Of a stretch of DNA of 64,000 bases, positions 1 through 64,000 are shown piece after piece. Numbering within the stretch: the first letter of the stretch is position 1; the number at the start of each line of letters is the position of its first letter. The notes beneath the pieces were generated by a model. The model worked only from the letters and a program-made list of their open reading frames with translations, did no database searches and had not been told where the DNA came from. The stretch comes from a virus. The position numbers and the translations under genes were made by a program. The stretch lies in IMG/VR virus record IMGVR_UViG_3300050498_000493; one strand, given 5' to 3'.

Positions 1-618
1 GCCGGGCCGTGCGACGCATCTACTGCTCCTCGACGCCCACCTGTAACGCCTGGCGCTCGTTCGGCGTGAGCATCTCATACAAGAAGCGTAGGCGATCCTC
101 CGGCGTGACCTGACGCCAAGAGCGATGGAGGGAGTCGAGCGGAGTTGGGCTCTCCGGCGCTACGGGGGCCTCGTGGGGGACCTCCTGGGCGCGGCACCTC
201 TCACAGCGGTTGCCTGGCGTACCAAAGAAAATACCGCCGCACTCGTAGCAGCGGACGCGGGGGAGGACCTGCGCCGGCACAAACGCCTGCGGGGTCCGGG
301 TGGTGTGGGCATCATGCCGGCGTGTGGCCATTGTGTCCCCTTTCTTTCGCTAATTGCGGCGGAGCCATACGGTCAGCCGGGCCTGGGCGCCGTGCCAGAG
401 TCCCTCCTGGGCGCGGCCGTGCACGAGGCGCTGGGCGCGGTCTTTGTGGTCCTCTCGGTGGCGCCAGGCGCGCAGGAGCCGCAGCGTCTCTGCTTTGGCT
501 TGGCACGTCTGTCCCGGCATCGTGAGATACGGGGCGGCCCAGGGCTGGGTCACGACCTGCAGGGCCGTGCCGTCCTGGCGTTCGCGCGCGTGGATGAGCG
601 TGCGGAGGGCATCGTGGG

Positions 619-1029
619 TCATGGCTGTTTCCTCGTGAGCAGGTGCTCGATCAGGGGCCATTGGTCGGGGCGGTAGACGGCAACGTGCGTCCCGCTGGTC
701 TGGCTCAAAAACTCCTGCCAGCGTTGTTGCTCTAGGGTCAGCTTTCCGTCTTTGCTCTTTAATTCCCACAAATAGAGCGGGTGGCCCGGCTTCGCTATCG
801 TGCAGTCCACATACCCTACATCACTTTTTCTGGACGAATAGGTATGGTAGAATAAAAACCCATTCGCCAGCGCACACTGTCGCACCCGACCCAACAGCAC
901 GCCCTCGGGCGTCTCAGGGTCCATGGCGCGTGCCGGCGCGGGCAGAGTCAGGGCCGGGTCGAGCGCCAGGCCGTGGTGCTGGGCGTGGGCAATGGCGTCG
1001 GCTTCGGTCCACCGATCAGGCGGGCGCAT
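619..1029 (-). CDS. VRR-NUC / PD-(D/E)XK nuclease
   Basis: YHTYSSRKSDVGYVDC...LWELKSKDGKLTLEQQRW...VYRPDQW motif pattern. Confidence 0.8.
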   Translation of the reverse strand: MRPPDRWTEADAIAHAQHHGLALDPALTLPAPARAMDPETPEGVLLGRVRQCALANGFLFYHTYSSRKSDVGYVDCTIAKPGHPLYLWELKSKDGKLTLEQQRWQEFLSQTSGTHVAVYRPDQWPLIEHLLTRKQP

Positions 1030-1310
1030 GGGTTACTCCTCACAGGAGGCTCCTTGAGCGTAGAGCAAGCGGGGACAATACGCTGGAATCCTACGACGCT
1101 CGGGCGCGTGAGACAACCCTAAAAAGCAGGGCCATCCTGCCTTGGTGCAGCGGCTGCCGGACGAGGCGGTCGTCCGGCTCTGGCGCTTCGTCTGCTGGGG
1201 GGTCAGCCATCGGTCGTAACCTGCACCGACGGGGATCGCCTGCGGGCTACCCTCGCAGGGCTCTCCTGCGAACCGAGATCACCAGGCCGTACGTAGGGTG
1301 CGCTATCGGT

Positions 1311-1643
1311 TCATCGTTCCTCCTTTCTCTTGAATCTATCTTCATCTACCAACCGGACCAGCCCAAGTCGTATGGCGAGTTGTCCTAAGGTAAACGATGA
1401 CTTGTGCCGCGCCCAGAAGCCCGCACAGATGGCCCGCGTACTGTGGTGACATATGCGAAAGCCCTCAAAGAAACCCAGCATGCGGGGATCGCGGATCTGG
1501 GCTTCGAGGGCGTCCACGTCGAGCGGGGACTTTGGCCGGTAAATACACGTTGTGCATTGTTTGCGCTGGACGAGCAGGCCATCCTCGTCGCCGTCGGGCT
1601 TAGCGGCGGGGGTCGTGTTCCTTCGCATGGCGTACCTCCTCAT
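1311..1643 (-). CDS. Hypothetical Cys/His metal-binding phage protein
   Basis: QCTTCIYR...ICHH...ICAGF; GAGGAGG RBS before internal ATG. Confidence 0.55.
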   Translation of the reverse strand: MRRYAMRRNTTPAAKPDGDEDGLLVQRKQCTTCIYRPKSPLDVDALEAQIRDPRMLGFFEGFRICHHSTRAICAGFWARHKSSFTLGQLAIRLGLVRLVDEDRFKRKEER

Positions 1644-1918
1644 CTAGGTGTTGACAGGCCGCCCGCTGCTGGTGGGCCGCCAGGGCTTTGCGGTGCGCGC
1701 TGGCGACACTGGTGGCTCGCACTTCGTGCACACACCAGCACCAGGGCAGGTCTCCGGGCTGCCGCCGCCGCAGCGTGGCATGCCCGTTTGGGAGCCAGGG
1801 GGCAAGCGTCACGTCAATCCGGTAACGCCGGCGGGGGGTCGCCATAGCTTCCTCTCCTTTCTGGGGTCTAGGGTTCACCTGGCCCGGTAGGGGTTCATCG
1901 CCGAAACATCGCTTCCCG

Positions 1919-2260
1919 CTAGGGGGCTTCGTGCCCCCGGTGGTCGTGATGGGTGACGGCGAGAGGTGGCAGTCCTCTCGCCGGTGTTTCTGCGGTGCTC
2001 TCGTGCCCAGTGCCTAGTGAGTTGCGACACCGTTTGCAGGTGATCCGGTGGGCGCCTCTCTCCTCAACTCTCGCCCCCCAGCAGCTTTCTTCAGGATCAA
2101 CCGCGAGGAGGTTGACGCCACAGAGCGCCTTGTAGGTATCACCTGCAACACGATTGCAGGCGTGCCATTTGCGGTTACGGTTGAGGATGGGGTCAATGGT
2201 GAGGCTTGCACGGGCGTCGAGCCCCTTCATGCCCGTATGGGTATAGCGTTGTGCGTCCAT
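1919..2260 (-). CDS. Small early hypothetical protein (CxxC)
   Basis: ATG at 2260 after AAGGAGA RBS; ALCG...ITCKRC. Confidence 0.5.
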   Translation of the reverse strand: MDAQRYTHTGMKGLDARASLTIDPILNRNRKWHACNRVAGDTYKALCGVNLLAVDPEESCWGARVEERGAHRITCKRCRNSLGTGHESTAETPARGLPPLAVTHHDHRGHEAP

Positions 2261-2309
2261 CGCTCTCTCTCCTTGGTGTGTGGGGGCGGCGTGCCCCCGG
2301 TGGTGGTTG

Positions 2310-2942
2310 CTAGCGGCCCTTGCAATGTTTGCCGTCGGCATAGTGGCTATACCACACGCCCTTGGTGTTCTCGTGCCGTTGCATGAGTGTCCCATGTATG
2401 GGGCAGGCGCGCGTCTCCGGCTCGCCCTCCGTGCGGGCGGGCGGCGTGGCCGCCGGGTAGCGCGCCAGGACGCGCTCTAGCCGCATCAGGACCTCGTCTT
2501 CTGCCACGCCGCGGAGGGTGAGCTGTACCTCGCGCCCGGCGATCGTCAGGCGGACATTCACGCTGGTCGGCGCCTCGGGTAAGGCCGCGGGGGCTTCTGG
2601 CGCACCCGGCGCCGCCAACTCCTCTAGGGTGCGCTTGTAGAGCAGGGCCGCAAACCAGTGCTTACACCGCGCCTGGGGGGCCCCAAACTGCGCATCCTTG
2701 CAGGGGCAGGCGCTATTCACTAGATACGTGTGCGCCGCCTCGCCCTCCTGGGAGCAGACGCTGAAGTGGGTGCCGTCGTCCTCCGGGAAGACGCCGCCCG
2801 CCACGACAATCGCGTGGCCCATTTCGAGCCGGCCGTGCTGCTCCTGCGGGAGCTTGGCATGGGCAATGGCCGTGAGTTGGGTGAGCATCGCGGCGAATGT
2901 GGTAGGCTTGTCGCCGCCGGGAAAGGGTGTTACGGTTCGCAT
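2310..2942 (-). CDS. SWIM zinc-finger protein
   Basis: CPCKD...RCKHWFA SWIM motif; C-terminal CPIH...WYSH...C; AAGGAA RBS before ATG 2942. Confidence 0.7.
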   Translation of the reverse strand: MRTVTPFPGGDKPTTFAAMLTQLTAIAHAKLPQEQHGRLEMGHAIVVAGGVFPEDDGTHFSVCSQEGEAAHTYLVNSACPCKDAQFGAPQARCKHWFAALLYKRTLEELAAPGAPEAPAALPEAPTSVNVRLTIAGREVQLTLRGVAEDEVLMRLERVLARYPAATPPARTEGEPETRACPIHGTLMQRHENTKGVWYSHYADGKHCKGR

Positions 2943-3019
2943 CGGCGTTTCCTTTCTGGGGAAGGGTACGGGCAAGCGACCGTCTGGTGTTCGCCCACCT
3001 GGCGGTCGCGCGTGGGCTC

Positions 3020-3442
3020 TCAGTAGCGCTGTCGGGCGTCCTCCGCTTCGGTGGGGCGCATGCCGAGATCCTGCGCCGTCATGCGCGTGAGGCACCCACG
3101 TTCCATCTCCTGTTGGAGTGTGGTCGGAGACAGACGTGGGAAGTCGTAGACGAGGCGGATGATCGCCTCAGCGCCGGCCTGGGTCTGTGCATCGGTGCCG
3201 AGTCTTACCTGGAGGCGCCTGGAGAGGTCGAGGGCGCTGAGGAGGCTCATGCCGCCATCACGGGCGCGGGCGAAGGTGAGGGTATAGACCCCGCGTATCT
3301 GGCAGAGTTGCTCCGTCGGCGTGAGATACGTCACCTGCGGTGCGGCGCCGGCAGGGCGCGGCGTCTTTGGACCGGCCAGGGTACTCCCGGCGAGAAGCAG
3401 CGTACTCAGGGTCAGGGCGAGGGTGGTCGTGGTGCGGATCAT
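3020..3442 (-). CDS. Hypothetical secreted protein
   Basis: N-terminal MIRTTTTLALTLSTLLLAGSTLA signal-like peptide; AAGGAGA RBS. Confidence 0.55.
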   Translation of the reverse strand: MIRTTTTLALTLSTLLLAGSTLAGPKTPRPAGAAPQVTYLTPTEQLCQIRGVYTLTFARARDGGMSLLSALDLSRRLQVRLGTDAQTQAGAEAIIRLVYDFPRLSPTTLQQEMERGCLTRMTAQDLGMRPTEAEDARQRY

Positions 3443-3492
3443 AGGGTCTCCTTGTGGTGCTGGGCTGTGGAAAGCAGCCCTGGTGGTTGTGG

Positions 3493-3756
3493 TTACTCTC
3501 GTGTCCAGTACGCTTCGCAGGCGTCGTAGGTTGCTTGCTCTTGGGCGATAGCGTCAGCCACGCCCTTGGGTATCAGGTACGGCAGCAGCTGCCTGGCTGC
3601 GGTGACGTTGTGGCGCAGCGTGTCGGCGTCGGGTGGGTACGTGCCGTCGCTGTCGTGGGCGAGAATGTCCAAGTAGACCAGTACGTCCGCCAGGTTGCGG
3701 CTAGCGTCCTGCAGGGCCTGTTTGATGTCGAGGAGCGGATACGATTGCCTAGGCAT
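3493..3756 (-). CDS. Small early hypothetical protein
   Basis: ORF bounded by repeat spacers, AAGGAGA RBS. Confidence 0.6.
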   Translation of the reverse strand: MPRQSYPLLDIKQALQDASRNLADVLVYLDILAHDSDGTYPPDADTLRHNVTAARQLLPYLIPKGVADAIAQEQATYDACEAYWTRE

Positions 3757-3837
3757 ACGGTCTCCTTGTGGTGGGGGCGGCGTGCCCGCCCCGGATGATC
3801 TACGCCGCCAGGATGGCGGCTTCGCGTTTCCGTGTCT

Positions 3838-4068
3838 CTAAGAGGTGCGTAAGCCTTCCAAGAGACTCCGTTCGTCGGTGGTCAGTGGGCGAGGAAACAG
3901 CAAGGCGCGTTCGAGCACGTCTAACGCGGCATTGGTCCGCACATCGAGGACCTGACCGCGGTCGTTGGTCATCGCACGTTTGCAGCGGTCATAGGCGTCG
4001 TAGAGGGCACGGCCCTGGGTGCCGGCGAGCGCCGTGTCAATGAGGGTGTCTACAGGGTGTTGATCCAT
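3838..4068 (-). CDS. Small early hypothetical protein, possibly frameshifted near its 3' end (true end may be 3800)
   Basis: GGAGA RBS; alternative frame continues LLETRKREAAILAA* up to the next spacer. Confidence 0.5.
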   Translation of the reverse strand: MDQHPVDTLIDTALAGTQGRALYDAYDRCKRAMTNDRGQVLDVRTNAALDVLERALLFPRPLTTDERSLLEGLRTS

Positions 4069-4117
4069 GGTCTCGTCTCCGTGTGGCGTGGCGGGGGTCG
4101 CAGCCCCCGGTGGTGGT

Positions 4118-4399
4118 CTATGCTGCCCAAATCGCGGCTTCGCGGCGCCGGGCATCGAGGATCGTCAAGTCCGTCCCGGCCTCCAGATCGGCTAGCCGGG
4201 CCTCATTCACTACATCTACTCTCCCAAAAAGCATCAGCGCCGGGGCATCGGCGTCCGTGAGGCGCTGCACGTGGTCGTCGTCGCTCACGAAGTACACCTC
4301 GCCGCGGTGGTTCCGAAGCGCCGTGCCGTAGGTGCCCTGAAACGTCGCGTGATAGGCGATGCGCTTGTGCGCGGTGGGGGTCTGTGGTACTGTCTGCAT
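4118..4399 (-). CDS. Small early hypothetical protein
   Basis: AAGGAGA RBS; ends RRREAAIWAA*. Confidence 0.6.
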   Translation of the reverse strand: MQTVPQTPTAHKRIAYHATFQGTYGTALRNHRGEVYFVSDDDHVQRLTDADAPALMLFGRVDVVNEARLADLEAGTDLTILDARRREAAIWAA

Positions 4400-4527
4400 G
4401 AGCTTCTCTCCTTCCGTTGGGGGTGGCTCTCTCATGGGGGGGCGTCCGGCTTGAGCGTGGCAGCTGGCCGGGCGTCTTCACCTCCGTGCGTTGTCGATAC
4501 TGCGATCTCGCCTGTGTCGTTGCCTGC

Positions 4528-4740
4528 CTATCCCTGGGTGTAGAAAAGAATGCTGTTGAGCATGGCGCTGATCTCGTCGATATACTCGGCATGGCTATAG
4601 CTGAGGTTTGCTGGATAGTGCGCCACGGTCGCGGCATGCTCGTCTAAATGGGTGGTGAGTGCTGTCAGCAGGGAACGGGCATGGGCCTGGGCGTCGCTAT
4701 AGGCCACCTGTTTGGGCTTCATATCTGGGAGTGATTGCAT
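4528..4740 (-). CDS. Small early hypothetical protein
   Basis: AAGGAG RBS in repeat spacer. Confidence 0.55.
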   Translation of the reverse strand: MQSLPDMKPKQVAYSDAQAHARSLLTALTTHLDEHAATVAHYPANLSYSHAEYIDEISAMLNSILFYTQG

Positions 4741-4791
4741 CGTTGTTGCTCCTTGGTGATGATGGGCGGCGCGTGCCGCCCGTGGCTGGTG

Positions 4792-4974
4792 TTAGGCGGC
4801 GTTGTACGGATAGTCAATCACGATCTGTGCCCAGCGTGTGGCGGCGGCGTACGTGTCGGTCGTCCAGGCTACAGTAGCGCGGTCGTCGACATACGCCGTC
4901 ACCGTATACTGCGTCGGACTCTCTTCAACGATGGTGGCGCTTTGCTCGTAGTTGACCAGTATCGTGTGGGTCAT
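4792..4974 (-). CDS. Small early hypothetical protein (first gene of leftward operon)
   Basis: AAGGAGA RBS, ATG 4974. Confidence 0.55.
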   Translation of the reverse strand: MTHTILVNYEQSATIVEESPTQYTVTAYVDDRATVAWTTDTYAAATRWAQIVIDYPYNAA

Positions 4975-5250
4975 GGTGTCTCTCCTTGGTGTCATCTGAG
5001 GTTTATGCTGCCTGTGAACAGCTACGCGGGATGCGTAGGCTCATTACACCGTTTGTCTCTCGTCGCCAGGGTCGTCGCGTTCGATGCTCTCCTGGTGGGG
5101 CGTTTGTCTTCAGTCGGCTTCGCGGGGAGTGTACCGCTTCGCGCCCTGCCGCTGTCGTTCCCTCCCCGGTTTCTAAAGTGCCGGCACTCACGAGGTACTT
5201 GACTCTGTCGCGCCCATCGCGTTGTCAATCAACCAACCATCTTGCTAGAG

Positions 5251-5279
5251 AGTATACAGACTCCATAATGGAGAGTCAA
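5251..5279 (-). promoter_or_regulatory. Sigma70-type promoter for leftward early operon, with palindromic operator in the spacer
   Basis: TTGACT-N17-TATACT on minus strand; spacer holds CTCCAT-T-ATGGAG palindrome. Confidence 0.8.
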
Positions 5280-5285
5280 GTGGTC

Positions 5286-5483
5286 CTAGGAAGATTTTTT
5301 CATCTTTCGTTGTCCAAGCACAGAACGTACAAGTTTTTCAAAGCGTTGCGTGATCTTCTCACGCCCGGTTTCGAGGCGGTAGATATAGTTGGCACCATAG
5401 CCAAGCAGTTCGCCCATGGCGCGCTGAGTGAGCGCGTGCGCTTGTCGAAGGCTTTTTAATTCCTGGGCAGTCATCGCTGACAC
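5286..5483 (-). CDS. XRE-family helix-turn-helix regulator (Cro/repressor-like)
   Basis: ELKSLRQAHALTQRAMGELLGYGANYIYRLETG. Confidence 0.85.
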   Translation of the reverse strand: MSAMTAQELKSLRQAHALTQRAMGELLGYGANYIYRLETGREKITQRFEKLVRSVLGQRKMKKSS

Positions 5484-5511
5484 TCCTCTCCAATATGTTT
5501 AGCCTATGTCG

Positions 5512-5540
5512 AGTATACATTTTGGAGTGCTTCTCTGCAA
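5512..5540 (-). promoter_or_regulatory. Sigma70-type promoter for the XRE gene
   Basis: TTGCAG-N17-TATACT; spacer contains CTCCAAAATG, resembling the operator half-site. Confidence 0.6.
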
Positions 5541-5822
5541 GGAAAGATTGCGGTGGCCGTTCCCCCCACTTTCCCCTTGACATCCCCCCGCCGTCTCTTA
5601 CACACTAGTAAGGCGTATTTGATTCTGTTCTGTACATCGGCGTTGACGTTTCGTCTCGCGTTCGGATTGGGCGCCACAGTGGCGGGCAGGCCTCAACCGC
5701 CTTCCTGACTCGCGCAAGTCGAGTACGCCCATCTCACCCCTCATCCCTACTCTCTCTTTCTCTCCTTGAGCGGAGCGGAGAGGCGTGGTGGCGTCGTCAC
5801 GTCCCTGGAAGGAATTGAAACC

Positions 5823-6161
5823 ATGGCCGAGCAGTCCCCGTGTCCGCACAGCAATATTGAAGCCCAGGTGCAGGCACGCCCGACCGCCACGCTTCCCCAG
5901 GGCCAGCGCTATCAGGTCCTCGTGCGCCTCCGCTGTGCTGCGTGTACCACGCCACTCACCTTTGAGTTGCCCCCCGGCTTTGTGGGCGATACCATGCACG
6001 CCGCGACCATGTCCAGCGATGCCTTTGAGGCACGCCTCGGCGCCACCCTGAAGACGGCCGTGCCGACGCAGGACGTGGGCCCCTGGCTCGCGGTGACGGT
6101 CCTGCCCCAGGACACGACGCCCGCGCCTACGACCCCGCTGCCGGTCCCGGCTCCGGTGTAG
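5823..6161 (+). CDS. Hypothetical protein (CPH...CxxC)
   Basis: AAGGAA RBS, ATG 5823; first gene of rightward region. Confidence 0.5.
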   Translation: MAEQSPCPHSNIEAQVQARPTATLPQGQRYQVLVRLRCAACTTPLTFELPPGFVGDTMHAATMSSDAFEARLGATLKTAVPTQDVGPWLAVTVLPQDTTPAPTTPLPVPAPV

Positions 6162-6165
6162 TGGC

Positions 6166-6702
6166 ATGGCGCCCCCGCTCACGCAGCTCTCGCCCGAGCA
6201 GCTCACGCTCGTCGCCATTGCCGAGCTCAAGCCGCATCCCCGCAACGACGGCAGCCATCCCCCGGCCGAACTCGATCACCTCAAAGCCTCGATTACCCAG
6301 CACGGCATTTACCGCAACGTCGTCCTCGCGCAGGACGGGACCCTGCTCGCCGGGCATGGCGTGGTCGAAGCCGCCCGGGCGTTGGGCCAGACGCATGTGC
6401 CCGGCTACCGCCTGCCGTATGCGCCCGATGACCCAGCGGCGTTGGCGCTACTCGTGGGGGACAACCACATTGCGCGGCTGCGCGAGCAAGACGACCGTCT
6501 GCTGGCGGCGCTGCTGCAGGACCTCGCAACCGACGATCCGCTCGCGCTGCTCGGGACGGGGTATGATGCAGACTCGCTGGCGGCGTTGGTACAGCAGGGT
6601 CAGGTCCCGGACTTTCAGCCCGTGGGGATTGACGAGCAAGGACGTCTCGATGAGAAGCAGCCACTGGAGTGCCCCGCGTGTGGGCATACGTGGGTACCAT
6701 GA
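6166..6702 (+). CDS. ParB/Srx N-terminal domain protein with C-terminal CPxCG ribbon
   Basis: LKPHPRN...SITQHG...LLAGHG...GDN; ECPACGHTW. Confidence 0.85.
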   Translation: MAPPLTQLSPEQLTLVAIAELKPHPRNDGSHPPAELDHLKASITQHGIYRNVVLAQDGTLLAGHGVVEAARALGQTHVPGYRLPYAPDDPAALALLVGDNHIARLREQDDRLLAALLQDLATDDPLALLGTGYDADSLAALVQQGQVPDFQPVGIDEQGRLDEKQPLECPACGHTWVP

Positions 6703-7409
6703 GCGACAAGCCCGTCCTCAAGCTGGACTGGTGTAGTTATGCCGCCGCCAAGTATGCGGTCGAGCATTGGCACTATAGTCAGAGTCTCCCGCCTTTCCCG
6801 CTGGTCACTATTGGCGTGTGGGAAAATGCTCGTTTTGTTGGCGCGGTGGTGTTTGGCCGAGGGGTGAACAAGAATCTCTGTAAAGCATATCAACGTGCTA
6901 TGACCGAAATTTGTGAATTGACCCGTGTCGCTTTGACGACGCATGCCTCGGCCACGAGTAAAATTATCCGTATTGCCGTGCGGTTGTTAGCACGTGCCAA
7001 TCCCGGTTTGCGGCTTATCGTGTCGTATGCTGACCCGAACCATGGGCATCATGGCGGTATCTATCAAGCATTAGGCTGGATTTTCGATGGGCAGACTCAG
7101 GCAGATTTTGTGGCGATTGACCGGGCTGGGCGCCGCTGGCATTCCCGTCAAGTAAGTGCGTCCGGCCATAAACGGAAATTTGGGAAGGTGTGTCGTGTGC
7201 CAAAGGTGAGTGAGTGTCGTGTCGTGTCCCTCTCTGGGAAGTATCGCTATCTCTGCCCGCTCGATGCGGCCGTGCGTGCCCAGATCGCCTCGCGTGCGCA
7301 ACCGTATCCCAAACGCGCCACAAGCATCGTAGCTGATGCGGCTCCCGTCCAGGGAGAAGAGGGCGGTGCGACTCCGACCGTGGCGCTTTCCGGCGCAGAG
7401 GTGTCATAA
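6699..7409 (+). CDS. mom: Mom-like adenine-modifying GNAT enzyme
   Basis: HWHYS...ELTRVAL...IVSYADPNHGHHGGIYQALGW...KYRY; ATGA overlap with ParB gene. Confidence 0.8.
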   Translation: MSDKPVLKLDWCSYAAAKYAVEHWHYSQSLPPFPLVTIGVWENARFVGAVVFGRGVNKNLCKAYQRAMTEICELTRVALTTHASATSKIIRIAVRLLARANPGLRLIVSYADPNHGHHGGIYQALGWIFDGQTQADFVAIDRAGRRWHSRQVSASGHKRKFGKVCRVPKVSECRVVSLSGKYRYLCPLDAAVRAQIASRAQPYPKRATSIVADAAPVQGEEGGATPTVALSGAEVS

Positions 7410-7429
7410 ATCTTTGGAATATTTGTAGC

Positions 7430-7849
7430 ATGGCGAATAAGCATCGTTACTCAGCGACCGAGGTGGCGCAAGCGCTCATCGACACCAAGGGCATGGTCTA
7501 TATTGCGGCGCAACGGCTGGGGTGTACCGTGGAGACGATTCGCCTGTACTGCAAGCGCTATCCGTCCGTCCAGGCTGCTCGTGACGCCCAGCGGGGGATC
7601 ATGGTCGATACCGCCGAGCTGAAACTGTGGCAGTCCATCCAGAACGGCGAGCCCTGGGGCATTGCCTTTGCCCTGAAGACCATCGGCAAGGATCGCGGCT
7701 ATGTCGAGCGCCACGAACAGACCGGCGAGAACGGCCAGGGCATGGTGTTGCGCGTCGTCTATGAGAATCCGCCTGAGCCACTCCCAGAGCCGCCGCGAGC
7801 CTTGCCGCCACCTCTCATTGATGGTCTCCAGAATGGATATCCCTCGTGA
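7430..7849 (+). CDS. terS: Terminase small subunit (HTH)
   Basis: N-terminal HTH (AAQRLGCTVETI); AIAFALKT-like/GKDRGYVER; directly upstream of TerL. Confidence 0.75.
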   Translation: MANKHRYSATEVAQALIDTKGMVYIAAQRLGCTVETIRLYCKRYPSVQAARDAQRGIMVDTAELKLWQSIQNGEPWGIAFALKTIGKDRGYVERHEQTGENGQGMVLRVVYENPPEPLPEPPRALPPPLIDGLQNGYPS

Positions 7850-9168
7850 GTACGCGTGACGTGGCTCCTGCAAGGGCTCTTGCGCCGCGCGAATGCGTGA
7901 TCAAACTCAAGCGGCCCCATGCGCAGCAACTGCAGTTCTTGCGCCATCCAGCGCCGCGCAAACTCATCCGCGCCGGGAGACGATCGGGCAAAACGACGGG
8001 GATCGCCATTTTGGCCGTCGAGCAGTTTCTCTTAGGCAAGCGCGTCCTGTATGCTGTCCCGACCGCTGATCAACTCATGAAGTTCTGGTTTGAAATCAGC
8101 CAGGCGCTGGCGGAGCCGATTGATGCGGGCATGTACAAAAAAAATGAGACGTTGCATACGATTGAACGCCCGGGCACGGAACAACGGATTCGTGCAAAAA
8201 CGGCCTGGAACAGCGATACGTTACGCGGGGACTTCTGTGACCTGTTGATTATCGATGAATTTCAACTCTGCTCCGAAGACGCCTTCTCCTTGGTGGGGTT
8301 GCCCATGTTGCTCGATCGGAACGGGCGCTGTGTGCTGATCTACACGCCCCCGTCGTTGCGCGCGGCGGGAGCGACGAAGGCGCAGGACCCCCGTCACGCG
8401 GCCAAACTGTTTAAGGCGGCGGCGGCCGATACCAGTGGCCGGTGGATGACGTTCCATTTCAGTTCGCATGCCAACCCGTTCATTTCGACCCAGGCGTTGA
8501 CGGATATCACCATGGATATGTCCAGCCTCGCCTATCGTCAGGAGATTGAAGCCGAAGACATTGACGAGGTGCCAGGCGCCTTGTGGACGCAGGCGCTGCT
8601 CGACCAGACGCGGATCACGAGCAATCAACTCCCGGCGCTGACGCGCGTGGCGATCGCCCTCGATCCTGCGGGTACCTCGCAAGAGACGAGTGACGAGATG
8701 GGCATTGTCGCCGGGGGACGGGATGCGCAGGGCCATGGCTATACGCTCCGCGATGCTTCCCGACGCGGGACGCCGGCGGCCTGTGCACGCCAGGCGATTC
8801 TGCTCTACGATCAACTTGAAGCCGATGTGCTCATTGGGGAAGCCAACAATGGTGGCGAGTGGATCGGCACGGTTATTGCCTTTGTGGCGCAAGAGATGTA
8901 CCGTCAAGGGGCACGGCCCACGGCGTCCGTCAACTACAAGATGGTGCATGCGAGCCGCAGTAAACAGACGCGGGCGGAGCCGGTGAGCACTGAGTATGAA
9001 CACGGGAGGATTTCGCACGTGGGCGTCTTTCCCGCGCTGGAAGAGGAAATGTGCTCGTGGGTCCCAGGCATGCCGTCGCCCTCTCGCATGGACGCGGCGG
9101 TCTGGTGTTTTACCGAGTTACTGCTCAATCAGCCTAAGCCCCTGCGGCTGATGGAGATGCATATATGA
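7846..9168 (+). CDS. terL: Terminase large subunit
   Basis: Walker A AGRRSGKT, Walker B LIIDE, nuclease IALDPA...D...DAAVW. Confidence 0.95.
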   Translation: MSTRDVAPARALAPRECVIKLKRPHAQQLQFLRHPAPRKLIRAGRRSGKTTGIAILAVEQFLLGKRVLYAVPTADQLMKFWFEISQALAEPIDAGMYKKNETLHTIERPGTEQRIRAKTAWNSDTLRGDFCDLLIIDEFQLCSEDAFSLVGLPMLLDRNGRCVLIYTPPSLRAAGATKAQDPRHAAKLFKAAAADTSGRWMTFHFSSHANPFISTQALTDITMDMSSLAYRQEIEAEDIDEVPGALWTQALLDQTRITSNQLPALTRVAIALDPAGTSQETSDEMGIVAGGRDAQGHGYTLRDASRRGTPAACARQAILLYDQLEADVLIGEANNGGEWIGTVIAFVAQEMYRQGARPTASVNYKMVHASRSKQTRAEPVSTEYEHGRISHVGVFPALEEEMCSWVPGMPSPSRMDAAVWCFTELLLNQPKPLRLMEMHI

Positions 9169-10715
9169 GCGTGACCCTGCCCCATCCCGCCTATACCGCT
9201 ATGCTGCCCTTGTGGGGGATGCTGCGCGATGCCTACTTGGGCGAAGCCGCGGTGAAGTCGGCCCGGCCCATGAGCCTCTCGCAACGCAGTACGCGCGCCG
9301 CCCTCGACGGCACGGCCTATCTGCCCCGGCCAGCGGGAATGAGGCGTGATGAGCAGTACGCCGCCTACCGGGATCGCCCGGCCTGGACGAGTGCGACCGA
9401 ACATGCCGTCCATGGCATTACCGGCTCGGTCTTCCGGCATGAGCCGCAACTCATTGGCCCTGATGCTCTAGAGCCCCAACTCGCCGACATCACGCAGACC
9501 GGCATATCGCTGCGCATGTTCTGCGAAGAGGCCGTCCGCGAGACGCTGCTTATGGGACGCTTTGGGATCCTGGTCGATTTTCCCACTGGGGACGTGACGC
9601 CCGACGGCCAGCTGCTCCCCCCGCCGCCGCAGAGTCGCCCCTACTGGGTAGCATACCGGGCCGAGGAGATCATCAACTGGCGGACCATGCAACGCGGTGG
9701 GGATACGATTCTCTCGTTGGTCGTTCTCAGAGAATGCGTGCAGGTCCCGCAAGGCCCCTGGGGGACGCCCGACTTCTTTGTGGTCAAAGATCAGATTCAG
9801 TACCGGGTCTTGCGCTTGAATGAAGTGGGGCTCTACGAGGTGAGTTTGTGGCTCGAAGACCCCGTCGGCCAGCGGACCAACGCGCAGGCGGCGACCCTCC
9901 AGCGCGTCTGGATGCCCATGCGCCAGGGGCAACCGCTCGATTACCTGCCGTTCTGCTTCATGGCGCCGTTCTCGCTAGAGCCGACCCCGGAGAAGTCGCT
10001 GCTCGAAGGCCTCGTCCGCCGCAATTTCCTCAACTGGCGGCATAGCGCCGACTACGAGCATGCGCTGCACCTTACGGCCATGCCCCAATTCTACATTGCC
10101 GCCAACATGGAAGCGCCTCCGGAGCTCTATGTGGGGGCCAGCTCGGCGCTGTTCCTGCCCGACAATCAAGCCAAGGTGGGCATTGTCGAGTTTCACGGCC
10201 AGGGCCTCCAGCCCCATGAGAACGCGCTCAAAGCCGATTTGCAGATGATGGCGGCGATGGGGGCCCGGCTGCTCGAAGGCCCCCCGGACACGCAGGAGAC
10301 GGCGACCGGGGTGCAGTGGCGTATGGCGGGGAGCGATAGTCCCGTGCAGAGCTTAGTCAGCAGCGTCAGCCAGGGCTTGACGTGGGCACTCCAGGTCCAC
10401 AACTGGTGGTCCGGGTTTAGTGAGAACAGTGATGAGCCGACCGTGCATGTGAGCCTCAATAAAGATCTGGTCTCGAATACGATGCAGCCCCAGATGTTGA
10501 CGGCACTCATGGCGGCACTCTTAAGCGGAACTATCAGCTACGAGACTTTTTATCATAATCTCCAAAAGGGTGAGATTGCGAGGCCGCTGGTGCCCGTCGA
10601 GGAGGAGCAAGCCCTGATTGAGGATGAGCAGGCACAACGGCCGCTCGTGGCGTTGCCGCCAGGACCAGGCACGGTTCCGCCAGGGCGCAATGGCACGGCA
10701 CGCACCACGGCGTAG
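9165..10715 (+). CDS. Portal protein (DUF4055-like)
   Basis: Position after TerL; YLPRP...Y..YRDR, GRFGILVDFP, INWR, ETAT motifs. Confidence 0.9.
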   Translation: MSVTLPHPAYTAMLPLWGMLRDAYLGEAAVKSARPMSLSQRSTRAALDGTAYLPRPAGMRRDEQYAAYRDRPAWTSATEHAVHGITGSVFRHEPQLIGPDALEPQLADITQTGISLRMFCEEAVRETLLMGRFGILVDFPTGDVTPDGQLLPPPPQSRPYWVAYRAEEIINWRTMQRGGDTILSLVVLRECVQVPQGPWGTPDFFVVKDQIQYRVLRLNEVGLYEVSLWLEDPVGQRTNAQAATLQRVWMPMRQGQPLDYLPFCFMAPFSLEPTPEKSLLEGLVRRNFLNWRHSADYEHALHLTAMPQFYIAANMEAPPELYVGASSALFLPDNQAKVGIVEFHGQGLQPHENALKADLQMMAAMGARLLEGPPDTQETATGVQWRMAGSDSPVQSLVSSVSQGLTWALQVHNWWSGFSENSDEPTVHVSLNKDLVSNTMQPQMLTALMAALLSGTISYETFYHNLQKGEIARPLVPVEEEQALIEDEQAQRPLVALPPGPGTVPPGRNGTARTTA

Positions 10716-10953
10716 GCGGGAGCAACGGTACTTTGCAGATCTAAGAAAGAAGAGAAGATCTCGGAGAAAACCTCGATAAATCCCCTCCCCCCTCCCACCG
10801 CTGCAAGCGTAGAGGCAAACTGCCGGTTTTTGCAAGAGGGCAAAAGCAACCGCAGCGAGGGTGGGAGGCTGAGGGAGAGGGCGTCAGGACCAGGAACGCT
10901 GCCACCGGGGCGCAATGGCGCGACGTGGCAGGTGGCCTAGGAGAGGGGCTGAC

Positions 10954-11967
10954 ATGGAAGAGACACGCTTTCAAGAACTCCAACGCCGCTTGCCGTGCCA
11001 GATGCAGGCCATGCAGGGGCAGACAATATGGACCATAGAGAGCCGTTGTTTGCAGCGCTTTCTGGGGTCACATAAAGATGCTACAGACTGGGCAAAACAA
11101 CAAATAGAGCGCACTAAGCTAATTGAAAATACAGATGTTATAGTTTTCCCCCTTAAGGGGGAAAACCCCAAGGGTGGTCGTCCACGCATGGAGTATTATT
11201 TTACTTTCAACGCGGCTAAGAAGATTTGCATGATGGCCGAGACCGACAAAGGGGATGAAGTTCGCGAGTATTTTTTGGAGTGTGAGCGCCGTGCCCATGC
11301 CTTTGCTACTCCACCCCATACTCCTAGTACGTTCTATGAATGGTTAAGCATGGTAGAAAGCCTGGGCAAAGTCTTGCATGGGGAAATTCAGATTGTTCGT
11401 ACCGACGTTGGCCTCCTGCAAAACACGGTTGAATCGCTTGCCGATGAAGTACAGAGCCATAGCTTTGATCTTCATGCGCTTCGCCAGCATCAACAACGCC
11501 AGGAGCAGCAGCTTGGTGAAACCCTGTCTCATGTGGAACACCAGCAACAACAGTTAGGGCATGTACAGCAGCAGCTTGACGATGTCCTGCAACACTGGGA
11601 GCTTCGTGAGTCGCAGTATCAGGCTACCCAGCGTTCCTCCTCGTCGTATGCTTCGCGTACGGAACAGGAGCCACCAATCGGCTGGCAAACACTCCCGCGT
11701 TACGTGGCAAAGGTCCGTCCTGACGGTGTGCCCTTGTATCCGGGAAAGAAGATTCCCCAAGCGCTCCATGACTGTGTGAAACGGTATTGCATGCCGCATA
11801 AATTCACACTATTTGGTCATGAGTATGCGAGCAATTTTTATAGCCCCGAGGCGCTGAGAAAGGGTTGTGAAGACTATACTCATCGGCAAAAGCTCGCGCC
11901 GAAATTGCCCAAGAACTATGATCCCCGTCAGCGGGATTTTACCTTGGATGATCCACGGAAGTCATGA
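10954..11967 (+). CDS. AntA/AntB-type antirepressor
   Basis: L..FLG...DW..QQI...GGRPRMEYYFTFNAAKKICMMAETDKGDEVREYFLECE, then coiled coil. Confidence 0.85.
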   Translation: MEETRFQELQRRLPCQMQAMQGQTIWTIESRCLQRFLGSHKDATDWAKQQIERTKLIENTDVIVFPLKGENPKGGRPRMEYYFTFNAAKKICMMAETDKGDEVREYFLECERRAHAFATPPHTPSTFYEWLSMVESLGKVLHGEIQIVRTDVGLLQNTVESLADEVQSHSFDLHALRQHQQRQEQQLGETLSHVEHQQQQLGHVQQQLDDVLQHWELRESQYQATQRSSSSYASRTEQEPPIGWQTLPRYVAKVRPDGVPLYPGKKIPQALHDCVKRYCMPHKFTLFGHEYASNFYSPEALRKGCEDYTHRQKLAPKLPKNYDPRQRDFTLDDPRKS

Positions 11968-11997
11968 ACGTGTATTATCTAGCAGGAGGGCCGTTGT

Positions 11998-12195
11998 ATG
12001 CCACTGCGAAAGGCTCCAAAGGGAGCGAGTAAGAAGACCCGTTCCAAAATTTCGTCCGCCAACATACGGGAAATGCATCGTTCGAGTCGATTTAAAAAAG
12101 TCGCCCGCAAGTTTGGCAAAGCCCGGGCCAATCGCATGGCGGTGGCGGCGGGGCTCTCGGCCATGCGCGGCGGGCGCAAACGTAAAAGGAAGTAA
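11998..12195 (+). CDS. Small basic phage head-region protein
   Basis: AGGAGG RBS; MPLRK...ISSANIREM...AVAAGLS; very Lys/Arg-rich. Confidence 0.65.
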   Translation: MPLRKAPKGASKKTRSKISSANIREMHRSSRFKKVARKFGKARANRMAVAAGLSAMRGGRKRKRK

Positions 12196-12393
12196 GGGTA
12201 TGGCAACGACGAATTTTGCCACGCTCCAGGAGGAAATACAGGCGCGCATGCAGCAAGAAGACCGTGCCTATGCGTTGCAGCGGCTCCTCATCACGTTTCG
12301 TCCCCGGGCGGGAGCGCCCCGGTCCTATCGTCAACTCCTGGTGGATGTCCAGGAATGTGTGGCTGAAGAACTCCAAACGTTAGGAGACGAGTA

Positions 12394-12840
12394 GTGGAAC
12401 CGTACGATCCGATGATGGAGGCGCTGGTCGATGCGATGCTGCAAGCCCTCGACGCGGGCGCGGATATGGCGCAAGGCTACGTGGATAAGCTCCGCCAGCT
12501 CGTGGTGAGTCTCCAGCAGATGCTGGCCGACCCCGAGGGCCATGGGCTCATGGCGGCGAAGCCCCCTGGCACGGGGGACGCGTCGCAGGCAGAGACGGAA
12601 CAGGTCATGCGCCAGGCGCTGGGGCATCTCGATGCCAAGGCGGGCGATGTGGAGTTGGAGTATCTCCAGGTACTCCAGCGGCTCCAAGGAGCCATTGAGA
12701 AAGAGTTGTTTAAGTGGGCCAGTAGCCTTGTCCAGCCAGCGGGGTTTAGTGGCGAAATTCAAATCCCGGTCGGTGGCGGCGAATGGGAGCGGCATGAGGA
12801 AGCCCTCCCGCAGACGAGCCGCCTGCGGCTCACGGTGTAG
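12394..12840 (+). CDS. Hypothetical protein
   Basis: AGGAGA RBS, coding-like composition. Confidence 0.5.
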   Translation: MEPYDPMMEALVDAMLQALDAGADMAQGYVDKLRQLVVSLQQMLADPEGHGLMAAKPPGTGDASQAETEQVMRQALGHLDAKAGDVELEYLQVLQRLQGAIEKELFKWASSLVQPAGFSGEIQIPVGGGEWERHEEALPQTSRLRLTV

Positions 12841-12999
12841 GCCATGCGGACGCTCTGGGGGATTCGCCATGTGCGGTACTCTTGGCATCTCTACCAGCTG
12901 GCCCGTTGGCATGCCCTCTGGTCCGCGTACGGGTATAGCGTCCCCGCGCCCAGCGACGTGGATCATCTCGCCGCCATCTGGGCGGGGAGAGCCTAGCGC

Positions 13000-13194
13000 A
13001 TGGCAGACGCGCTGGCGCCCTGCCCGTTTTGTGGCAGTGTCGTGATTGAGGGGTGGGAGAGCACTGTGGGCGGCACGTATGCGACGGCGGTGTGTCGGGA
13101 TTGCCATGCCTGCGGGCCAGAAGGCCGCAGCATCGAGGAGGCGACTACGGCGTGGAATAGGCGCCCGCGCGCAGAGGAGGTGACGGATGCGTGA
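13000..13194 (+). CDS. Lar-family restriction alleviation protein
   Basis: LAPCPFCG...VCRDCHACGP...EEATTAWNRR. Confidence 0.75.
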   Translation: MADALAPCPFCGSVVIEGWESTVGGTYATAVCRDCHACGPEGRSIEEATTAWNRRPRAEEVTDA

Positions 13195-13383
13195 GGATCG
13201 TGCCCAGCAGCGGCGGGTGTTTGAAGAGACGATCGCCCGCGTGATGGCCGAGTACGCCCCCGCTGAGGATGTCCTGGTGGATGCGAAGGCCCTTGACGAG
13301 CGGGGACAATCGGTGGTCGTGGCGCGCTATAAGCTTCACGTCGATGGACGGATCGAGTGTTTCGAAGTGCTGGACGAGGTGCT

Positions 13384-14427
13384 ATGGCCGAGCCCGTAAA
13401 CGCGCAAATTGCCGACGCCTTTACCGCGCGTCTCCTCCAGGTGGGCCGGGCCGAGACCCGCGAGCGCCAGGAGGTCTGGGCGTTGTTGCTGCTCCTCGAA
13501 GCCGATCTGCTCAGTGCGCTCCGGGAAGCCGATCCGGCGCAGTTTTCCTTTCTCGTGGCGCGGCGGCGGGCGGTACAGTTTCTGCTCCGGGATGAGATCG
13601 ACCCGCTCGTGACCACGCGGTACGCCCAGATCGCCCGCGACGTGGATGGCTTTCTCGTGGCCCTGGCGGAGCAGGAGGCCCGCGTCACCCGGCGTATTGT
13701 GAATACCGAGACCGAGGCACAGACGGTGGACGAGATGCCCAGCGAGACGGCTGTGCGGCGTGCCGTGCGGCAGACGCTGATTCCCAGCCCGGCCACGCCC
13801 ACGGACTTGAGCGCCCCCGGGGACGAATGGTGGACCCGTGCGGCTGCTGGGCTCGTGACGCGCCTTGGCGATTCGCTCATGGTCGGGGTGAGCCTGGAAG
13901 AACCCACGCCGGCGCTTGTGGCACGGGTGCATGGAACCGCCGCTAACGGGTTTCAGGACGGGATTATGGCGAAGGCGAAAGAGGATGCGGCACGTTTGCT
14001 GCGGACGCAGACGACCAATGCGGTGAGTGAGGCGCGGGTTGCAACAGCAATGGTTAATAGTGATTCGGTTCAAATTGAACATCATTCGATTCTTGATTCG
14101 CGCACGTCACAAGTCTGCCTGGCGCGCAATGGCCTGCGCTATACGGCTGATGCCGATCATACGCCGGTGGGCCATAGCATTCCTTATCTTGCAGGCGTGC
14201 CGTACCATATCGCCTGACGTTCGAGCTTTATCCCGGTGGTGCCGGGGGGCGGACGGGTGCCAAACGACAGCGTGAGTAGCTGGCTCTCTCGCCGCGATAC
14301 GGCCTTTCAGGATGCCCTGTTGGGGCCAACGCGGGCGCGCATGTTCCGATCGGGTGCCCTGACGCCGAAACACTTGATCGAGGCGGCCACGGGGAAGCCG
14401 CTCACGTTAGAGGAGCTCGGGGCATGA
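13384..14427 (+). CDS. MuF/SPP1 gp7-like head morphogenesis protein with in-frame TGA at 14215-14217 (candidate Sec/readthrough; 347 aa if read through)
   Basis: SILDSRTSQVC; VPYHIA-TGA-RSSFIPV matches PxHxxCRS; same frame continues WL...LGPTRARMFRSG.L...GKPLTLEEL, the usual family C-terminus. Confidence 0.85.
14218..14255 (+). promoter_or_regulatory. Candidate bacterial SECIS hairpin
   Basis: CGTTCG/CGGACG lower stem; CCCGGT/GCCGGG upper stem; GGT apical loop 20 nt after UGA. Confidence 0.55.
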
Positions 14428-16038
14428 TTACCGACGCGTACCGCTTCCTCACGCTCCAGGGGGAACCGGCGCTCCTGTGTCTGCTGTGCAATGGCATCAG
14501 CTTTCATGCCCAGGATATTGATTTCGTCTATTGTGCCACCTGTTGCGTCTGGCTGGAGCGGGTTCCACGAACCTATGACCCCGCGTCGCAGGGTCCGTAT
14601 GGGCAGACGGCGCAGGAGGCGCCATGAGCGACCCCGCCCGCCTGGCCCGTGATCACGCGATTGCGACCCGTGTGTTTCAGGGGGAACCCTGTGGGCGTGT
14701 GGCCGAGGACTATGGATTGTCCGCCACCCGCGTGCGGCAAATTGTGTGGACGGTGGCTCATCGAGCGGGGGTGTCCGTGCTGAGCCCGTGTTCCCTCCAG
14801 GCCGTGCGGGGGTATTATCAGCGCCATGGGAGTTTGTGCGGGATCGCCACGGTCTTCCCGGCGCCTGCCTGGGCGCCGGATGGGTGGCAGCAGAAGGAGT
14901 GACGCGGATGCCGCGCGAGAATCGCTATGCGCACTGGCAGCAACAGCCGGACGAGGAGTTGCTCGACTATGAGCCGGAGCCTGGGTTTTACGCGCCGCCC
15001 GATCCCCCGACGATCCTGGAGCATCTAGAGCGCCATCTGTGCACCGAGTATCGCCGTCGCACGACACAGGAGGAAGCATGCCCGGAACCCTGACGCTCAC
15101 CGGCGAGGTGTGGTTGCCCGCGCGGCTCATGGCCGGGCGTACCATGGTGGCGATTGAGGCCCTTTTGCAGGCGCAGGGCGCGCTCCCGCAGCAGGCGCAG
15201 AGTCTGCGTTGGCGCCTCGATCCCGAGACCCCAGGGAGCTATCGGCTGACGTATACCTTCACGCTGCCCGAGAAGGACCTGGAGGCGCCAGCATGACCCC
15301 CTGTTGTGCCTGTGCGCAGTGTCAGTGCTTGTGCCATCACGACTTGACCCCGCAGGACTATCGCCAGATGACGCAGGACGTGTTACTGGGCGAGCGGTTA
15401 GCATGTGTGGCGGCACGGTGGCAGACCAATACGTCGCAGTTGCGGCAGATGATTGCTCTGGTCTGCGCGGAGGCCAACCCTGCCCTGTATGCCCAGCACC
15501 GCGAGAGTGGTGGCAAAGTTCTGGAGAGGCTACGACGCTATGCGACGGATTATGGCTTTGAGGCGGCGCCCACGTATGCGGCCTGGCGGCGTGCGCGGGA
15601 GGGACGCGCTCATGTTCGAGGGGCGGTTCCTTCCGCCGATTAGTGCGACGCTGGAGGCCTTCGTGCGGGCGCATCTGCCACGGACGCCCGCTGCTCCCGG
15701 ATGGTTGTGGGTCGGGGAGACCTGCTGGGTGGCGACGTATACCCAGGAGGCGATGCAGCCCGAGCACTTTGCGGGCTGGGAGTGTCTGAACCCTCGCCTG
15801 GAGGCGCCCGATGCTTGATGCCCAGGTATGGGAGCGGCTCGAACTGCATGGCGTGACGGAAGAGCACCTGCGCATGTTGGCGTGTGCCCTGGAGCTCCAG
15901 AAGAATGGCTCCCTCGCCTGGCACTTCGCGCACGGGTATCTGAGCCAGTGCGACCTGCGCCTCGTGATGCCCTCAAAAAGCTATGAGTTGTCACGGATCA
16001 GCGACGCGGTGCTCGATGGTGCGAACGTGCGGCGCTAG
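14424..16038 (+). other. Cluster of small overlapping accessory ORFs (zinc-finger and HTH-like hypotheticals)
   Basis: ATGA-coupled ORFs such as 14424-14627 (CxxC...CxxC), 14624-14902 (HTH-like) and 15811-16038. Confidence 0.5.
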
Positions 16039-16053
16039 CGGGAAGGAGACCGC

Positions 16054-16386
16054 GTGCAGGCGGACTGGTTTTATCGCTTGGCCACGACGGCGAGCCTGGT
16101 GGCTGGGTCGGCATGGATGTTTCTCGGGTCCGTGCTGGCGTTTGGGCTCTGGCTTGCCTTAGGCCCCGTCTTACACTGGAGCGACCTCTGGAATCTCATT
16201 CCTACCAGTTTGCTCACCTGGACGACGTGGATTCTCGTCATTTTGATTCAGCATACCCAGACACATCAAGAGACGGCGCTCCAGGCCAAGCTCGATGCGT
16301 TGATTAAAGCGATTGATGCGGCCGATAATCGGTTGATTGGCGTGGAGAAGCAGCCGCCCTCGGCGGTTCCGCCAGAGGCTGGCTAG
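16054..16386 (+). CDS. Low-affinity iron permease family (Fet4-like) membrane protein
   Basis: W...GP...WSDLWNLI...ILIQHTQ...ALQAKLDALIKA...N.LIGVE. Confidence 0.8.
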   Translation: MQADWFYRLATTASLVAGSAWMFLGSVLAFGLWLALGPVLHWSDLWNLIPTSLLTWTTWILVILIQHTQTHQETALQAKLDALIKAIDAADNRLIGVEKQPPSAVPPEAG

Positions 16387-16761
16387 GCGGGACGAGAGCA
16401 GCGACCAGGGCGGGTTCCGGCCCACCCCAGTCGCCCCACAGACATTCACGAGTGGCCAGGAGTCTAGCAGATCCTTACCGGTCCTGCACGTCCATGGGCG
16501 GCGCTGGGCGTGGTTGGGCCTCCCGTGCGGCGACCCAGGCATGGAACGCGGTGGCCTGCGCCTCCATCTTGTGGAGGAGGGCATCGAGGCGAGCCAGTTG
16601 CCGTGCGTGCAGGGCGGCATGGCCATAGATGGACTCGTAGTCATGGTCGGGGAGGTCGGCGTCATCACACATCACGTTTTTCCTCTTGCTCTAGTCTGTT
16701 TCTTCGCTCTACCATGATATGATGAAGAGAACAGGCTCCTTGATGGAACGAGTGTAGTGGG

Positions 16762-17643
16762 ATGAAGCGCAATCTGAATACTTTGTATAGGAAACGGCCG
16801 CTACAACCAGTACAACCGGCGGCATGTAGACAGAACCCTCTGTATCCAGATCATGATCTAGAACGGACATGCTGGGAAGATGACAGAGGTTATCAGGCAC
16901 TGCTGGTGCGCATTCTTCCTGTTATTGAGCAATCATCGCGGCCGACCCCCCTCTATTTTCCAGGCGAGATTTATCCCCAGCGGTATCGCCCACGTCTGGG
17001 TTTTCGTAGTTCCATCGTCCACCTTTTGCCCATACTCCTTCCTGTGCCTATCAAAAAAGGGGTGAGGGCTCGCTTTAATCCATTTGTGCGACAGAAAGGG
17101 ACCTATGATGCCTGGTCATTGCGGAGGTCATGGCCACAGTTTACTGTCGACGTAGAAAGACAATGGGAAGTTCAAAGACACGGGACGAGCGATGGACTTT
17201 TTTCTGACGAATGGCGCACACGCCTCCGCCAGGAAGTAGCTGTTTTTAATGCCTTATATCGTGAACAAGACGACCAAACCGCTACTGGCTTGTTGAGGCA
17301 ATATGAGAGTGCTCGGCGAGCAGAACGATGCCAATCATACTTGTATCATATCCATAGTAAGCTCGTTGATCTTTATAGAACGCGATTGCATCGACAAACA
17401 GTCTGGAAGAAATATGATAGTGAACACGGACTATATTACTATTCCTGGACTCCTAGTAGTTGCTGGGCATACTTTAGTCGTGTCTTCAATAATCTGGCTA
17501 CATTAACTCTCTATCTATTACCACTAGTATTATGGTTGCTTGGTTGCCTTGTTAAGAGCTCTATTAGCCAGATAGATACTGTGTTGTTCTTTTTTCGAGA
17601 GCGTTCCCCGCCTAATATACCACTTGTTATCTGGCGTTGCTAA
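16762..17643 (+). CDS. Hypothetical protein in AT-richer insert
   Basis: 293-aa ORF, no motif recognised. Confidence 0.4.
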   Translation: MKRNLNTLYRKRPLQPVQPAACRQNPLYPDHDLERTCWEDDRGYQALLVRILPVIEQSSRPTPLYFPGEIYPQRYRPRLGFRSSIVHLLPILLPVPIKKGVRARFNPFVRQKGTYDAWSLRRSWPQFTVDVERQWEVQRHGTSDGLFSDEWRTRLRQEVAVFNALYREQDDQTATGLLRQYESARRAERCQSYLYHIHSKLVDLYRTRLHRQTVWKKYDSEHGLYYYSWTPSSCWAYFSRVFNNLATLTLYLLPLVLWLLGCLVKSSISQIDTVLFFFRERSPPNIPLVIWRC

Positions 17644-17708
17644 ATCTCTCTCTCCTAGGTTTATGCCTTTTTCTAGGCACCATTGCGCTTATAAAGGGAG
17701 AGAGGACT

Positions 17709-17855
17709 ATGCCACAGGCATCTGAGCTGGTGAAGTATATCCGTGCATCCTTCGAGATCGAGGAAACAATACTTCAGTGGGCACAGCAACGCCCAGAAGA
17801 GTTTAACGATTTTATGTGTCGTTTGCTCATTGAAGAGCACGAGAACCAAGAGTAG
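17709..17855 (+). CDS. Small ribbon-helix-helix-like protein
   Basis: GAGGA RBS; resembles the convergent 17905-18105 ORF (WA.Q.E.F...M.RLL.EE). Confidence 0.5.
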   Translation: MPQASELVKYIRASFEIEETILQWAQQRPEEFNDFMCRLLIEEHENQE

Positions 17856-17904
17856 CATCGAGCCATAGCTACAGCAGACGAGCACTTCTAGTAGCCCGCT
17901 GTGG

Positions 17905-18105
17905 CTATGGCTTTTCAGGATGTTTGGTTTGCCTCGCATATTCTTCTGCAAGCAATCGTCGCATCAATGCCGAGAAGCCTTCCTTTTGATGTTTGGCCCA
18001 TTCAAACAGATCTTCAGGAACATACACGTGGGTTTGGACGACTGGCCCGAGTCGTGGAACGGGACCACGTTTCTTTTGCGGTCGGTTTTCTGGGGCTCTT
18101 TTCAT
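17905..18105 (-). CDS. Small ribbon-helix-helix (CopG-like) protein
   Basis: QTHVYVPEDLFEWAK...FSALMRRLLAEE. Confidence 0.6.
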   Translation of the reverse strand: MKRAPENRPQKKRGPVPRLGPVVQTHVYVPEDLFEWAKHQKEGFSALMRRLLAEEYARQTKHPEKP

Positions 18106-18206
18106 GGGAAAACTATAATCCTATTCTTTCATCTTGCACAGGAGAAGATTTTTTGTGTATATTAGTTTTCCATACAAAAGATAGCTAGAGATTACGTGGC
18201 GAGGAA

Positions 18207-19031
18207 TTGCGGATGGAACAGGCAGCCTTGATCATTGTCGAGAATACACCAGACGTGCTGAAGGCCCGTCTCAAACGCGAATGGGAGGTACTCGACGCCC
18301 GGAAGCAAGCGGGCGAGGTCGATGACAATGTCGAACGTGCCCAGATGCTGACGACGTATTTAGAACATGGCCTCACCCAACGTGAGATTGAACAGACAGT
18401 ACATCTCAGTCACGTCTATATAGGGCATCTTTTGCGGTATCACCGATTTTTGGTAGCAACTGCTACCAAAATTCCAGAAGGTCGGTTTCGCGTCTACTGG
18501 AAAGAGCATGCCAATCCTGCTTGTCTGCGGGATTTGCGTGGCAAAGAGAAAGAGTTGGCACTTTTGGCCTATGAACAACAGGTTTTTCAGGAGATTCTGG
18601 AGAAAGATATGAAAGGAGAGAATAAGACTCCAGAGGCGCGTGGGGAAAAGAATAAGGTCACACGCCAACTGACCAAGCAGATTCTTGCGCAGTTTAGTGA
18701 TGGTAAGTTTCATCTGGTGCGTGACATTGCTACTGCTGTTGACGCCGACATGACGGTCGTCCGTGACATTTGTAACAGCATTGTCAAGAAGGGGACGCAT
18801 AAGATGCTTGGCGAGCGGCGCCCTGCGGCTCCCGCGCAAGGCTCGTATACCTACCGTTTTGTGAAAGGGGGAAAAAAGAAAATTGACATAATGGTATTGG
18901 ATAAGGAAACGAAACCGCTATGGGATGATCTGGACGCCCTTGTGAACGGCCACCGAGTAGATTTTTCCCAACAGGCCGTGAAGGAATGGGCTGCCAGATT
19001 TCACAAGACTATGGACCGTGTGGCGCGCTAA
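18207..19031 (+). CDS. Hypothetical HTH-containing protein
   Basis: GLTQREIEQTVHLSHVYIGHLL HTH-like segment. Confidence 0.55.
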   Translation: MRMEQAALIIVENTPDVLKARLKREWEVLDARKQAGEVDDNVERAQMLTTYLEHGLTQREIEQTVHLSHVYIGHLLRYHRFLVATATKIPEGRFRVYWKEHANPACLRDLRGKEKELALLAYEQQVFQEILEKDMKGENKTPEARGEKNKVTRQLTKQILAQFSDGKFHLVRDIATAVDADMTVVRDICNSIVKKGTHKMLGERRPAAPAQGSYTYRFVKGGKKKIDIMVLDKETKPLWDDLDALVNGHRVDFSQQAVKEWAARFHKTMDRVAR

Positions 19032-19080
19032 CACCACGACGGTCCTCGATGCTCTGGTTCCTTACAAAGGATACACGCAG

Positions 19081-19953
19081 ATGTTTACACGACGCAACTC
19101 GACTACGCAGCCCGTGACACGGGAGTTGGCTAGTGCATTCGCCACGATGATGCCCTCCCCGACGGAACGCGAGTTTAGCGAGAAACGCTTTCGATTTCTT
19201 CAGGATCGCTATGAGGCTGGGGTGTTTCTTCCGTGCCAGTGGGCGACGGTCTGGCTCGACGGTATACAGTACCGTATGAATGGCAATCATAGCTCGAATG
19301 TGCTGATGAAGGTTGCTGATCCCTTCCCGACAGATCTCATGGCCCATATTGACGAATATGAGGCGGAAACGCCGGAAGATGTCGTCGAACTATTCCGGCA
19401 ATTTGATGCGCGTGAATCGTCGCGGACGCCCACGGATGTTGCGGGGGCGTATCAAAACCGCCATCCCGAACTTCAGGATATTCCCAGGAGGATTGCCAAA
19501 ATAGGCATCGAAGGGATTGCGTGGTACGGACGGGTCATTGAAGGGATTCCTACGGGCAAGGGGGATGATCGCTATAAGCTGTTTCGGCATGCCGAGTATT
19601 ATGATTTTCTGCACTGGTTGGGTGCGCTGCTCGATATGAAAACCCCAGAAATGATGCGCATCGAAATCATTGCCGCGATGTATGCCACGGACCTTGTGGC
19701 CAGTGGCGACCAGACCAGCCATCTCTTCTGGGAGGAGGTAGCACGGGGCGGGCGTGCCTATGAGGATCAGCACCCAACGACGGTCCTCGATAAATGGCTC
19801 AAAGCCTGCCATGATGGGACGTGTGAGGACAAGATGAAGTCGGCGTACCATTACCAAGGCTGTATTTTTGCCTGGAATGCCTACCGCGAAGAGCGGACGA
19901 TTAAAGATATTCGGTTCCTCACCACGAAGGGGCTGTACACGCCTCGTGCGTAA
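19081..19953 (+). CDS. Divergent ParB/Srx-superfamily-like protein
   Basis: PTERE...YRMNGNHS...FRQFD...SRT, reminiscent of the DGxHR core. Confidence 0.5.
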   Translation: MFTRRNSTTQPVTRELASAFATMMPSPTEREFSEKRFRFLQDRYEAGVFLPCQWATVWLDGIQYRMNGNHSSNVLMKVADPFPTDLMAHIDEYEAETPEDVVELFRQFDARESSRTPTDVAGAYQNRHPELQDIPRRIAKIGIEGIAWYGRVIEGIPTGKGDDRYKLFRHAEYYDFLHWLGALLDMKTPEMMRIEIIAAMYATDLVASGDQTSHLFWEEVARGGRAYEDQHPTTVLDKWLKACHDGTCEDKMKSAYHYQGCIFAWNAYREERTIKDIRFLTTKGLYTPRA

Positions 19954-19965
19954 TCCGTCACGAAG

Positions 19966-19997
19966 GCCCACACCTGTTGGTACTGGCAGGTGTGGGT
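19966..19997. terminator. Hairpin, possible terminator
   Basis: CCCACACCTG...CAGGTGTGGG inverted repeat right after stop codon; weak U-tract. Confidence 0.45.
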
Positions 19998-20592
19998 TGC
20001 CCTTCTAAGAAGCCGAGGTAGTTATGCATACGTCTGCTGAAAAGATCAAGGATGACACCTGGCATACTCGTCATGAGTGGATACGTTGGCTCATGGGCGA
20101 AGATGCTCAAACGCTCTTGTGGCAAGTCTGTGAATGGATTGATGACCCTGTGGTCTCACGCGAAGGTCTCGTTGCCCGGGTCGATGCGTGGCAGCAGAAT
20201 GCCAGCAAAGCGGTTGGGGCACAGTCATGGACCGTCCGCGTGGATCAGCGCTTAGGTATCTGCCTCGATCAACGACTCTACATTTTCGACAGGCGCATGC
20301 GTGCATGGGAGTGACCAATGGCTTTATTTATGCCAACAGACGTTGAGAGAGACGTGAAGGAGTATCACGAGATCGTGGGGATGCCTCCTACGATCATCCA
20401 GGGGATTGACGCGGGGCGCCGTAGTTGGAAGTATCGGAAGGATCTCGTATGGAATTCCCAGGAGATCAGCGAGTCTTATTATCGTGCCACTCTAGAGCAA
20501 CGGGCCGCAATAGACTTGGTCTTTCTCTCTTTCTGTGGATGGGAACTCGGCACTATCATTGCCGCAATACCGAGACAAGAGGAGCCTGCCGC

Positions 20593-21039
20593 ATGACGAG
20601 CAGCACGTCGCCCACGGTGCACGATGTCCGGTCTATGCTCGATGAACTCTTTGCGATTCGGTGTGCTCTCGCTTCTTTATCGCAAGAACGGGACGCGGCC
20701 ATTCTGGGGCACCTGCCGCCTGAATTCCAGGAGGTCGTCAGCAGTATCCTGCGAGAGTTTGCCGACATGCAAGAGCAACGCGAGCAGGCAGACAACGTCC
20801 TTGCCGGGCAGATCCGTCTGGCGGTCAAGACGCTCGGCCTCCCCGTACTCGGTACTCATCTTCAGGCAGGCTATCAGCCTGGGAGGCGTTCATGGGACAG
20901 TGATGGCTTAGAACGACTGGCCGTCCGTGAGCCAGAGATTTTAACCTATCGCCGCCAAGGCGAGGCCATTGTGACGATTCGTGCCCGTGCACAGCATCGT
21001 CGTACTACTCCACTCTTGTATGATACGCATACGAGTTAG
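20593..21039 (+). CDS. Hypothetical phage protein (Gam/Gp157-like, tentative)
   Basis: Coiled N-half; RRSWDSDGL...PEILTYRRQGEAIVTIR. Confidence 0.45.
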   Translation: MTSSTSPTVHDVRSMLDELFAIRCALASLSQERDAAILGHLPPEFQEVVSSILREFADMQEQREQADNVLAGQIRLAVKTLGLPVLGTHLQAGYQPGRRSWDSDGLERLAVREPEILTYRRQGEAIVTIRARAQHRRTTPLLYDTHTS

Positions 21040-21052
21040 CCTAGGAGCCCTG

Positions 21053-21280
21053 ATGCCCCCCGCCCCTTGGCCCCGCCGCATCCTCAACGCGATTCCCCCC
21101 ATGCCCGATACACTCTGGGTGGGCTTCTTCCTGTTCATGGTCTTCATGTGCGGGGTCATTCTGGGGCTCACCTACCGCGATCTGCACCGTGTCGCCACGG
21201 TGCCTGAGCATTTCCCGCTGCAGCACCAACTCAACAGTTTAGAGCAGCGCGTGCGGACCTTGGAACAGCGCCAGCCGTGA
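21053..21280 (+). CDS. Small membrane protein
   Basis: One TM helix plus short coiled coil; AGGAG RBS. Confidence 0.5.
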   Translation: MPPAPWPRRILNAIPPMPDTLWVGFFLFMVFMCGVILGLTYRDLHRVATVPEHFPLQHQLNSLEQRVRTLEQRQP

Positions 21281-21495
21281 AATAATGCTTGACTTTTCCC
21301 CAGGTTATCCACAACCTTAGCGCATAATTCGCTCTCGCCCTCGGGCGAGATCCGCCTCTGTCTCTCACGCGGCCTTCGGGAACGAGCTTCCTGGAGGCCG
21401 CGTTGTCGTTGGCGCCCCTGGCTCTGCGGGATGTAGAGCCCCTGATCCCTGCCTGGCGGGATGCCGGGCCAACCACACACACCGAGAGGGTGCGT

Positions 21496-22275
21496 ATGGC
21501 GCTCAAGCAAGTCTATGACGCGCAGACGGATATTCCGCCTGCCCTGTATGAGCATTACACGGAACGCGACGGCAAATGGATTGTCGCTCTTGATCCCGTC
21601 CTGGAAGACGTGGGTGGCCTGAAAAGTGCGCTCAATAACGAGCGGACGCTTCGCCGCGAGACGGAAAAGCAACTAGTCGAGTTGAAGACGAAGTTTGAAG
21701 GTGTCGATCCTGATGAGTTTCGCAAGATGCAAGATCGCGTAAAAGGGCTCGATGACGCCGATGTCTATGACAAACAAGGTATTGAGGTCCTCATCGCGCG
21801 GCGCACCGAGTCGATGAAAAACGACCACGAGCGGCAACTGGCGACGCTCAAGCGCGAGAACGATCACCTGAAGACGACCAGCGCGGACCTGGATCGCCGC
21901 TGGCGTCAAGACCGTATTAAAACAGCCCTTTTAGATGCAGTCACCAAGAATGGCGTGTACGAGAAAGCTGTTGATGATGCGGTACAACGCGGCCTCGCGG
22001 TCTTTACGGACCTGGACGAGCGCGGGAACGTCATCGCCAAAAACGGCGACGATACGATTTACGGCAAAGATGGCGTCAACGCGCTGAACCCGAGCGAGTG
22101 GATTACCACGCTCAAAGCCAGTGGCCAGGCGCCGCACCTGTGGCCGCCGTCGTCCGGGGGCGGTGCCCCGGCGAGTCATAGTGGCAATGGCGCGGGCATT
22201 GACTGGAACAGTATCACGAATCCGGCAGAACGCCTGACCCGCTTCCGCGAGTGGCAGGCGACGCAAACCCGCTAA
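21496..22275 (+). CDS. Capsid scaffolding protein
   Basis: MALK...YTERDGKW..., GLKSALNNER coiled coil, APHLWPPSSGGGA; upstream of MCP. Confidence 0.85.
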   Translation: MALKQVYDAQTDIPPALYEHYTERDGKWIVALDPVLEDVGGLKSALNNERTLRRETEKQLVELKTKFEGVDPDEFRKMQDRVKGLDDADVYDKQGIEVLIARRTESMKNDHERQLATLKRENDHLKTTSADLDRRWRQDRIKTALLDAVTKNGVYEKAVDDAVQRGLAVFTDLDERGNVIAKNGDDTIYGKDGVNALNPSEWITTLKASGQAPHLWPPSSGGGAPASHSGNGAGIDWNSITNPAERLTRFREWQATQTR

Positions 22276-22347
22276 CGCCTCCCCTGACGAGCCTCCTGGC
22301 AGGGCGCTGAGACAGGGCGAGGGACCATCCGTGGAGGAAACGACCCT

Positions 22348-23542
22348 ATGGCCCTGACAATAGTCGAAGCGTCCAAGCTGAATTCGGGCGATGTTGCAAG
22401 GACCGCAATCGTGGAGATGTACGCGAGAAACAGTGACATATTGCGCGTGCTTCCGTTTGAAGGCATTGCTGGGAACGCCCTGAAATATAACCGTGAAGAT
22501 ATCTTACCTGGTGTTGGCTTTCGTGGGGTTAATTTGGCCCCCTTAGCGGCGTAAGCGCTATAGGACAACCGCGTGAATTGCTGGAACCTCTCTCTGAGAC
22601 AATCAGCAGCCAAGCCGCCGAGGAAACTCGCGGAAGGTTCAACGACTAGGGTAGGGAGCCTACAGCCTCAAGGCCATGGCGGTAAAACCCCACGAGCGCG
22701 CGGCATCCCTTTGGGATGAAGAGATAGTCTGACCTGCATGGCGACATGCAGAAGCATCGGATAAAGAGCCGGTGCGATAACAGCAGTGCAACGAAGGCTT
22801 TACCGAATCGGTTGGGGTTTTGAATCCTATTACTGAAAGTCTCGTTATTGCGGGAGGAGACCTGGACGTAGATAGGTTTATAACCCAGACCATGGGGGCT
22901 AACCAACGCAGTGTGCAGGAGGGGTTGAAGGTCAAGGCCCTGGCCCACCGCTGGACCCTCGCCTTCATAAAAGGTGACAGTAGTGCCGATCCCCGCGAGT
23001 TTGATGGGCTCCAACGCCGTATCCCGCCTGGGAGCTCGCAACTGCTCGATGCCGGGGCCACGTCGGGTGGGGATGCGCTGTCGCTGTTCAAGCTCGATAC
23101 GCTGATTAGCAAGGTGGACGACGCCAATTTTCTCATCATGAACAATACCATGGCTCTTAGGCTGGCGCAGGCGGCACGGAATACCGCTGTCGGAGGTTTT
23201 ATCACGTGGAATCCGTCGGAGTTTGGCCAGCGCATCATGTCGTACAACGGTATTCCGATCCTGATCGCGCGTGAGGATAATCTGGGGAATGACATCCTCC
23301 CGTTTACTGAGGCGAATCCGGGCGGCGGTGCTGCGGCCAGTACCTCTATTTATGCGGTGCAGATGGGCGATGGGGGTCTAGTAGGAATACAGAATCAAGA
23401 TATAAGCGTAAGAGACCTAGGCGAACTTGAAGCAAAGCCTGTTTTTCGTACCCGCGTGGAGTGGTATGCAAGTGTGGCCGTCTTCTCCGGGCGCAGTATG
23501 GCTAGGCTTCGCGGGATTAAGGATAGCGCAATCGTAGTATGA
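22348..23542 (+). CDS. Major capsid protein, spliced join(22348..22529,22789..23542), 311 aa
   Basis: Exon 1 MALTIVEASKL...LPFEGIAGNALKYNRE..LPGVGFRG joins in frame to VNEGFTES...GGDLDVDRFI...EFDGL...RTRVEWY...ARLRGI. Confidence 0.92.
22530..22788 (+). ncRNA. Group I self-splicing intron, 259 nt, no ORF
   Basis: P GAATTGCTGGAA, Q AATCAGCAGC, R GTTCAACGACTA, S AAGAGATAGTCT; exon ends in U pairing with IGS GCCCC (GGGGU); terminal G22788; splicing restores frame. Confidence 0.93.
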
Positions 23543-23573
23543 TTGGACATTTTAATCCTATAAAAGTCTCTTC

Positions 23574-24395
23574 CTAGTGAGAGAGTCGTTTATGTCTTTG
23601 CAGTCGTCTTCCTATAGACGCTTGACTGATGCCGTAGCGTTGTCCAAGTCGGTCTTGGCTCCACGTGCCCGTCGCATGGAGTTCCAAGGCTTCTTGCCAT
23701 TGGGCATCAGTCAATTTACTCATCGCATTGCGTTCTCCCCTCGCCATACGTTCGGGATGCAGGCGTGCAGGATGCTGATCTCCGCACAATACAGATTCAG
23801 GATGAGCTTGATATCGCTGTCGGCCTTTGTTCGCCATATCCTGCATGTTGTCCGTATGCGTGCCAAGAAAGAGGTGTGCGGGTTGAACACACAAGGGCGT
23901 ATCGCACGAGTGCAGCACAAACAGTCCTTCCTGGGGCCATGCACCTGTGCTCAGGAACCAACTTGCGATATGGGCACTGATGTTGCCGTCTTTGTACGGT
24001 GTAGCACGAAAGTTGCCGTATCCTTGCTTAGTATGGATGGCGCCTTGCCACAACCAACACTCGTCCGGCCCTGCTTTCACGACTTTACTCCAGAAACGCA
24101 AGGCAAATGCCTCATGCGTACTCGTGGTTCGTGCCGCATGGTAGCAGTCCGACCCACAGTACTTCCAGATTTTGGCTTGATGCGGCAGGACCTCAAAGGG
24201 CTTGCTACACGGCTCGTAAGCACAGAGCAAGGTAACTTTCTCAGTGCGAGGTTGCTGTCTCGCCAAGCGTCGGCATCTGGGCGAACAATACCGGACCCCT
24301 CCACGCTTGGCTTCGCCAGGCATGGCCTCAAAGGGCTTCGCACATGGCTCGTAGGCACAGAGAAGTTGAACACGTGGGACACGATGAGCAGGCAT
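23574..24395 (-). CDS. Free-standing HNH endonuclease (HNH_3 type, N-terminal Zn repeats, C-terminal HTH)
   Basis: FWSKV...CWLWQG...GYG...VLHSCDTPLCVQPAHLFLGTHTDNMQD...SKLT. Confidence 0.92.
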   Translation of the reverse strand: MPAHRVPRVQLLCAYEPCAKPFEAMPGEAKRGGVRYCSPRCRRLARQQPRTEKVTLLCAYEPCSKPFEVLPHQAKIWKYCGSDCYHAARTTSTHEAFALRFWSKVVKAGPDECWLWQGAIHTKQGYGNFRATPYKDGNISAHIASWFLSTGAWPQEGLFVLHSCDTPLCVQPAHLFLGTHTDNMQDMANKGRQRYQAHPESVLCGDQHPARLHPERMARGERNAMSKLTDAQWQEALELHATGTWSQDRLGQRYGISQASIGRRLQRHKRLSH

Positions 24396-24508
24396 CAGCT
24401 GATCTCCCTATCGAGACGTTGGAGGCATGTGTTAGGCCCTCGCGTGGATAGGCACACAAGGCTTTTTATCGGGGGCCGGCCGACCCCACCTAACTCATCA
24501 AGAGTATA
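24396..24508 (-). ncRNA. Structured leader RNA and TATACT -10 box of HNH-1
   Basis: P1 GTTAGGT/GCCTAAC; two inner hairpins; loop CCTATC complementary to GATAGG at the RBS. Confidence 0.6.
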
Positions 24509-24540
24509 CAACATATGCTCTTGCCATTAAAGGAGATACT

Positions 24541-24969
24541 ATGACGACTGCCGTTTATGATGCCGCCCTCTCACTTTTGACACCCGGCGCCGCCCTGGCC
24601 GCGAACGGTAGCGGCACGGGTATTCTCGCGTATCCGCGCACCTTGCCCACGTGTGATTGGGTACTCCATTGGTCTGGCACGGTCGCGACTGGGACGTACA
24701 CGTTCAACCTGCAAGTCAGCGACGTTGTAGGTGGAACGTATACAACTATATCTTCCTATACCGTCACGCCGACAACGGCTGCCGGGCGGGTGCATATTCC
24801 GATTCAGGGCAATGTGGCGCAGGGGCTCGACAATGATAGTAGGTTTGTCCGCGTCAACTATGCCATCGGTGGGACCACGCCTGGGATAGTTGCCGGTTCT
24901 TTTATTACTAAATCAAGTAATAATAATGGACTTGCGGTCGATGTGGGCGATATTTTTACCTTCATCTAG
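24541..24969 (+). CDS. Head decoration/cement protein (tentative)
   Basis: After MCP; beta-rich; RFVRVNY motif; AAGGAG RBS. Confidence 0.6.
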   Translation: MTTAVYDAALSLLTPGAALAANGSGTGILAYPRTLPTCDWVLHWSGTVATGTYTFNLQVSDVVGGTYTTISSYTVTPTTAAGRVHIPIQGNVAQGLDNDSRFVRVNYAIGGTTPGIVAGSFITKSSNNNGLAVDVGDIFTFI

Positions 24970-24999
24970 ACTGGCCTATACTTGAGAGGAGTAAATATC

Positions 25000-25407
25000 A
25001 TGCCTCAAAATCCAGTTTTGGTCTATGCCAAAGAGGACGGTACTGCCTGCTACATGCACACCGTCGATGCCGCCGAGGCCGTGCGCCTGGGCGATTACAC
25101 GCCCGCCCCGCCAGGGGGCAAGGACGTGGAGCCCGAGGCCCGCGCCTCCGCGATGAGCCGCTTCCGCACCGGCCAGGGCGCCACGCATCCCGAGCTCCAG
25201 ACTGAGGAGGAGCGCGAGGAGGCCCGTGCCAAGGCGAATGAGCAAGCCGAGCTGATGGCTGGTGTGCCTGAAGGCGCGCAGGTGGTCGTGATGGCGCCGA
25301 CACCAGCGGCGAGTCCGAGTGCCCGGAGTGGTGCGCGCAGTCAGCCTGGCGCGAGTAGTGCGGCCCATGCCCCGGCGACCCCGCCAGCCTCGCGGCGCAG
25401 TGAATAG
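25000..25407 (+). CDS. Hypothetical protein
   Basis: GAGGAG RBS; Pro/Ala-rich tail. Confidence 0.6.
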   Translation: MPQNPVLVYAKEDGTACYMHTVDAAEAVRLGDYTPAPPGGKDVEPEARASAMSRFRTGQGATHPELQTEEEREEARAKANEQAELMAGVPEGAQVVVMAPTPAASPSARSGARSQPGASSAAHAPATPPASRRSE

Positions 25408-25415
25408 GCGCGACG

Positions 25416-25949
25416 ATGGCCCTGGATGCCACGCCAGGTGGGGTGAATAGTAATTCGTATACCACGGTCTCGGACGCGACCCTGTACCTCCAGCAGCGCC
25501 CCTATCACGAGGCGTGGGATGCCGCGCTGGTCAGTGGTGACGCGGCCCCAGCGCTGATGTGGGCGACCAGTCTGCTCGATAGCCTCGTGCACTGGTACGG
25601 GACGCCGACGACGCTGACGCAGGCCCTTGCCTGGCCGCAAACGGGGCAGGTGGATCGCTATGGGCGCCCGCTCGATCCGCTCCTCATTCCTGTGGCGGTG
25701 GAACAGGCGACGGCGGTCTATGCGCTGGCCCTGTTGGGTGACACAACATTGAGTCAGCCGAACGGCGGCAGTCAGCAGGCGGGGATCAAGTCGACGAAAA
25801 TTGGGGGCACGACCATCACGTACCAGGATACGACCAACGCCGTAGCGGCGACTTCGCCCGTTACCAGCGTGCCGAGTGAGGTGCGGGCGTTACTGAAGGG
25901 CTATGGCGTGATGGCCGGGATGATCAGCATACCCATTCTGCGGACGTAG
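25416..25949 (+). CDS. Head-tail adaptor (DnaT-like family)
   Basis: NSYTTVSDA..Y...L..AT..LD...G...QALAWP...IP..VEQA. Confidence 0.8.
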   Translation: MALDATPGGVNSNSYTTVSDATLYLQQRPYHEAWDAALVSGDAAPALMWATSLLDSLVHWYGTPTTLTQALAWPQTGQVDRYGRPLDPLLIPVAVEQATAVYALALLGDTTLSQPNGGSQQAGIKSTKIGGTTITYQDTTNAVAATSPVTSVPSEVRALLKGYGVMAGMISIPILRT

Positions 25950-25968
25950 GAGCAGGGGAAAGAGACGG

Positions 25969-26727
25969 ATGGCGTGTGAGACAGTGACGATAGGGAGTTG
26001 TCAGTTGATCTGTGGGGATGCTCGGGAGGTGTTACCGACGCTCGGGCCGATGGATGGCGTCATTACCGATCCGCCGTATGGGGTAGAGTTCGCTGGGAAA
26101 CGTGCCCTGTGTCATGGAACCTATACCACCTTTCGTCCTGGGCATTATAGTCATGAGGACACCGTTGGCTATGTCGAGGCGGTGGTCCTTCCCATCCTGG
26201 CTCAGTGCCGGACTTTGGCCGCCTGCGTGGCACTCACCCCTGGTACTCGGGAGATGTGGCGGTATCCTGCGCCGGACGACATGGGCTGCTTCTTCTCTGC
26301 GGCAGGCACCGGCATGGGACGCTGGGGCTTTACGTGTTGCTATCCTATCCTCTACTATGGCAAAGATCCGTACCTTGCCAAGTCGTTCGGCGCACGCCCC
26401 AACTCTTGTGGGCAGACATATCCCAACGATGCCAACAAGATCGCACATCCCTGCGCGAAGCCCTTACCGATGATGCTCTGGCTCGTCAATCGCGCGAGCC
26501 TCCCTGGCATGGCGGTGCTCGATCCATTCATGGGCTCGGGTACGACTGGTGTGGCATGTGTGCAGCTAGGTCGCTCGTTTATCGGCATCGAGATAGAGCC
26601 TCGCTACTTTGACCTAGCATGTCAGCGCATCGAGGATGCCTATCGGCAGATGGTTCTCTTTCCTATAGTTCCTTTAGGTGGACAACCGCAGCAAGTACCC
26701 CTCTTTACGACAGGAGGAGGTGCCTGA
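25969..26727 (+). CDS. N6-adenine/N4-cytosine DNA methyltransferase (beta class)
   Basis: ITDPPYG, HPCAKP, VLDPFMGSGTTG, FIGIEIEPRYF. Confidence 0.93.
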   Translation: MACETVTIGSCQLICGDAREVLPTLGPMDGVITDPPYGVEFAGKRALCHGTYTTFRPGHYSHEDTVGYVEAVVLPILAQCRTLAACVALTPGTREMWRYPAPDDMGCFFSAAGTGMGRWGFTCCYPILYYGKDPYLAKSFGARPNSCGQTYPNDANKIAHPCAKPLPMMLWLVNRASLPGMAVLDPFMGSGTTGVACVQLGRSFIGIEIEPRYFDLACQRIEDAYRQMVLFPIVPLGGQPQQVPLFTTGGGA

Positions 26728-26729
26728 CT

Positions 26730-27044
26730 ATGCATGCTGCGCTCGTAGCATTCCTCACCGACACCATACAGGTGGCCCCCTACACGGGCCAGGACGGCTA
26801 TGGCGCGCCCACGTATGGCGCCCCCGTCGCCACGCCCTGCCGGGTGGAATACCGCATGCAGGTCTTTACCAACGCGCAGGGGCAAGAACGGGTCAGCCGG
26901 GCGCTGCTGTTCTTTGATGGCACGGTGACGCTGGGCATCCGCGATAAGCTGACGCTGGAGGATGGCACGAGCCCGGCGATCGAGCGGCTCGATCTGTGGA
27001 AGACCCCACAAGGGGCGCCGGACCATTGGGAGGCGACGATATGA
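26730..27044 (+). CDS. Head closure/stopper protein
   Basis: DGYGAPTY...CRVE...GQERVS; position in neck module. Confidence 0.7.
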   Translation: MHAALVAFLTDTIQVAPYTGQDGYGAPTYGAPVATPCRVEYRMQVFTNAQGQERVSRALLFFDGTVTLGIRDKLTLEDGTSPAIERLDLWKTPQGAPDHWEATI

Positions 27045-27430
27045 TCACCATTGAGCTTGAAGGGGTTGAGGCTCTGCGTCAATCCTGGCAGCGGCTCCTG
27101 CCCCAGGCGCGGGACGGGGCGGCGCGCGCCCTCATGACGGAAGCTGATCGCATCCTTGAAGAGAGTCGCTTTTTGACCCCAGTGGATACCGGCCTCCTGG
27201 TAAGTAGTGGCATGACGGAAGGTCCCATCGAGCAGGGCGCGGTGCTGGAGATGATCATTCGGTCGGGTGGCCATGGACTTGCCCCCTATGCCATCCGTAT
27301 TCACGAAGATACTACTTTGAATCATCCTAATGGTGGGATGGCGCATTATCTGAGTGCGCCGTTTTTCGCTGCGACCGGCGGGATGGCCGAACGCTTTGGC
27401 GCCATCATTGGTCCGGCACTACGAGGCTAG
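27041..27430 (+). CDS. HK97 gp10-like neck protein
   Basis: TPVDTGLLVSS...YAIRIHE...HPNGG.AHYL. Confidence 0.8.
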   Translation: MITIELEGVEALRQSWQRLLPQARDGAARALMTEADRILEESRFLTPVDTGLLVSSGMTEGPIEQGAVLEMIIRSGGHGLAPYAIRIHEDTTLNHPNGGMAHYLSAPFFAATGGMAERFGAIIGPALRG

Positions 27431-27432
27431 CG

Positions 27433-27696
27433 ATGCCCCAGTTTATGCGCCACGATGGCTATGGCAATCCGCTGCCCGAGCTGGCGGACGCCCGCAAAGC
27501 CGTCCTCTATGAGCGACCCTTTAATGTCCAGCAGCGGCGCACGATCCTCCAACTCCTGGAGGAACAGTGGCGCGAACTGCTGCGCAAGGGCATGCACGGC
27601 GATGTGACGCTGACCTTTTACGTGCGCGACGGGCTCATTCAACCCGACGTGGCGCTGACGGAAACGCATGTCTACCGCAGTGTGAAGGACGAGTAG
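27433..27696 (+). CDS. Hypothetical protein
   Basis: GAGG RBS; HGDVTLTFYVRDGLI. Confidence 0.5.
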   Translation: MPQFMRHDGYGNPLPELADARKAVLYERPFNVQQRRTILQLLEEQWRELLRKGMHGDVTLTFYVRDGLIQPDVALTETHVYRSVKDE

Positions 27697-27697
27697 T

Positions 27698-28108
27698 ATG
27701 GCGATGTTGGACGAGTTAGGCGCATACCTTCAAAGTCAAGGTGTGGGCGCCGTGGGGAATACGCTGTTTAAGGGGAGTTTCCCGCTCGATACGCTCGAGA
27801 ACACGGCGCCCATTCTCGCCTTGATTGAAGTGCCAGGGTTGCCGCCCATGCGCAGCCATGACGTGCCCGTGGCGCGCTACGAGCAGCCCGTGGTGCAAGT
27901 CGCCACGCGTGGGGCGCCCTACGGCTATCCGGCAGCCCGGGCGGCAGCACAAGCGGCCTGGGACGTGCTCGACGGGGTACAGAATGCGTCGCTCAGTGGC
28001 ACGTTTTACTTGTGGCTCCAGGCGCTCCAAAGTCCGTACTGGCTCAGGACCGATGACTTTCAGCGGCCCGTGCTGCTCTTTAACGTGCGCTGTGCGCGTG
28101 ACTTGTAA
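27698..28108 (+). CDS. Tail terminator / minor capsid-like protein
   Basis: EQPVVQVATRG...QSPYWL..DDFQRP..LFN. Confidence 0.75.
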   Translation: MAMLDELGAYLQSQGVGAVGNTLFKGSFPLDTLENTAPILALIEVPGLPPMRSHDVPVARYEQPVVQVATRGAPYGYPAARAAAQAAWDVLDGVQNASLSGTFYLWLQALQSPYWLRTDDFQRPVLLFNVRCARDL

Positions 28109-28117
28109 GGAGACCCT

Positions 28118-28522
28118 ATGGCCCTCTTCCTCAGCGGCACCGTCCGCGATGCCGAACTCAACGCTATTGAAGCGGCCGTCAACGGCACCGGCGCCGCCAC
28201 CTTAGAAATTCGCTCTGGCGCGGTCCCGGCCAACTGTGCCGCCGCCGATACTGGGACGGCACTGGCCATTATTACCCTCGGTGCCGACTGGCTTGCGGCG
28301 GCCTCGGGCGGGGTCATCGCCAAAACCGGCCCGGCCTGGACCGATGCGAGCGCCGACGCGGCGGGGACGGCGGCCTATTTTCGCATTAAAGGCGGCACGA
28401 CCTGCCACATTCAGGGCACGGTGGGCACCAGCGCGAGTGACATGATCGTTGATAATGTGTCCTTTAATGCCGGACAGCAGTTCACGGTGAACAGCTTCTC
28501 AATCACTATGGGCAACGCGTAG
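28118..28522 (+). CDS. Putative virion structural protein
   Basis: LEIRSGAVPA...ADAAGTAAYFRI...QGTVGTSASDM. Confidence 0.65.
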   Translation: MALFLSGTVRDAELNAIEAAVNGTGAATLEIRSGAVPANCAAADTGTALAIITLGADWLAAASGGVIAKTGPAWTDASADAAGTAAYFRIKGGTTCHIQGTVGTSASDMIVDNVSFNAGQQFTVNSFSITMGNA

Positions 28523-28553
28523 AGTATATAAATCAACGTGCTGTGAGGAATAG

Positions 28554-29957
28554 CTGTCTATAATCATCGCAACCTTTTTCCATCATATACGGGTACATAT
28601 TCTCTGGCTCGGTGTCCTGCTCCTGGTGCCGCGCGTCGTGGTGGCCCAGACGGTGCCCGTGCTTGGCAATCAGGTCGTCACCGGGCACATCAACGCGTGT
28701 ACCGCCGGCCCGAGCGGCGGCACCGATGCCTATGCCTGTACGCTGGGCTATGCCCTCACCACGTATCAGGCGCAGGCCTGCTACCGCTTTGTGGCCGATG
28801 TGGCGAACACGGGCGCGGCGACGCTCAACCTGCACAGCTTAGGCGCCAAAGCAATTGTGAAGGTGCAGGGCGGCATTACGACGGCGCTCGCAGATAACGA
28901 TATCCGCGCCGGGCAGCTCGTCGAGGTCTGTTATGACGGCACCAACATGCAGTGCCAGAATTGTAGCGGCAACGTGGGCACCGGCATCCCAGCGGGGAGC
29001 ACGAGCCAGGCCCAGTATAACAACGCGGGCGCCTTTGCCGGATCGAGCGGTCAGACGCTCGATGCGACGACGGTCACGGGTTGGAGCCTGCGCGTGACGC
29101 CCATGAGTGGGGATCTGACCTTGGGCGCGACCCATGGCCCCATTGTCGCCTGTACGGCCGGCGCGACGACCCGCATTGCCACCTTACCCCTCGCGGCGAC
29201 CGCGACCCAACACCACTGGCGCCTGGTCAAAGTGGACACGGGGGCGGGGGCCTGTACGCTCACGCCAGCCGGGAGCGATACCCTGAACGGCCTCGCAGCG
29301 GCGCAGCAGGCAACCACGCGCGGCGGCTACGTCGAGGTCGAGCGTCTCTCCGCCACCGACTGGCACGCCACGGTCGCACGCACGGCGATTGACCTCAGTA
29401 CGGACGTCACCTATGGCGCCGGCATCCGCGAATCGCTCTTTCTCCCCGCCCGTGTCCTGGACGTGAACGGGGCCTGTACGCCTGGGGCGGCGGCAGTGCT
29501 GGTGACGGGTGGCCCCAAACTTCCGGCCATTACCTGTACGGATGCCGATGCGGACGGCGTGGAGTTCCACACGGTCCTGCCGTCCGGCTGGGACGGCGGT
29601 ACGGTGACCCTCAAGCTGGCGGCATTCAGCCTGGGGAACAACACCGGCGAAGTCGTCCAGCTGCGCTTTTCCGGGCAGTGCGTGCGGGAGGGTGACAGCG
29701 TCCAGGCGTTTGCCATTACCAGTGGGGCTGCCGCCACGAGTGCCAGTAATGTGGCGGCGACGCTCACCTTTGGCAATACGGCGGCGCGCGAGCAGTTTGC
29801 GACCACGGCGGCGCTCACCCTGGCAGGCACCTGTGCTGGCGGGGCGCATGTCTATGGGCGTGGCTTTGTGAATGCTGCTGCGACCACGCTGACGCCGATG
29901 AGTGACGTCAAAGTTCTGGGCGTGACCCTTACCTATACCCGCGTGGCGAACGATTAG
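28554..29957 (+). CDS. Fibre-like protein with signal peptide (probable CTG start 28554; alternative GTG 28626)
   Basis: GAGGA RBS before CTG; ILWLGVLLLVPRVVVA-Q; ANTGAATLN...DI.AGQ.V.V.YDG fibre domain. Confidence 0.65.
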   Translation: MSIIIATFFHHIRVHILWLGVLLLVPRVVVAQTVPVLGNQVVTGHINACTAGPSGGTDAYACTLGYALTTYQAQACYRFVADVANTGAATLNLHSLGAKAIVKVQGGITTALADNDIRAGQLVEVCYDGTNMQCQNCSGNVGTGIPAGSTSQAQYNNAGAFAGSSGQTLDATTVTGWSLRVTPMSGDLTLGATHGPIVACTAGATTRIATLPLAATATQHHWRLVKVDTGAGACTLTPAGSDTLNGLAAAQQATTRGGYVEVERLSATDWHATVARTAIDLSTDVTYGAGIRESLFLPARVLDVNGACTPGAAAVLVTGGPKLPAITCTDADADGVEFHTVLPSGWDGGTVTLKLAAFSLGNNTGEVVQLRFSGQCVREGDSVQAFAITSGAAATSASNVAATLTFGNTAAREQFATTAALTLAGTCAGGAHVYGRGFVNAAATTLTPMSDVKVLGVTLTYTRVAND

Positions 29958-29965
29958 GAGACCCG

Positions 29966-32254
29966 ATGCGGCGACTCATGCTGGTGCTGCTCCTCCTCTT
30001 CCTGGGCATTCCCGGGCTCCTCCTGGCGCAACCGCTTGCCGGGCAGACCGTGAGCCTCGCCGTGCCGGTGGTGGTCAGCCCGACGACCGCGATCAGTGTG
30101 CAGGTGTCGGGCAATACCTCGTGTACGACGACGGACTGGGTCGGGGTTTTTGCCGTGGGCAGTGCGTCCTCGGCGGGGACGCGGCTCTCCTGGCAGTATT
30201 TGAACGGCTCGACGACCCCGCCGGGGGTCTGTCTCACTGCGGCCAGCCTGTCGTTCACTTCGCCCGCGACGCCGGGCAATTATGAGGTGCGGTTTTTTCC
30301 GAGTGGGAGCTTCACCCCGAGCGCCCAGAGTCTCCTCGTGGGGGTGACGCCCGCGCCGCTGGTGACGAGTGGCGCCGGCTGGCCGACGCCGCCCACCGCC
30401 ACGGTCATCTCCTTGTGTGGCGCGGTCTATAGTCCCGGCCATGCCAACTGGCTGACGTTTGCCAGTTACGCCCCAGCCACGGATGGCAGCGCGGACATCG
30501 CCGCCAAACTGACCACGGCCATGACCGACGCCATCACCGCGAACAAATGCCTGCACCTCCCGGCAGGGATCTATCTCCTCACCACGGACGTGACGCGCAA
30601 TGTCGCCAGCAGTGACAAGCTCGTCCTGGCGGGCACACCGGGGACGATCCTCAAACGCACGGGCGATACCGGCGCCCTGGGGTTTGCCGCGCCGCTCATG
30701 ACCACCAAGAACTTGGCCGCGACGGTTGCCGTGGGCGATGACGGCGTCACCGTGAACAACACCACGGGCATCCAGGTGGGCGATATTGTGGAAGTCGCGG
30801 TGTCGCTCAATATGTCGCCCGGGACCGGTTGGGCGCACTCGATCTTTGAATACGCCCGCGTCGGCGCCCTCACGGGCACGCGGATCACGTTTGCCGACGG
30901 CTGGAAGACCAATTACCGCTTTCATCCCCAACGCGCCCTCACCTACCGCATGGACGGGGTGGCGAGTAGCCTCGTCTATCCGCTCTACTACCTCCAATCG
31001 AGCGAGGTCGTGGTGACGGGGGGGCCGGGCTATACCCTGGTGGATGAAACCGGGTACTGTCGCGGCAGTGGCTGCACGGTGAGCTTTCACCAGACGCCGG
31101 CCGCTGGGACGCTCGTCACGGTGCGCACGACGTCGGAGGTGCCGGTCAACATTTACCGCGGGGGGACACTCCTCCTCGATACCCTGCGCTGGGAGACCAA
31201 CGCGACGACGGCCCCCAATGCCAAAATGATTACGAGCTGGCTCATGCCGGCCGGCGCGGTGCTGCGCAACCTGACGGTCTGGGAGACGGCCCCGAATGTG
31301 GACGGAGGCGGCCTGCCCACGGGGGCCTCGGGCAACGATTTCTTCCAACCCGGGCTGGTGGGGGCACTCCTCGATACCATCACGATTCAGGGCGGGCGCT
31401 ACGGCATCTTTCCCTATGGCCGTGGCACTGTGCTGAAAAACATTACGGGCTACCAAACCTGGCATACGGTGTCGATTGCCTTTGCCGCCAGTCACTTCTA
31501 TGTGGACGGGGTGGTGAGTGATACCTGTACGGTGGGGACCGACGGGCATATGGCGCAGTTTTACTTTGTCCGCAACAGCGTGTCGACGCGCTGCCGGGGT
31601 GGCGTCAATCACCGCGCCAGCGCTGGCAGCCTGCAAAACGTCTATGCGGAAGCCGGGACCCCGTCCCAACTGGGGATGGGCGCACAACAGGGGCTGGTCG
31701 TCAACGATCGGCTGCGGGCCGACCCGCTGGATAATCCGATTAATGTCTACGACGTGTCGATTACCCCCACCGCGACCAATGATATGCTGCTGGAAGATCT
31801 CCGCCTGGTGGGCGTCAACGTCAGTGGGAGTTTTTTGCGCACCCTCACGATACGGCGCGTGACGACCGACCAGGGGGTGGTCGTGGATGACTCCTGGCCG
31901 GCGCCGGTCTGGACGCTCGTCATGGAGAGTGTCACGACGGGGCTCGAAACCTGCGTGCGGACGGCTGTCCAGTGGACGATTACCGGGCTCACCGCCCCCA
32001 GCTTGCGGACCCACTGGGGCGGCTACAATGGCTCCCTCCTCCAGCAGAGTGTGCTCAATGGCGCCGGGGGTGCTTATGTGCTGGATGATAACGGCCAGGC
32101 GCAGCGCGAGGCCCGCGATGTGACGGTGACGCAGGCCCAGCGTCTCTTTGCCGCGCCCAGCGGGGATGCGGCCTACTGGCGCTTTCTGCGCTCGACGTTT
32201 GATGCCAACCTGCAACCCCCGCAGGCGCCGGCCCCGGTGCGGCGCCTGCCTTAG
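29966..32254 (+). CDS. Secreted Ig-like plus pectate-lyase-like beta-helix protein (tailspike/depolymerase-like)
   Basis: Signal MRRLMLVLLLLFLGIPGLLLA-Q; DWVGVF...PGNYEVRF; DGSAD...LHLPAGIYL. Confidence 0.7.
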   Translation: MRRLMLVLLLLFLGIPGLLLAQPLAGQTVSLAVPVVVSPTTAISVQVSGNTSCTTTDWVGVFAVGSASSAGTRLSWQYLNGSTTPPGVCLTAASLSFTSPATPGNYEVRFFPSGSFTPSAQSLLVGVTPAPLVTSGAGWPTPPTATVISLCGAVYSPGHANWLTFASYAPATDGSADIAAKLTTAMTDAITANKCLHLPAGIYLLTTDVTRNVASSDKLVLAGTPGTILKRTGDTGALGFAAPLMTTKNLAATVAVGDDGVTVNNTTGIQVGDIVEVAVSLNMSPGTGWAHSIFEYARVGALTGTRITFADGWKTNYRFHPQRALTYRMDGVASSLVYPLYYLQSSEVVVTGGPGYTLVDETGYCRGSGCTVSFHQTPAAGTLVTVRTTSEVPVNIYRGGTLLLDTLRWETNATTAPNAKMITSWLMPAGAVLRNLTVWETAPNVDGGGLPTGASGNDFFQPGLVGALLDTITIQGGRYGIFPYGRGTVLKNITGYQTWHTVSIAFAASHFYVDGVVSDTCTVGTDGHMAQFYFVRNSVSTRCRGGVNHRASAGSLQNVYAEAGTPSQLGMGAQQGLVVNDRLRADPLDNPINVYDVSITPTATNDMLLEDLRLVGVNVSGSFLRTLTIRRVTTDQGVVVDDSWPAPVWTLVMESVTTGLETCVRTAVQWTITGLTAPSLRTHWGGYNGSLLQQSVLNGAGGAYVLDDNGQAQREARDVTVTQAQRLFAAPSGDAAYWRFLRSTFDANLQPPQAPAPVRRLP

Positions 32255-32282
32255 AGGGGGCGATGATCGAGGAGAACGCCCG

Positions 32283-32792
32283 ATGGAGTGGACCGAAGCG
32301 CACTTCGATCAACTCGCGGCCGACATTGCGGCGGACCCCACGCTGAGTACGCTCCCCCACAATGGGGATAGCGCCGTCGTGGTGGCCCACGCCTATAACC
32401 TGCCGGCCGCGCCGGATTTCTGGGTCTGGAAGACCGCACTCCAGGAACAAGCGGTGTACGAATCGGTCGTCGGCAGTGCCAGTTGGAGTTGGCAAACCTA
32501 CAAGGCACAGACCGTGCAAGACCGAGACTCGTGGGCGCGCATGTGGGGGCCTGGCGCGGTGAACCCGTCGCTGCAACAGACCCGCGATGGCTGGCAGGCC
32601 ATTTTTGGTGGGCAAGGGGCCTCGCAAACACAGGTCAACTATCTTCTCGCCCTGGGGCGGCGGCAGGCCACCCGCACCGAGAAGCTGTACGCGAGTACCG
32701 CGCAAGGGGCAGGCACGACGGCGGCCCCGGCAACCATGGTCTTTGAGGGGGCGCTCACCCCGTCCCTGGTGGAGCAAGCATGGTCGGAGTGA
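32283..32792 (+). CDS. Putative virion protein, paralog of 55851-56462
   Basis: YNLPAAPDFWVWKT...VNPS...IF.G...RRQATRTEKLY...FEG.LT. Confidence 0.7.
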   Translation: MEWTEAHFDQLAADIAADPTLSTLPHNGDSAVVVAHAYNLPAAPDFWVWKTALQEQAVYESVVGSASWSWQTYKAQTVQDRDSWARMWGPGAVNPSLQQTRDGWQAIFGGQGASQTQVNYLLALGRRQATRTEKLYASTAQGAGTTAAPATMVFEGALTPSLVEQAWSE

Positions 32793-33562
32793 ACGACTAT
32801 CCACGCGCCCAGCGTCTCCAAGATGAGGCCGGGGTCCAGATACGCCTCGACTGCTACTGCCATACGTGCAAGCTCTGGCATCGACCTGGCCCACGGACGC
32901 CGGAGGGCTTTAGCCGGGAGCTGTGGGAGTGGCACGCCAAGCATGTGGGGCACGATTTCGAGTTCTTGTCGCCCAAGCGCCGCATTATGCGTTTTCGTGA
33001 CAAACTCTGGCAGAAATTAGGGTTTGCGCCATGGTGGTTAGATTTTAATGCCAACACTAATTTCAAATTGGCCTACGCCTCGGCCACCGCGTTGACCATC
33101 ACGCTCACGTCGCTGGCGTCGTCTCCTACCTGGATTGCCGGGCGCGACGCGGTGGCCATCGACAACAGCAGTGCCAGGAACATTGACTCGGAGATCACGG
33201 CCAGGATTGTGACGGGGACGACGCCGGCCGTGGACTCAGAAATCCGTATTTACGGCGTCCAGGCACTCTTTCCTGATCCCACGGTGGTCTGGCCCGATAC
33301 CATCGTGGGCACCAACGCGGCGGTCTCGCTCACCAGTGCCTACACCCGCGATGCGGGGATTAAGCCGCTCCTCGGTGCCACGGCGGTGTCGGCGACGACG
33401 GGGGTGGCGTATCCCATTGCCTGTCTGAGTACGGCGCAAGCCTGGGGCAAGGAGCCCAAGCGCTGGACGGTCTTTGTGACGCATAACAACACGGCGGCCT
33501 TGAACGCGACGCAGCCCGCGCCGACGATGACGTATACCAGTGCTTATATTACTGATACGTAG
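32780..33562 (+). CDS. Putative virion protein with N-terminal Cys/His extension; likely paralog of 56459-56959
   Basis: CYCHTCKLWH...KHVGH N-terminus, then Thr-rich beta domain. Confidence 0.6.
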   Translation: MVGVNDYPRAQRLQDEAGVQIRLDCYCHTCKLWHRPGPRTPEGFSRELWEWHAKHVGHDFEFLSPKRRIMRFRDKLWQKLGFAPWWLDFNANTNFKLAYASATALTITLTSLASSPTWIAGRDAVAIDNSSARNIDSEITARIVTGTTPAVDSEIRIYGVQALFPDPTVVWPDTIVGTNAAVSLTSAYTRDAGIKPLLGATAVSATTGVAYPIACLSTAQAWGKEPKRWTVFVTHNNTAALNATQPAPTMTYTSAYITDT

Positions 33563-33571
33563 AGGACTCCC

Positions 33572-34450
33572 ATGCCCGCCAGTCTCGGTGTCCGCAGCCT
33601 CAACGTGGGGAGCCCGGTCAATTCGCTGGCCCCGCTCAACGTGGGCCTGGCGGCGTGGTGGATGCTGCTACCGCGTTCGCCGGGCGGCTCAACGTGGCAT
33701 GATCTCACCGGGCGCTACGACGCGGCAGGGACGGCCATAGGGCCAAGTACCGCGACAGTGGGGTGGGGGGCGACGCGGCGTCCCGGCGGCTGGGGGGAAC
33801 TTCGTTTTGGCGGAGCGACCTTTGCGCAGCCGGCCCAATTCCCAGCGCTCGATAGTGCCACGGCGTTTACCGTGGCGCTCTGGGCCAGGCAGACCACGAC
33901 CAATGTGCAAGGCTACTTGTTAAACAAGTATTCGTCGGGGTCGAATCAGATTGGCCTCGAAACGTGGAATGATAACAATATCTATTTTGAAGTGAACAAT
34001 GGCAGTATCTCGTATCTGAATCTGCCGTCCTATACCTCGTTTATCAGTGCCGGGGTCTGGTTTCATCTGGTCGCCGTGTTTAACGGGGCCGGCGTCACCA
34101 ATGCCGAGAAGGCGCAACTCTATGTGAACGGCGCGGCGATGGCCGCGAGCTATTCCGGCACCCTCCCTGCGCTGACGTTTGCGTTTGTGCCGAGCAGTCT
34201 CGTCAGTATCGGGCAGCACGGCTTGAGCACGCAGCGCTGGGTCGGGGCGATGGACGATGTGCGCATTTACAGCCGTGCGCTGAGTGCCGTGGACGCCGAG
34301 CAGCTGTACACCGCCTCCCGCCTCGGCTACCCGCAGGAGCTTGCGTGGCAGCCCTGGCCGCCGGCGTGGGCGAGCGCGGTGGCGGGGGCCGCCACCAAAG
34401 CCCCACCCCCGCGTCGACAACCCTGGCGCATCTTTCGGAGGGCCGCCTAG
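33572..34450 (+). CDS. LamG/concanavalin-A-like lectin domain protein
   Basis: FTVALW...WFHLVAVF...LYVNG...GAMDDVRIYSRALS. Confidence 0.85.
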   Translation: MPASLGVRSLNVGSPVNSLAPLNVGLAAWWMLLPRSPGGSTWHDLTGRYDAAGTAIGPSTATVGWGATRRPGGWGELRFGGATFAQPAQFPALDSATAFTVALWARQTTTNVQGYLLNKYSSGSNQIGLETWNDNNIYFEVNNGSISYLNLPSYTSFISAGVWFHLVAVFNGAGVTNAEKAQLYVNGAAMAASYSGTLPALTFAFVPSSLVSIGQHGLSTQRWVGAMDDVRIYSRALSAVDAEQLYTASRLGYPQELAWQPWPPAWASAVAGAATKAPPPRRQPWRIFRRAA

Positions 34451-34951
34451 ATGCCTCGACTCTACAAAGTGGCTGCGACGTTTACGCTCACAGCGGCGGG
34501 GGGCAATACCGACCTCCTGCAACTCAACCCGGCGACGAACAAACCCCTCCGTCTCGTCGGCTTTCGGCTGGGCAATACGACAGAAGTCGGCGATGCCGCA
34601 GAAGAGGGTTTAGAGCTCCAACTGACCCATATGACGGCGACGGTCACGGATGGCACGGGGACCGGCTCTGCCACGGTCACGCCGACGACGGTGCCACGCC
34701 CGGGCATCGGCCAGGCGGCCGGCTTTACCGCGCGGGTCAACTCCCCGACGGTGGCGACCAGTTCGGGGACGACGACGGTGCTGGAGTATCTCGGGTGGAT
34801 TAACCGCCTGTCGCCGCTGGAAACCTTTTACCCGGAGAACAAGTGGTGCCCGGAAGCGATCGCCGGGGAAGCGCTCATTCTGCGCATGAATACTAGTCTC
34901 AATGATGATATGACTTTACAAATTAGTGCTTTCGTAGAAGAAGACGGCTAG
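34451..34951 (+). CDS. Putative virion structural protein
   Basis: Thr-rich beta protein within structural operon. Confidence 0.55.
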   Translation: MPRLYKVAATFTLTAAGGNTDLLQLNPATNKPLRLVGFRLGNTTEVGDAAEEGLELQLTHMTATVTDGTGTGSATVTPTTVPRPGIGQAAGFTARVNSPTVATSSGTTTVLEYLGWINRLSPLETFYPENKWCPEAIAGEALILRMNTSLNDDMTLQISAFVEEDG

Positions 34952-35000
34952 ACCAGCCCCGCTGCGGGTGCCTGGCCGCTGATTCTCAGGGTGTCTCCCT

Positions 35001-37511
35001 ATGGCGCTATGGATTGTCGTTCGTCGTCGTCGCCTGCGTCGGCTGCGGCGCTTTGTGCCCACGCAGCGACTACTCACCGCGACGACGGCGCTGGCGCAGG
35101 CGGCGCAGACGCTTACCGCCACCGGCGCGCTGGCGCTCACCGCGACGACCAGTCTCCCCCAGGCCGCGCAGACCGTGAGCAGCGCGGCCGTGCTTGCCCT
35201 CCAAGGCTCCAGCACCCCCACCCAGGCGGCCCAGACCCTTGCCGCCACCGGCCAGGGCGTCCCGCTCCTGACGGGGACGCTCGCGGTGACGCAGGCCGAC
35301 CAGACGGGCAGTAGTACGGCTGCTGTAGCCCTCCAAGGCACGACCACGCTCACGCAGACCGCGCAGACCCTCACCGGGCTCGGCGCGCATGAAGGACCGT
35401 TTGTCCAGGGCCGTTGGCCGTTTGGCGCCTTGCTCGCCACGACCATTCCCGGGACTGTGCATGGTCTGGGGACGCCCAATCTCTTCGTGCAGGTCTATGA
35501 TGCCGGGATCCCGGCGATGCAACTTCAGGCCCAGGTCACCATCCATCCGACCTCCTACGATGTGCAGGTCCAGTTTGGGGCGCCGACGGCAGGGACCGTC
35601 CTGGTGAGTGCCATGACCCAACCCGCAGCCGGGAAAGCGTTTCTCGTCGCCGATGGCGCGAGTTGGAGCTTTCCTGCCAGCGAGCACGGGCGCGGGAGTG
35701 GGCCGCTCTTTGTGCAACTCTTTGACGCCAGTGGCATCAACTTCGAAGCGCAGATCCAGGTCGCGGCGACAACCGGGGATGTCCTGGCGACTCTCCCGGC
35801 GGCGCGGGACGGGCGGCTCGTCGTGGCGGCGCCCAGTAGCGTGCCGACCCCGGCCAATAGTGCGACGGCGTTTAGTGGCGTGACCAGTGTGACGGTGCCA
35901 GCCGCCACGCATGGGCGCGGGTCGGTCAATCTCCTTGTGGAGGTCTATGACGCGGCCGCGCCTGCCAGGCTCCTCGATACGCCGATCACCGTCAACCCTA
36001 GTACGCAGGCTGTGACGGCGACGTTTTTCGTGACGCAGGCGGGCACGCTGGTTATTGGGGGCGGCGCGGCGGTCGGGGCGGGAGCGGTCAGCGTCACGCA
36101 AGGCGCCCAGACAAGCAGTAGTACGGGGACGCTCGCGCTCCAAGCGACGGTTGCCCTGACGCAGGCGGCACAGACAGCGACGAGTACGGGCACGCTGCCC
36201 CTCCAGGCGGCGGCCACGCTCACCCAGGCGGTGCAGACGTGCAGCAGTACGGGCGCGCTGCGGGTGCAGGGTACGAGCAGTATGACGCAGGCTGCTCAGG
36301 CCCTGACCAGTACCGGCGTGCTGCCGCTGACGGGCACCAGTGCGCTCGCGCAAGCCGCACAGACGGTGAGCAGTATTGGGGGTTCCCAGGCTCTCGGGTT
36401 GGCGGCGCTCACGCAGGCGGCGCAGACGCTCACCAGTACCGGCGTATTGCCGCTGACGGGGACGAGCGCGCTGACGCAAGCGGCGCAGACGCTCACCAGT
36501 ACCGGCTTCATGTTACGCCTCGGGAGTGCTGCACTCACGCAAGCCGCTCAGGCGCTCGTGAGTACGGGCGTGTTGCCGCTGATGGGGACCAGCACTCTTA
36601 CGCAAGCCGCGCAGACGCTCAGCAGTACTGGCGTGCTGCGACTTGCCGCGACGACGAGCCTGACGCAGGCCGCCCAGACGGTGACGAGTACAGGCGGCAC
36701 GGCGCTGCAAGGAAGCGCCGTGCTGACGCAAGCGGCGCAGAGTCTGACGAGTACCAGCGTCCTCGGGCTGGCGGGGAGTGTCACGGCCAGCCAGGCACCG
36801 CAGACCAGCACGAGTACTGGGGTGCTGCCCGTGGCGGGAACCGTGACCGCGACGCAAGCCGCGCAGACGCTCGCCAGTACTGGGACCCTGGTGGTCGGCG
36901 CGAGTGTCGCGGTCCTTCAGGGTGCTCAGTCGCTTGCCAGTACGGCGGTGGTGCCACTGAGCGCGACCGTGGCGCTCAGTCAGGCCGATCAGGCGGGGAT
37001 CAGTACGGGCGTTCTGGCCATGACAGGTACTGTCGCGGTCACGCAGACCGCCCAGAGCCTCAGTAGTACGAGCTTCCTCATCAATCCGGCCTCGGGCGCC
37101 GCACTCCTGACGCAGGAGGCGCAGAGCAGTGTGGCGACGGGCCGCCTGCGCCTCGTCGGGGTGGCCACCGTCAGTCAGGAGGCGCAGAGCAGTGTGGCGA
37201 CGGGTGCCCTGCGGCTCGTCGCCACGGCGACCCTCAGTCAGGAGGCCCAGAGCCTCGACGCCACAGGGTTCCTGGTGTTTGGCGGGACGGCAGTCGTGAG
37301 CCAGGCACCGCAGACGCTTGTGAGTCAGGGGGCCATTGCTCTGGCCGCGACGGGGCTCCTCGTGCAAGCCGCGCAGACAGTTGCGGCGGAAGCGATGAGT
37401 ATTCCTGTGCCTGAAGTCGTCCGAGGCGCCCATGGAGCCCTGGCCCATGCCACCGCGAGCGCCATGGGCTTGCGCCGTACGGGCCTCGGGTACACTCCTC
37501 TTTTAAGGTGA
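35001..37511 (+). CDS. Repeat-rich fibre/filament-like protein
   Basis: Many ~21-aa LTQAAQTLxSTG repeats around three 'HGxG...LxVQxYD' domains. Confidence 0.75.
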   Translation: MALWIVVRRRRLRRLRRFVPTQRLLTATTALAQAAQTLTATGALALTATTSLPQAAQTVSSAAVLALQGSSTPTQAAQTLAATGQGVPLLTGTLAVTQADQTGSSTAAVALQGTTTLTQTAQTLTGLGAHEGPFVQGRWPFGALLATTIPGTVHGLGTPNLFVQVYDAGIPAMQLQAQVTIHPTSYDVQVQFGAPTAGTVLVSAMTQPAAGKAFLVADGASWSFPASEHGRGSGPLFVQLFDASGINFEAQIQVAATTGDVLATLPAARDGRLVVAAPSSVPTPANSATAFSGVTSVTVPAATHGRGSVNLLVEVYDAAAPARLLDTPITVNPSTQAVTATFFVTQAGTLVIGGGAAVGAGAVSVTQGAQTSSSTGTLALQATVALTQAAQTATSTGTLPLQAAATLTQAVQTCSSTGALRVQGTSSMTQAAQALTSTGVLPLTGTSALAQAAQTVSSIGGSQALGLAALTQAAQTLTSTGVLPLTGTSALTQAAQTLTSTGFMLRLGSAALTQAAQALVSTGVLPLMGTSTLTQAAQTLSSTGVLRLAATTSLTQAAQTVTSTGGTALQGSAVLTQAAQSLTSTSVLGLAGSVTASQAPQTSTSTGVLPVAGTVTATQAAQTLASTGTLVVGASVAVLQGAQSLASTAVVPLSATVALSQADQAGISTGVLAMTGTVAVTQTAQSLSSTSFLINPASGAALLTQEAQSSVATGRLRLVGVATVSQEAQSSVATGALRLVATATLSQEAQSLDATGFLVFGGTAVVSQAPQTLVSQGAIALAATGLLVQAAQTVAAEAMSIPVPEVVRGAHGALAHATASAMGLRRTGLGYTPLLR

Positions 37512-37912
37512 TTCCTATGGCTGCGATACCCTTACTGCCCACCACGCTTTTGGAAGGCACGACCGGCATCTATACCTTTACGCTGCTCAGTGAGAGTGGT
37601 GCCGCCATTCCCAGCGGCGTGCTCGATACGCTCACGCTCACCTATTACGATGTGGCGAGTGGCCTCATCGTCAATGGGCGCAACAACCAACAGGCGCTGA
37701 ATGCGAATGATGTGACCGTCGTGACCGACGTCGGGCCACCGGCCGTGACCACAGTCACATGGCTGCTGCAGCCTGCCGATACGCAGATGATTGACCCCGA
37801 CTTGCGGCATGAATACCGCGTCATTCAATTTCGCTGGTCGTGGGAGGGAGGCACGCGGTACGGTGCCTATCAGGTCCAGTTTGCAGTCGAGAATATGGCG
37901 TTTGTCGTGTGA
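37508..37912 (+). CDS. Putative virion adaptor (BppU-like, tentative)
   Basis: Beta-sandwich-like; VTWLLQPADT. Confidence 0.5.
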   Translation: MIPMAAIPLLPTTLLEGTTGIYTFTLLSESGAAIPSGVLDTLTLTYYDVASGLIVNGRNNQQALNANDVTVVTDVGPPAVTTVTWLLQPADTQMIDPDLRHEYRVIQFRWSWEGGTRYGAYQVQFAVENMAFVV

Positions 37913-38113
37913 GGGCAGGGGCGCATCTTTTCGCTGGTAGACGTACGGGATCTCTGGTAGAGTCATGGGCGCCCTGGAAGGGATTGCAATGAAATCATCC
38001 TACCGGTAGTCACTGGTCGCCTGGCTTCCAGGTAACACATACCGCCGTCTAGCACCGAAGCTTCTCCTGACTTCGTGTCTATCGGCGGTTGTGTCGTTTC
38101 TGGAGGTGGCACC

Positions 38114-38368
38114 ATGGCAGACGCCCCGTACCTCGCGGAATCCTGGTCTGGTCTCATCCAATTTCGTTGTCCCGCGTGTGGCTACGATACCTTTCTGCAA
38201 GCCCGCATTGACGCGCACATGGCGCAGTGTCCCCGTTATCAGGCAAGCCTCCACACGGAGGGGCTCCGGGCAGGCGAACCACCCGCTCCTCCGCCGCCTG
38301 AGCCGGAGCCCGAGCCGGAGCCGGATGAGGAGCCCGTGCCGGCGCAGCCGACGCCTGCGCGGGCGTAA
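38114..38368 (+). CDS. Small zinc-finger protein
   Basis: FRCPACGY...AHMAQC; GGAGG RBS. Confidence 0.55.
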   Translation: MADAPYLAESWSGLIQFRCPACGYDTFLQARIDAHMAQCPRYQASLHTEGLRAGEPPAPPPPEPEPEPEPDEEPVPAQPTPARA

Positions 38369-38371
38369 CGT

Positions 38372-39028
38372 ATGCCGACCCAAGCCATAAGCGCATTTGG
38401 AATAGCCTTGCGCCTCGGGGACGGTATCGCGGCTGTTTTGAACATTACTGGCGCGACGAATACGACACCGATTACGATTACCACCGCCGCCGTCCACGGC
38501 ATTGTCGATGTGTCCAAAGTGACCGTCACGAACGTCCTTGGCAACACGGGCGCCAATGGGACGTGGATCGCGGAAGCCGTCACGCCTACGACCGCCCGGC
38601 TCCGGGGCTCGGTCGGCAATGGTGCGTACACGTCGGGTGGGGTCTTCACCCTCGATAGTACGTATGCCACGATTGCGGAAGTGACGGACATTCAGGACGC
38701 CGGCATTATGGCGGCGGTGATTAACGTCTCGGCCCACGACGGAGTTGGGGGGTGGGGCTCGCAAATCCCGACGATGCTCTCCAATAACAGCATGCGCCTG
38801 GTCGTCAACCATGTCCCAGAACATCCCACGCACAACAAACTCACCGGCCTCATTGATTTGATGGAGAACCGAACGAGGCGCCCCTATCTTCTTGTACTAC
38901 CAAATGCTACTAAGACTACTTGGTGGTGGTCTGGGTTCGTAACAGGTTGGAAGGATCAGGCCCCCATGGCGGGGGCGCTGACGGCGCAAGTGACTTTCGA
39001 ATTCCCCGACTCGCCCATTTTGGCCTAG
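38372..39028 (+). CDS. Tail tube protein paralog 1 with inserted beta-barrel domain
   Basis: MPTQAI...IAEVTDI...INVSAHDG..GW...IPTML...W.G.VT. Confidence 0.75.
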   Translation: MPTQAISAFGIALRLGDGIAAVLNITGATNTTPITITTAAVHGIVDVSKVTVTNVLGNTGANGTWIAEAVTPTTARLRGSVGNGAYTSGGVFTLDSTYATIAEVTDIQDAGIMAAVINVSAHDGVGGWGSQIPTMLSNNSMRLVVNHVPEHPTHNKLTGLIDLMENRTRRPYLLVLPNATKTTWWWSGFVTGWKDQAPMAGALTAQVTFEFPDSPILA

Positions 39029-39705
39029 GCTCTTCTAGTATAAGACTTGGCTGGAGCGAGTGTCAAGAGTAAGGGTTGTACAGGGACGAGAGGCGCCTTT
39101 GCATGTTTCTTGGAGTTGCAAGATTGGCAGGCTGGCACAACATTGGCCAGCGTATGCGAGCCGCCTTTACTGAGCGGGGTAATGTGATCTTGCGTCAGGC
39201 GTTTCATCTTGCGACCGCAATAGACACACCGATGATCGTAGGCGTTCTTGATTTCTTCCCACTGCGCGGCGGTCAAGTCGTTGAGCGGCGCCTCAGTACG
39301 GGCGGTACGTCGGCGTTCGGTCTTCTCTTGTATCCATTCAGGATGTTGTGCGTACCAGTCCGCATGCTTTTGGCGCATGGCCATCCGGTGCGCAGCATAA
39401 TACGCCGCACTTTGGGCATTCATCAAGGCTTTGTTTTTCAGGTAGCGGGCCTTATTACGTGCCTTTTTCTCGGCCTTATGAGCTTCCTCATAGGCTTGCC
39501 GTTTCTCATGATTCTCGCGTTGCCAGCGTGCGACAGCTGCACGCACCTTGTCGCCATTGTTTGTACGATACGCCAGGCTTTCTTGGCGCTTACACAGGAT
39601 ACAGCGCGTGGCTTTGCCATCGCTGGTGTATTTGTCTGTGCCAAATTCATCAAGGGGTTTCAGCAGATCGCATCCACGACAGACTTTTTTTGCAGGGGGT
39701 TCCAT
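39025..39705 (-). CDS. Free-standing HNH endonuclease (CxxC-HNH type)
   Basis: CVYCG...LTQDHITPLSKGGSHTLANVVPACQSCNSKK; N-terminal CRGC...CILC. Confidence 0.92.
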   Translation of the reverse strand: MEPPAKKVCRGCDLLKPLDEFGTDKYTSDGKATRCILCKRQESLAYRTNNGDKVRAAVARWQRENHEKRQAYEEAHKAEKKARNKARYLKNKALMNAQSAAYYAAHRMAMRQKHADWYAQHPEWIQEKTERRRTARTEAPLNDLTAAQWEEIKNAYDHRCVYCGRKMKRLTQDHITPLSKGGSHTLANVVPACQSCNSKKHAKAPLVPVQPLLLTLAPAKSYTRRA

Positions 39706-39813
39706 ACGCACCTTCTAACTAAGGTTGGGGTGAGTACTTGGCTCCCCACTGAGTTAGCAGCAGAGACTTGATCGAATGCTAGCAAGGCATTCACCAAGTA
39801 CCCGTTCAGTATA
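39706..39813 (-). ncRNA. Structured leader RNA and TATACT -10 box of HNH-2
   Basis: P1 GGGTACTTGG/CCAAGTACTC; two inner hairpins; loop CTAACT complementary to AGTTAG at the RBS. Confidence 0.6.
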
Positions 39814-39886
39814 GCGTAGGAGCGAGGGAAAAGGTAGAAAAAAGCGTTGTAAGTGTAGATTATCTTATTATAGGAAAGATAATACT

Positions 39887-40288
39887 ATGCCGACTCAGGC
39901 TATAGCGGCCACTGGACTCATTATCAATATGGCGGGAACGCCTATTCCTGAAATTACGAACGCCTCCGAGATTGGTGCTCAGTTCAATGTGGTCGATGTC
40001 TCGGCCCATGATGGTGGTAATTGGTCTAGTAAGATTCCGACCTTACTCGACGGTGGGACGATCCGCGTCAGCGCGAACTTTGTGCCCGCGAATGCGCAGC
40101 ATGTGGCTTTGCGGACGGCGATGATTAACCGCACGTCCACGGCGTTTACCGTCCGGTTTCCCAATGTGGGCGCGACGACGTGGAGCTTTAACGCGTTTGT
40201 CACGCGGTATCGCATTCCATCCGCGCCGGTCAACGGGGCGTTGCCCTTAGAATTCGAGCTCACGGTCGATGGTGCGATTACATTTTGA
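39887..40288 (+). CDS. Tail tube (major tail) protein paralog 2
   Basis: MPTQAI...VDVSAHDG..W..KIPTLLDGGTI...F.AFVT...L.VDG.ITF. Confidence 0.85.
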   Translation: MPTQAIAATGLIINMAGTPIPEITNASEIGAQFNVVDVSAHDGGNWSSKIPTLLDGGTIRVSANFVPANAQHVALRTAMINRTSTAFTVRFPNVGATTWSFNAFVTRYRIPSAPVNGALPLEFELTVDGAITF

Positions 40289-40430
40289 TTTCTCCTGACG
40301 AGAACATTCGTGCATGAGCATGACCATCACGATTGACACGATTCACATTGAGCAGGTGGTCATGACGCCGCCGGCCGCGCCCAGCCTCCGCTGGCATGTC
40401 GGGCCGGTGCAGGCCATCACAGGAGGCAGC

Positions 40431-40760
40431 ATGCCGATTGAAGTGTCGATGACGACGGAAGAGAAATGCCGACTCGCCATTACGCCCGTGACCGCCGGGG
40501 GCGCCCCCGCGCAGGTGGACGGGGAGGCGCAGTGGAGTGTCGAGGGGACCTGTACGATCGAGCCCATTGATGAGACGAGCGCGTGGGTCGTGGCGGGCGC
40601 CATGGGCGATAGTACGGTGAGCGTCGGCGTCGATGCCGACCTCGGCGCTGGCGTCGTCCCCATTGGCGATACCGCGCTCATCCATGTGAACAATCCCGAG
40701 GCGGCCAGTGTGGGGTTGGCGGCCGATGCGCCGGTGCTCAAAACCGAGGAGCCGGTCTAA
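40431..40760 (+). CDS. Small Ig-like tail-associated protein
   Basis: GGAGG RBS; beta-strand pattern (VDGEAQWSV, DADLGAG). Confidence 0.55.
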   Translation: MPIEVSMTTEEKCRLAITPVTAGGAPAQVDGEAQWSVEGTCTIEPIDETSAWVVAGAMGDSTVSVGVDADLGAGVVPIGDTALIHVNNPEAASVGLAADAPVLKTEEPV

Positions 40761-41508
40761 TGCCCTCCATTGTGGCCCTGGTGCCTGTTGCGCTCGATAA
40801 GCCGCGCCAGTTGCTCTTTACGCGTGCCGCCGTCAAAGCGATCGAGCTGCGCCTCACGCAGGTTTGGGGGCGCGATTACACCTTCTTTGAAGCCGTGCGG
40901 CGCTTGAGTGAAATGCTCCTCGACAATGACTTGAGCAAGCTCTCGTTTGTGAATATCAGCGTGCTCCTGTGGCAAGGCTGCCTGCATGAGGACCCGGCGT
41001 TGACGCTGACTCAGGTGGAGGAGGCTTTGCCCTACGCCGATCCTACGGGGCTCATCCCCTACGTCGGGCTCATCCTCCAAGCCTGGAGCCATGCGAGCCC
41101 GCAAGTGGTGGTGGACGCCGTCACCGCCGAGGCGGAGGCCGCAGACAGCGACCCTTTGGCCGGATCGACTGGGGCAAGCTCTGGGCCTTTGAACGGACCT
41201 GCCTTGGTGTCAGCGACGGCGAGTTCTGGGGCATGACGTTTCTCGAAGGGCATCTGCTGGCCGAGGCGTACTGGCAGCAGCAGCAACGGCAGGTGCGACC
41301 GATGGCGATGCTCCTCCAGGCGTACTGGAACGTGCACCGCGATACGGATCAGCGTCGGGAGCCGTTTGCCCTGGAGGACATGCTGACCGTGTTGGGGTAT
41401 CCCGAACCACCCGCGCCGCCTCCACCGCCGCCCAACGTCGAGGATATGCGCGAGCGGATCGAGGTGTTGCATAGCTTGTATACGGCCAATGGAGATAGAA
41501 AGGTCTAG
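40760..41508 (+). CDS. Tail assembly chaperones G (40760-41236) and GT via -1 frameshift at C CCT TTG 41152-41158
   Basis: -1 frame is open and reads LGVSDGEFWGMTFLE (T-domain motif); directly before tape measure. Confidence 0.85.
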
Positions 41509-41510
41509 TC

Positions 41511-44500
41511 TTGGCAGAAATAGTCGTAGGAGATGTAGTAGCGAAACTCCGTATTGACGCCAGTGGCTTTGACCAGGCGCTGACGCAGGCCCAGCAGCGG
41601 CTCACGCAACTGAGCCAGACCATGGGCCAGGTGCGCCAGCAGCAGACGGGCAGCCAGCAAGCCACGCAGCAACAGGCGCAAGCCTTCCAACAACTCAGCC
41701 AGACGACGCAGCAGCACACCCAAGCCCTCCAGCAACATACCCAGGCGACCGCGCAGGCGGGCCAAGCCACGGCAGGGCTCCGCCAGCAACAAGCCCAACT
41801 CGCGACCCAAGTGCAACAAACCACCGTCGCGGCGCGCGAAGCCGGGAGTGCCTTGCAGACGGCGCTGAGCGTGGCGGGTGGCATCGGGATTGCCACGAGC
41901 CTTGGGGCCATCGTCAGCCAGCTCAAAGAGTTTGCGGCCAGTGCGGTGGATGTCGCCACGCGCATGCAATCCCTGCGGGCCTCGCTTGCCGCCTTGGGTG
42001 GGGGGATTGGCGCGGGGCAACAACAATTTGCGCAACTCTTCCAAACGGCCCAACAACTCGGTGTCGCCTTTGAGCCGCTCGCGCGCGGCTGGCGGCAACT
42101 GACTGCCGCCGCGACGCAGGCCAATCTCCCGCTTGAAGATCAACGGCGGCTCCTGAATGCCGTCTCCAACGAAGCGCGGCGCGTGGGCGCGAGCAATGAC
42201 GAACTGGGCCGGATTATTACGGCCCTTGCCCAGACGGCCAGTAAGGGCGTCGTGTCGATGGAGGAGTTACGCCAGCAACTCGGCGAGGCTCTCCCCACCG
42301 CCCTGGCGGCGCTTGCCCGTGGCATGGGCTATACGACGGAACAGATCACGAAGCTGGTCGAAACGGGCACGCTGCGCTTTGTCCCCTTTGCGCTCGCCTT
42401 TACGCGCGGGTTGGAAGAGATGCAGTCGGCGAGTGGCAAGATGGCGGACGGTGCCCAGCAAGCCTTTAACCGGCTCGGCAATGCGCTGATCGCCTTTAAG
42501 GACGCCCTGGGCGCCAATGTGCTGCCCGAACTCGAACGCATCGCCAAGGTCGCCACCGGCATTCTCGATACGGCGACGGCGCTCCTCGCGCTGGCCGGTG
42601 GGCGCCGCGATCCGCGCCTGGCTCCCAATACCGCCGCCGAGATTGCCGGCACGCCGGATCAAGAGCGTGAAGTCCAACGCCTGCGCAACGTGATTGCGCG
42701 GTTAGAGCAGCAAGCGGCGACGGCGGTTCCCGGCCCGCTGCGTGAGCAGCGCGAGGGGATGGCTCAGCGGGCGAGGGAAGAGCTCGACATCCTGCTCGAA
42801 GTGATCCAAGGAACGAAAAACGAGACCGCCGAACAGCAAAAGCTCACAGCAGAGGCCAATCGGACCAAATCCGCGCGTGAGCAGGAAGCGGCCTTCCTCC
42901 AGACGATTACGACGCAACTCGCAGAAGCCCGGAAGCAACAAGCCGAACTCGCGGCCTCGTCTGCACGAGCGCCCAATGTGTTTGGGAGCCCCACGGGGAC
43001 GCCCGAGCAACAATTGGAGTTTGCGCGACGGCGGCAACAGTTGCTCGAAGAGCAGACCAAAAAGCTGGATGCGACACTGGCCATCCGCCCCGCCAATGTC
43101 GAACTGACACCGGCGATCCAGGAACAGCTCAAGCAACTCGGGCTCCTCGATCAAGCCTATGGCAAGGCCGTTCAGCGGGTCGATCAACTCAAGGATGCCG
43201 AGCAGGCACGCGACCGTGCGGCCCGCGAACTGGAAGCGCAGCGCGAACGGGTCCCCGCCCAGGTGAGTACGCTGCAAGCCTTTGAGGAACGTCTTGGAGC
43301 CTTTGTGCGCCGACCCACGGAGAATCTGGCAGAGGAAGCCGCCAGTCGCGTGCGTGTGGCCGGCGCCGCCATGCAGAAGGAACTCGATACCCAGATCCGT
43401 GCGCTCGAAACATCGAAACCCTTTCAGGCGGCTGATCCTGCCGCCTTGGAGCGGTTGCGTGCCCAGCGGGACGCCCTCACGCAGGCTACCGATGTGCAGG
43501 CGCAGGAAGCCTATACCACCGCGCTCACCAAGCAGATGAGTACGCTCAACGATCTCGCCCGCGCCTATGGCTTTGTCACCAAGGAAGCCAGCGACCTCGC
43601 CCGTGCCGAAGAGGAAGCCGCCCGGTTTGCGGGGACGCCCTTGCAGGCCCAGGCGGAGGAGCGGCTCCAGGTGGTGCGTGATGTGGCGACGATCGAAGCC
43701 CAAATTGTGGACTTGAAGCGCCAGGCCGCCGCCAGTGAACGCGCAGGGTTAGAGGCCATGAAGGAAGCGCGGGCCAGCACTGCGCTGGATGCGACGCTGG
43801 GCGAGCAACTGGAGCGCCTCCGGGCCCCCCGCGAGGAACGCACGGAGCTGCGGTTGCGGGCACAAGCCCGGCGCCAGGGCGTGGAATTGACGCCCGAGCA
43901 GGAAACTCGCTTGCGGGCCATTACCGAGCAGGAGCGCTTTAACGAGATCATGCAGGCCACCGAACGGATTGGCGATGCGGCGGCTCAGAGCCTGACGCAG
44001 GGCCTCCTCAGCATTATTGATGGCACCGAGCGCGTCAGCGATGCCTTCCGCCTGATGGCCAAGAGCATTCTCGATTCGGTCGCCCAGATTGCCCTCAACG
44101 AGGGCTTTCGCACGCTGATTCGGCTCGGGCTCAGCGCCATTAGCGGCGCGATTGCCCCCGCCAGCGGCGCGGCCTTTTCCAATGCCGGGGCCAGTGCGGG
44201 CGGTGGGGGCGGCGGCTTCGAGATTCTCATGGCCCAAGGGGGCGCGGTGGTCAATAAGCCCACGGCGATTATGGCGGGTGAGAACCCAGCGATGAACCCC
44301 GAGTACGTGCTCAATCGCCCGCAGATGCAGGCGCTCATGAGTGGGGCCATGCGTGCGGCGCCATCAGCCGGGGGGCAAGCCATGGGGGGCGTCACCGTCA
44401 TCAACGTGGCGAATAGGCAACAAGCGGACCAGGAAGCTGCCCGTGAGCGTGCCCTTGGAAAGGCCGTGATTATCAACGAAGTTCTTAACGAAATAAGTCA

Positions 44501-44546
44501 AGGGTCAGGTTCGCGCATTGCGCGGACGTTACAGGCGCTGCGCTAA
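41511..44546 (+). CDS. Tape measure protein
   Basis: 1011 aa, Ala/Gln-rich helical; ALAQTASKGVVSMEELRQQLGEALP. Confidence 0.93.
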   Translation: MAEIVVGDVVAKLRIDASGFDQALTQAQQRLTQLSQTMGQVRQQQTGSQQATQQQAQAFQQLSQTTQQHTQALQQHTQATAQAGQATAGLRQQQAQLATQVQQTTVAAREAGSALQTALSVAGGIGIATSLGAIVSQLKEFAASAVDVATRMQSLRASLAALGGGIGAGQQQFAQLFQTAQQLGVAFEPLARGWRQLTAAATQANLPLEDQRRLLNAVSNEARRVGASNDELGRIITALAQTASKGVVSMEELRQQLGEALPTALAALARGMGYTTEQITKLVETGTLRFVPFALAFTRGLEEMQSASGKMADGAQQAFNRLGNALIAFKDALGANVLPELERIAKVATGILDTATALLALAGGRRDPRLAPNTAAEIAGTPDQEREVQRLRNVIARLEQQAATAVPGPLREQREGMAQRAREELDILLEVIQGTKNETAEQQKLTAEANRTKSAREQEAAFLQTITTQLAEARKQQAELAASSARAPNVFGSPTGTPEQQLEFARRRQQLLEEQTKKLDATLAIRPANVELTPAIQEQLKQLGLLDQAYGKAVQRVDQLKDAEQARDRAARELEAQRERVPAQVSTLQAFEERLGAFVRRPTENLAEEAASRVRVAGAAMQKELDTQIRALETSKPFQAADPAALERLRAQRDALTQATDVQAQEAYTTALTKQMSTLNDLARAYGFVTKEASDLARAEEEAARFAGTPLQAQAEERLQVVRDVATIEAQIVDLKRQAAASERAGLEAMKEARASTALDATLGEQLERLRAPREERTELRLRAQARRQGVELTPEQETRLRAITEQERFNEIMQATERIGDAAAQSLTQGLLSIIDGTERVSDAFRLMAKSILDSVAQIALNEGFRTLIRLGLSAISGAIAPASGAAFSNAGASAGGGGGGFEILMAQGGAVVNKPTAIMAGENPAMNPEYVLNRPQMQALMSGAMRAAPSAGGQAMGGVTVINVANRQQADQEAARERALGKAVIINEVLNEISQGSGSRIARTLQALR

Positions 44547-44560
44547 GAAGGGAATAGTCC

Positions 44561-45148
44561 TTGCCGGTCTATCCGATTGATCCCATACCATCGAGTATCT
44601 CAGTCGCGGCAATACATGACCCTATGCACGAGTTCGAGTCAGACCAGGGCTATTCGGCACGCCGGTCCAAGCACAGCCGGGCCTTGCGGCAGTATCAACT
44701 GGAGTATCTGGGACTGACAACCCCACAGATGCGCGTGCTGCGGGACTTCCTCATTCAGCAGCGCCTGGGTGTGCTGCCGTTTGAATGGTTGCACCGCACC
44801 GGCGGGGACCGCGTGAACTACAGCAATACGACGCCCGTGGTCTGTACGCTCCAGCATAGCTACGTGACCAATCAGTGGCTCTGGATCAATGGGGCAACGC
44901 ATGGCGGGCTCAACGGGTTCTGGACGCTCACCCGCTTCGATTCCACGAGCTTTGCGCTCAATGGCTCGGCGGCGCAAGGCGGTACCGGGAGTGCGATCGC
45001 GGTGCCGTATCTGCCCAACGCCACGGCGCGGTTCGCGCAAGACGTGATGGAGCCAGCGGTCAAGCTGATTGGTCCCGAGGCGGCAGATGTCTTCACGCAA
45101 GGACGCGGCCGTTTTAATATGACGGTGCAAATTTTAGAACAATTTTAG
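44561..45148 (+). CDS. Distal tail (Dit/gpM-like) protein with inserted domain
   Basis: After TMP; FESDQGY..RR...Y.L.Y...DF....G...FEW. Confidence 0.7.
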   Translation: MPVYPIDPIPSSISVAAIHDPMHEFESDQGYSARRSKHSRALRQYQLEYLGLTTPQMRVLRDFLIQQRLGVLPFEWLHRTGGDRVNYSNTTPVVCTLQHSYVTNQWLWINGATHGGLNGFWTLTRFDSTSFALNGSAAQGGTGSAIAVPYLPNATARFAQDVMEPAVKLIGPEAADVFTQGRGRFNMTVQILEQF

Positions 45149-45159
45149 AGCGAGCACCC

Positions 45160-45666
45160 ATGCCACGCCTCCTCAGTGCGGCGCTTGTCCGTGAGAAAAA
45201 CCAGTTGCACTCGGATCATGTCATCACCTGGCTCTTTCAAGTCGATATACCGGGTGCCCCCGTGCCGTATCGCCTGGTGAACTACGACCAGGAGATTCTC
45301 TTTCACGGGATTCCCTATCTCCGGTATTCCGTGGATGTCGACGCCCTCGAAGATGCCACGAGTCAATCCCTGGTGCGGCTGCGGGCGACGGTGGGCAACG
45401 TGGATCAAGCGTTTATTTCGCTCCTGGAGCATTACTGGGGACCAGACAGCCGCTGGATAGTGACTATCTGGCCCATTGATACGCAGCAACCCGACGCGAC
45501 GCCTTTTGGCACGGGCGAGGTCTTCCAGGTCGTCCAGGTGGCGACCGACTTTCTGACAGCCGTGGTCGACCTCCAGGCAGAAGGTATCACGTTGACGGGG
45601 ACGATCCCGAAGCGACGCTTCACCCAGAGTGGAGGTTTTCCGAACATACCAAGAAGACTATCATAG
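45160..45666 (+). CDS. Minor tail protein (gpL-like)
   Basis: RLVNYDQEI.F.G..Y...VGNVD...IPKRRF. Confidence 0.7.
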   Translation: MPRLLSAALVREKNQLHSDHVITWLFQVDIPGAPVPYRLVNYDQEILFHGIPYLRYSVDVDALEDATSQSLVRLRATVGNVDQAFISLLEHYWGPDSRWIVTIWPIDTQQPDATPFGTGEVFQVVQVATDFLTAVVDLQAEGITLTGTIPKRRFTQSGGFPNIPRRLS

Positions 45667-45675
45667 AAAGTTCTA

Positions 45676-46353
45676 TTATATATGCTTCCAGGTTTTGCGA
45701 TGAATGATGTACTGTATAGCAAAGTCCGAGACACCGTACTGATTGGCCAGGGCATTGATCGTCGTCCAACCCCGGCTGTAACACGCACGTATCTCCAACA
45801 CCTGTTCGGCGGTCAGCTTCGCGTGTGGAAACGCTTCTGGCTTGGTATGGATACCCGCCATCGCGCCTTTTGCCTGCCGGCCTTTCTGCACGGCATCCTG
45901 GCGATTGCTCTGCAACGTCCCCAGCCACAAGTGGAGGGGGTTGCAGCACGCAGGGGTATCACAATAATGGCAGACAAGCTTTCCTGGCGGGATGGGACGA
46001 GCATGCCAGATTTCATACACCACGCGGGTGACTGGGATCGTCAGATGTTTACCGTTGTAGGCCAGTGTAAACTTGCCATAGCCATCTTGATCCGTGCTTT
46101 TCAGCCAGGGCCAGCAGCAATACACACAGTCCTCGCCATGGCCGCACTGCTGAATCGCGCCCCACAAGCGCTCCAGAAATGGCAGCCTGGGTGGAATGCC
46201 ACGCGCGCGTTTGTAGGACGTCTGCATGGTATTCCAGCAGTCGCGGCAATACATGCTCTTGCCGTCACCGCGTTGGGCATCACTACCAAAGTCGTCCAAG
46301 GGTTTGATCAGATGACAGCGGGAACACGGTTTCTCAGTGCGGTGGCGTTTCAT
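45676..46353 (-). CDS. Free-standing HNH endonuclease (HNH_3 type)
   Basis: CWPW...DGYGKF...VCHYCDTPACCNPLHLWLGT..SN..D...AKLT; GGAGG RBS. Confidence 0.9.
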   Translation of the reverse strand: MKRHRTEKPCSRCHLIKPLDDFGSDAQRGDGKSMYCRDCWNTMQTSYKRARGIPPRLPFLERLWGAIQQCGHGEDCVYCCWPWLKSTDQDGYGKFTLAYNGKHLTIPVTRVVYEIWHARPIPPGKLVCHYCDTPACCNPLHLWLGTLQSNRQDAVQKGRQAKGAMAGIHTKPEAFPHAKLTAEQVLEIRACYSRGWTTINALANQYGVSDFAIQYIIHRKTWKHI

Positions 46354-46455
46354 AGCGTGACCTCCTGGATCACAGGGCATCGTTGGGGGAAGTGGCTGGC
46401 AGGCGATGAACTCTGCCCCGGTTTCGAACCCGGTGCCACTCGACACAAGAGTATA
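46354..46455 (-). ncRNA. Structured leader RNA and TATACT -10 box of HNH-3
   Basis: P1 AGTGGC/GCCACT enclosing CCGG..CCGG and GGCAG/CTGCC hairpins; CCAAC after P1. Confidence 0.5.
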
Positions 46456-46459
46456 GCAT

Positions 46460-46846
46460 ATGAGCAGTAGTATTGCTGTTCCTGACATCTTCCCGTTGGT
46501 CGATGCCATCCTTGGGCGTCGGTATGAGGACTATAACTGTTGGCACCTCCTGCGGGATCTCTATGGGAAGGGTTGGGGCATTGATCTCGACGCCGATCCC
46601 GCTGCTGCCGCTGCCCAAGTCCAAGAAATCTGGTTTCAAGGCGATGCTCGTGATCCGCTCATGTTGGTTCAGGCATGGGACATTTTGATCTTCCGTCCCC
46701 AGGGCATGGCGAGTAGTCATGTGGGGATTGTCTGTGATGGTCGGCAGTTTGTGCATACACGAAAGAACCTGGGCACATGTATGGAGTTGACGAAGCGTTG
46801 GGCGCCCCGCCTGATGCAGATTGCGCGGTTGCGGCGGCTCCTGTAG
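46460..46846 (+). CDS. NlpC/P60 tail protein (gpK-like)
   Basis: YNCWHLLR...SHVGI...FVH. Confidence 0.85.
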   Translation: MSSSIAVPDIFPLVDAILGRRYEDYNCWHLLRDLYGKGWGIDLDADPAAAAAQVQEIWFQGDARDPLMLVQAWDILIFRPQGMASSHVGIVCDGRQFVHTRKNLGTCMELTKRWAPRLMQIARLRRLL

Positions 46847-49800
46847 CGACCGTCACCTGCATCCTGGTGCTGTCGCCCCTACGGGCCGCCGATGGCCATC
46901 TGCGCGTGCAGCGCGAGGTGTTCCCGGCCGGCGATCCGCTCGACGCCTATCTGCCCGAGGGCGAAGACCTGGCGCGCGTCTGCGTCAACGGGGCGACGAT
47001 TCTCCCCGAGCATTACGCGCGCTACATGCCGCAGGCGGGGGATGAGATCTGGCTCTGGCCGACGTGGGGTGACCCGGCGACGCTCATTGGCATTGGTATC
47101 TCGTTGCTGGTCGGTCTGGCTATTTCGGCAGTCTCGCATTTCCTCTTTCGCCCGAAGCCCCTCTTGTTGCCGCAGCAAAACCAGATGGGCGGCGAAACCG
47201 AACGGACCTTTTCCTTTGAGGGCATTCGCACCGCCATTGGTCCGGGGGCGGTGGTCCCCGTCATTTATGGGCGCCACCGTATTGGCGGGCAACTCCTCCT
47301 CGCCACCGTCGACCAAGCCGCCGTCGTGGTGGCGGATGGCACGACGGCGCCCTCCGCCACTATTATCGACGTCACCCACGGGGAACCCTCCGACATTGTC
47401 TATGTGACGGCGCCTCATCACGGCTTTGTGACCGGCCAGATCGTCTTTATTCAGGGCGTCCAAGGCAAAACCGAAGTGAATACCACCTGGGCGATTCACG
47501 TTGGGGATGCCGACACCTTTGTCCTCGACAGTTCGTGGGCTGTGGGGATTACCCATCCCTATCAAGGGGGCGGGACCGCGACGCTCTACAATCAGGGCGA
47601 TCGCACGTACCAGGCCATCACCAATCCGCCCACGCTGACGCTCATGATTGCGCTGTGTGAAGGCCCCATTGACGCCATCTTGACCGACACGATCCAAATT
47701 AACGGCCAACCGCTGGCGAACTTCCCCGGCGTGCAGGTGTATACGGGCCTTGGCACGGCCAATCAACCGGCCTTTGCAGAATTTGGCGGGGCGCGCAATA
47801 CGTTTGCCGACGGGCGCGACATTGGGGAGAGTCCCCTCACCTATACCTCCAACGCCGCGCTGCATGCCTTTGTGCTCAACCTGGTCTGGCCGGAAGGGCT
47901 CTATTTTCTCAACGAGAAGGGCGAGAAGCAGAGTAATACGACCGTCATGCAGTACCGCTTTGCCCCCAGGGGCACGGGGAGTTGGTCGGGGTGGACGGTC
48001 TTTCAAGTCAACGCGGACCGGACGGCGACGGTGCGCCTGGGGGTGCGCCGGGAGGGGTTGCCGTATCAGTCCTACGATATTCAGGTGCAGCACCTGCGGT
48101 CGGGCAATACCGACGAACTCCGGGCACGCTACAAGAGTGTGCTCGAAAGTGTCACTGAGTATGTGCCGGATACCTTTGCCTATCCCTATACCGCCTGGCT
48201 CGGCTTGCGGGCGCTGGCGACCGATGCCTTGCGCGGGGCCTTGCCCAATATTACGGTCGAGGTGCGGGGCCGTCAGGTGCGGGTGGGGTCGCTGGCCGTC
48301 CCTGAAACCTGGTCCGATAACCCCGCCTGGTGCGTCCTGGATGCCCTCACCAATCAGCGCTATGGCACGGGCGTCCCCGATAGCGATATTGACCTCACGG
48401 CCTTTGCGCTCTACGCCGCCTATTGTGATCAGGAGATCCAGGGCGAGCGGCGCCATACGCTCAACTACGTGCTCGACCGGGAAACCCGGGCACAGCAATT
48501 TTTCTTGGAAACCATGGGTGGCAGCCGGGGTATTTTGCTGAAGACGGCCGGCCTCTGGACGCCGCGTCCGACGCGGGATGAAACGCCGACGTGTCTCCTT
48601 TCCTGGACCTCGGTAAGCAATGTCCGCCTCACCTATATTCAGGATGTCGATGCCATTAACGTGGTGGAAGCCCGCTTTGCCAGTGAAGACCACGACTTTG
48701 AGCAAGACGTCATTACCTGGCCGGCCCTGGCGCAGTGGCCGTCCGAGGTCCATAAGCACAGCTTTGATTTGCGCGGAGTGACCAAGCCCAGTCGGATCAT
48801 GCGAGCCCTCCAGTACGAACTCAATCGGCGGCGCTTTGAAAATCTGCTGCTGGAGATGGACTGCTCGCTCGAAGCGTTGCCGCTGCAAATGCATGATCTC
48901 TTTCGCTTTGCCCATCCCTTGCCGGGCTGGGGGACGTCCGGGCGGATTCAAGAGGGCTCCAATGCGGCCATCCTGCAGGTCGATGAGGATTGCCTTTTTG
49001 AGCAGGCCGTCACGTATGTGGTGTATGTGCGGCATGAAGATGACACGCTTGAAGCCCGCGAGGTGCTAACGATCACGTTGGGGACCACGCGCACGCTCCA
49101 TCTCGCCTCGCAACTGAGTTTTTTCCCCGTGCCTCGCACCTCGACGTTTGTCTTTGGCACGCTCACGACCAACGCCAATACGCGGACGTTTCGGGTCACC
49201 GGCTTGCGGCGCAAAAATGATGTGACCGTGAGCCTCGAAGCCCTCATTCACAACCCGAGCATCTATGATGAGGCGGTGGCGACGCCGCTTGGCGTCATTA
49301 CCACCCTCTTTAACCCGGAAGGCCCGCCGCCGCCGCTCCTCTCGCTCGTCGCCACCGAAGTGACGCGGATTCAGACGAGCGGGGCCAGCCTGCGCGTCAT
49401 CAATCTGTCGTGGGACGTCGCCCCCCTCAGTAGTGGCTATGCGCCGTATGGGGGGGCCATGATTTTTCGCCGTGTACTCGAAGCGACGGGGCAACTCGGC
49501 CAGGTACAAGCGGGGACGATTGGCGCCGGGGCCGTCAGTAATCCCAATGACCCCAACTTTAACTATACGCCGGTTATTCAAGTGCGCGGCCATGTGCTCG
49601 ACTGGGATGACTATACCGCCATTAGTGGCTCGACGTATCAGTATCGTGTCGTGCCGATCTCGTATCTGGGGGTGCCCAATAATGCCGGGGCGCGGGAGGC
49701 CGTCCTGCATGTGGCCGGCCCGACGACGGCGGACTATTTCCCCTTGCAGCCGCGTAATCTGCGCCTCCAGGGGCAAGCCGTGGGTGTCACCATCTGGGAA

Positions 49801-52077
49801 GGGCGCGACCTCCATGTCGAGTGGGATAGCGTGGCCGATAGCCCGCTCTTTAGTGAGACCTTCTTTGTCGCCTTCTACGTGGTGCAGGTCTGGGCGCCAG
49901 GGCAACTCTATCTCATGCGCGCCTATAACGCGGCGCTGGCGCCCGCAGGCCAGAGCGTGCAGTGGACGTATACCCATCAGCAAAACGAAGAAGACCAGAT
50001 TCGCAGCGGCTTTGCAGGGGCGCGGCGCGATCTGCAGGTGATGGTATGGGCCGTGACGAATACGGGGCTCCTCTCGGTGGAGCCGGCCGTGATCGTGGTG
50101 ACCAATCCGCCGCCCGACATGAGTAATATCTTGCCCGAATGTACGGCCCTGTTTGAGGCGGTGTTGATTGATTGGAAACAATGGGTAAGACCCAGGGACT
50201 TTGACCATTTTCTGGTCTTGCTCGATGCCGGCAACCCGCCTACCATCCCTAATCAGACGCTCGGGATTGATTTCCAAAAAATTGCCGTCACTGACCTCAT
50301 CCCCGATATCACGTATTACGTGCAAATTATCCCATACGATTCGTTCGGGATCGGCGTGGGCAGTGCGATTGCGTCCGTCACGCCAGTGGCCCTCACGGCG
50401 GATAAACTCGACAATACGCCGCCAGCCGTCCCCACGGGCCTTCGCCTCACCACGGGCACCGACACCAGCGCAGACGGGACCATCATGACCTGGGTCCAGG
50501 CGCACTGGGACCAAAACCTTGAAGAAGATCTGAGCGGCTATCAACTCGCGTTTCGGGTGGCCTCGCCCAACATTCCCACCGTGGTGCAGCCCGGGCGCTT
50601 TGATACGACCTATAAACTCTTTGTTCCCGGCAATGTCACCGTCTTTGCCAAGATTGCCTCGATTGATCGCCTGGCCAACCTCAGTGTCTTTAGTGATCCT
50701 GAAGTGTCCATTACCACCGGCCGCGATGGCACACCGCCCTCGCCCGCTGCGAACCTGCACGCCATTGGTACCGTACAAAAGATTGCGCTCCTCTGGACGC
50801 CCCCGGGCGATCTGGATTACGACTATAGCGAGGTCTGGACGTCCGGCTTGAACGATCGCAGCACGGCAGGGGTCATTGGGCAGGGGAGCTACAGCTTTGA
50901 ACATACGGGCTTTGTTGCCAATCAACGCGCCTATTACTGGATTCGTCCCGTGGATACCTCGGGCAATGTAGGGCCGTTTCACCCGGCGTCTCCGACGGCA
51001 GGCGTGACCGCCGTCGCCGGACAACTGGACGACACCTTTATTAGCTCCCTGGTCGCAACAAAAATCCTCACGGGGAAACTGACGGCGCTCGTGAGTATTG
51101 GCGTGGCCGATCGCGTCTATATTGATGGCACCAATAGTATTATGGTCATCCGGGATCAGAACATCGGCAATAATCGGGTGCTGATCGGGAAGCTTGGCCC
51201 CTTGTCGGATCAGTACGGGATTCAGATTTTTAATACGAACGGCGGGCTCATGTTTGACGCCAATGACAGTGGCGTCACAGCGGCCGGGATTAAAGCCGGC
51301 GTCGTCAATGCGGGCCATGTCCGCACTGATACGGCGGTCATTACCGTGGCCGCACAGATTGCGACCGCGATTATCGACGACGCGCATATCAGAGAAGTGA
51401 CGGCGAACAAGATTATTGCGGGGACGATCAACTCCCAGGTGTTTCTTGGAGGGACGATCGCGGGGACGATTGCCCCGATTGTCCTGGATGGGGTCAATCG
51501 CCAGATCATTATCCGGGATGATAACGACACGATTCGTGTCTGGCTGGGGCGCATTAATGCCTCACCGACCGGCTACTCGATCCAAATTTACCGGCCCGAT
51601 GGCACGCTCATGTGGAGCCCGGAAACCGGCGCACAAACGGCGGGGATTGCGCCTGCGGCGGTCATTACGCCGACCATCCAGGCCAATGCCGTCACCAACA
51701 GTGTGGCGTATACGGACATTGTGGGGCTCAGTGTGACGGTGAGTGAGACGGCGCTGGCCTCGCTCGTTTTTGCGCTCAACGAGGGGGATCAGGTCTGGGT
51801 GACGCTCACGGCCACCGTGAGCGTGGCCACGTCGAGCGACGCGTGTGAGTTGCGCATCCGCGAAAATAGCGCGGCCTCGGGGTCGCCCGAACTCGCCTAT
51901 GGCCAGACGACGGGGCCGGGGCGCTTTACGATGGTGTGCCAGGGCGTCTATACCGCCCCCAGTGGCTTTAGCGGGACGACCAAGGCCTTTGTGGGCACGT
52001 TTAAGAATGGCGGCCCGGACGTCAATTCTATCGGCGCCGATCATATCAAGATGGTCGGCTTTCGGAGGCAGCGCTGA
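46777..52077 (+). CDS. Tail tip / host specificity protein (gpI-gpJ fusion) with FN3 repeats; exact start uncertain
   Basis: VPVIYGRHRIGG, LCEGPI, WSDNPAWC, FN3 repeats, ITAxKI-like repeats. Confidence 0.92.
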   Translation: MYGVDEALGAPPDADCAVAAAPVATVTCILVLSPLRAADGHLRVQREVFPAGDPLDAYLPEGEDLARVCVNGATILPEHYARYMPQAGDEIWLWPTWGDPATLIGIGISLLVGLAISAVSHFLFRPKPLLLPQQNQMGGETERTFSFEGIRTAIGPGAVVPVIYGRHRIGGQLLLATVDQAAVVVADGTTAPSATIIDVTHGEPSDIVYVTAPHHGFVTGQIVFIQGVQGKTEVNTTWAIHVGDADTFVLDSSWAVGITHPYQGGGTATLYNQGDRTYQAITNPPTLTLMIALCEGPIDAILTDTIQINGQPLANFPGVQVYTGLGTANQPAFAEFGGARNTFADGRDIGESPLTYTSNAALHAFVLNLVWPEGLYFLNEKGEKQSNTTVMQYRFAPRGTGSWSGWTVFQVNADRTATVRLGVRREGLPYQSYDIQVQHLRSGNTDELRARYKSVLESVTEYVPDTFAYPYTAWLGLRALATDALRGALPNITVEVRGRQVRVGSLAVPETWSDNPAWCVLDALTNQRYGTGVPDSDIDLTAFALYAAYCDQEIQGERRHTLNYVLDRETRAQQFFLETMGGSRGILLKTAGLWTPRPTRDETPTCLLSWTSVSNVRLTYIQDVDAINVVEARFASEDHDFEQDVITWPALAQWPSEVHKHSFDLRGVTKPSRIMRALQYELNRRRFENLLLEMDCSLEALPLQMHDLFRFAHPLPGWGTSGRIQEGSNAAILQVDEDCLFEQAVTYVVYVRHEDDTLEAREVLTITLGTTRTLHLASQLSFFPVPRTSTFVFGTLTTNANTRTFRVTGLRRKNDVTVSLEALIHNPSIYDEAVATPLGVITTLFNPEGPPPPLLSLVATEVTRIQTSGASLRVINLSWDVAPLSSGYAPYGGAMIFRRVLEATGQLGQVQAGTIGAGAVSNPNDPNFNYTPVIQVRGHVLDWDDYTAISGSTYQYRVVPISYLGVPNNAGAREAVLHVAGPTTADYFPLQPRNLRLQGQAVGVTIWEGRDLHVEWDSVADSPLFSETFFVAFYVVQVWAPGQLYLMRAYNAALAPAGQSVQWTYTHQQNEEDQIRSGFAGARRDLQVMVWAVTNTGLLSVEPAVIVVTNPPPDMSNILPECTALFEAVLIDWKQWVRPRDFDHFLVLLDAGNPPTIPNQTLGIDFQKIAVTDLIPDITYYVQIIPYDSFGIGVGSAIASVTPVALTADKLDNTPPAVPTGLRLTTGTDTSADGTIMTWVQAHWDQNLEEDLSGYQLAFRVASPNIPTVVQPGRFDTTYKLFVPGNVTVFAKIASIDRLANLSVFSDPEVSITTGRDGTPPSPAANLHAIGTVQKIALLWTPPGDLDYDYSEVWTSGLNDRSTAGVIGQGSYSFEHTGFVANQRAYYWIRPVDTSGNVGPFHPASPTAGVTAVAGQLDDTFISSLVATKILTGKLTALVSIGVADRVYIDGTNSIMVIRDQNIGNNRVLIGKLGPLSDQYGIQIFNTNGGLMFDANDSGVTAAGIKAGVVNAGHVRTDTAVITVAAQIATAIIDDAHIREVTANKIIAGTINSQVFLGGTIAGTIAPIVLDGVNRQIIIRDDNDTIRVWLGRINASPTGYSIQIYRPDGTLMWSPETGAQTAGIAPAAVITPTIQANAVTNSVAYTDIVGLSVTVSETALASLVFALNEGDQVWVTLTATVSVATSSDACELRIRENSAASGSPELAYGQTTGPGRFTMVCQGVYTAPSGFSGTTKAFVGTFKNGGPDVNSIGADHIKMVGFRRQR

Positions 52078-52403
52078 TGGCCTATCTGGTCAAATACCGC
52101 ACCGATGACGGGACCATTGTCGGGCTCTGGGAAAGTAATGCGCGGGCCTTTGTCGAGGCGCAGCGTGGCACGGACGAGCCCGGCTATGGATATCTCGTCC
52201 GCGACGAGGCGGCGCCGTCCCGCATGCAAGAGCAATGGCGTGTGCTGGGGGACCAGGTGGTGCAAGACGTCCGCCCGCGCACGCTGACGCCGCAGGGCCA
52301 CCCCGTGATTGTTCCTGGGGTGACCCTGGCGGCGCTGGCAGAGCAGGTGGCAGCACTCACGACGCGCGTGGAGGCCCTCGAAGGCCAGAAAGGACAGGTC
52401 TAA
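52077..52403 (+). CDS. Hypothetical tail-associated protein
   Basis: TGATG-coupled to gpJ; C-terminal coiled coil. Confidence 0.6.
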   Translation: MAYLVKYRTDDGTIVGLWESNARAFVEAQRGTDEPGYGYLVRDEAAPSRMQEQWRVLGDQVVQDVRPRTLTPQGHPVIVPGVTLAALAEQVAALTTRVEALEGQKGQV

Positions 52404-52404
52404 A

Positions 52405-53898
52405 GTGGCCCAACTGGGCGCTGGCATTTCCACGGGGTATCCTGGCGTCATCGACACGCGGCAGACGTTTATCAATGCGGTGCCGGTGGCCCCCGATTCG
52501 GCATCAAGGGTCGACGCGGAGGTTGTGAACGATCTCTTGGCGGCCACGGTCGCGGTACAGACGACCTTGGGCACGAATCCCCAGGGGACCTTTGGTTCGC
52601 TCGCGGCCCGGCTCCAGCAGTTCTTGCCTGGCGGCGGTGAGAGTCCCCTCTTTTTCACCTTCAATGCCACCACGAGCGTCACCATTGCGGGCACGACGCA
52701 TCGCCTCGGCACGCCCGCGCCCCTCTTCCAGGCGTACAATGCCGAAACGCCGCGCCAGGTCATTCAGCCCAATACCGTGGCGATTGATACGCTCACCTAT
52801 GATGCAACCTTTACGTTTCTCACGCCGCAAACAGGCGTCATTAGTCTCGCGGCCCCGAGTCCCCAATATACGGTCTCGTTTACCAATCAGACGACCGTCA
52901 GTATTCCGGGTACGACGCACGCCCTCGGGACCGCTGATCTCCTTGTGCGTGTCTATACCGTGAGCGGCACGCAGAACATCCTGACGCAGGTGCCCGTGAG
53001 TATTGCCCCCGCAACGGCGGATGTCACCGTGACGTTTGTGACCCCCGCGAGCGGGACGGTTATTGTGAGTGGCGCGGGTCCGCGCTTTGTGGCGACGTAT
53101 ACGAATACCACGACGGTGAGCGTCGCGGGCGCCACGCATGGGCTCGGGACGGCAGCCCTGCTCTTTGCCGTCTATGACAATGCGAGCCCGCGCCAGAGTC
53201 TCTTGCCCAACACCATCACGGTCGATCCCAATACCTTTAACGTCGTGATGACATTTCTGACCCCGACGAGCGGCCGGCTCCTCATTGTGAAAGCCACTGC
53301 CATTACCGGCACCGACTTTGAAATCCGGGACGCGGGCGTCACCAATGCCTCGGCCGTGCGTGTCTTGAGTGAGGACGGCGCGCTCCTCCTCCAGATGGGG
53401 AGTGGTGAGGTCGTGGAAACCCTGAACAAAACGGGTAGTGTGGTGCAGCGGACCGATAACAGCGGCAATCTGATGATTACGGGCACCGCGACCAAGCCTG
53501 GCGGCGGCAGTTGGCTCAGTCCGTCGGACGAGCGCCTCAAAAAGGACATTGCGCCGTTTGTCGATGGGCTAGAGGTCCTACTCCAACTCGAGCCGATTTG
53601 GTACCGCTACAACGGCCAGGGCGGTATTCCCATTACGCGTCAGCGGCACATCGGTTTGCGGGCGCAAGCCGTGCAGGCCATCGCCCCCTATATGGTGACG
53701 AGTCGTCGGGGCGTCCTCACCCCGAATAGTGAGGAGACGGACCTGCTGGCGCTCGATACCGAGGCGCTCCCGTACCTGCTGCTCAATGCGCTGAAAGCGG
53801 TCTGTCAGCTTCTGGAGACGGCGCGTCAGGACAAGGACGCGCTGGCGGCGCGCGTGGAACGCTTGGAGGCCCTTGCGGCTACGAAAGGAGGCACATGA
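52405..53898 (+). CDS. Tail fibre with C-terminal intramolecular chaperone (peptidase S74)
   Basis: W..PSDERLKKDI...IGLRAQ.VQ...P...coiled coil; three 'THxLGT' repeats. Confidence 0.88.
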   Translation: MAQLGAGISTGYPGVIDTRQTFINAVPVAPDSASRVDAEVVNDLLAATVAVQTTLGTNPQGTFGSLAARLQQFLPGGGESPLFFTFNATTSVTIAGTTHRLGTPAPLFQAYNAETPRQVIQPNTVAIDTLTYDATFTFLTPQTGVISLAAPSPQYTVSFTNQTTVSIPGTTHALGTADLLVRVYTVSGTQNILTQVPVSIAPATADVTVTFVTPASGTVIVSGAGPRFVATYTNTTTVSVAGATHGLGTAALLFAVYDNASPRQSLLPNTITVDPNTFNVVMTFLTPTSGRLLIVKATAITGTDFEIRDAGVTNASAVRVLSEDGALLLQMGSGEVVETLNKTGSVVQRTDNSGNLMITGTATKPGGGSWLSPSDERLKKDIAPFVDGLEVLLQLEPIWYRYNGQGGIPITRQRHIGLRAQAVQAIAPYMVTSRRGVLTPNSEETDLLALDTEALPYLLLNALKAVCQLLETARQDKDALAARVERLEALAATKGGT

Positions 53899-54377
53899 GA
53901 CATCGCTGGTTTGGCCTGGGATGTATGCTCGGCTTCGTCTTCTGGAGCGGCACGCCAGTGTGGGCGCAGGGCCAGTTTTTTAACAGTAACCTTACCGTCG
54001 CCGGGACGATTAACGCCGGGACCGCGACGGGCAGTGGCAATGCGTATGTGTTGACGCTCAACCCGGCCATTGGCGCCTATGTGACCAATCAATGCTTTAT
54101 GTTTCAGGCCAACCACACGGTGACGGGGGCGGCGTCGCTCAATATTAACGGTCGGGGCGTCAAGGCACTGCGGAAATTTGTGTCAACGGTGTCGACGGAC
54201 CTGGCCGCCAATGACATTGCCAGTGGACAGATCATTACGGTGTGTTACGACGGCACCCATATGCAACTGACGGGCGGCGGGCCAGGCGGCGGCGGCGGCG
54301 GCGGAGGCGGCGGCGTCCCGGCCTTTGTGACCGCCACGACGGCCCTCAGTGCCCATGCGCATGCAGGAGGGCTCTAG
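53895..54377 (+). CDS. Signal-peptide fibre-domain protein, paralog of 28554-29957 N-domain
   Basis: MRHRWFGLGCMLGFVFWSGTPVWA-Q; TGAASLNING...DIASGQIITVCYDG. Confidence 0.7.
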   Translation: MRHRWFGLGCMLGFVFWSGTPVWAQGQFFNSNLTVAGTINAGTATGSGNAYVLTLNPAIGAYVTNQCFMFQANHTVTGAASLNINGRGVKALRKFVSTVSTDLAANDIASGQIITVCYDGTHMQLTGGGPGGGGGGGGGGVPAFVTATTALSAHAHAGGL

Positions 54378-54378
54378 G

Positions 54379-54876
54379 ATGCGTCGACGACGAGTGATGG
54401 GCTTCCTGGCCCTGCTAGGGGCCTTCCTGGCGGGGTCGAGTTGGGCGGCAGTCACGCCCAATAGCCCGGTGTTTATGCAAACGCCCACCGTGGGCAAAGT
54501 GCAGTTTGTCCAGGGAACCGATAGCGCTGGCACCTACAAAACGCTCTATACGGCGGGGACCAACGGTGCCCGCTGTAATGCCATGTGGCTCACCACGGAT
54601 GATGGGACGACGACCCATCTGGTGACGGTGCAGGTGGTGAGCGGGGGGCTGCGGTTTGGCGGGGTGGCGGCACTCACGCTTCAGAGCCAGGGCTTTGTCA
54701 ACGGCACGCCCGCGCTCAATCTCCTCGCGCCCACGCTCTGGGCGGGGTTGCCGCTCGATAGCGACGGCAATCCCTATATTCAACTGGCGACCGGCGATAC
54801 GCTCCAGGCCACCTACGCGACGGCGCTCACGGCGGCGACCCGGATCAATATTGTCGTGTCCTGCGGTGAGTTTTAG
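54379..54876 (+). CDS. Signal-peptide virion-like protein
   Basis: MRRRRVMGFLALLGAFLAGSSWA-A; TLYTAGTNG...L.TGDTL. Confidence 0.7.
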   Translation: MRRRRVMGFLALLGAFLAGSSWAAVTPNSPVFMQTPTVGKVQFVQGTDSAGTYKTLYTAGTNGARCNAMWLTTDDGTTTHLVTVQVVSGGLRFGGVAALTLQSQGFVNGTPALNLLAPTLWAGLPLDSDGNPYIQLATGDTLQATYATALTAATRINIVVSCGEF

Positions 54877-54901
54877 TATGTATTGTCCTAAGGGAGCGCT
54901 C

Positions 54902-55837
54902 ATGATGCGACGAAGCCTGCTCTGCCTGCTTCTCCTGCTTACCAGCGGCACGTTCGCCCTGAGCGAGGCGCAGCAACTCGGCGGACGGATGCACCAGAGT
55001 AACGTGCGCCTGAACAAGCTGCGGGCGGGCACGCTCACCAACTGCGGGAGTAACAACTTTGTGAGCGGCTGGCGCCCTGATGGCACGACGATTTGTACCG
55101 CGTTCGCCCTGGATATCAGCAATGTCGTCACCCTCACCGGCGCGCAAAAGGTCTCGAATAAGCAGCTCGTCCCCAAGGCCGTCCCCTATACGCCTGGCGG
55201 AACACCGTTATCCATTACACCCAATCTGGACACGACCGATATCGTGGTGGTCGATGGCATTACCGGGGATCTCACGATCAACGCGCCTGTTGGGACGGGG
55301 GGCAATCCCACCGACGAGCAGGAACTGTCGTTTCGCTTCAAATCTACCACCCCGCGCGCGCTCACCTGGCACCCCATCTATACCACCGAAAACGGCATTC
55401 CGCTGCCCACGGCCACGACGGGGGACGGCACCACGACGGATCGGGTGAAGGTGCTCTATAATGCCACCTCGGCCAAGTATGGCTCCGTGGCCACGACGCA
55501 GGGCGTCGGGCGGGGCGTGACCACGAGTACGGGCACCGCCACCACGCTCAACTGTAATGCCCAGATTGCCGCGCTGTGCCGCTATACCATGACCGGGGCA
55601 GCTGGGACGCTGACGATTACCATGAGTGGCACGGTGACGGACGGCACGCTCACCCGAATTAGTCTTAAATGTACAAACGCCCAAGTGTTGACGCTGAGCA
55701 CGGCGGGCTTTTTGCCGTCGCCCAATATTTCCCTCACCATCACCTGCCCCGCTACGGCCGCAGGCATGGGGTGGTTTGATCTGGGGTTCTCGTATTCCCA
55801 GGCAGACGGCAAACATCAATTGATCGCTAGCAACTAG
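54902..55837 (+). CDS. Signal-peptide fibre-like protein
   Basis: MMRRSLLCLLLLLTSGTFALSEA-Q; two related beta domains. Confidence 0.7.
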   Translation: MMRRSLLCLLLLLTSGTFALSEAQQLGGRMHQSNVRLNKLRAGTLTNCGSNNFVSGWRPDGTTICTAFALDISNVVTLTGAQKVSNKQLVPKAVPYTPGGTPLSITPNLDTTDIVVVDGITGDLTINAPVGTGGNPTDEQELSFRFKSTTPRALTWHPIYTTENGIPLPTATTGDGTTTDRVKVLYNATSAKYGSVATTQGVGRGVTTSTGTATTLNCNAQIAALCRYTMTGAAGTLTITMSGTVTDGTLTRISLKCTNAQVLTLSTAGFLPSPNISLTITCPATAAGMGWFDLGFSYSQADGKHQLIASN

Positions 55838-55850
55838 GAGTAAAAGCACT

Positions 55851-56462
55851 ATGCATCGTCGTGTGGCGCTGGTATACGGGCTGCTCCTCGCGTGGACGTC
55901 TCTCGTCTGGGGCGGCGCGGCAACGACCCTGACGGACGCGCAGTATCAGCAACTCAACACGCAAATTACGTCGACGGATATCAATGAGAATCAAGCCGAT
56001 ATCACGGCAGGAAGGGATCAGGTGATTGCCGATCGGTACAACCAACCGTTTACGCCGACGTTTCAGGTGTATCGCACGGCGGTGACCCGGCGCGACCTCC
56101 TCTTTACGGCCTCGCCTGCCGGGACGGTCTTTATTTTCGTGGGCGATGGCTATATCTCGCGCACCCAACAGGAATTACTGACCTTTCATGACTTGTTTGA
56201 TGGCCCCAACTCCGCTATGGACCCCTCGCTCCCTAACGTCCAGCAAGCGCTCCTCGACATCTTCAGTGGCGCGGCGGGGACGAATGCCCAGAAAAATAGG
56301 GCCCACATTGGGAATATGAGCCGGCGCCCGGTGACGCGGGCGGAAAAAATCTATGTGACGCAGGGGGTGGGTACGAACGCTGATCCAGGCTATCTGGTCT
56401 GGGAGGGACGCCTCACGCATGACGATATCCGCTACGCGCTCCGGGGAGGGCCACGGCCATGA
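55851..56462 (+). CDS. Signal-peptide paralog of 32283-32792
   Basis: MHRRVALVYGLLLAWTSLVWG; YNQPFTPTFQVYRT...DPS...IFSG...RRPVTRAEKIY...WEG.LT. Confidence 0.75.
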   Translation: MHRRVALVYGLLLAWTSLVWGGAATTLTDAQYQQLNTQITSTDINENQADITAGRDQVIADRYNQPFTPTFQVYRTAVTRRDLLFTASPAGTVFIFVGDGYISRTQQELLTFHDLFDGPNSAMDPSLPNVQQALLDIFSGAAGTNAQKNRAHIGNMSRRPVTRAEKIYVTQGVGTNADPGYLVWEGRLTHDDIRYALRGGPRP

Positions 56463-56959
56463 GGACACGGCTTGCTTCCTGCCTCCTCTTGAGTCTCGTC
56501 CTCTGGACGTCCCCGCTGTGGGCCGCCTCTCCCTTCGTCTGGCTCCGGGGCGCCATCGACACCTGGATTACCACCAGTACAGGCTTGACGAGTGGCTCCA
56601 GCGTGCTCTCTCCTAACATTACGCTGACGAGCGCGAACTATACCCGGGCAGATTGTGAGCTCAATACCGGCGCCTGGAGCGGGACCGTCGCCGCTAATAC
56701 GGCCGTGGTGGTCTGGCTCATTCGGCAGGCCGACGGGACGAATTTTGAAGACGGGGCCACGGGGACGGACCCGGCCCGCATCCCTGATATGGTCTTTCCG
56801 CTGCGGGCGGTGAGCACCGCGCAGCGCATTGTGATCCCGAACCTGGAACTCCCGCGTGGAGTGTTTAAGGCCTTGCTCAAAAATGATGGAACGGGCGTCA
56901 CGCTGCAGGGCGCCCCCTGGACGCTCAAATGCACGCCGTACATTTTGCAAGTGCCCTAG
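56459..56959 (+). CDS. Signal-peptide virion-like protein
   Basis: MRTRLASCLLLSLVLWTSPLWA-A; DGTNFEDG...LP.G.FK.LLKN. Confidence 0.7.
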   Translation: MRTRLASCLLLSLVLWTSPLWAASPFVWLRGAIDTWITTSTGLTSGSSVLSPNITLTSANYTRADCELNTGAWSGTVAANTAVVVWLIRQADGTNFEDGATGTDPARIPDMVFPLRAVSTAQRIVIPNLELPRGVFKALLKNDGTGVTLQGAPWTLKCTPYILQVP

Positions 56960-57771
56960 CGCTGCTCCTGGCGCTGCTGGGCAGCACACCGAGCCTCGCA
57001 CAACCCCAGGTGGACCGGAGCGCGCCCTTTGCGCAAGGACTCCTGGCCTGGTGGGTGGCGGTGCCCGGCCTCACGGGTGGGCGGTTCCTCTATGACCTCA
57101 TGGGCCGCACCCACGCCACGCTCGTCAACATGGCGACGGCGGGCACCTCGGGATGGGCGGCGCCGACCCGCGCCGGGGATGCCGGGGAGATTCGCTTTGA
57201 TGGCACCAATGATTATGTGGATATTCCCAGTACAGGGTATTTGTTTCCCCCCGCCTTTACCCTGACGGCCTGGGTGAAACGGACGGCCATCGGGGTGGCC
57301 TATCAAAACGTGTTTACGCATACCAGTGGCGATGTGCGGGTCTTTCAAATGAAAAGTGATGGCCGGATTGCCACGGCGCTTTTGACGACGGGGACAACCT
57401 TTTCCCATGATGGTGGTGCCATCGCGCTGGCCGTGGGCACCTGGTACTTTGTGGCCTTTAGCTACAGTAGCACGAGCGGCTTTGAGGTCTCGGTCAACGG
57501 GGTGCAAGACACCTTTGACGCGCCCAATGGCACCGCCTTTGCTATTACCCAAGCCCAACGGTGGGGGGCGAACATGGCAGGATCGGCCGATTTCTTCCCT
57601 GGCGCGATGAACGACATTCGCCTCTACAACAAGGCCCTCTCCCTGAGTCAGCTCCGCGCCATGATGCAGGACAATACGCGCAGCCCCCTGGTCACGCGGA
57701 GTCTCCCCGTGGGCGTGGTCGAGGCGCTCGTGCAACAGAAACAGCGGTTCTTCCCTTTTTTTGGTCCATAA
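56929..57771 (+). CDS. Signal-peptide LamG protein, paralog of 33572-34450
   Basis: ALALLLALLGSTPSLA-Q; GLLAWW...GG...DL.GR; GAMNDIRLYNKALS. Confidence 0.8.
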   Translation: MHAVHFASALALLLALLGSTPSLAQPQVDRSAPFAQGLLAWWVAVPGLTGGRFLYDLMGRTHATLVNMATAGTSGWAAPTRAGDAGEIRFDGTNDYVDIPSTGYLFPPAFTLTAWVKRTAIGVAYQNVFTHTSGDVRVFQMKSDGRIATALLTTGTTFSHDGGAIALAVGTWYFVAFSYSSTSGFEVSVNGVQDTFDAPNGTAFAITQAQRWGANMAGSADFFPGAMNDIRLYNKALSLSQLRAMMQDNTRSPLVTRSLPVGVVEALVQQKQRFFPFFGP

Positions 57772-57790
57772 GGTATGCAGGGGGTTTCCC

Positions 57791-60700
57791 ATGCGGTCAT
57801 TAGTATGGTTGGTCGTCCTCCTCGGTCTCCTTGTCTGTACGCCCCGTGCGGACGCTGCAGAATATTTCACGGATAAAGACAGCATCGGTGGGGGCTGTAG
57901 TGATTCGAACCCGGGCACGCGCACGCAGCCCGTGTGTACGATTGATGCGGGCATTCGCAAACTCGCCGGCGGCGACACCCTCTGGATTCGGGCGGGCGAC
58001 TATGCCGAGGACATCTGGCCGTCCAATGACAACCGCTTTGGGCATGCCTGGGTGCCCGCAGGCACCAGTGAGAGTAATCGCACGATCATTTCCGGCTACG
58101 GCAACGAGCGCCCCCAGATACGCCGCGTCAACTTTGACTTTAACCAGAGTCCTCCCTCATCGCAGACGAGTTGGTTTACCCTTCGGCAAATCTATATTGA
58201 TGGCACGCGGCTTGGTCCCAAGGGGGGGGGCCAGCCCAACTGTGCCGACATCATGCATGGGCACCACAACCGCCTCCAAAACGTCTGGTTGATCGACTGT
58301 CCGTCCATGTGTACGCGGATCGAAGGGGAGTACCAGGACATTCTGGATTCACGCCTGGAGGGGTCCTTTTGGTACGGGACGTATTATTCGGGCAGTCATG
58401 GGAGGATCGACAACAATGTTTTTGCCAATAATGGCGGCTATGGCGTCCATATGTACCTGCTGGGGCAAGCCTGCCCGAGTTCAGATTGTGTCCATGACAA
58501 CGTCGTCTCCAATAATCGGGTCTACGGCAACGGGCGTGGTCCTGATGCCGCGCAAGGGGCCGGGGGCCTCCTCATCTCGCGCGGCGCCAACCATGTGGCC
58601 TACAATAATCTCGTCTACAACAATGCGTTTGGGCTCTCGATGGACCATCAGTGTGTCAACTGTGCTTTCTATAATAATACGAGTTATGGCAATGACGGCT
58701 ATGGCCTCCAGGTGTCCACCGTCACCAACGGCGGCGCCATCGTTCGCAATAATATTGTGGTTGGCAACGGCAATGACATTAGCATTGGCAATACCAGCCT
58801 CGTGGCCTCCTATAGCAATAATCTCTGTGGCGCTGGTGGCGGGTATACCTGTACCCACTCTGGCGATCCGCAGTTTACCAATGCCGGTGGGGGCGATTTT
58901 TCCTTGCAAGGGGGGAGTGCAGCCCGCAATCAAGGGGCCACAATCTCGATGGTCACGACGGGCTACAGTGGCCCTCCGGCGTTTGCGCCCATTAGCCGTC
59001 CCCAAGGCCCGGCCTATGATATCGGCGCCTATGAGTACCAGGAAGGCACCCAGCCCTTTGATTTTCAGGTCCAGTACCCTGGCGTCCAAACGATTGCGCA
59101 GGGCGGCACGCGGAGTTTTTCGGCCTCCGCAACGGTGGTCAGTGGAACACCCGTGCCTGTCACGTTTAGTGTGACCAGCCTGCCGAGCGGGGTCAGTGTC
59201 TCCAGTATTACGAACTCGCCCTGCACCCCAGGGTGTAGCGCGACCGTGACGCTACAAGCTCTGGCCGGCGCTACCCCGGGCGACTATAGCCCAACACTCA
59301 GCGCGGCGAATGGCAGTCAGGTGCGGAATTCCCCAGGCTGGACCCTCTCGGTCACCGGCACGGGAGGGAGTTTTGATTACTCGGTGAGCGATCCTGGAGA
59401 CCGGACGGTCCTCCAAGGGCAAAGTATCCAGGTGCCCGTGACGATTACCACGCTCACAGGAACCCCGGCTGCTGTGACCTTGAGTGTCACCTCCACCCTA
59501 CCCTCGGGCGTCAGTGCCAGCTGGGCCGGCACGCCCTGTACCCCGTCGCCCAATTGTACGAGTACCCTCACGCTCACGGCGACGCCGAGTGCGCCCGTCA
59601 CCCCGTCCCCGGTCACCGTGACCCTGCATGGGGCGGCGGGTGCGCTCACCCATGACCGGACGTTTCCCCTCACCGTGGCCGCGCAAGCCCCGCCGCAGGT
59701 GGGCGGCAATCCGATCTATGTGCGGTGTGCGTCAGCCAGTGGGGGGACAAGCAATGATAGCTTTAGTTGTACCGAAGCCGAAGACCCCGCCAAGGCCAAG
59801 CGCACCTTGAGTAATGCCCTCACCGAATGTATGAACACGATCCCCGGCAAAATCCTCTATCTCGAAGGCAATGGCTGTACGTACGTGGAAGAAATCGATA
59901 CGCTCGCGCGCCCCATGCTGGGCGGCAATGGCCCCAGCATGACCACCAATACGCGCCTGGAGGGGTACGGGAGCCCCGTCCCCATTATTCAGTCGCCCAA
60001 CCCTGGGGGCGCGCTCCTCTATCTCCACAACAACGACCATTATTTGACGTTCAAACGGCTGGTCTTCGACGGCGCCAATCACACCTTTAACCTGGGGGTG
60101 TTTCTGGCAGGCACCCACCACGTCCGCCTCGAAGAAGTGGAGCTCAAAAATAGTCTCAGTGGGGGCTTTGAAGGACTCTACATTGAAAATAGCGCCAACA
60201 TTGAACTGATCAACACCTTTGTCCATCACACCGGCAGCCACGGGATCACGGTGGACAACGGCATGGATACCTTGCTGTGTAGTGGGTGCCATATTTTTAA
60301 CGCGACCGGCAAGGGGTTGAACGTCACCAATGCCGGGACGAAGACGAACATCACCATCGAGCAGACGGAAGTCCGCAACAATGGGGGGGACGGGATCGAT
60401 CTCAATGGCGGGACCGGCACGCTGCTGCAAAATCTCTTGGTGCATTCCAACGGGGGTCGCGGGGTGTGGGTCCACGGGGGCGCGAGTGAGACACGGACGT
60501 TGAACAGCACCGTCTACGGCAATACCGGGGTCGGGCTCCAGTGTGATACGGGTGCCACGAGCACGCACGTCCGCAATACCATCGCGTACGGCAATACCGG
60601 GGGCAATATCCTCAACAATTGCGGGGCCACCGTCGCCAAAAACCTCTGTGCCGCGCTCTCGGCGGAGTGTGCGGTGTTTGGTGATCCACTCTTCGTCGCG

Positions 60701-60907
60701 GCGCCGGGCGATCTCCACCTGGGCAATGGCTCACCGGGCATCAATGCGGGCGAACTCATCTCCAGTATCACGGTGGATTACGACGGCAATCCGCGCCAAC
60801 AAGATACCCAAGATATTGGGGCCTATGAACGCACGCAGGCGGCGCCCGTCGGCCCCGACGTCACGGTGCGCCAGCGAGACCTCGCCCGGGTAGGGTGGTA
60901 TTTCTGA
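57791..60907 (+). CDS. Secreted protein with two parallel beta-helix domains and two Ig-like repeats
   Basis: MRSLVWLVVLLGLLVCTPRADA-A; NN..YGN/GG.G repeats; DIGAYE twice. Confidence 0.85.
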   Translation: MRSLVWLVVLLGLLVCTPRADAAEYFTDKDSIGGGCSDSNPGTRTQPVCTIDAGIRKLAGGDTLWIRAGDYAEDIWPSNDNRFGHAWVPAGTSESNRTIISGYGNERPQIRRVNFDFNQSPPSSQTSWFTLRQIYIDGTRLGPKGGGQPNCADIMHGHHNRLQNVWLIDCPSMCTRIEGEYQDILDSRLEGSFWYGTYYSGSHGRIDNNVFANNGGYGVHMYLLGQACPSSDCVHDNVVSNNRVYGNGRGPDAAQGAGGLLISRGANHVAYNNLVYNNAFGLSMDHQCVNCAFYNNTSYGNDGYGLQVSTVTNGGAIVRNNIVVGNGNDISIGNTSLVASYSNNLCGAGGGYTCTHSGDPQFTNAGGGDFSLQGGSAARNQGATISMVTTGYSGPPAFAPISRPQGPAYDIGAYEYQEGTQPFDFQVQYPGVQTIAQGGTRSFSASATVVSGTPVPVTFSVTSLPSGVSVSSITNSPCTPGCSATVTLQALAGATPGDYSPTLSAANGSQVRNSPGWTLSVTGTGGSFDYSVSDPGDRTVLQGQSIQVPVTITTLTGTPAAVTLSVTSTLPSGVSASWAGTPCTPSPNCTSTLTLTATPSAPVTPSPVTVTLHGAAGALTHDRTFPLTVAAQAPPQVGGNPIYVRCASASGGTSNDSFSCTEAEDPAKAKRTLSNALTECMNTIPGKILYLEGNGCTYVEEIDTLARPMLGGNGPSMTTNTRLEGYGSPVPIIQSPNPGGALLYLHNNDHYLTFKRLVFDGANHTFNLGVFLAGTHHVRLEEVELKNSLSGGFEGLYIENSANIELINTFVHHTGSHGITVDNGMDTLLCSGCHIFNATGKGLNVTNAGTKTNITIEQTEVRNNGGDGIDLNGGTGTLLQNLLVHSNGGRGVWVHGGASETRTLNSTVYGNTGVGLQCDTGATSTHVRNTIAYGNTGGNILNNCGATVAKNLCAALSAECAVFGDPLFVAAPGDLHLGNGSPGINAGELISSITVDYDGNPRQQDTQDIGAYERTQAAPVGPDVTVRQRDLARVGWYF

Positions 60908-60919
60908 CGGGGGGATGGC

Positions 60920-61423
60920 ATGGCCGACGATATTCAGGTGCAGAGCCAGGGCGGCGGCGGCAATGGGTTCTCGGTGGACTTGAAGCAGCGCAGCCTGGGG
61001 ATTACCGGCCCCATCGTCATCCCCGTCATTTGTCTCCTCTTGCTGGGCGTGCTGGGGTGGATACGCTCGAAAGATCTCAATGAGCATTTAAAGGCGCTCG
61101 GGGCGCGGCAAGAGCAAATCCGCACGGAACTCCGCGAGCAAAATGCGCTGGCGGCGGCGCAGACGGAAGCCCTGCGGGGCGAGTTGCGCGACCAAAACGC
61201 CCTCGTGCATGCCCAAAGCGAGGAATTTCGCAATGAGTTTCGCGCACAGAACCGCACCATGGCGGAGCAGGCCGTCACCGCGCAGCAGGCCTTAGCGGCG
61301 CAGATGCAAGGCGTGGCCGAGCGCCTCAGTATTCTCTCGTATAATTTGGACAAACCCCCGGGGGAACGCTTACCCCTGGATGTCTCGCCGAGTCATATCC
61401 CCCAGCCCGAGCGTTCGCGCTAG
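60920..61423 (+). CDS. Membrane-anchored coiled-coil protein (holin/spanin-like, tentative)
   Basis: One TM helix followed by repeated coiled coil. Confidence 0.5.
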   Translation: MADDIQVQSQGGGGNGFSVDLKQRSLGITGPIVIPVICLLLLGVLGWIRSKDLNEHLKALGARQEQIRTELREQNALAAAQTEALRGELRDQNALVHAQSEEFRNEFRAQNRTMAEQAVTAQQALAAQMQGVAERLSILSYNLDKPPGERLPLDVSPSHIPQPERSR

Positions 61424-61436
61424 GAAGGAGCCCGTG

Positions 61437-61658
61437 ATGCGGACACGCTGGGGCGTGCTCGTGGGGCTCTGCCTCCTGTCGAGCGGGTGCTTCTGGCGCC
61501 TCCATGAGCTCACGACAGCACTGGCAGAGCGGCACGTTGCCTCGTGCATTTTTTCTGTAGGCTTTCCGTATCCTTTCATCCTGGTACGCGTGGTCACCGT
61601 GACCGGAGGGGCAAGTCTTGAAACATGCAAAGAGATCGAGCGCCTGCTTGGCCCCTAG
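61437..61658 (+). CDS. Small putative lipoprotein
   Basis: MRTRWGVLVGLCLLSSG-C lipobox; AAGGAG RBS. Confidence 0.55.
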   Translation: MRTRWGVLVGLCLLSSGCFWRLHELTTALAERHVASCIFSVGFPYPFILVRVVTVTGGASLETCKEIERLLGP

Positions 61659-61668
61659 GAGTTGACGT

Positions 61669-61827
61669 ATGTACGTTGTGTTAATAGTTCTGTTGATACT
61701 TATTGTGCTTGGGGCATTTCCCGGTGCGCCCTGGAGTAGTTGGCATTCGTATGGATACTATCCCAGTGGAATAATAGGAATTATACTCATAGTGCTCGTG
61801 GTCCTGTTACTCGCAGGCCGCCTCTAG
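61669..61827 (+). CDS. DUF3309-like small membrane protein (52 aa, absent from ORF track)
   Basis: MYVVLIVLLILIVLGAFPGAPWSSWHSYGYYPSGIIGIILIVLVVLLLAGRL. Confidence 0.75.
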   Translation: MYVVLIVLLILIVLGAFPGAPWSSWHSYGYYPSGIIGIILIVLVVLLLAGRL

Positions 61828-62133
61828 CCCCACCTACCCGAGGAGCCACCAGAGCACGGCCCCCAGCGCCGCGCCGATGCCCGTCAGCACCACACCCAGG
61901 ATACATCCGGCGCCACTGGGACCCTGGTTGTGCCGATCAGCATTCATGCCTCTGCCCTCCTCCGCCGATATTTACCTATAGGTAAATAAATATTCTCCTT
62001 TTGGAGAATTTTCACGCAAAAATTTTTCTTTTGGCGAATGCGAGCAAATGGTGTATGCTTGCCACAACCCACGGGGAAGGCTCGTACCCTTTTCCCCGGC
62101 GCTGTGCCCCGAGCCCTGCGAGACATGAGGACG

Positions 62134-62529
62134 ATGGCTGACCCAGAGGCGGGAGACCTGCGCGATGACATTGCCCGGCGCCTGGACGCCATGCGTGAGG
62201 ACAAAGGCTGGTCGCTGTCCGAGTTGGCCGAGCGGGCCGGGGTCAAGCTCGGGATCCTCTCCACGCTCCACCGGGGGCGGCGGAAGGGGCGCAATATGAA
62301 ACTCGGGGTGGCCGTGCAACTCTGTCGCGCACTCGGCAAACAGGTGGGGCGCGATCTGCTTCTCGAAGAGCAGGCCCCCTGGCAACTGCCGGACGGCGTG
62401 GACCTCGCGCAGCTGTCCCAGCGGGAGAAAGAAGGCCTCATTATTGGGTTAGTGGCCGAGTTTCTACGACGGGGGTTCCAGCTTCCCCCCGTGCTAGAGC
62501 GAAGGAGCGACGAGGATGCCGACCTCTGA
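62134..62529 (+). CDS. XRE-family HTH regulator
   Basis: RLDAMREDKGWSLSELAERAGV...LCRALG. Confidence 0.85.
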   Translation: MADPEAGDLRDDIARRLDAMREDKGWSLSELAERAGVKLGILSTLHRGRRKGRNMKLGVAVQLCRALGKQVGRDLLLEEQAPWQLPDGVDLAQLSQREKEGLIIGLVAEFLRRGFQLPPVLERRSDEDADL

Positions 62530-62850
62530 GAACGACCAACTGCCCGCAAGTGATCCTATCCCAGCCCCCCCGGACGTCGTGGCTTGGGAGGAAGAAGTCG
62601 CGGCGATGACCGAGGAAGAATTCTACAAGTACCTGGAGGACAACGAGGGTGGCCTCGCCTTTGGGGCCTAATATCCGGCAGCGTGCGCCGCGTGGGAAGC
62701 TTGTCGAGGGCATCCACGCGGCTACGTAGCACACAGCCTTTGAGAGAAAGGTGTGTTGTGTTCATTCTACCAGATCTGTGCCCCACCCGTGCATCTCGTC
62801 CTGGTGTGTCTCGGCTGTGGTCGCGCATGCTCCCGCAGGAGGGGTAAGCA

Positions 62851-63633
62851 ATGGCCTCGCCGCGCGCTGTCAACCCGACCGTGCTCCCGGCCGAGGAGCG
62901 TCCGCCGCATCCCGACCTGATGCTGTTACTCGCCATGGAGCATCTGCAACAGGGGCAGCAACGGCTGGAAACCGAGGTCCAACACCTCGTCCCGCTTCTC
63001 GAACAAATTATTGCCCTCCTCGACACACCCAAAGAACCCCCGGCGCCGCCTATTGCCTCCTATGCCAGTCTGTATGCGGACGAGGCCCTTGCGTGCGTGC
63101 TCCCCCAGACGGTCGAGACACCGCCGCGCTCTCCACAACACGGGAGGTGGCGCCGGCTTTTCGCCTCGCGGAGTAGCCGTGTGGTCGGGCTCGTGGCCGT
63201 GCTCGCGGTGTGCGCTTTGCCCTGGTACCGGGTCAATGTCACGTCCAGTGCGCCTCGTGGGGTCTGGCGTATGCTGGCGGTGCCGCCGGTGGTGGAGAAA
63301 GGCATGTGGGTCACGCTGCCCGCCCCGGCGAGTGTGAAAATCTGGGCGCCGCACTGGGCCAGTCTGCTCAAGCCTGTCGCGGCGGTGGCCGGAGAGCAGG
63401 TGTGTGTGTCGCGGGAGACGCTCTGGATTCGGGGGCAGTCGTTTGGGCGCGTCCTCACGCAGGATGCGGAAGGGACCCCGCTTCCCCGGCTGAGAGAGGG
63501 GTGTGTGGTGGTGCAGGCTGGAACGGTGTTTCTGGCGAGTACGGCGCCGCAGAGTCTCGATAGTCGCTATTTTGGGAGTGTGCCGGTAGCGGCGCTCACC
63601 GCGCGGGCGCTCCCGCTACTGACGTGGAGGTGA
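62851..63633 (+). CDS. traF: S26-family signal peptidase, TraF-like
   Basis: VNVTSSAPRGVW...LLKPVAAVAGEQVC...SLDSRYFGSV. Confidence 0.8.
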   Translation: MASPRAVNPTVLPAEERPPHPDLMLLLAMEHLQQGQQRLETEVQHLVPLLEQIIALLDTPKEPPAPPIASYASLYADEALACVLPQTVETPPRSPQHGRWRRLFASRSSRVVGLVAVLAVCALPWYRVNVTSSAPRGVWRMLAVPPVVEKGMWVTLPAPASVKIWAPHWASLLKPVAAVAGEQVCVSRETLWIRGQSFGRVLTQDAEGTPLPRLREGCVVVQAGTVFLASTAPQSLDSRYFGSVPVAALTARALPLLTWR

Positions 63634-63636
63634 TGA

Positions 63637-63987
63637 ATGGATACGTTACAGCAGATACGCGAACGCATGGCCAACCTGTATCGGACGTTCCTGGGCCGCG
63701 ATCCTGGGCCGGGTGGGCGTCAGGAGTCGTCGCTCGTCAACGGCGTCCTGCGGCAAACGCTTGATCCAGATCAGGCCCTGGCGCAACAGCGCCTCACGAC
63801 CCCCGAGCGCCCGGGCAATCAGCCGTCCCTCGCGCGGCAGGCCTTTGACCAGCTGGGACAGCGCACGACCCCAGAGCCGTCGACCCAACAAGTCCTGGAC
63901 AAGATTGACGCGCTGCAACAACGCCTTGCCGCCGCCAGGCAGGCCGATCAGGCGCAACGGCGCCAAGGGTGGGAGCGTGGACGGTAG
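63637..63987 (+). CDS. Hypothetical protein with plasmid/mobilisation-style C-terminus
   Basis: GGAGG RBS; ends QRRQGWERGR. Confidence 0.5.
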   Translation: MDTLQQIRERMANLYRTFLGRDPGPGGRQESSLVNGVLRQTLDPDQALAQQRLTTPERPGNQPSLARQAFDQLGQRTTPEPSTQQVLDKIDALQQRLAAARQADQAQRRQGWERGR

Positions 63988-64000
63988 CGAGGATCGCCCG

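Follow-up and report, generated by a model that had tools for sequence, protein, structure and literature searches.

The DNA analysed here comes from an uncultured soil phage. It is a stretch of 64,000 nucleotides, referred to below as the window, and is phage DNA throughout: it carries genes for Mom, large terminase, portal, tail terminator, tape measure, GpJ-like and tail fibre proteins, and a Pfam scan of 78 ORFs revealed no cellular genes. Downstream of the genes for the large terminase (7846-9168) and the portal protein (DUF4055; 9165..10715, plus strand) lies the gene for a MuF/SPP1-gp7-like head morphogenesis protein, which occupies positions 13384..14427 of the plus strand and comprises 347 codons, including one in-frame UGA. 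From the ATG at 13384, the frame reads ...V-P-Y-H-I-A-[TGA]-R-S-S-F-I-P-V..., the TGA at 14215..14217 (plus strand) being the predicted selenocysteine (Sec) codon for residue 278, at a column where the homologues have an invariant Cys. The same frame then continues for 69 further sense codons (14218..14424, plus strand), which encode the conserved C-terminal part of MuF in the read-through frame, and ends at the final TGA (14425-14427), which shares bases with the start codon of the following ORF (ATGA). At its N-terminus (MAEPVN), the protein aligns with the first residues of the homologues. That the MuF ORF stops at a TGA in the Cys column while the frame stays open for 69 more codons typical of the family had been noticed in an earlier, sequence-only reading of this DNA, and both the translation and the profile searches confirmed it.

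In the profile searches, the read-through protein (P0001) was used with C standing in for U. The phrog_241 profile ('head morphogenesis') matched residues 1-345 with an E-value of 1.4e-54, and Pfam PF04233 (Phage_Mu_F) matched residues 161-282 at 29.6 bits, a borderline hit, as the gathering score is also 29.6. Since the profile matches cover both sides of the TGA, the homology spans it. With NCBIfam TIGR01641 (phageSPP1_gp7), the read-through form scored 38.6 bits, i.e., one bit below the cut-off of 39.65, and the 277-residue form scored 28.0 bits, its match ending at profile position 87 of 109; only the read-through form reached the end of the profile. Because the TIGR01641 cut-off was missed, we file the protein under the MuF superfamily and not under TIGR01641. 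The core of the superfamily, LDxRT...C...HxxC-R-S, is present in the window protein with U replacing the last Cys. One further profile, phrog_14819 (91 positions, unknown function), matched only the tail of P0001 (residues 295-345, window 14266-14418, E 1.5e-6); perhaps this family is made up of orphan ORFs that were annotated behind in-frame TGAs of this kind in the genomes of other phages.

The surroundings of the gene show some features of their own. Just upstream of the terminase gene, a Mom-family protein (PF25680, E 1.4e-41), likely involved in DNA modification, is encoded at 6669-7406 on the plus strand. The gap between the portal and MuF genes is about 2.7 kb in the window (10715-13384) vs. 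about 1.4 kb in the related contig G001, and the ORF with an AntA domain at 10915-11964, for which G001 offers no equivalent, has probably been inserted as an accessory or mobile gene. The major head protein gene is interrupted by a group I intron (Rfam RF00028, 87 bits) at 22520-22751 of the plus strand; in the syntenic G001, about 250 nt are absent exactly at the intron site and the phrog_212 major head protein is intact, with 311 residues. In the region 57761-61423 (plus strand), a 1048-codon ORF for a beta-helix tail protein stops at the TGA at 60905 and is followed, without a change of frame, by an ORF at 60920-61420, an arrangement that may be due to chance (1 in 3).

As for the use of TGA in general, 26 of the 79 greedily chosen window ORFs, a set that includes some spurious ones, end in this triplet, as does the MuF gene itself, and TGA is the gene's own real terminator in most members of the family. 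TGA is thus the normal terminator here and has not been generally reassigned, in agreement with the earlier view that the genome is not recoded as a whole. A crude list of the window contained 49 other TGA read-through candidates, mostly off-frame noise in G+C-rich DNA.

To follow the codon at the Cys column across relatives, we used both protein and nucleotide data. A protein search yielded 88 clusters, 23 of which end exactly before the Cys column and 61 of which are full-length with Cys, the other four being frameshifted, intein-bearing and distant forms. No residue other than Cys was found at the column in the 61 full-length clusters. At the nucleotide level, the codon was read at 60 places, namely in the window and at 59 loci of viral and metagenome collections where a script found the motif once. 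There were 22 TGA, 26 TGT and 12 TGC codons, and neither TAA nor TAG. Two loci with a second, chance match to the motif, L002 and L069, were set aside; both have a Cys codon at the column (TGC in L002). The frame after the TGA is open for 68-70 codons at 21 of the 22 TGA loci, matching the length of the Cys forms, and at the remaining one (L092) it runs off the contig. The viral and metagenome collections overlap, and after deduplication 30 distinct 105-nt segments remained (TGA in 13, Cys in 17), excluding L051 and L053 (distant), L096 (intein-bearing), L097 (disrupted upstream) and L092 (too short). Thus, the independent Cys/TGA pairs to be expected of a selenoprotein gene occur in many relatives, with 22 TGA vs. 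38 TGY at the column.

The TGA of the window was also recovered elsewhere. Throughout the gene, TGA included, the window is matched without a difference by L065, an independent metagenome contig; L001, L012 and L066, which are about 90% identical to the window, keep it as well; and Logan contigs from four rhizosphere runs, one of which is possibly the window's own sample and all of which possibly belong to one campaign, cover 14215-14217 with 0 differences. Farther away, TGA recurs in lineages that are 47-91% identical. The sequence-only reading had considered that reads or close relatives with TGC or TGT might expose the TGA as an error or a one-off mutation; what these sources contain is TGA. 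In three of the runs, a 44-nt Logan unitig (window 14197-14240) that includes the TGA and the 5′ half of the hairpin described below was covered two to three times as deeply as the sequence on either side, which suggests that this stretch is common to co-occurring strains.

A second MuF subfamily of 77 loci gave a different picture. Among the 72 loci read by script, TGC was found in 62, TGT in 9, GAC in one and TGA in none; the five read by eye comprised two with Cys, one with an intein at the site, one that was too short, and L178, where a stop lies just after the His and the frame is broken. No clear TGA form was seen among these 77 loci, and on this sample the use of Sec looks lineage-restricted.

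We then asked how the codons on the far side of the UGA evolve. In Sec-Sec pairs with estimable dS, the dN/dS ratio (Nei-Gojobori) for the 69 codons after the column was 0.09-0.27, similar to that of the N-terminal part in the same pairs (0.10-0.18) and also to that of Cys-Cys pairs. For the window and L001, which both carry TGA and fall within an all-Sec clade with a support of 100/100, the downstream values were dN 0.062, dS 0.66 and dN/dS 0.09. Immediately after the UGA, Arg-Ser is found in all 13 TGA forms, encoded by CGU, CGC, CGG or AGA and by UCG, AGU, AGC or UCU; the preservation of this dipeptide through synonymous changes argues against a downstream restart. The purifying selection on the downstream codons clearly indicates that coding continues past the UGA, as had been supposed. 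Taken together, these comparisons allow us to conclude that the in-frame UGA is real, recurrent and translated, the translation being seen as selection on the downstream frame. The state of the column has also switched repeatedly: on an IQ-TREE phylogeny of 25 unique complete genes (11 Sec and 14 Cys), built without incomplete genes and without L077, for which no start codon was found, the label requires 7 changes, and well-supported branches force at least 4 of these.

The mRNA just 3′ of the UGA may fold into a SECIS-like hairpin at 14231..14247 (plus strand), in which the 5′ arm UCCCGGU (14231-14237) and the 3′ arm GCCGGGG (14241-14247) enclose the loop GGU (14238-14240), at a distance of 20 nt from the UGA. 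This hairpin is both the MFE and the centroid structure of the local 25-nt fold (-10.5 kcal/mol) and is the RNAalifold consensus of the window clade; the same hairpin is found in L001/L012 and in L008/L026. The hairpin had originally been drawn with two stems. The upper one, with its GGU loop 20 nt downstream, was retained in the consensus, whereas the lower stem CGUUCG/CGGACG, complementary as it is in the window, was absent both from the MFE structure and from the consensus with the closest Sec relatives and is not supported. Taken alone, the window hairpin is no better than chance: in this DNA of 61% G+C, the 71-nt stretch gave a z-score of +0.50, with 138 of 200 shuffles folding as well, and the 25-nt stretch gave -0.54, with 57 of 200 shuffles as good. 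Its significance comes only from the comparison with relatives.

In this comparison, the two kinds of genes differed. A perfect stem of 6 bp or more, with a loop that begins +24 to +27 nt from the U, was present in 11 of 13 TGA forms vs. 6 of 17 Cys forms (Fisher p 0.010; this and the other group tests treat the sequences as unrelated, i.e., kinship is ignored). In the 11 TGA forms, the stems are 6-7 bp long and the loops are GGU (5), UGGA (3), UGGU, UGGG and UGUGC; the weaker TGA cases are L085 (5 bp, loop CGUGCU) and L015 (4+4 bp, loop GGC). By hand count, a G stands at loop position 1 or 2 in 13/13 TGA vs. 10/17 Cys forms. When six TGA sequences were placed in one register, 97.6% of the cells were paired and 3 of the 7 pairs showed compensatory double changes; 7 of 500 shuffles were as good, and slid registers gave 36-74% pairing. 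The same columns in 11 Cys sequences were 64.9% paired, no better than with a slide of +3 (67.5%). This covariation sample is small, with 6 TGA and 11 Cys sequences and kinship ignored. RNAalifold recovered the same helices unguided. In addition, local 25-nt folds had z-scores below 0 in 12 of 12 TGA forms (mean -1.56), and the mean for the first 8 in the list of the 17 Cys forms was +0.02.

The choice of codons within the window clade illustrates the same difference. The peptide PVVPGGG is present in both kinds of genes; the Sec forms encode it as CCG GUG GUG CCG GGR, thereby forming 6-7 bp, and the Cys forms L002 and L003 encode it by synonymous codons that leave 4 bp. Against synonymous-codon shuffles, individual sequences gave P values of 0.04-0.94, weak single-sequence values being due to the peptides PVVPGGG and TVLEDGG themselves, which favour pairing. 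Hairpins also occur in some Cys forms (L087, L005, L019 and L093), and no Rfam family matches the hairpin. According to published rules, the apical loop of bacterial SECIS elements lies 16-37 nt from the UGA (PMC10778597) and has a G at position 1 or 2, and Cys relatives sometimes keep hairpins (PMC13582414). The predicted hairpin geometry of the TGA forms fits these rules. The covarying hairpin that was looked for in the homologues has thus been found, since it recurs at the same distance in the TGA forms, shows compensatory changes and is largely absent from the Cys forms.

The residue encoded by the UGA would belong to a highly conserved site. C245, H275 and C278 are invariant in 59 full-length homologues; of 38 distant relatives, 37 keep them, and the remaining one, L058, has an intein-like insert at exactly that point. 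H233 is not kept. The AlphaFold2 model (pLDDT 90.6) comprises a small beta/alpha domain after a long helical bundle and places C245 in a short helix (243-248) and H275/U278 in a loop before the strand 281-285. Folded separately, the C-domain reached a pLDDT of 77.4. A PDB relative was not found by sequence, and Foldseek returned nothing at E ≤ 0.001 for either the whole model or the C-domain model. With VIA-align, residues 15-229 matched only generic helical bundles (top Z 10.5) and the C-domain only small beta-barrel rows (Z ≤ 3.5). None of these searches yielded an informative solved relative. In MuF homologues, the two sites of highest conservation both harbour inteins or intein-like inserts: one site immediately precedes the Cys/Sec column (L058, RHFN/AIAKGE..., and L172, AHFN/CLLGNT...) and the other lies between LDSxT and S (P0064 and L096, ~1900-2000); the L058 insert is at ~776, and P0087 is among the proteins with such an insert. 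The presence of inteins at both sites underlines the Cys/Sec and LDSxT sites as the functional core.

Insertion of Sec is usually low-yield. Since MuF is needed in few copies, a low yield would be tolerable in this case. The function of the MuF domain, which is found in more than half of siphoviruses, is described as unknown; SPP1 gp7 is portal-bound and present in 1-2 copies per capsid (PMC5576092), and MuF has been regarded as a virion anchor for injected effectors (PMC5512222).

No components of a Sec system were found on the phage side. The window and G001 contain no tRNA genes; a tRNA-Sec search gave nothing at E ≤ 1 in the window, G001 and G002; and sel genes were found neither among the 78 window ORFs (Pfam) nor in G001 or G002. 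The phage would therefore depend wholly on the machinery of its host. With regard to the host itself, profile searches of genome contigs with the family alignment and with P0032 gave no match, the nearest cultured phages are ≤33% identical, and the related 'provirus' contig G001 bears only phage genes up to both of its ends. No RNA dataset with the window sequence is listed among the sequencing runs.

The best explanation of these data, and in our opinion a likely one, is that the UGA at 14215-14217 is decoded as selenocysteine via the SECIS-like hairpin. The hairpin 20 nt downstream is predicted to recruit the SelB/tRNA-Sec machinery of the host, which would decode the UGA, and the product would be a full-length MuF head protein of 347 residues with Sec replacing the invariant Cys of the C...HxxC site. 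We infer that the inserted residue is Sec, that the hairpin is bound by SelB and that the hosts possess selA/B/C/D. The selenocysteine reading proposed from the sequence alone has thereby gained support from the Cys/TGA pairs, from the selection, from the hairpin and from the relatives that keep TGA. This MuF family is a probable new phage selenoprotein family.

Other explanations of the UGA have been weighed against this one. It might be read through without Sec, with a near-cognate or suppressor tRNA inserting Trp, Cys or Arg at a low level, perhaps stimulated by the hairpin. The selection on the downstream codons would be accounted for in this way too, as it shows that the UGA is translated but not into which residue. 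Of the 12 distinct TGA forms, 9 have C and 3 have A directly after the UGA, and UGA followed by C or A is a weak termination context in E. coli; in addition, the few copies of MuF that are needed (PMC5576092) could be supplied by inefficient read-through. However, the stop is confined to the invariant Cys column in 22 of 22 cases and never appears at another codon, Trp and Arg occur in no homologue whereas Cys occupies the column in 61/61 full-length clusters, no tRNA gene was found in the window or G001, and the place of the hairpin and its G-containing loop fit the SECIS rules. We therefore regard read-through without Sec as rather unlikely. In programmed read-through of the Q-beta A1 type, which yields two products, the part before the stop is already a complete, functional protein and the extension contributes a further module; here, one compact domain is predicted, with the UGA within its HxxC motif, and this candidate was rejected.

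The location of the UGA inside the conserved HxxC motif, and not at a domain border, also speaks against a split or truncated gene, in which the 277-residue product would end at the UGA and the tail would be re-initiated separately or be dispensable. Such an arrangement would agree with gene callers, which annotate 277-residue proteins in 23 of the 88 clusters, with the GTG ORF of 63 codons that starts at 14236, and with the phrog_14819 profile confined to the tail. On the other hand, the Arg-Ser codons lie upstream of any restart and are nevertheless conserved synonymously in all 13 TGA forms, neither the frame nor the length of the tail varies, and TIGR01641 is matched to its end by the read-through form alone. 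Altogether, a split gene appears quite improbable. In a tblastn search of cultured phages with the 69-residue tail, the matches listed were all unsplit MuF genes. The least probable reading, with next to no chance of being correct, is that the TGA arose by faulty sequencing or assembly, or by a recent nonsense mutation in a phage undergoing decay. Although a single base change is enough to turn TGY into TGA, this reading is refuted by the independent contig L065 and the contigs of the four runs, by the recurrence of TGA in diverged lineages and by the selection: a dS of 0.66 together with a downstream dN/dS of 0.09 between two TGA-bearing relatives excludes decay.

If the UGA does encode Sec, the MuF gene resembles the bacterial genes with a SECIS element inside the ORF, of which E. 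coli fdhF is the prototype. As in those genes, the in-frame UGA is aligned with a Cys of the homologues, and a hairpin lies just 3′ of it within the ORF, with 20-23 nt from the UGA to the loop and a G at loop position 1 or 2; a GGU loop at about 23-26 nt from the U resembles the mini-SECIS of fdhF. In contrast to them, the MuF gene is phage-encoded and specifies a morphogenesis protein without a known redox role, the binding of SelB is a prediction, and there are two hairpin solutions, with GGU and UGGN loops, within one family. The families found in the metagenomic selenoproteomes of the Sargasso Sea and GOS (PMC1088965, PMC2398784) share with MuF the TGA/Cys pairs, the conservation on both sides and the small G-containing apical loop, but they are cellular enzymes, mostly thiol oxidoreductase-like, and the word 'phage' is absent from the main text of the two papers. 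Judged at the sequence level by the criteria of these surveys (PMC1088965, PMC2398784), this MuF family is a selenoprotein family with Cys homologues. Repeated Sec/Cys switching, enrichment of the loop G in Sec forms and hairpins in some Cys relatives are also described for Group 4 [NiFe] hydrogenases, where, however, Sec is a known metal ligand in a cellular enzyme and the sel genes are in the same genome (PMC13582414).

Among head proteins, SPP1 gp7 and Mu gpF have in common with the window protein the MuF domain (PF04233), a gene near those for terminase and portal, and the C...HxxC-R-S core; they differ in having Cys at the site, and the passages of PMC5576092 and PMC5512222 that deal with them describe no Sec form. 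Selenoproteins of eukaryotic viruses reportedly include glutathione peroxidase homologues of poxviruses. There, too, a virus borrows the Sec machinery of its host, but the SECIS is of the eukaryotic type and the protein, rather than being a structural or virion component of a bacterial virus, is an antioxidant enzyme acquired from the host. Our full-text literature searches found no report of a phage selenoprotein, only papers on eukaryotic viruses and on engineering.

The identification of Sec at this site would mean that there is a bacteriophage-encoded selenoprotein family, whose members are virion or morphogenesis proteins rather than metabolic oxidoreductases. Gene callers for phages would be truncating such genes systematically, as illustrated by the 23 of 88 clusters annotated as 277-residue proteins, and phage propagation could depend on the Sec trait of the host and on selenium. 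The C...HxxC site of MuF would then probably be chemically active, which would provide a concrete handle for experiments on MuF. Particle assembly might, as suggested earlier from the sequence alone, also be coupled to the selenium or redox state of the host. In a broader and decidedly tentative view, soil phages may build Sec into the Cys-His-Cys site of MuF, such that their infectious particles depend on the Sec machinery of the host and on the supply of selenium; Sec/Cys switching might then track the Sec capability of the hosts and act as a hidden determinant of host range, and the role of the MuF core might go beyond structure, as a redox, nucleophilic or metal centre.

Follow-up and report, generated by a model that had tools for sequence, protein, structure and literature searches.

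In phages P1 and P7 (C4) and in phage P4 (CI), a three-stem RNA located in the leader of the gene that it controls carries a loop complementary to the RBS region, and the specificity of the interaction comes from few loop bases (PMC5320573, PMC4825925). For C4, a long bulged P1 and two antisense elements, a' in loop L3 and b' in junction J3/1, have been described (PMC2864571). The T-even homing endonuclease genes I-TevI, I-TevII, I-TevIII, segB and Aeh1 mobE each have a single RBS-sequestering hairpin, which is circumvented when transcription from a late promoter leaves out its 5' arm (PMC2988022). IsrK of Gifsy-1, a prophage leader RNA ending at an intrinsic terminator, activates the translation of its own mRNA in trans (PMC4825925). 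Finally, Rfam holds the int-alpA family (RF02996, typed as Gene; sRNA, with a gathering cut-off of 35.8 bits), the consensus of which has the same junction as the leaders discussed below, with L3 (aCCuUua) opposite the tail (uaAgG), a complementarity that is seen in the consensus and is not annotated by Rfam. The name reflects its location between integrase and alpA genes, and the motif reportedly originates in the work of Weinberg et al. 2017. No functional study of int-alpA was found in the literature searched, which had one passing mention only, nor was a description of the leader reported here, in a search that covered few subscription papers.

The DNA analysed is a stretch of 64,000 nt (the window), which, from family and profile matches, carries on its plus strand the structural operon of a tailed phage, with mom, terminase, a DUF4055 portal, scaffold, a major head protein gene with a group I intron, two tail-tube paralogs, tape measure, an NlpC/P60 protein and a tip protein. 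The phage clade is probably temperate, because a close relative (G001) is classed as a provirus. A genome scan found no close host for the window, the best major-head match being 61%, and neither tRNA nor tmRNA was found in it. Three HNH genes lie antisense, on the minus strand, at intergenic sites of this operon (table 1). HNH-1, with Cys-rich N-terminal repeats, is an insertion that has the major head gene on one side and gene 24541 on the other. An earlier note on this DNA had assigned HNH-1 and HNH-2 to different subfamilies, in agreement with their Pfam families (HNH_3 and HNH, respectively). HNH-3 is assigned to HNH by PHROGs only, and combines an HNH-2-like N-terminal zinc finger with an HNH-1-like catalytic part. 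No PDB sequence matched the HNH alignment.

Table 1. Genes, leader elements and neighbouring features of the window (positions are those of the 64,000-nt stretch; paired arms are separated by a slash).
Feature	Position	Strand	Basis or remark
HNH-1 gene, 273-aa HNH_3 endonuclease	23574..24395	minus	Pfam
HNH-1 -10-like box TATACT (putative promoter)	24503..24508	minus	motif reading; starts at 24508
HNH-1 leader core	24431..24494	minus	P1 24494-24488/24437-24431
HNH-1 P2	24487-24472	minus	loop TCGGCCGG, contains 6-nt palindrome
HNH-1 P3 CCTTGTGTG/CACGCGAGG	24461-24453/24446-24438	minus	L3 CCTATC 24452-24447
HNH-1 P4 hairpin over SD	24402..24417	minus	loop L4 GATAGG 24412-24407, complementary to L3
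HNH-2 gene, 226-aa HNH (PF01844) endonuclease	39025..39705	minus	between two tail-tube paralogs
HNH-2 -10-like box TATACT	39808..39813	minus	motif reading; starts at 39813
HNH-2 leader core	39732..39803	minus	P1 (11 bp) 39803-39793/39742-39732
HNH-2 P2	39792-39774	minus	loop CTTGCTA, imperfect palindrome
HNH-2 P3 TCTCTGCTG/CAGTGGGGA	39766-39758/39751-39743	minus	L3 CTAACT 39757-39752
HNH-2 P4 hairpin over SD	39710..39725	minus	loop L4 AGTTAG 39720-39715, target of L3
HNH-3 gene, 225-aa HNH endonuclease	45676..46353	minus	before NlpC/P60 gene
HNH-3 extended -10-like box, TG-n-TATACT	46450..46455	minus	motif reading; TATACT starts at 46455
HNH-3 leader core	46390..46441	minus	P1 46441-46435/46396-46390
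HNH-3 P2 loop GTTCGAAA	46429-46422	minus	6-nt palindrome
HNH-3 P3	46417-46413/46402-46398	minus	10-nt L3 46412-46403
HNH-3 L3 targets	46361..46382	minus	near site CGATG 46382-46378, 5 WC pairs with L3
HNH-3 weak second target GTGAT	46373-46369	minus	needs G-U pair; just before SD AGGAGG 46366-46361
mom	6669-7409	plus	
AntA antirepressor	10915-11967	plus	between portal and Mu-F genes
Group I intron, ORF-less	22520-22751	plus	RF00028, 87 bits; just upstream of major-head ORF 22820-23542; apparently interrupts major-head gene
N6/N4 methylase	25969-26727	plus	amid head-completion genes
Two tandem major-tail paralogs	38372-39028 and 39887-40288	plus	N-termini alike; first with extra insert
Near-consensus sigma-70 promoter TTGACA-N18-TATACT (11/12)	39066-39037	minus	at HNH-2 3' end; directed antisense into first tail-tube gene
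S26 signal peptidase	62851-63633	plus	

The motifs that the earlier note had listed upstream of the three genes (TATACT, stems, loops and targets) were all found in place on the minus strand. For each leader the predicted fold is a three-way junction in which P1 encloses P2 and P3. No -35/-10 pair scored above the scan threshold at any of the three leaders, where the -10 box alone is seen. In HNH-1 and HNH-2 the hairpin P4 has 5 bp, with the SD on its loop end and 3' arm. The earlier note had taken the contact between leader and RBS for a loop-RBS pseudoknot: the complementarity is there, and the contact is better described as a loop-loop kiss in HNH-1 and HNH-2, because the target of L3 is itself the 6-nt loop of P4. 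HNH-3, for which a looser fit had been noticed (CATCG/CGATG), belongs to another subtype, in which L3 has one target nearby and a second, weak one before the SD. CCAAC, which had been included among the shared elements, is absent in L001, L002, L012, L033, L039, L050 and L109, i.e. in many relatives, and is not a conserved element.

The resemblance to C4 and CI, also suggested in the earlier note, is useful as a working analogy and does not extend to membership. The C4 covariance model (RF01695) gave no match in the window and none in five related records at E<=5, and the leaders have no b' bulge. As compared with C4, their P1 is of 7-11 bp, J3/1 of 0-1 nt, and there is one antisense loop instead of two; furthermore, only a few bases separate the -10 box from P1, which leaves no room for an upstream target. 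A further trait of C4 is its processing by RNase P into a stable RNA with action in trans. As in the T-even hairpins (PMC2988022), the SD of a homing endonuclease gene carried by a phage would be masked, here by the predicted P4 of HNH-1 and HNH-2; at variance with them, the entire structure lies downstream of a sigma-70-type -10 box, and the code-specific loop is provided by a junction distinct from the hairpin. An intrinsic terminator, as in IsrK, was not found at the three leaders.

The folding of single sequences is modestly better than that of shuffled ones, with z values of -1.20, -2.53 and -1.05 for HNH-1, HNH-2 and HNH-3 (+0.26, -2.02 and -0.22 for the plus strand), so that the case for structure rests on covariation. 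Relatives collected by protein similarity yielded 12 aligned single-target leaders, in which 90.2% of the cells are paired and 23 of 33 pairs show changes on both sides. The values for the kissing helix are 91.7% and 5 of 6 pairs, respectively. None of 500 shuffles equalled the observed covariation, in a test that relatedness of the sequences can inflate, and slid partners pair in 37-52% of cells; P4, where the alignment is non-structural, is paired in 75%. Pairing that is kept while the primary sequence differs, as claimed from the first two leaders, is found in the alignment of the 12, for all four helices and for the kiss, and this covariation indicates that the leader structure is real. 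In the single-target type GGU/RCC is invariant at the inner end of P1 and AAG is near-invariant in J2/3.

A first model with automatic structure (R1) contained 8 pairs only and was replaced by R2, which gave 56 matches at E<=5 across 100 sources. Outside the training set it found six distinct full leaders (L138, L140, L150, L152, L153 and L158; 59-77 bits), all before antisense ORFs related to HNH-1 and all keeping the L3-L4 match, for which they use new codes, for example CCTTCTT/AAGAAGG and CCTTATC/GATAAGG. A -10-like hexamer is also upstream of 9 of the 9 model matches outside the training set that were checked. Since neither P1 pairing nor the L3/L4 match is present in it, a plus-strand R1/R2 match of 22-23 bits (L042/L113/L164 group) was taken to be false. 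By eye, such a leader is absent in the distant HNH matches L006, L008, L010, L015, L017, L018, L020, L081, L090 and L092, and in 10 of 11 further HNH loci taken from whole records, the exception being L188. In L054 and L197 the structures upstream of the HNH genes are partial; in these two, in L018 (before 800) and in L090/L092 the HNH gene is headed by a -10 box and by a hairpin or junction of another kind, which fits the motif poorly. A candidate fourth copy at minus 39042 (TTGACA-N18-TATACT, with CCAAC at +92) was rejected by taking into account its different fold (z, -0.21), the lack of R2 and R3 matches on that strand and the lack of a matching gene. L012, L014, L113, L109 and L110 lack the TTGACA-N18-TATACT pattern on their HNH strand.

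The loop codes are specific. Automatic parsing of the single-target type gives 6-7 WC pairs in 12 of 13 distinct L3/L4 pairs, and the 13th (L012), which was mis-parsed, reads directly as CTCACT/AGTGAG; among non-cognate combinations, 15 of 156 reach 6-7 WC pairs. The three codes of the window match their own tails over 6, 6 and 5 nt and the other tails over at most 4, which indicates that they are orthogonal. The distance between the end of L4 and the ATG is 9-11 nt in 17 of 18 rows, namely the correctly parsed ones. That between the junction and L4, with mis-parsed rows corrected by hand, is constant at approximately 22-25 nt, while the lengths of P1 (7-11 bp) and of the linker (6-13 nt) compensate each other. 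In view of this compensation a cis kiss is no longer regarded as sterically impossible, and the near-constant distance would rather favour an intramolecular kiss for HNH-1 and HNH-2.

At the HNH-1 site, which follows the major head gene, the comparison covered 21 different alleles: 12 are empty (18-64 nt), 7 are full (leader plus long antisense ORF), 2 are leader-only, and none has the ORF without the leader. Empty alleles are also found at the HNH-2 (4 of 8) and HNH-3 (3 of 6) sites. The allele comparison indicates that leader and gene move together. Leader-only remnants, which keep the -10 box and P1-P3 and have lost target and nuclease, were seen on the minus strand of L029 (10734-10840), L044 (4907-5007) and L112 (1096-1186). 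The HNH-1 leader of the window has its P2 in common with L039, but P3, L3 and L4 with L031, and in L138 an L039-type leader is joined to an HNH-1-type N-terminus, from which it appears that leader parts and ORFs reassort. The portable promoter-plus-RNA module envisaged in the earlier note, with its mobility together with the nuclease and its overlap with the RBS, is supported by the empty, filled and leader-only alleles and by covariation, its promoter part being seen as a -10 box only.

HNH-3 and the leaders of L110, L116, L121, L122 and L188 have a short P3 and the L3 target twice, shortly after P1 and at the RBS. A canonical two-target leader with L2 GACG is also present in L039 (16907-17004, minus strand), from the same clade of phages; the ORF behind it is another one that is Cys-rich and nuclease-like. 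The int-alpA model RF02996 had no match in the window at E<=1, nor did HNH-1 and HNH-3, scanned as short stretches, give one at E<=10; when the whole window was compared with Rfam, no family was matched by the three copies. However, RF02996 scores 37.5 bits on the L188 leader, which precedes an HNH gene in a related phage and is the sole match in five related viral records. As regards the Rfam comparison advised in the earlier note, novelty is reduced, because the L188 leader exceeds the int-alpA gathering cut-off. RF02996 also matches 14 of the 151 genomes of G008's class. Of the 20 int-alpA matches, 18 were inspected by eye, and most of them show two L3 targets; the L2 loops CTGATCA, TCGCT and CGGCCA of int-alpA matches are also used in the window's clade.

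The int-alpA consensus and the window leaders share the three-way junction and an L3 complementary to a purine-rich 3' tail, and the A-rich J2/3 of the former, between P2 and P3, is also present in HNH-1 and HNH-2. The int-alpA junction letters UA (J1/2), GAAAA (J2/3) and CU (J3/1) are not those of the window leaders: in HNH-1 and HNH-2 the UA/CU hinges are missing, P3 is longer and the single target is placed in the loop of a hairpin over the SD, whereas HNH-3 has no J2/3. The Rfam model includes neither P4 nor the loop-target pairing. Unlike int-alpA, with its integrase-alpA location, the window leaders precede HNH genes in a structural operon. Model R2 recovers 1 of 54 two-target loci (E=0.023, on the leader) and misses HNH-3. 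Model R3 misses all three window leaders and finds those of L110, L116, L122 and L039 in the same phage clade, the first three being equal or nearly equal to training rows. Because this bridge in scores is weak, kinship with int-alpA is argued from topology, shared L2 loops and same-clade intermediates, and by this comparison the window module is likely a divergent, single-target offshoot of the Rfam family.

A pattern scan in which the -10 box, inner P1 and P2 stem only were fixed, leaving L3 and tail free, gave 71 viral loci, of which 49 are distinct and 48 were parsed, with 30 distinct L3 loops. WC sites of 5 or more nt in their own tail number at least one for 27 of these loops and at least two for 19, as compared with 14% and 1.8%, respectively, of 870 non-cognate L3/tail pairs. 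The spacing between the two targets is 13-14 nt in 17 of 29 cases, and the near target is stronger than that at the RBS in 17, weaker in 7 and equal in 5. The downstream ORFs scanned (36 of 45) encode 11 HNH proteins, one GIY-YIG protein, one integrase, one KilAC antirepressor, four DUF1376 proteins, one HTH_36 and one weak HTH protein, and 16 proteins without a Pfam family; one of the DUF1376 proteins and the HTH_36 protein match replication-initiator families in PHROGs. The genes downstream of the leader family are dose-sensitive ones. A large group of leaders (L223, L225, L229, L230, L237 and similar ones) precedes a 75-80-aa protein without a Pfam family and with a weak match to phrog_17352, and close leaders are found before DUF1376 replication proteins. 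L255 has, from 1501 on the plus strand, two tandem leader-like units, with no ORF picked right behind the first one. A different conserved element after a -10 box, with CGGCTAG in common with the leader motif, was seen in L300, L304, L312 and L313, at least two of which are in contigs over 200 kb.

On these grounds we consider it probable that the leader is a portable, cassette-specific translational lock, in which the pairing of L3 with the RBS region would hold down translation of the nuclease. Host RNA polymerase would start just before P1, as the -10 box suggests. In HNH-1 and HNH-2 the weak SD hairpin P4 (approx. -3 to -5 kcal/mol) would be clamped by the 6-bp L3-L4 kiss, most likely within the same molecule. 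In the two-target form, which is the commoner one and is seen loosely in HNH-3 and in the wider family, the nearer site, which is made first and is more often the stronger, would capture the RNA's own L3 as a decoy; the RBS site would then be closed only by refolding or by another copy of the RNA, as in C4/CI. The private L3 codes would stop cross-talk between co-resident cassettes. Translational repression and its mode are what we infer from the sequences, and the sign of the regulation has the same standing, because a leader-derived RNA can also activate its own mRNA, as IsrK does. The lock has to face the lack of a good match at the RBS of HNH-3, and the near-site decoy the fact that the near site is the stronger one in only those 17 cases; moreover, a constitutive cis lock alone does not explain how the nuclease is ever made.

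A main action in trans, dependent on concentration, appears rather doubtful. Copies would dock through their self-complementary L2 loops and the L3 loops would meet their targets, two L3 on two targets or one L3 on L4; translation would take place on entry into a naive cell, with shut-off as the RNA accumulates, and leader-only alleles would silence the same-code cassette of a co-infecting phage. The relevant evidence comes mainly from L2. Among 23 distinct L2 loops, delimited by eye, palindromes of 6 nt occur in 10 (9 different 6-mers; 0.5-1.0 expected, the observed number being reached by 0 of 20000 simulations) and palindromes of 4 nt in 12 (4.3-5.9 expected), as compared with 0 and 3, respectively, of 44 L3 loops, although the L2 loops are not independent because they are related by descent. 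A held-out scan with other P2 stems (38 loci, 35 distinct; L300, L301, L304, L312 and L313 dropped as another element or chance) added 20 of 30 leaders with a 4-nt palindrome, counted by eye, among which ACGT is new; however, it gave no new 6-nt palindrome, a strict stem filter left 3 of 8 distinct loops with a 4-nt one, and 5 of the 30 leaders have the GNRA loop GGCA. The L2 loop of several int-alpA matches, GACG, is the self-complementary kissing tetraloop of MoMuLV (PMC7357161), and C4 and CI work in trans (PMC5320573, PMC4825925). The target spacing of 13-14 nt and the parts retained by leader-only alleles also agree with such docking, but the L2 palindrome of HNH-2 is imperfect, a cis kiss agrees just as well with the constant distance between junction and L4, and the leader-only remnants may be recent deletions. 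Overall, the enrichment of palindromes in L2 is suggestive of RNA homodimerisation, next to which DNA-level explanations have a place. A phage RNA that counts its own copies, in that within a palindromic-loop dimer the programmable loop of the partner shuts the RBS of its own gene, is a possible but tentative extension of these observations.

The DNA-level readings, with the element acting as an operator, a methylation-sensitive promoter or a mobility end, are as a whole very unlikely. The L2 palindromes GATC, AGCT, GGCC, TGCA and TCGA are typical methyltransferase sites and lie just 3' of the -10 box, and both mom and an N6/N4 methylase are encoded in the window; nevertheless, the many G-U pairs, in the minus-strand sense, and the loop-loop match on the SD are RNA signatures, and action as DNA could account for L2 at most. 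It is improbable, too, that the junction is the site for a downstream or host protein that stabilises or opens the L3-RBS contact, in an autogenous manner like that of ribosomal-protein leaders. The invariant GGU/RCC and the near-invariant AAG of J2/3 could form a protein site, and the HNH proteins have Cys-rich N-terminal domains, but only a shared host factor would fit, because genes for unrelated proteins have this fold in front of them and leaders are recombined with different ORFs, as in L138. That the RNA is a cofactor of the nuclease, as the earlier note had suggested, or a guide similar to HEARO or omega RNA, is hardly credible, in spite of the position of the leader immediately 5' of HNH genes of two subfamilies. 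The HEARO/IscB omega RNA is marked by an Rfam match and by an adjacent IscB (RuvC plus HNH) gene, neither of which is found here: there is no HEARO match in the window or in the short scans of the HNH-1 and HNH-3 leaders, and the proteins match HNH families only, with no IscB or RuvC. The variable loop is complementary, instead, to the RBS region of the gene itself. A role as HNH cofactor is made unlikely also because the wider family heads non-nuclease genes, with leaders before integrase, KilAC antirepressor and replication initiators besides the GIY-YIG nuclease.

The translational lock that is here preferred provides a testable function for the int-alpA motif, and adds to it a single-target form with a kissing loop, which escapes detection by Rfam. 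Mobile nucleases that lie antisense in the structural operon of a temperate phage may in this way spare their carrier, and orthogonal codes would allow several nuclease cassettes to coexist. If L2 drives dimerisation, the leader would be a rare example from nature of gene control through RNA homodimerisation, besides being a source of compact orthogonal translational switches. If the counting of copies holds true, the same RNA would act as a protein-free burst-then-off timer for nucleases, integrases, antirepressors and replication initiators, with private immunity codes, and leader-only alleles would be RNA-only shields against the homing endonuclease of a rival phage.

Follow-up and report, generated by a model that had tools for sequence, protein, structure and literature searches.

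The accepted view is that tailed virions are assembled wholly within the cytoplasm; filamentous phages are assembled at the membrane, and their coat proteins use the host Sec route. In the Pbunavirus Pa193 the long tail fibre gp47 forms a trimer that is attached to the tail of the virion (PMC11456595), and other papers report Cys bonds in structural proteins of the tailed phage Milano (PMC10491603) and of a siphovirus tail tube, the latter with host DsbA or spontaneous oxidation as the suggested source (PMC13576161). The MAT fibres of Bdellovibrio combine a signal peptide, a conserved N-terminal domain of ~130 aa, variable adhesive tips and phage-fibre-like folds (PMC10769870), and in lysis holin, endolysin and spanin act in sequence (PMC6116005). 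No description of exported tailed-phage fibres was found in the literature searched, whose coverage left subscription papers largely outside.

The window analysed here, a stretch of 64,000 nucleotides, comes from an uncultured phage of the rhizosphere and harbours late genes whose products start with putative export leaders (Table 1). The reading that fits best, to which we give a probability of about 0.65 from the sequences, is that these proteins would be exported by Sec, folded in the periplasm and attached to the particle at lysis.

Table 1. Position and character of the leader-bearing genes, their leaderless counterparts and neighbouring features
Feature	Position	Strand	Mature Cys	Basis
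Central tail fibre J, leaderless	46777..52077	+		phrog_31 1.1e-88
Tail fibre without leader: N-terminal segment, then "D" repeats (three in tandem, ~72 aa each, aa 80-298) and S74 chaperone; candidate dock	52405..53898	+		Peptidase_S74, PHROG
Leader (VWA/Q cut), ~104-aa tail-fibre "N-domain", Cys67 + Cys117, Gly linker, short tail peptide	53895..54377	+	2	A5 profile
Leader-bearing protein, no known family, Cys66 + Cys162	54379..54876	+	2	homologue L031
Fibre-tip-type protein with leader	54902..55837	+	6	match to P19250A gp20
Triplet subunit A: leader, mainly helical	55851..56462	+	0	model pLDDT 95.4; paralogue 32283
Triplet subunit B: beta-sandwich of jelly-roll type behind leader, Cys66 + Cys158	56459..56959	+	2	model pLDDT 96.1
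Triplet subunit C: lectin domain (LamG-like) behind leader, FFPFF peptide at C-terminus	56929..57771	+	0	Pfam Laminin_G_3 9e-21
Spike-like protein: leader, beta-helix regions, choice-of-anchor Q domains	57791..60907	+	25	Pfam Beta_helix 1.6e-26, 2 stretches
Membrane-anchored protein with long helical-looking region, and small lipobox protein (61434)	60920..61658	+		operon end; sequence reading
N-domain protein with leader, CTG start	28554..29957	+	12	41% to 53895, E 2e-22
Leader-bearing 762-aa protein	29966..32254	+	9	orthologue in L074/L075
Leaderless neck triplet copy: 32283 (A-like), 32780 (positional B), 33572 (LamG)	32283..34450	+		paralogy; 32780 weakly similar
Leaderless neck scaffold: three D repeats (aa ~132-355) in Thr/Ala-rich repeat chain; candidate dock	35001..37511	+		similarity to 52405

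Leader peptides in the late operon

The preliminary description reported seven consecutive ORFs with signal peptides, tightly coupled in the late operon, and two more in the neck region. All seven were recovered at the described positions on the plus strand, and the coupling was confirmed, neighbouring genes from J through 61669 being separated by -31 to +25 nt; Pfam and PHROG family matches together with gene spacing place the block within the head-tail operon. The region is also found, with few differences, in contigs from other runs, and positions 28316-28826 are matched without any difference by contigs from three runs. At the operon end, 60920 and 61434 are possibly a spanin-like pair judging from the sequence; family profile searches gave no spanin match for either, and none of the 43 proteins scanned with Pfam and PHROG was recognised as an endolysin.

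Leaders were scored with a rule of our own (not SignalP) that combines a best 9-aa Kyte-Doolittle window of at least 2.0, a net positive n-region with His counted, and small residues at -3/-1. Of the 41 late genes in the interval 21496-60920 it flagged nine, exactly those named in the preliminary description (28554, 29966, 53895, 54379, 54902, 55851, 56459, 56929 and 57791), and its background was 14 of 1283 internal pseudo-N-termini. The rule misses L218, L219 and L239 and gives false positives in L246 and L286, and when His is left uncounted 56929 drops out. Neither a lipobox nor a Tat consensus was seen in any of the nine proteins, nor any further membrane segment, the 19-aa mean never exceeding 1.56. 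For 28554 the start is a CTG behind GAGGA, with TTG at the same place in the orthologue L075, one of four leader-bearing orthologues (G004, L075, L076 and G007).

The survey of leaders in related phages comprised 42 orthologue pairs from seven loci and revealed a sequence that drifts while its hydrophobic character is kept: the leaders have a median identity of 0.455 and the initial 100 residues of the mature chains one of 0.74; in 33 pairs conservation is lower in the leader, and 41 pairs retain a hydrophobic core scoring at least 2.0. Export and cleavage of the nine proteins would thus, in all likelihood, take place. For a TraF-type S26 peptidase (62851), a role as the block's own signal peptidase was weighed but set aside, as no S26 match was found in any of five related records (two of them complete); Thioredoxin_4 likewise had no match in five of five related records.

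Mature domains and cysteines

The proposal that the mature parts resemble phage fibre modules held up, both for the domain of 53895 and 28554, which lies inside the Pa193 tail fibre, and for 54902, 54379, 55851 and 56459, which have leaderless phage homologues. When the A5 profile of the 53895 family was compared with the PDB, this phage fibre was the sole match (gp47 aa 236-324, E 5.9e-9); a single-sequence search of solved structures with 53895 gave mostly Gly-linker matches, none at E below 0.002. The N-domain is also internal in the leaderless fibres SL1 gp57 and phiOH2 gp06, and 63 of 73 distinct N-domain ORFs (80 loci) have no hydrophobic leader directly ahead of it. In 53895 it begins directly behind the leader, leaving no tail-contact N-terminus of its own.

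The homologue of 54379 (L031) is leaderless and Cys-free and lies within a phage structural cluster, and the Atlas neighbours of 54379 are 83-95% viral (score 0.96). Residues 67-202 of 54902 match P19250A gp20, a leaderless "tail fiber protein" that adjoins J, and in the relatives L013 and L155 the counterpart of 54902 is fused behind the N-domain. Within the triplet, 55851 and 56929 are paralogues of the leaderless neck genes 32283 (29%, E 9e-14) and 33572 (28%, E 7e-17), respectively; a true paralogy of 32780 with 56459 was not established (B profile E 0.013, hhalign probability 9%). The model of 56459 reaches Z 8-9.4 against PNGase and CBM6/CBM36 folds with no standout, the CBM6/CBM36 comparison (Z 9.2, rmsd 2.4, 103 aligned) tying with unrelated jelly rolls, and has no Pfam match. 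For subunit A no fold match appeared (best Z 4.3; structure search without any E<=0.001), and 50,697 phage records held no match to subunit A, to the D repeats or to subunit B, the last queried with the leaderless P0029. Profile searches gave no family match for 29966. One 38% homologue was named from a Nitrospiraceae MAG, which is too weak to assign a host.

Paired Cys were noted in several of the proteins by the preliminary description; leader and Cys pairs do go together in most families, but the pairing is not universal because the mature forms of 55851 and 56929 are free of Cys; disulfides therefore cannot be the reason for exporting these two. In the B family (56459), 133 of 150 representatives were retained by length, and 11 had leader and Cys pair, 4 a leader without pair, none a pair without leader and 118 neither, counts that are non-independent since 19 of 23 leader-bearing rows are a single clade and a quick tree needs 4 changes of which only 1 is forced. 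All 15 leader-bearing members have at least 2 mature Cys. Cys parity differs as well, with 54 even, 9 odd and 5 none among 68 leader-bearing proteins (21 loci) versus 23 even, 43 odd and 35 none among 101 leaderless late proteins (21 loci). Disulfides very likely form in the exported proteins, as these patterns suggest, and leader conservation, Cys covariation and Cys parity together support that part of the preliminary description which proposed export and folding outside the cytoplasm; as a motive for export, disulfides fail for 55851 and 56929.

Leaderless scaffolds and alternative readings

Directly upstream of the tail block lies the leaderless fibre 52405 (Pfam Peptidase_S74 1.1e-13; PHROG tail fibre 5.5e-15; no leader by score), and its D repeats recur in the neck scaffold 35001 (E 3e-30 to 52405; PHROG virion structural protein 2.4e-7). 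New here is the observation that a leaderless D-repeat scaffold co-occurs with a leader-fused N-domain. An N-domain gene is located at most 9 kb from 19 of 22 distinct D-repeat scaffolds, with a visible leader in 18, and nine of nine neck regions are concordant, five records having both scaffold and N-domain and four neither. Exceptions are L147, with a D-repeat scaffold and no N-domain within the following 1058 nt, G009, with a leader-fused N-domain and no D match, and G003 and G005, with leader blocks lacking both D-repeat scaffold and N-domain. The D repeats, for which sequence searches gave no solved-structure match, may possibly bind the N-domain as a dock; block swapping of neck modules is possible, and the co-occurrence could therefore arise from that alone.

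Of the two endings put forward in the preliminary description, virion docking fits better than a cell-surface appendage because the mature domains have their homologues among leaderless parts of virion fibres, follow leaderless scaffolds at two places in the genome and are without a cell-surface anchor. The nine late proteins would leave the cytoplasm via the host Sec system, their leaders would be trimmed and the chains folded in the periplasm, most with predicted disulfides, and once the inner membrane breaks at lysis the exported parts would join the particle built in the cytoplasm by docking on its leaderless scaffold fibres; their presence in the virion is probable. Since lysis proceeds sequentially, mixing inside the outer membrane would be possible. 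A single-chain fibre would in effect be split, the tail-bound half staying cytoplasmic and the leader taking its place on the outer half. The likely gain would be Cys-rich sugar-binding heads (e.g. 57791) that would need an oxidising compartment, and the Cys-free subunits 55851 and 56929 would travel along and co-assemble with Cys-bearing ones. More tentatively, the sequences could point to a second, periplasmic branch of virion assembly, whose appendage sets would be exported, oxidatively folded, pre-assembled and snapped onto a triple-repeat neck/tail dock between inner- and outer-membrane rupture.

The proteins could also be exported late and act off the particle, as matrix-cutting enzymes, receptor decoys or superinfection blockers that are released at lysis or stay in the envelope. 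The leaderless J and S74 fibre are retained and remain available for adsorption, and the block is therefore not needed for the receptor-binding part. Choice-of-anchor Q domains are seen in secreted bacterial proteins, and 57791, which is variable among relatives and has no solved-structure match by sequence, contains them well above the cut-off (NF041518, 56.6 bits against 25) together with weak PHROG tail spike (E 0.005) and pectate-lyase matches. Its beta-helices may thus be host-derived, and for this protein the objection that the homologues are ordinary host secreted proteins applies in part. An off-particle role is nevertheless unlikely, as the fibre modules kept in the block, structural and not enzymatic, occur elsewhere as leaderless parts of virions, as the block recurs next to D-repeat scaffolds in tail and neck alike, and as in L294 the leader precedes an N-terminus common to four leaderless fibres (43-58% identity).

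A second alternative is lysogenic-conversion cargo, a host cell-surface adhesin or fimbria acting like the MAT fibres, with which the layout of signal-peptide-bearing, surface-displayed proteins is shared (PMC10769870). One relative is classed as a provirus, and 56929 has a TafC fimbrial match (NF052521) of 22.3 bits, far below the curated cut-off of 410. The close coupling to J and the S74 fibre makes this quite improbable, as does a scan limited to sigma-70-type sites that gave no excess over shuffles (promoter-like 3 vs 5.3, terminator-like 16 vs 13.5). No lipobox, membrane anchor, usher or sorting signal was matched, and the families come from viral or phage-like contigs, one GTDB scan finding no relative and a second S74-domain matches only.

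That the hydrophobic N-termini are uncleaved tethers, holding fibre subunits at the cytoplasmic face of the inner membrane with no export, would agree with the weakly basic n-region of 56929 and of several 57791 orthologues. It is very improbable in view of the Sec/SPase I hallmarks in nine of nine proteins (basic n-region, short h-region, A-x-A-type site), of mature starts that align with residue 1-2 of leaderless homologues, and of Cys pairs that come with the leader, which is unexpected for a cytoplasmic location. Chance or a gene-calling artefact, to which a home-made rule that misses and miscalls some rows might point, is hardly credible given the low background and the coverage by other runs, and is already contradicted by the conservation of the leaders in orthologues.

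If export and attachment at lysis are true, the periplasmic branch would extend phage morphogenesis into one more compartment and end it with a timed step, phages would gain disulfide-dependent host-recognition domains, and infectivity would be tied to host Sec and Dsb. The window has internal controls, as leader-bearing and leaderless paralogues occur in the same genome, and the candidate dock, 52405(80-298) with 53895, consists of two proteins whose small size would permit expression.

Comparison with known systems

In the cultured tailed Cellulophaga phage phi18:3 (NC_021794), the three proteins gp085-gp087 are flagged by the leader rule; their annotation as structural rests on MS/MS proteomics, as it does for 12 proteins in all in the stretch examined; no mention of their leaders was found in the literature searched. 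They have 0, 1 and 3 Cys, belong to a phage of another host and are not similar in sequence to the window proteins, so that phi18:3 is, by analogy, an unrelated precedent for leader-bearing structural proteins.

The layout of the MAT fibres is met by the 53895 family, with signal peptide, conserved N-terminal domain and variable tip in proteins of 156 to 1377 aa. The likeness is one of layout, with no sequence relationship seen, and in the window it is the S74 fibre that lacks a leader; the MAT genes are chromosomal, belong to no phage operon and encode fibres exposed on the surface of the bacterium (PMC10769870), whereas the present genes lie in a phage head-tail operon. The tail-tube disulfides indicate that virion disulfides can form without export, and the terms "signal peptide" and "periplasm" are absent from the texts on Milano and the tail tube (PMC10491603, PMC13576161), while the Cys-bearing parts described here carry export leaders. 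Signal-peptide and SAR endolysins and spanins of tailed phages are late proteins on the host Sec route, as proposed here (PMC6116005), but they are lysis factors and not appendages of a cytoplasm-built tailed particle. Closest in sequence is Pa193 gp47, which shares the ~90-aa fibre domain with 53895 (PDB 9B45) and whose homologue in SL1 (964 aa, 3 Cys) is leaderless; gp47 consists of one chain that contacts the baseplate through its own N-terminus at aa 38-52 (PMC11456595), whereas here the leader replaces all that precedes the domain.

Leader-bearing genes in the late region

When the late genes were scored with a rule of our own (hydrophobic window, positive n-region, small residues at -3 and -1) and not with SignalP, a hydrophobic signal-peptide-type leader was flagged in 9 of 41, precisely the nine ORFs for which the preliminary description had claimed signal peptides: 28554 and 29966 in the neck region, and 53895, 54379, 54902, 55851, 56459, 56929 and 57791, named by start coordinate. 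Of 1283 internal pseudo-N-termini the rule flags 14. Lipobox, Tat consensus and second membrane segment, looked for in the nine proteins, were found in 0/9. The coordinates of the seven ORFs from 53895 on agree with that description, and so does their tight coupling in the late operon, where they are joined to J and 52405 and the distance from one gene to the next runs from -31 to +25 nt (Table). Family and profile scans of the window revealed a long-tailed phage late region (terminase, portal, major head protein, tail tube, tape measure), and the stretch is present in 8 rhizosphere DNA runs among those listed. Comparison of 42 orthologue pairs (7 loci) shows the leader to be less conserved than the mature part in 33 pairs (median identity 0.455 vs 0.74), with its hydrophobic core kept in 41. 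The CTG start of 28554 is supported by unchanged contigs from three runs, and TTG is found at the equivalent position in the related locus L075. The leader-bearing late-gene block is a real feature.

The major head gene is a single 311-aa ORF in four related records (G001, G002, G004 and G008). Apparent insertions also occur inside the leader block of loci L136 and L139.

Table. Coordinates of features (window unless another record is named)
Feature	Coordinates	Remark
Head morphogenesis gene	14217, 14236	apparent stop at the first position, resumes at the second
Small, lower-GC ORFs	14427-21400	~7 kb, between head morphogenesis gene and scaffold gene
Group I intron	22520-22751	Rfam RF00028, 87 bits; splits major head gene
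Inserted ORF	23574-24395 (-)	between head gene and 24541; presumably HNH-like motif
CxCxxC/His-rich N-terminal segment	32780-33060	precedes putative beta-sandwich; conserved in G001, G002, G004, G008
Further apparent insertion	45682-46470	
Central tail fibre J	46777	context gene of late region
S74-chaperone tail fibre	52405	context gene of late region
Subunit A	55851-56462	
Aromatic C-terminal peptide	57727-57771	FFPFF-like; conserved in leader-bearing LamG proteins, distant phages included
TraF-type S26 signal peptidase	62851-63633	just beyond late operon; Pfam 1.6e-13, TIGR02771 under cut-off; region possibly plasmid or host flank
Neck copy of subunit A in G004	G004:C1:43945-44523	leader present

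Mature domains and cysteines

The proposal that the mature parts are phage fibre domains was borne out for 53895 and 28554, whose N-terminal domain of ~104 aa (N-domain) matches a phage tail fibre; the sole match of its profile in PDB is the Pa193 tail fibre gp47 (aa 236-324, E 5.9e-9). According to the accessible text of PMC11456595, residues 1-340 of gp47 form a trimeric fibre fitted to virion density, with aa 38-52 as baseplate contact. The N-domain is internal in leaderless fibres of SL1 and phiOH2, and a hydrophobic leader directly before it is absent in 63 of 73 distinct ORFs from the best 80 of 465 confirmed viral loci. Judging from sequence, the leader of 53895 and 28554 occupies the place of the tail-bound part in other fibres. 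Outside support comes from locus L294, where a leader stands ahead of an N-terminus common to four leaderless fibres (43-58% identity). 54902 matches P19250A gp20, a leaderless neighbour of J that carries a tail-fibre annotation, 54379 has a leaderless, Cys-free homologue within a phage structural cluster, and 57791 contains beta-helix regions and choice-of-anchor Q domains and differs strongly between relatives. In several proteins resembling 57791 the last residue is aromatic, and these termini and the LamG peptides are possible docking peptides.

55851, 56459 and 56929 form one set, A-B-C, with leaderless copies of A and C in the neck region of the same genome. Subunit B is leaderless in 7 of 11 displayed loci (of 18, the other 7 being repeats or close relatives that were left out) and leader-bearing in the remaining 4, and in 6 of the 7 the leaderless B is followed by a LamG match. 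The model of A is confident (pLDDT 95.4), and no similar fold turned up in BFVD or in a comparison with 48,161 chains, where the best Z was 4.3. B is modelled as a jelly roll for which no match stood out among solved folds. Leader blocks were also found in related records G003 and G005, whose tail genes have a podovirus-like appearance. The neighbours of the G004 neck A, 44532 and 45334, are leaderless, so both kinds mix within one module. The CxCxxC/His-rich segment of 32780 is a possible metal site.

Paired cysteines, claimed for several of the nine proteins, were found in several, but 55851 and 56929 lack mature Cys and the number is odd in 57791 and 29966. Across 21 loci, where relatives are not independent, the 68 leader-bearing proteins divide into 54 with an even number of Cys, 9 with an odd number and 5 without Cys; for the 101 leaderless late proteins the corresponding figures are 23, 43 and 35. 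Among B-family representatives (133 of 150 retained by length) the Cys66/Cys158 pair occurs in 11/15 leader-bearing vs 0/118 leaderless ones, and two or more mature Cys are present in every one of the 15 leader-bearing ones. Few events underlie these counts, since in a quick tree one clade holds 19 of 23 leader-bearing rows and only 1 of 4 label changes needed is forced. In the mature B model the two residues fall on strands 41-47 and 132-142, which from jelly-roll topology are presumably adjacent.

Probable export route and candidate dock

The reading we favour, at a probability of roughly 0.65, is that the host Sec system exports the proteins, that they fold in the periplasm, and that they attach to scaffolds of the neck and tail after failure of the inner membrane. 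The proteins would be cleaved by SPase I, fold with host oxidases and, because no anchor was seen, be stored as soluble sub-assemblies until attachment. Neither a Thioredoxin_4 nor an S26 match was found, in 5 related records for each family. The lysis order holin, endolysin, spanin, as described in the accessible part of PMC6116005, would permit mixing if the host possesses an outer membrane. Of 43 proteins scanned, none was recognised as an endolysin. Export of the leader-bearing proteins is very likely and their predicted virion attachment probable.

Three tandem repeats of ~72 aa (D repeats) are common to the leaderless 52405 (aa 80-298) and the neck protein 35001 (aa ~132-355), which are candidate docking partners of the N-domain proteins. 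In the collected loci an N-domain gene lies ≤9 kb from 19 of 22 distinct D-repeat scaffolds, 18 of the 19 having a visible leader and 1 being cut by the contig end. Of the remaining three scaffolds, L072 reaches its end 138 nt further on, where a leader begins on the same contig, and L162 reaches its end 65 nt further on; L147 is a real exception with no N-domain over 1058 nt. Neck regions carry both elements in the window, G004, G007 (~10 kb apart), L075 and L076, and neither in G001, G002, G006 and G008, a co-occurrence that could stem from block-wise exchange of neck modules. Counter-cases are G009, with a leader-fused N-domain and no D-repeat match, and G003 and G005, whose leader blocks lack both. 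In proteins P0249, P0251 and P0252 D repeats form the C-terminus of leader-bearing, Cys-rich chains, so the repeat is not limited to leaderless scaffolds.

Release of the proteins in free form, not on the particle, is the strongest alternative to export and attachment and is unlikely. Less probable still is an adhesin on the cell surface like the Bdellovibrio MAT fibres, which, as described in PMC10769870, have a layout in common with the leader-bearing proteins, although the latter are encoded by phage late genes. Uncleaved membrane tethers are very improbable, and an artefact is scarcely credible.

Comparison with known systems

In the way they work the leader-bearing parts resemble tail-fibre and tailspike modules, but they differ from a canonical tail fibre, which lacks a leader and makes its own contact with the tail. 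Further outside support comes from a 41-kb stretch of the cultured phage phi18:3, in which 3 of 12 MS/MS-annotated proteins (gp085-087) score as leader-bearing; these are unrelated in sequence to the window's proteins and Cys-poor. The accessible texts of two papers on disulfide-linked virions (PMC10491603, PMC13576161) do not mention signal peptides or periplasm, and no account of exported tailed-phage fibres was found in a search of open papers. The export-and-attach route, if true, would be new in kind.
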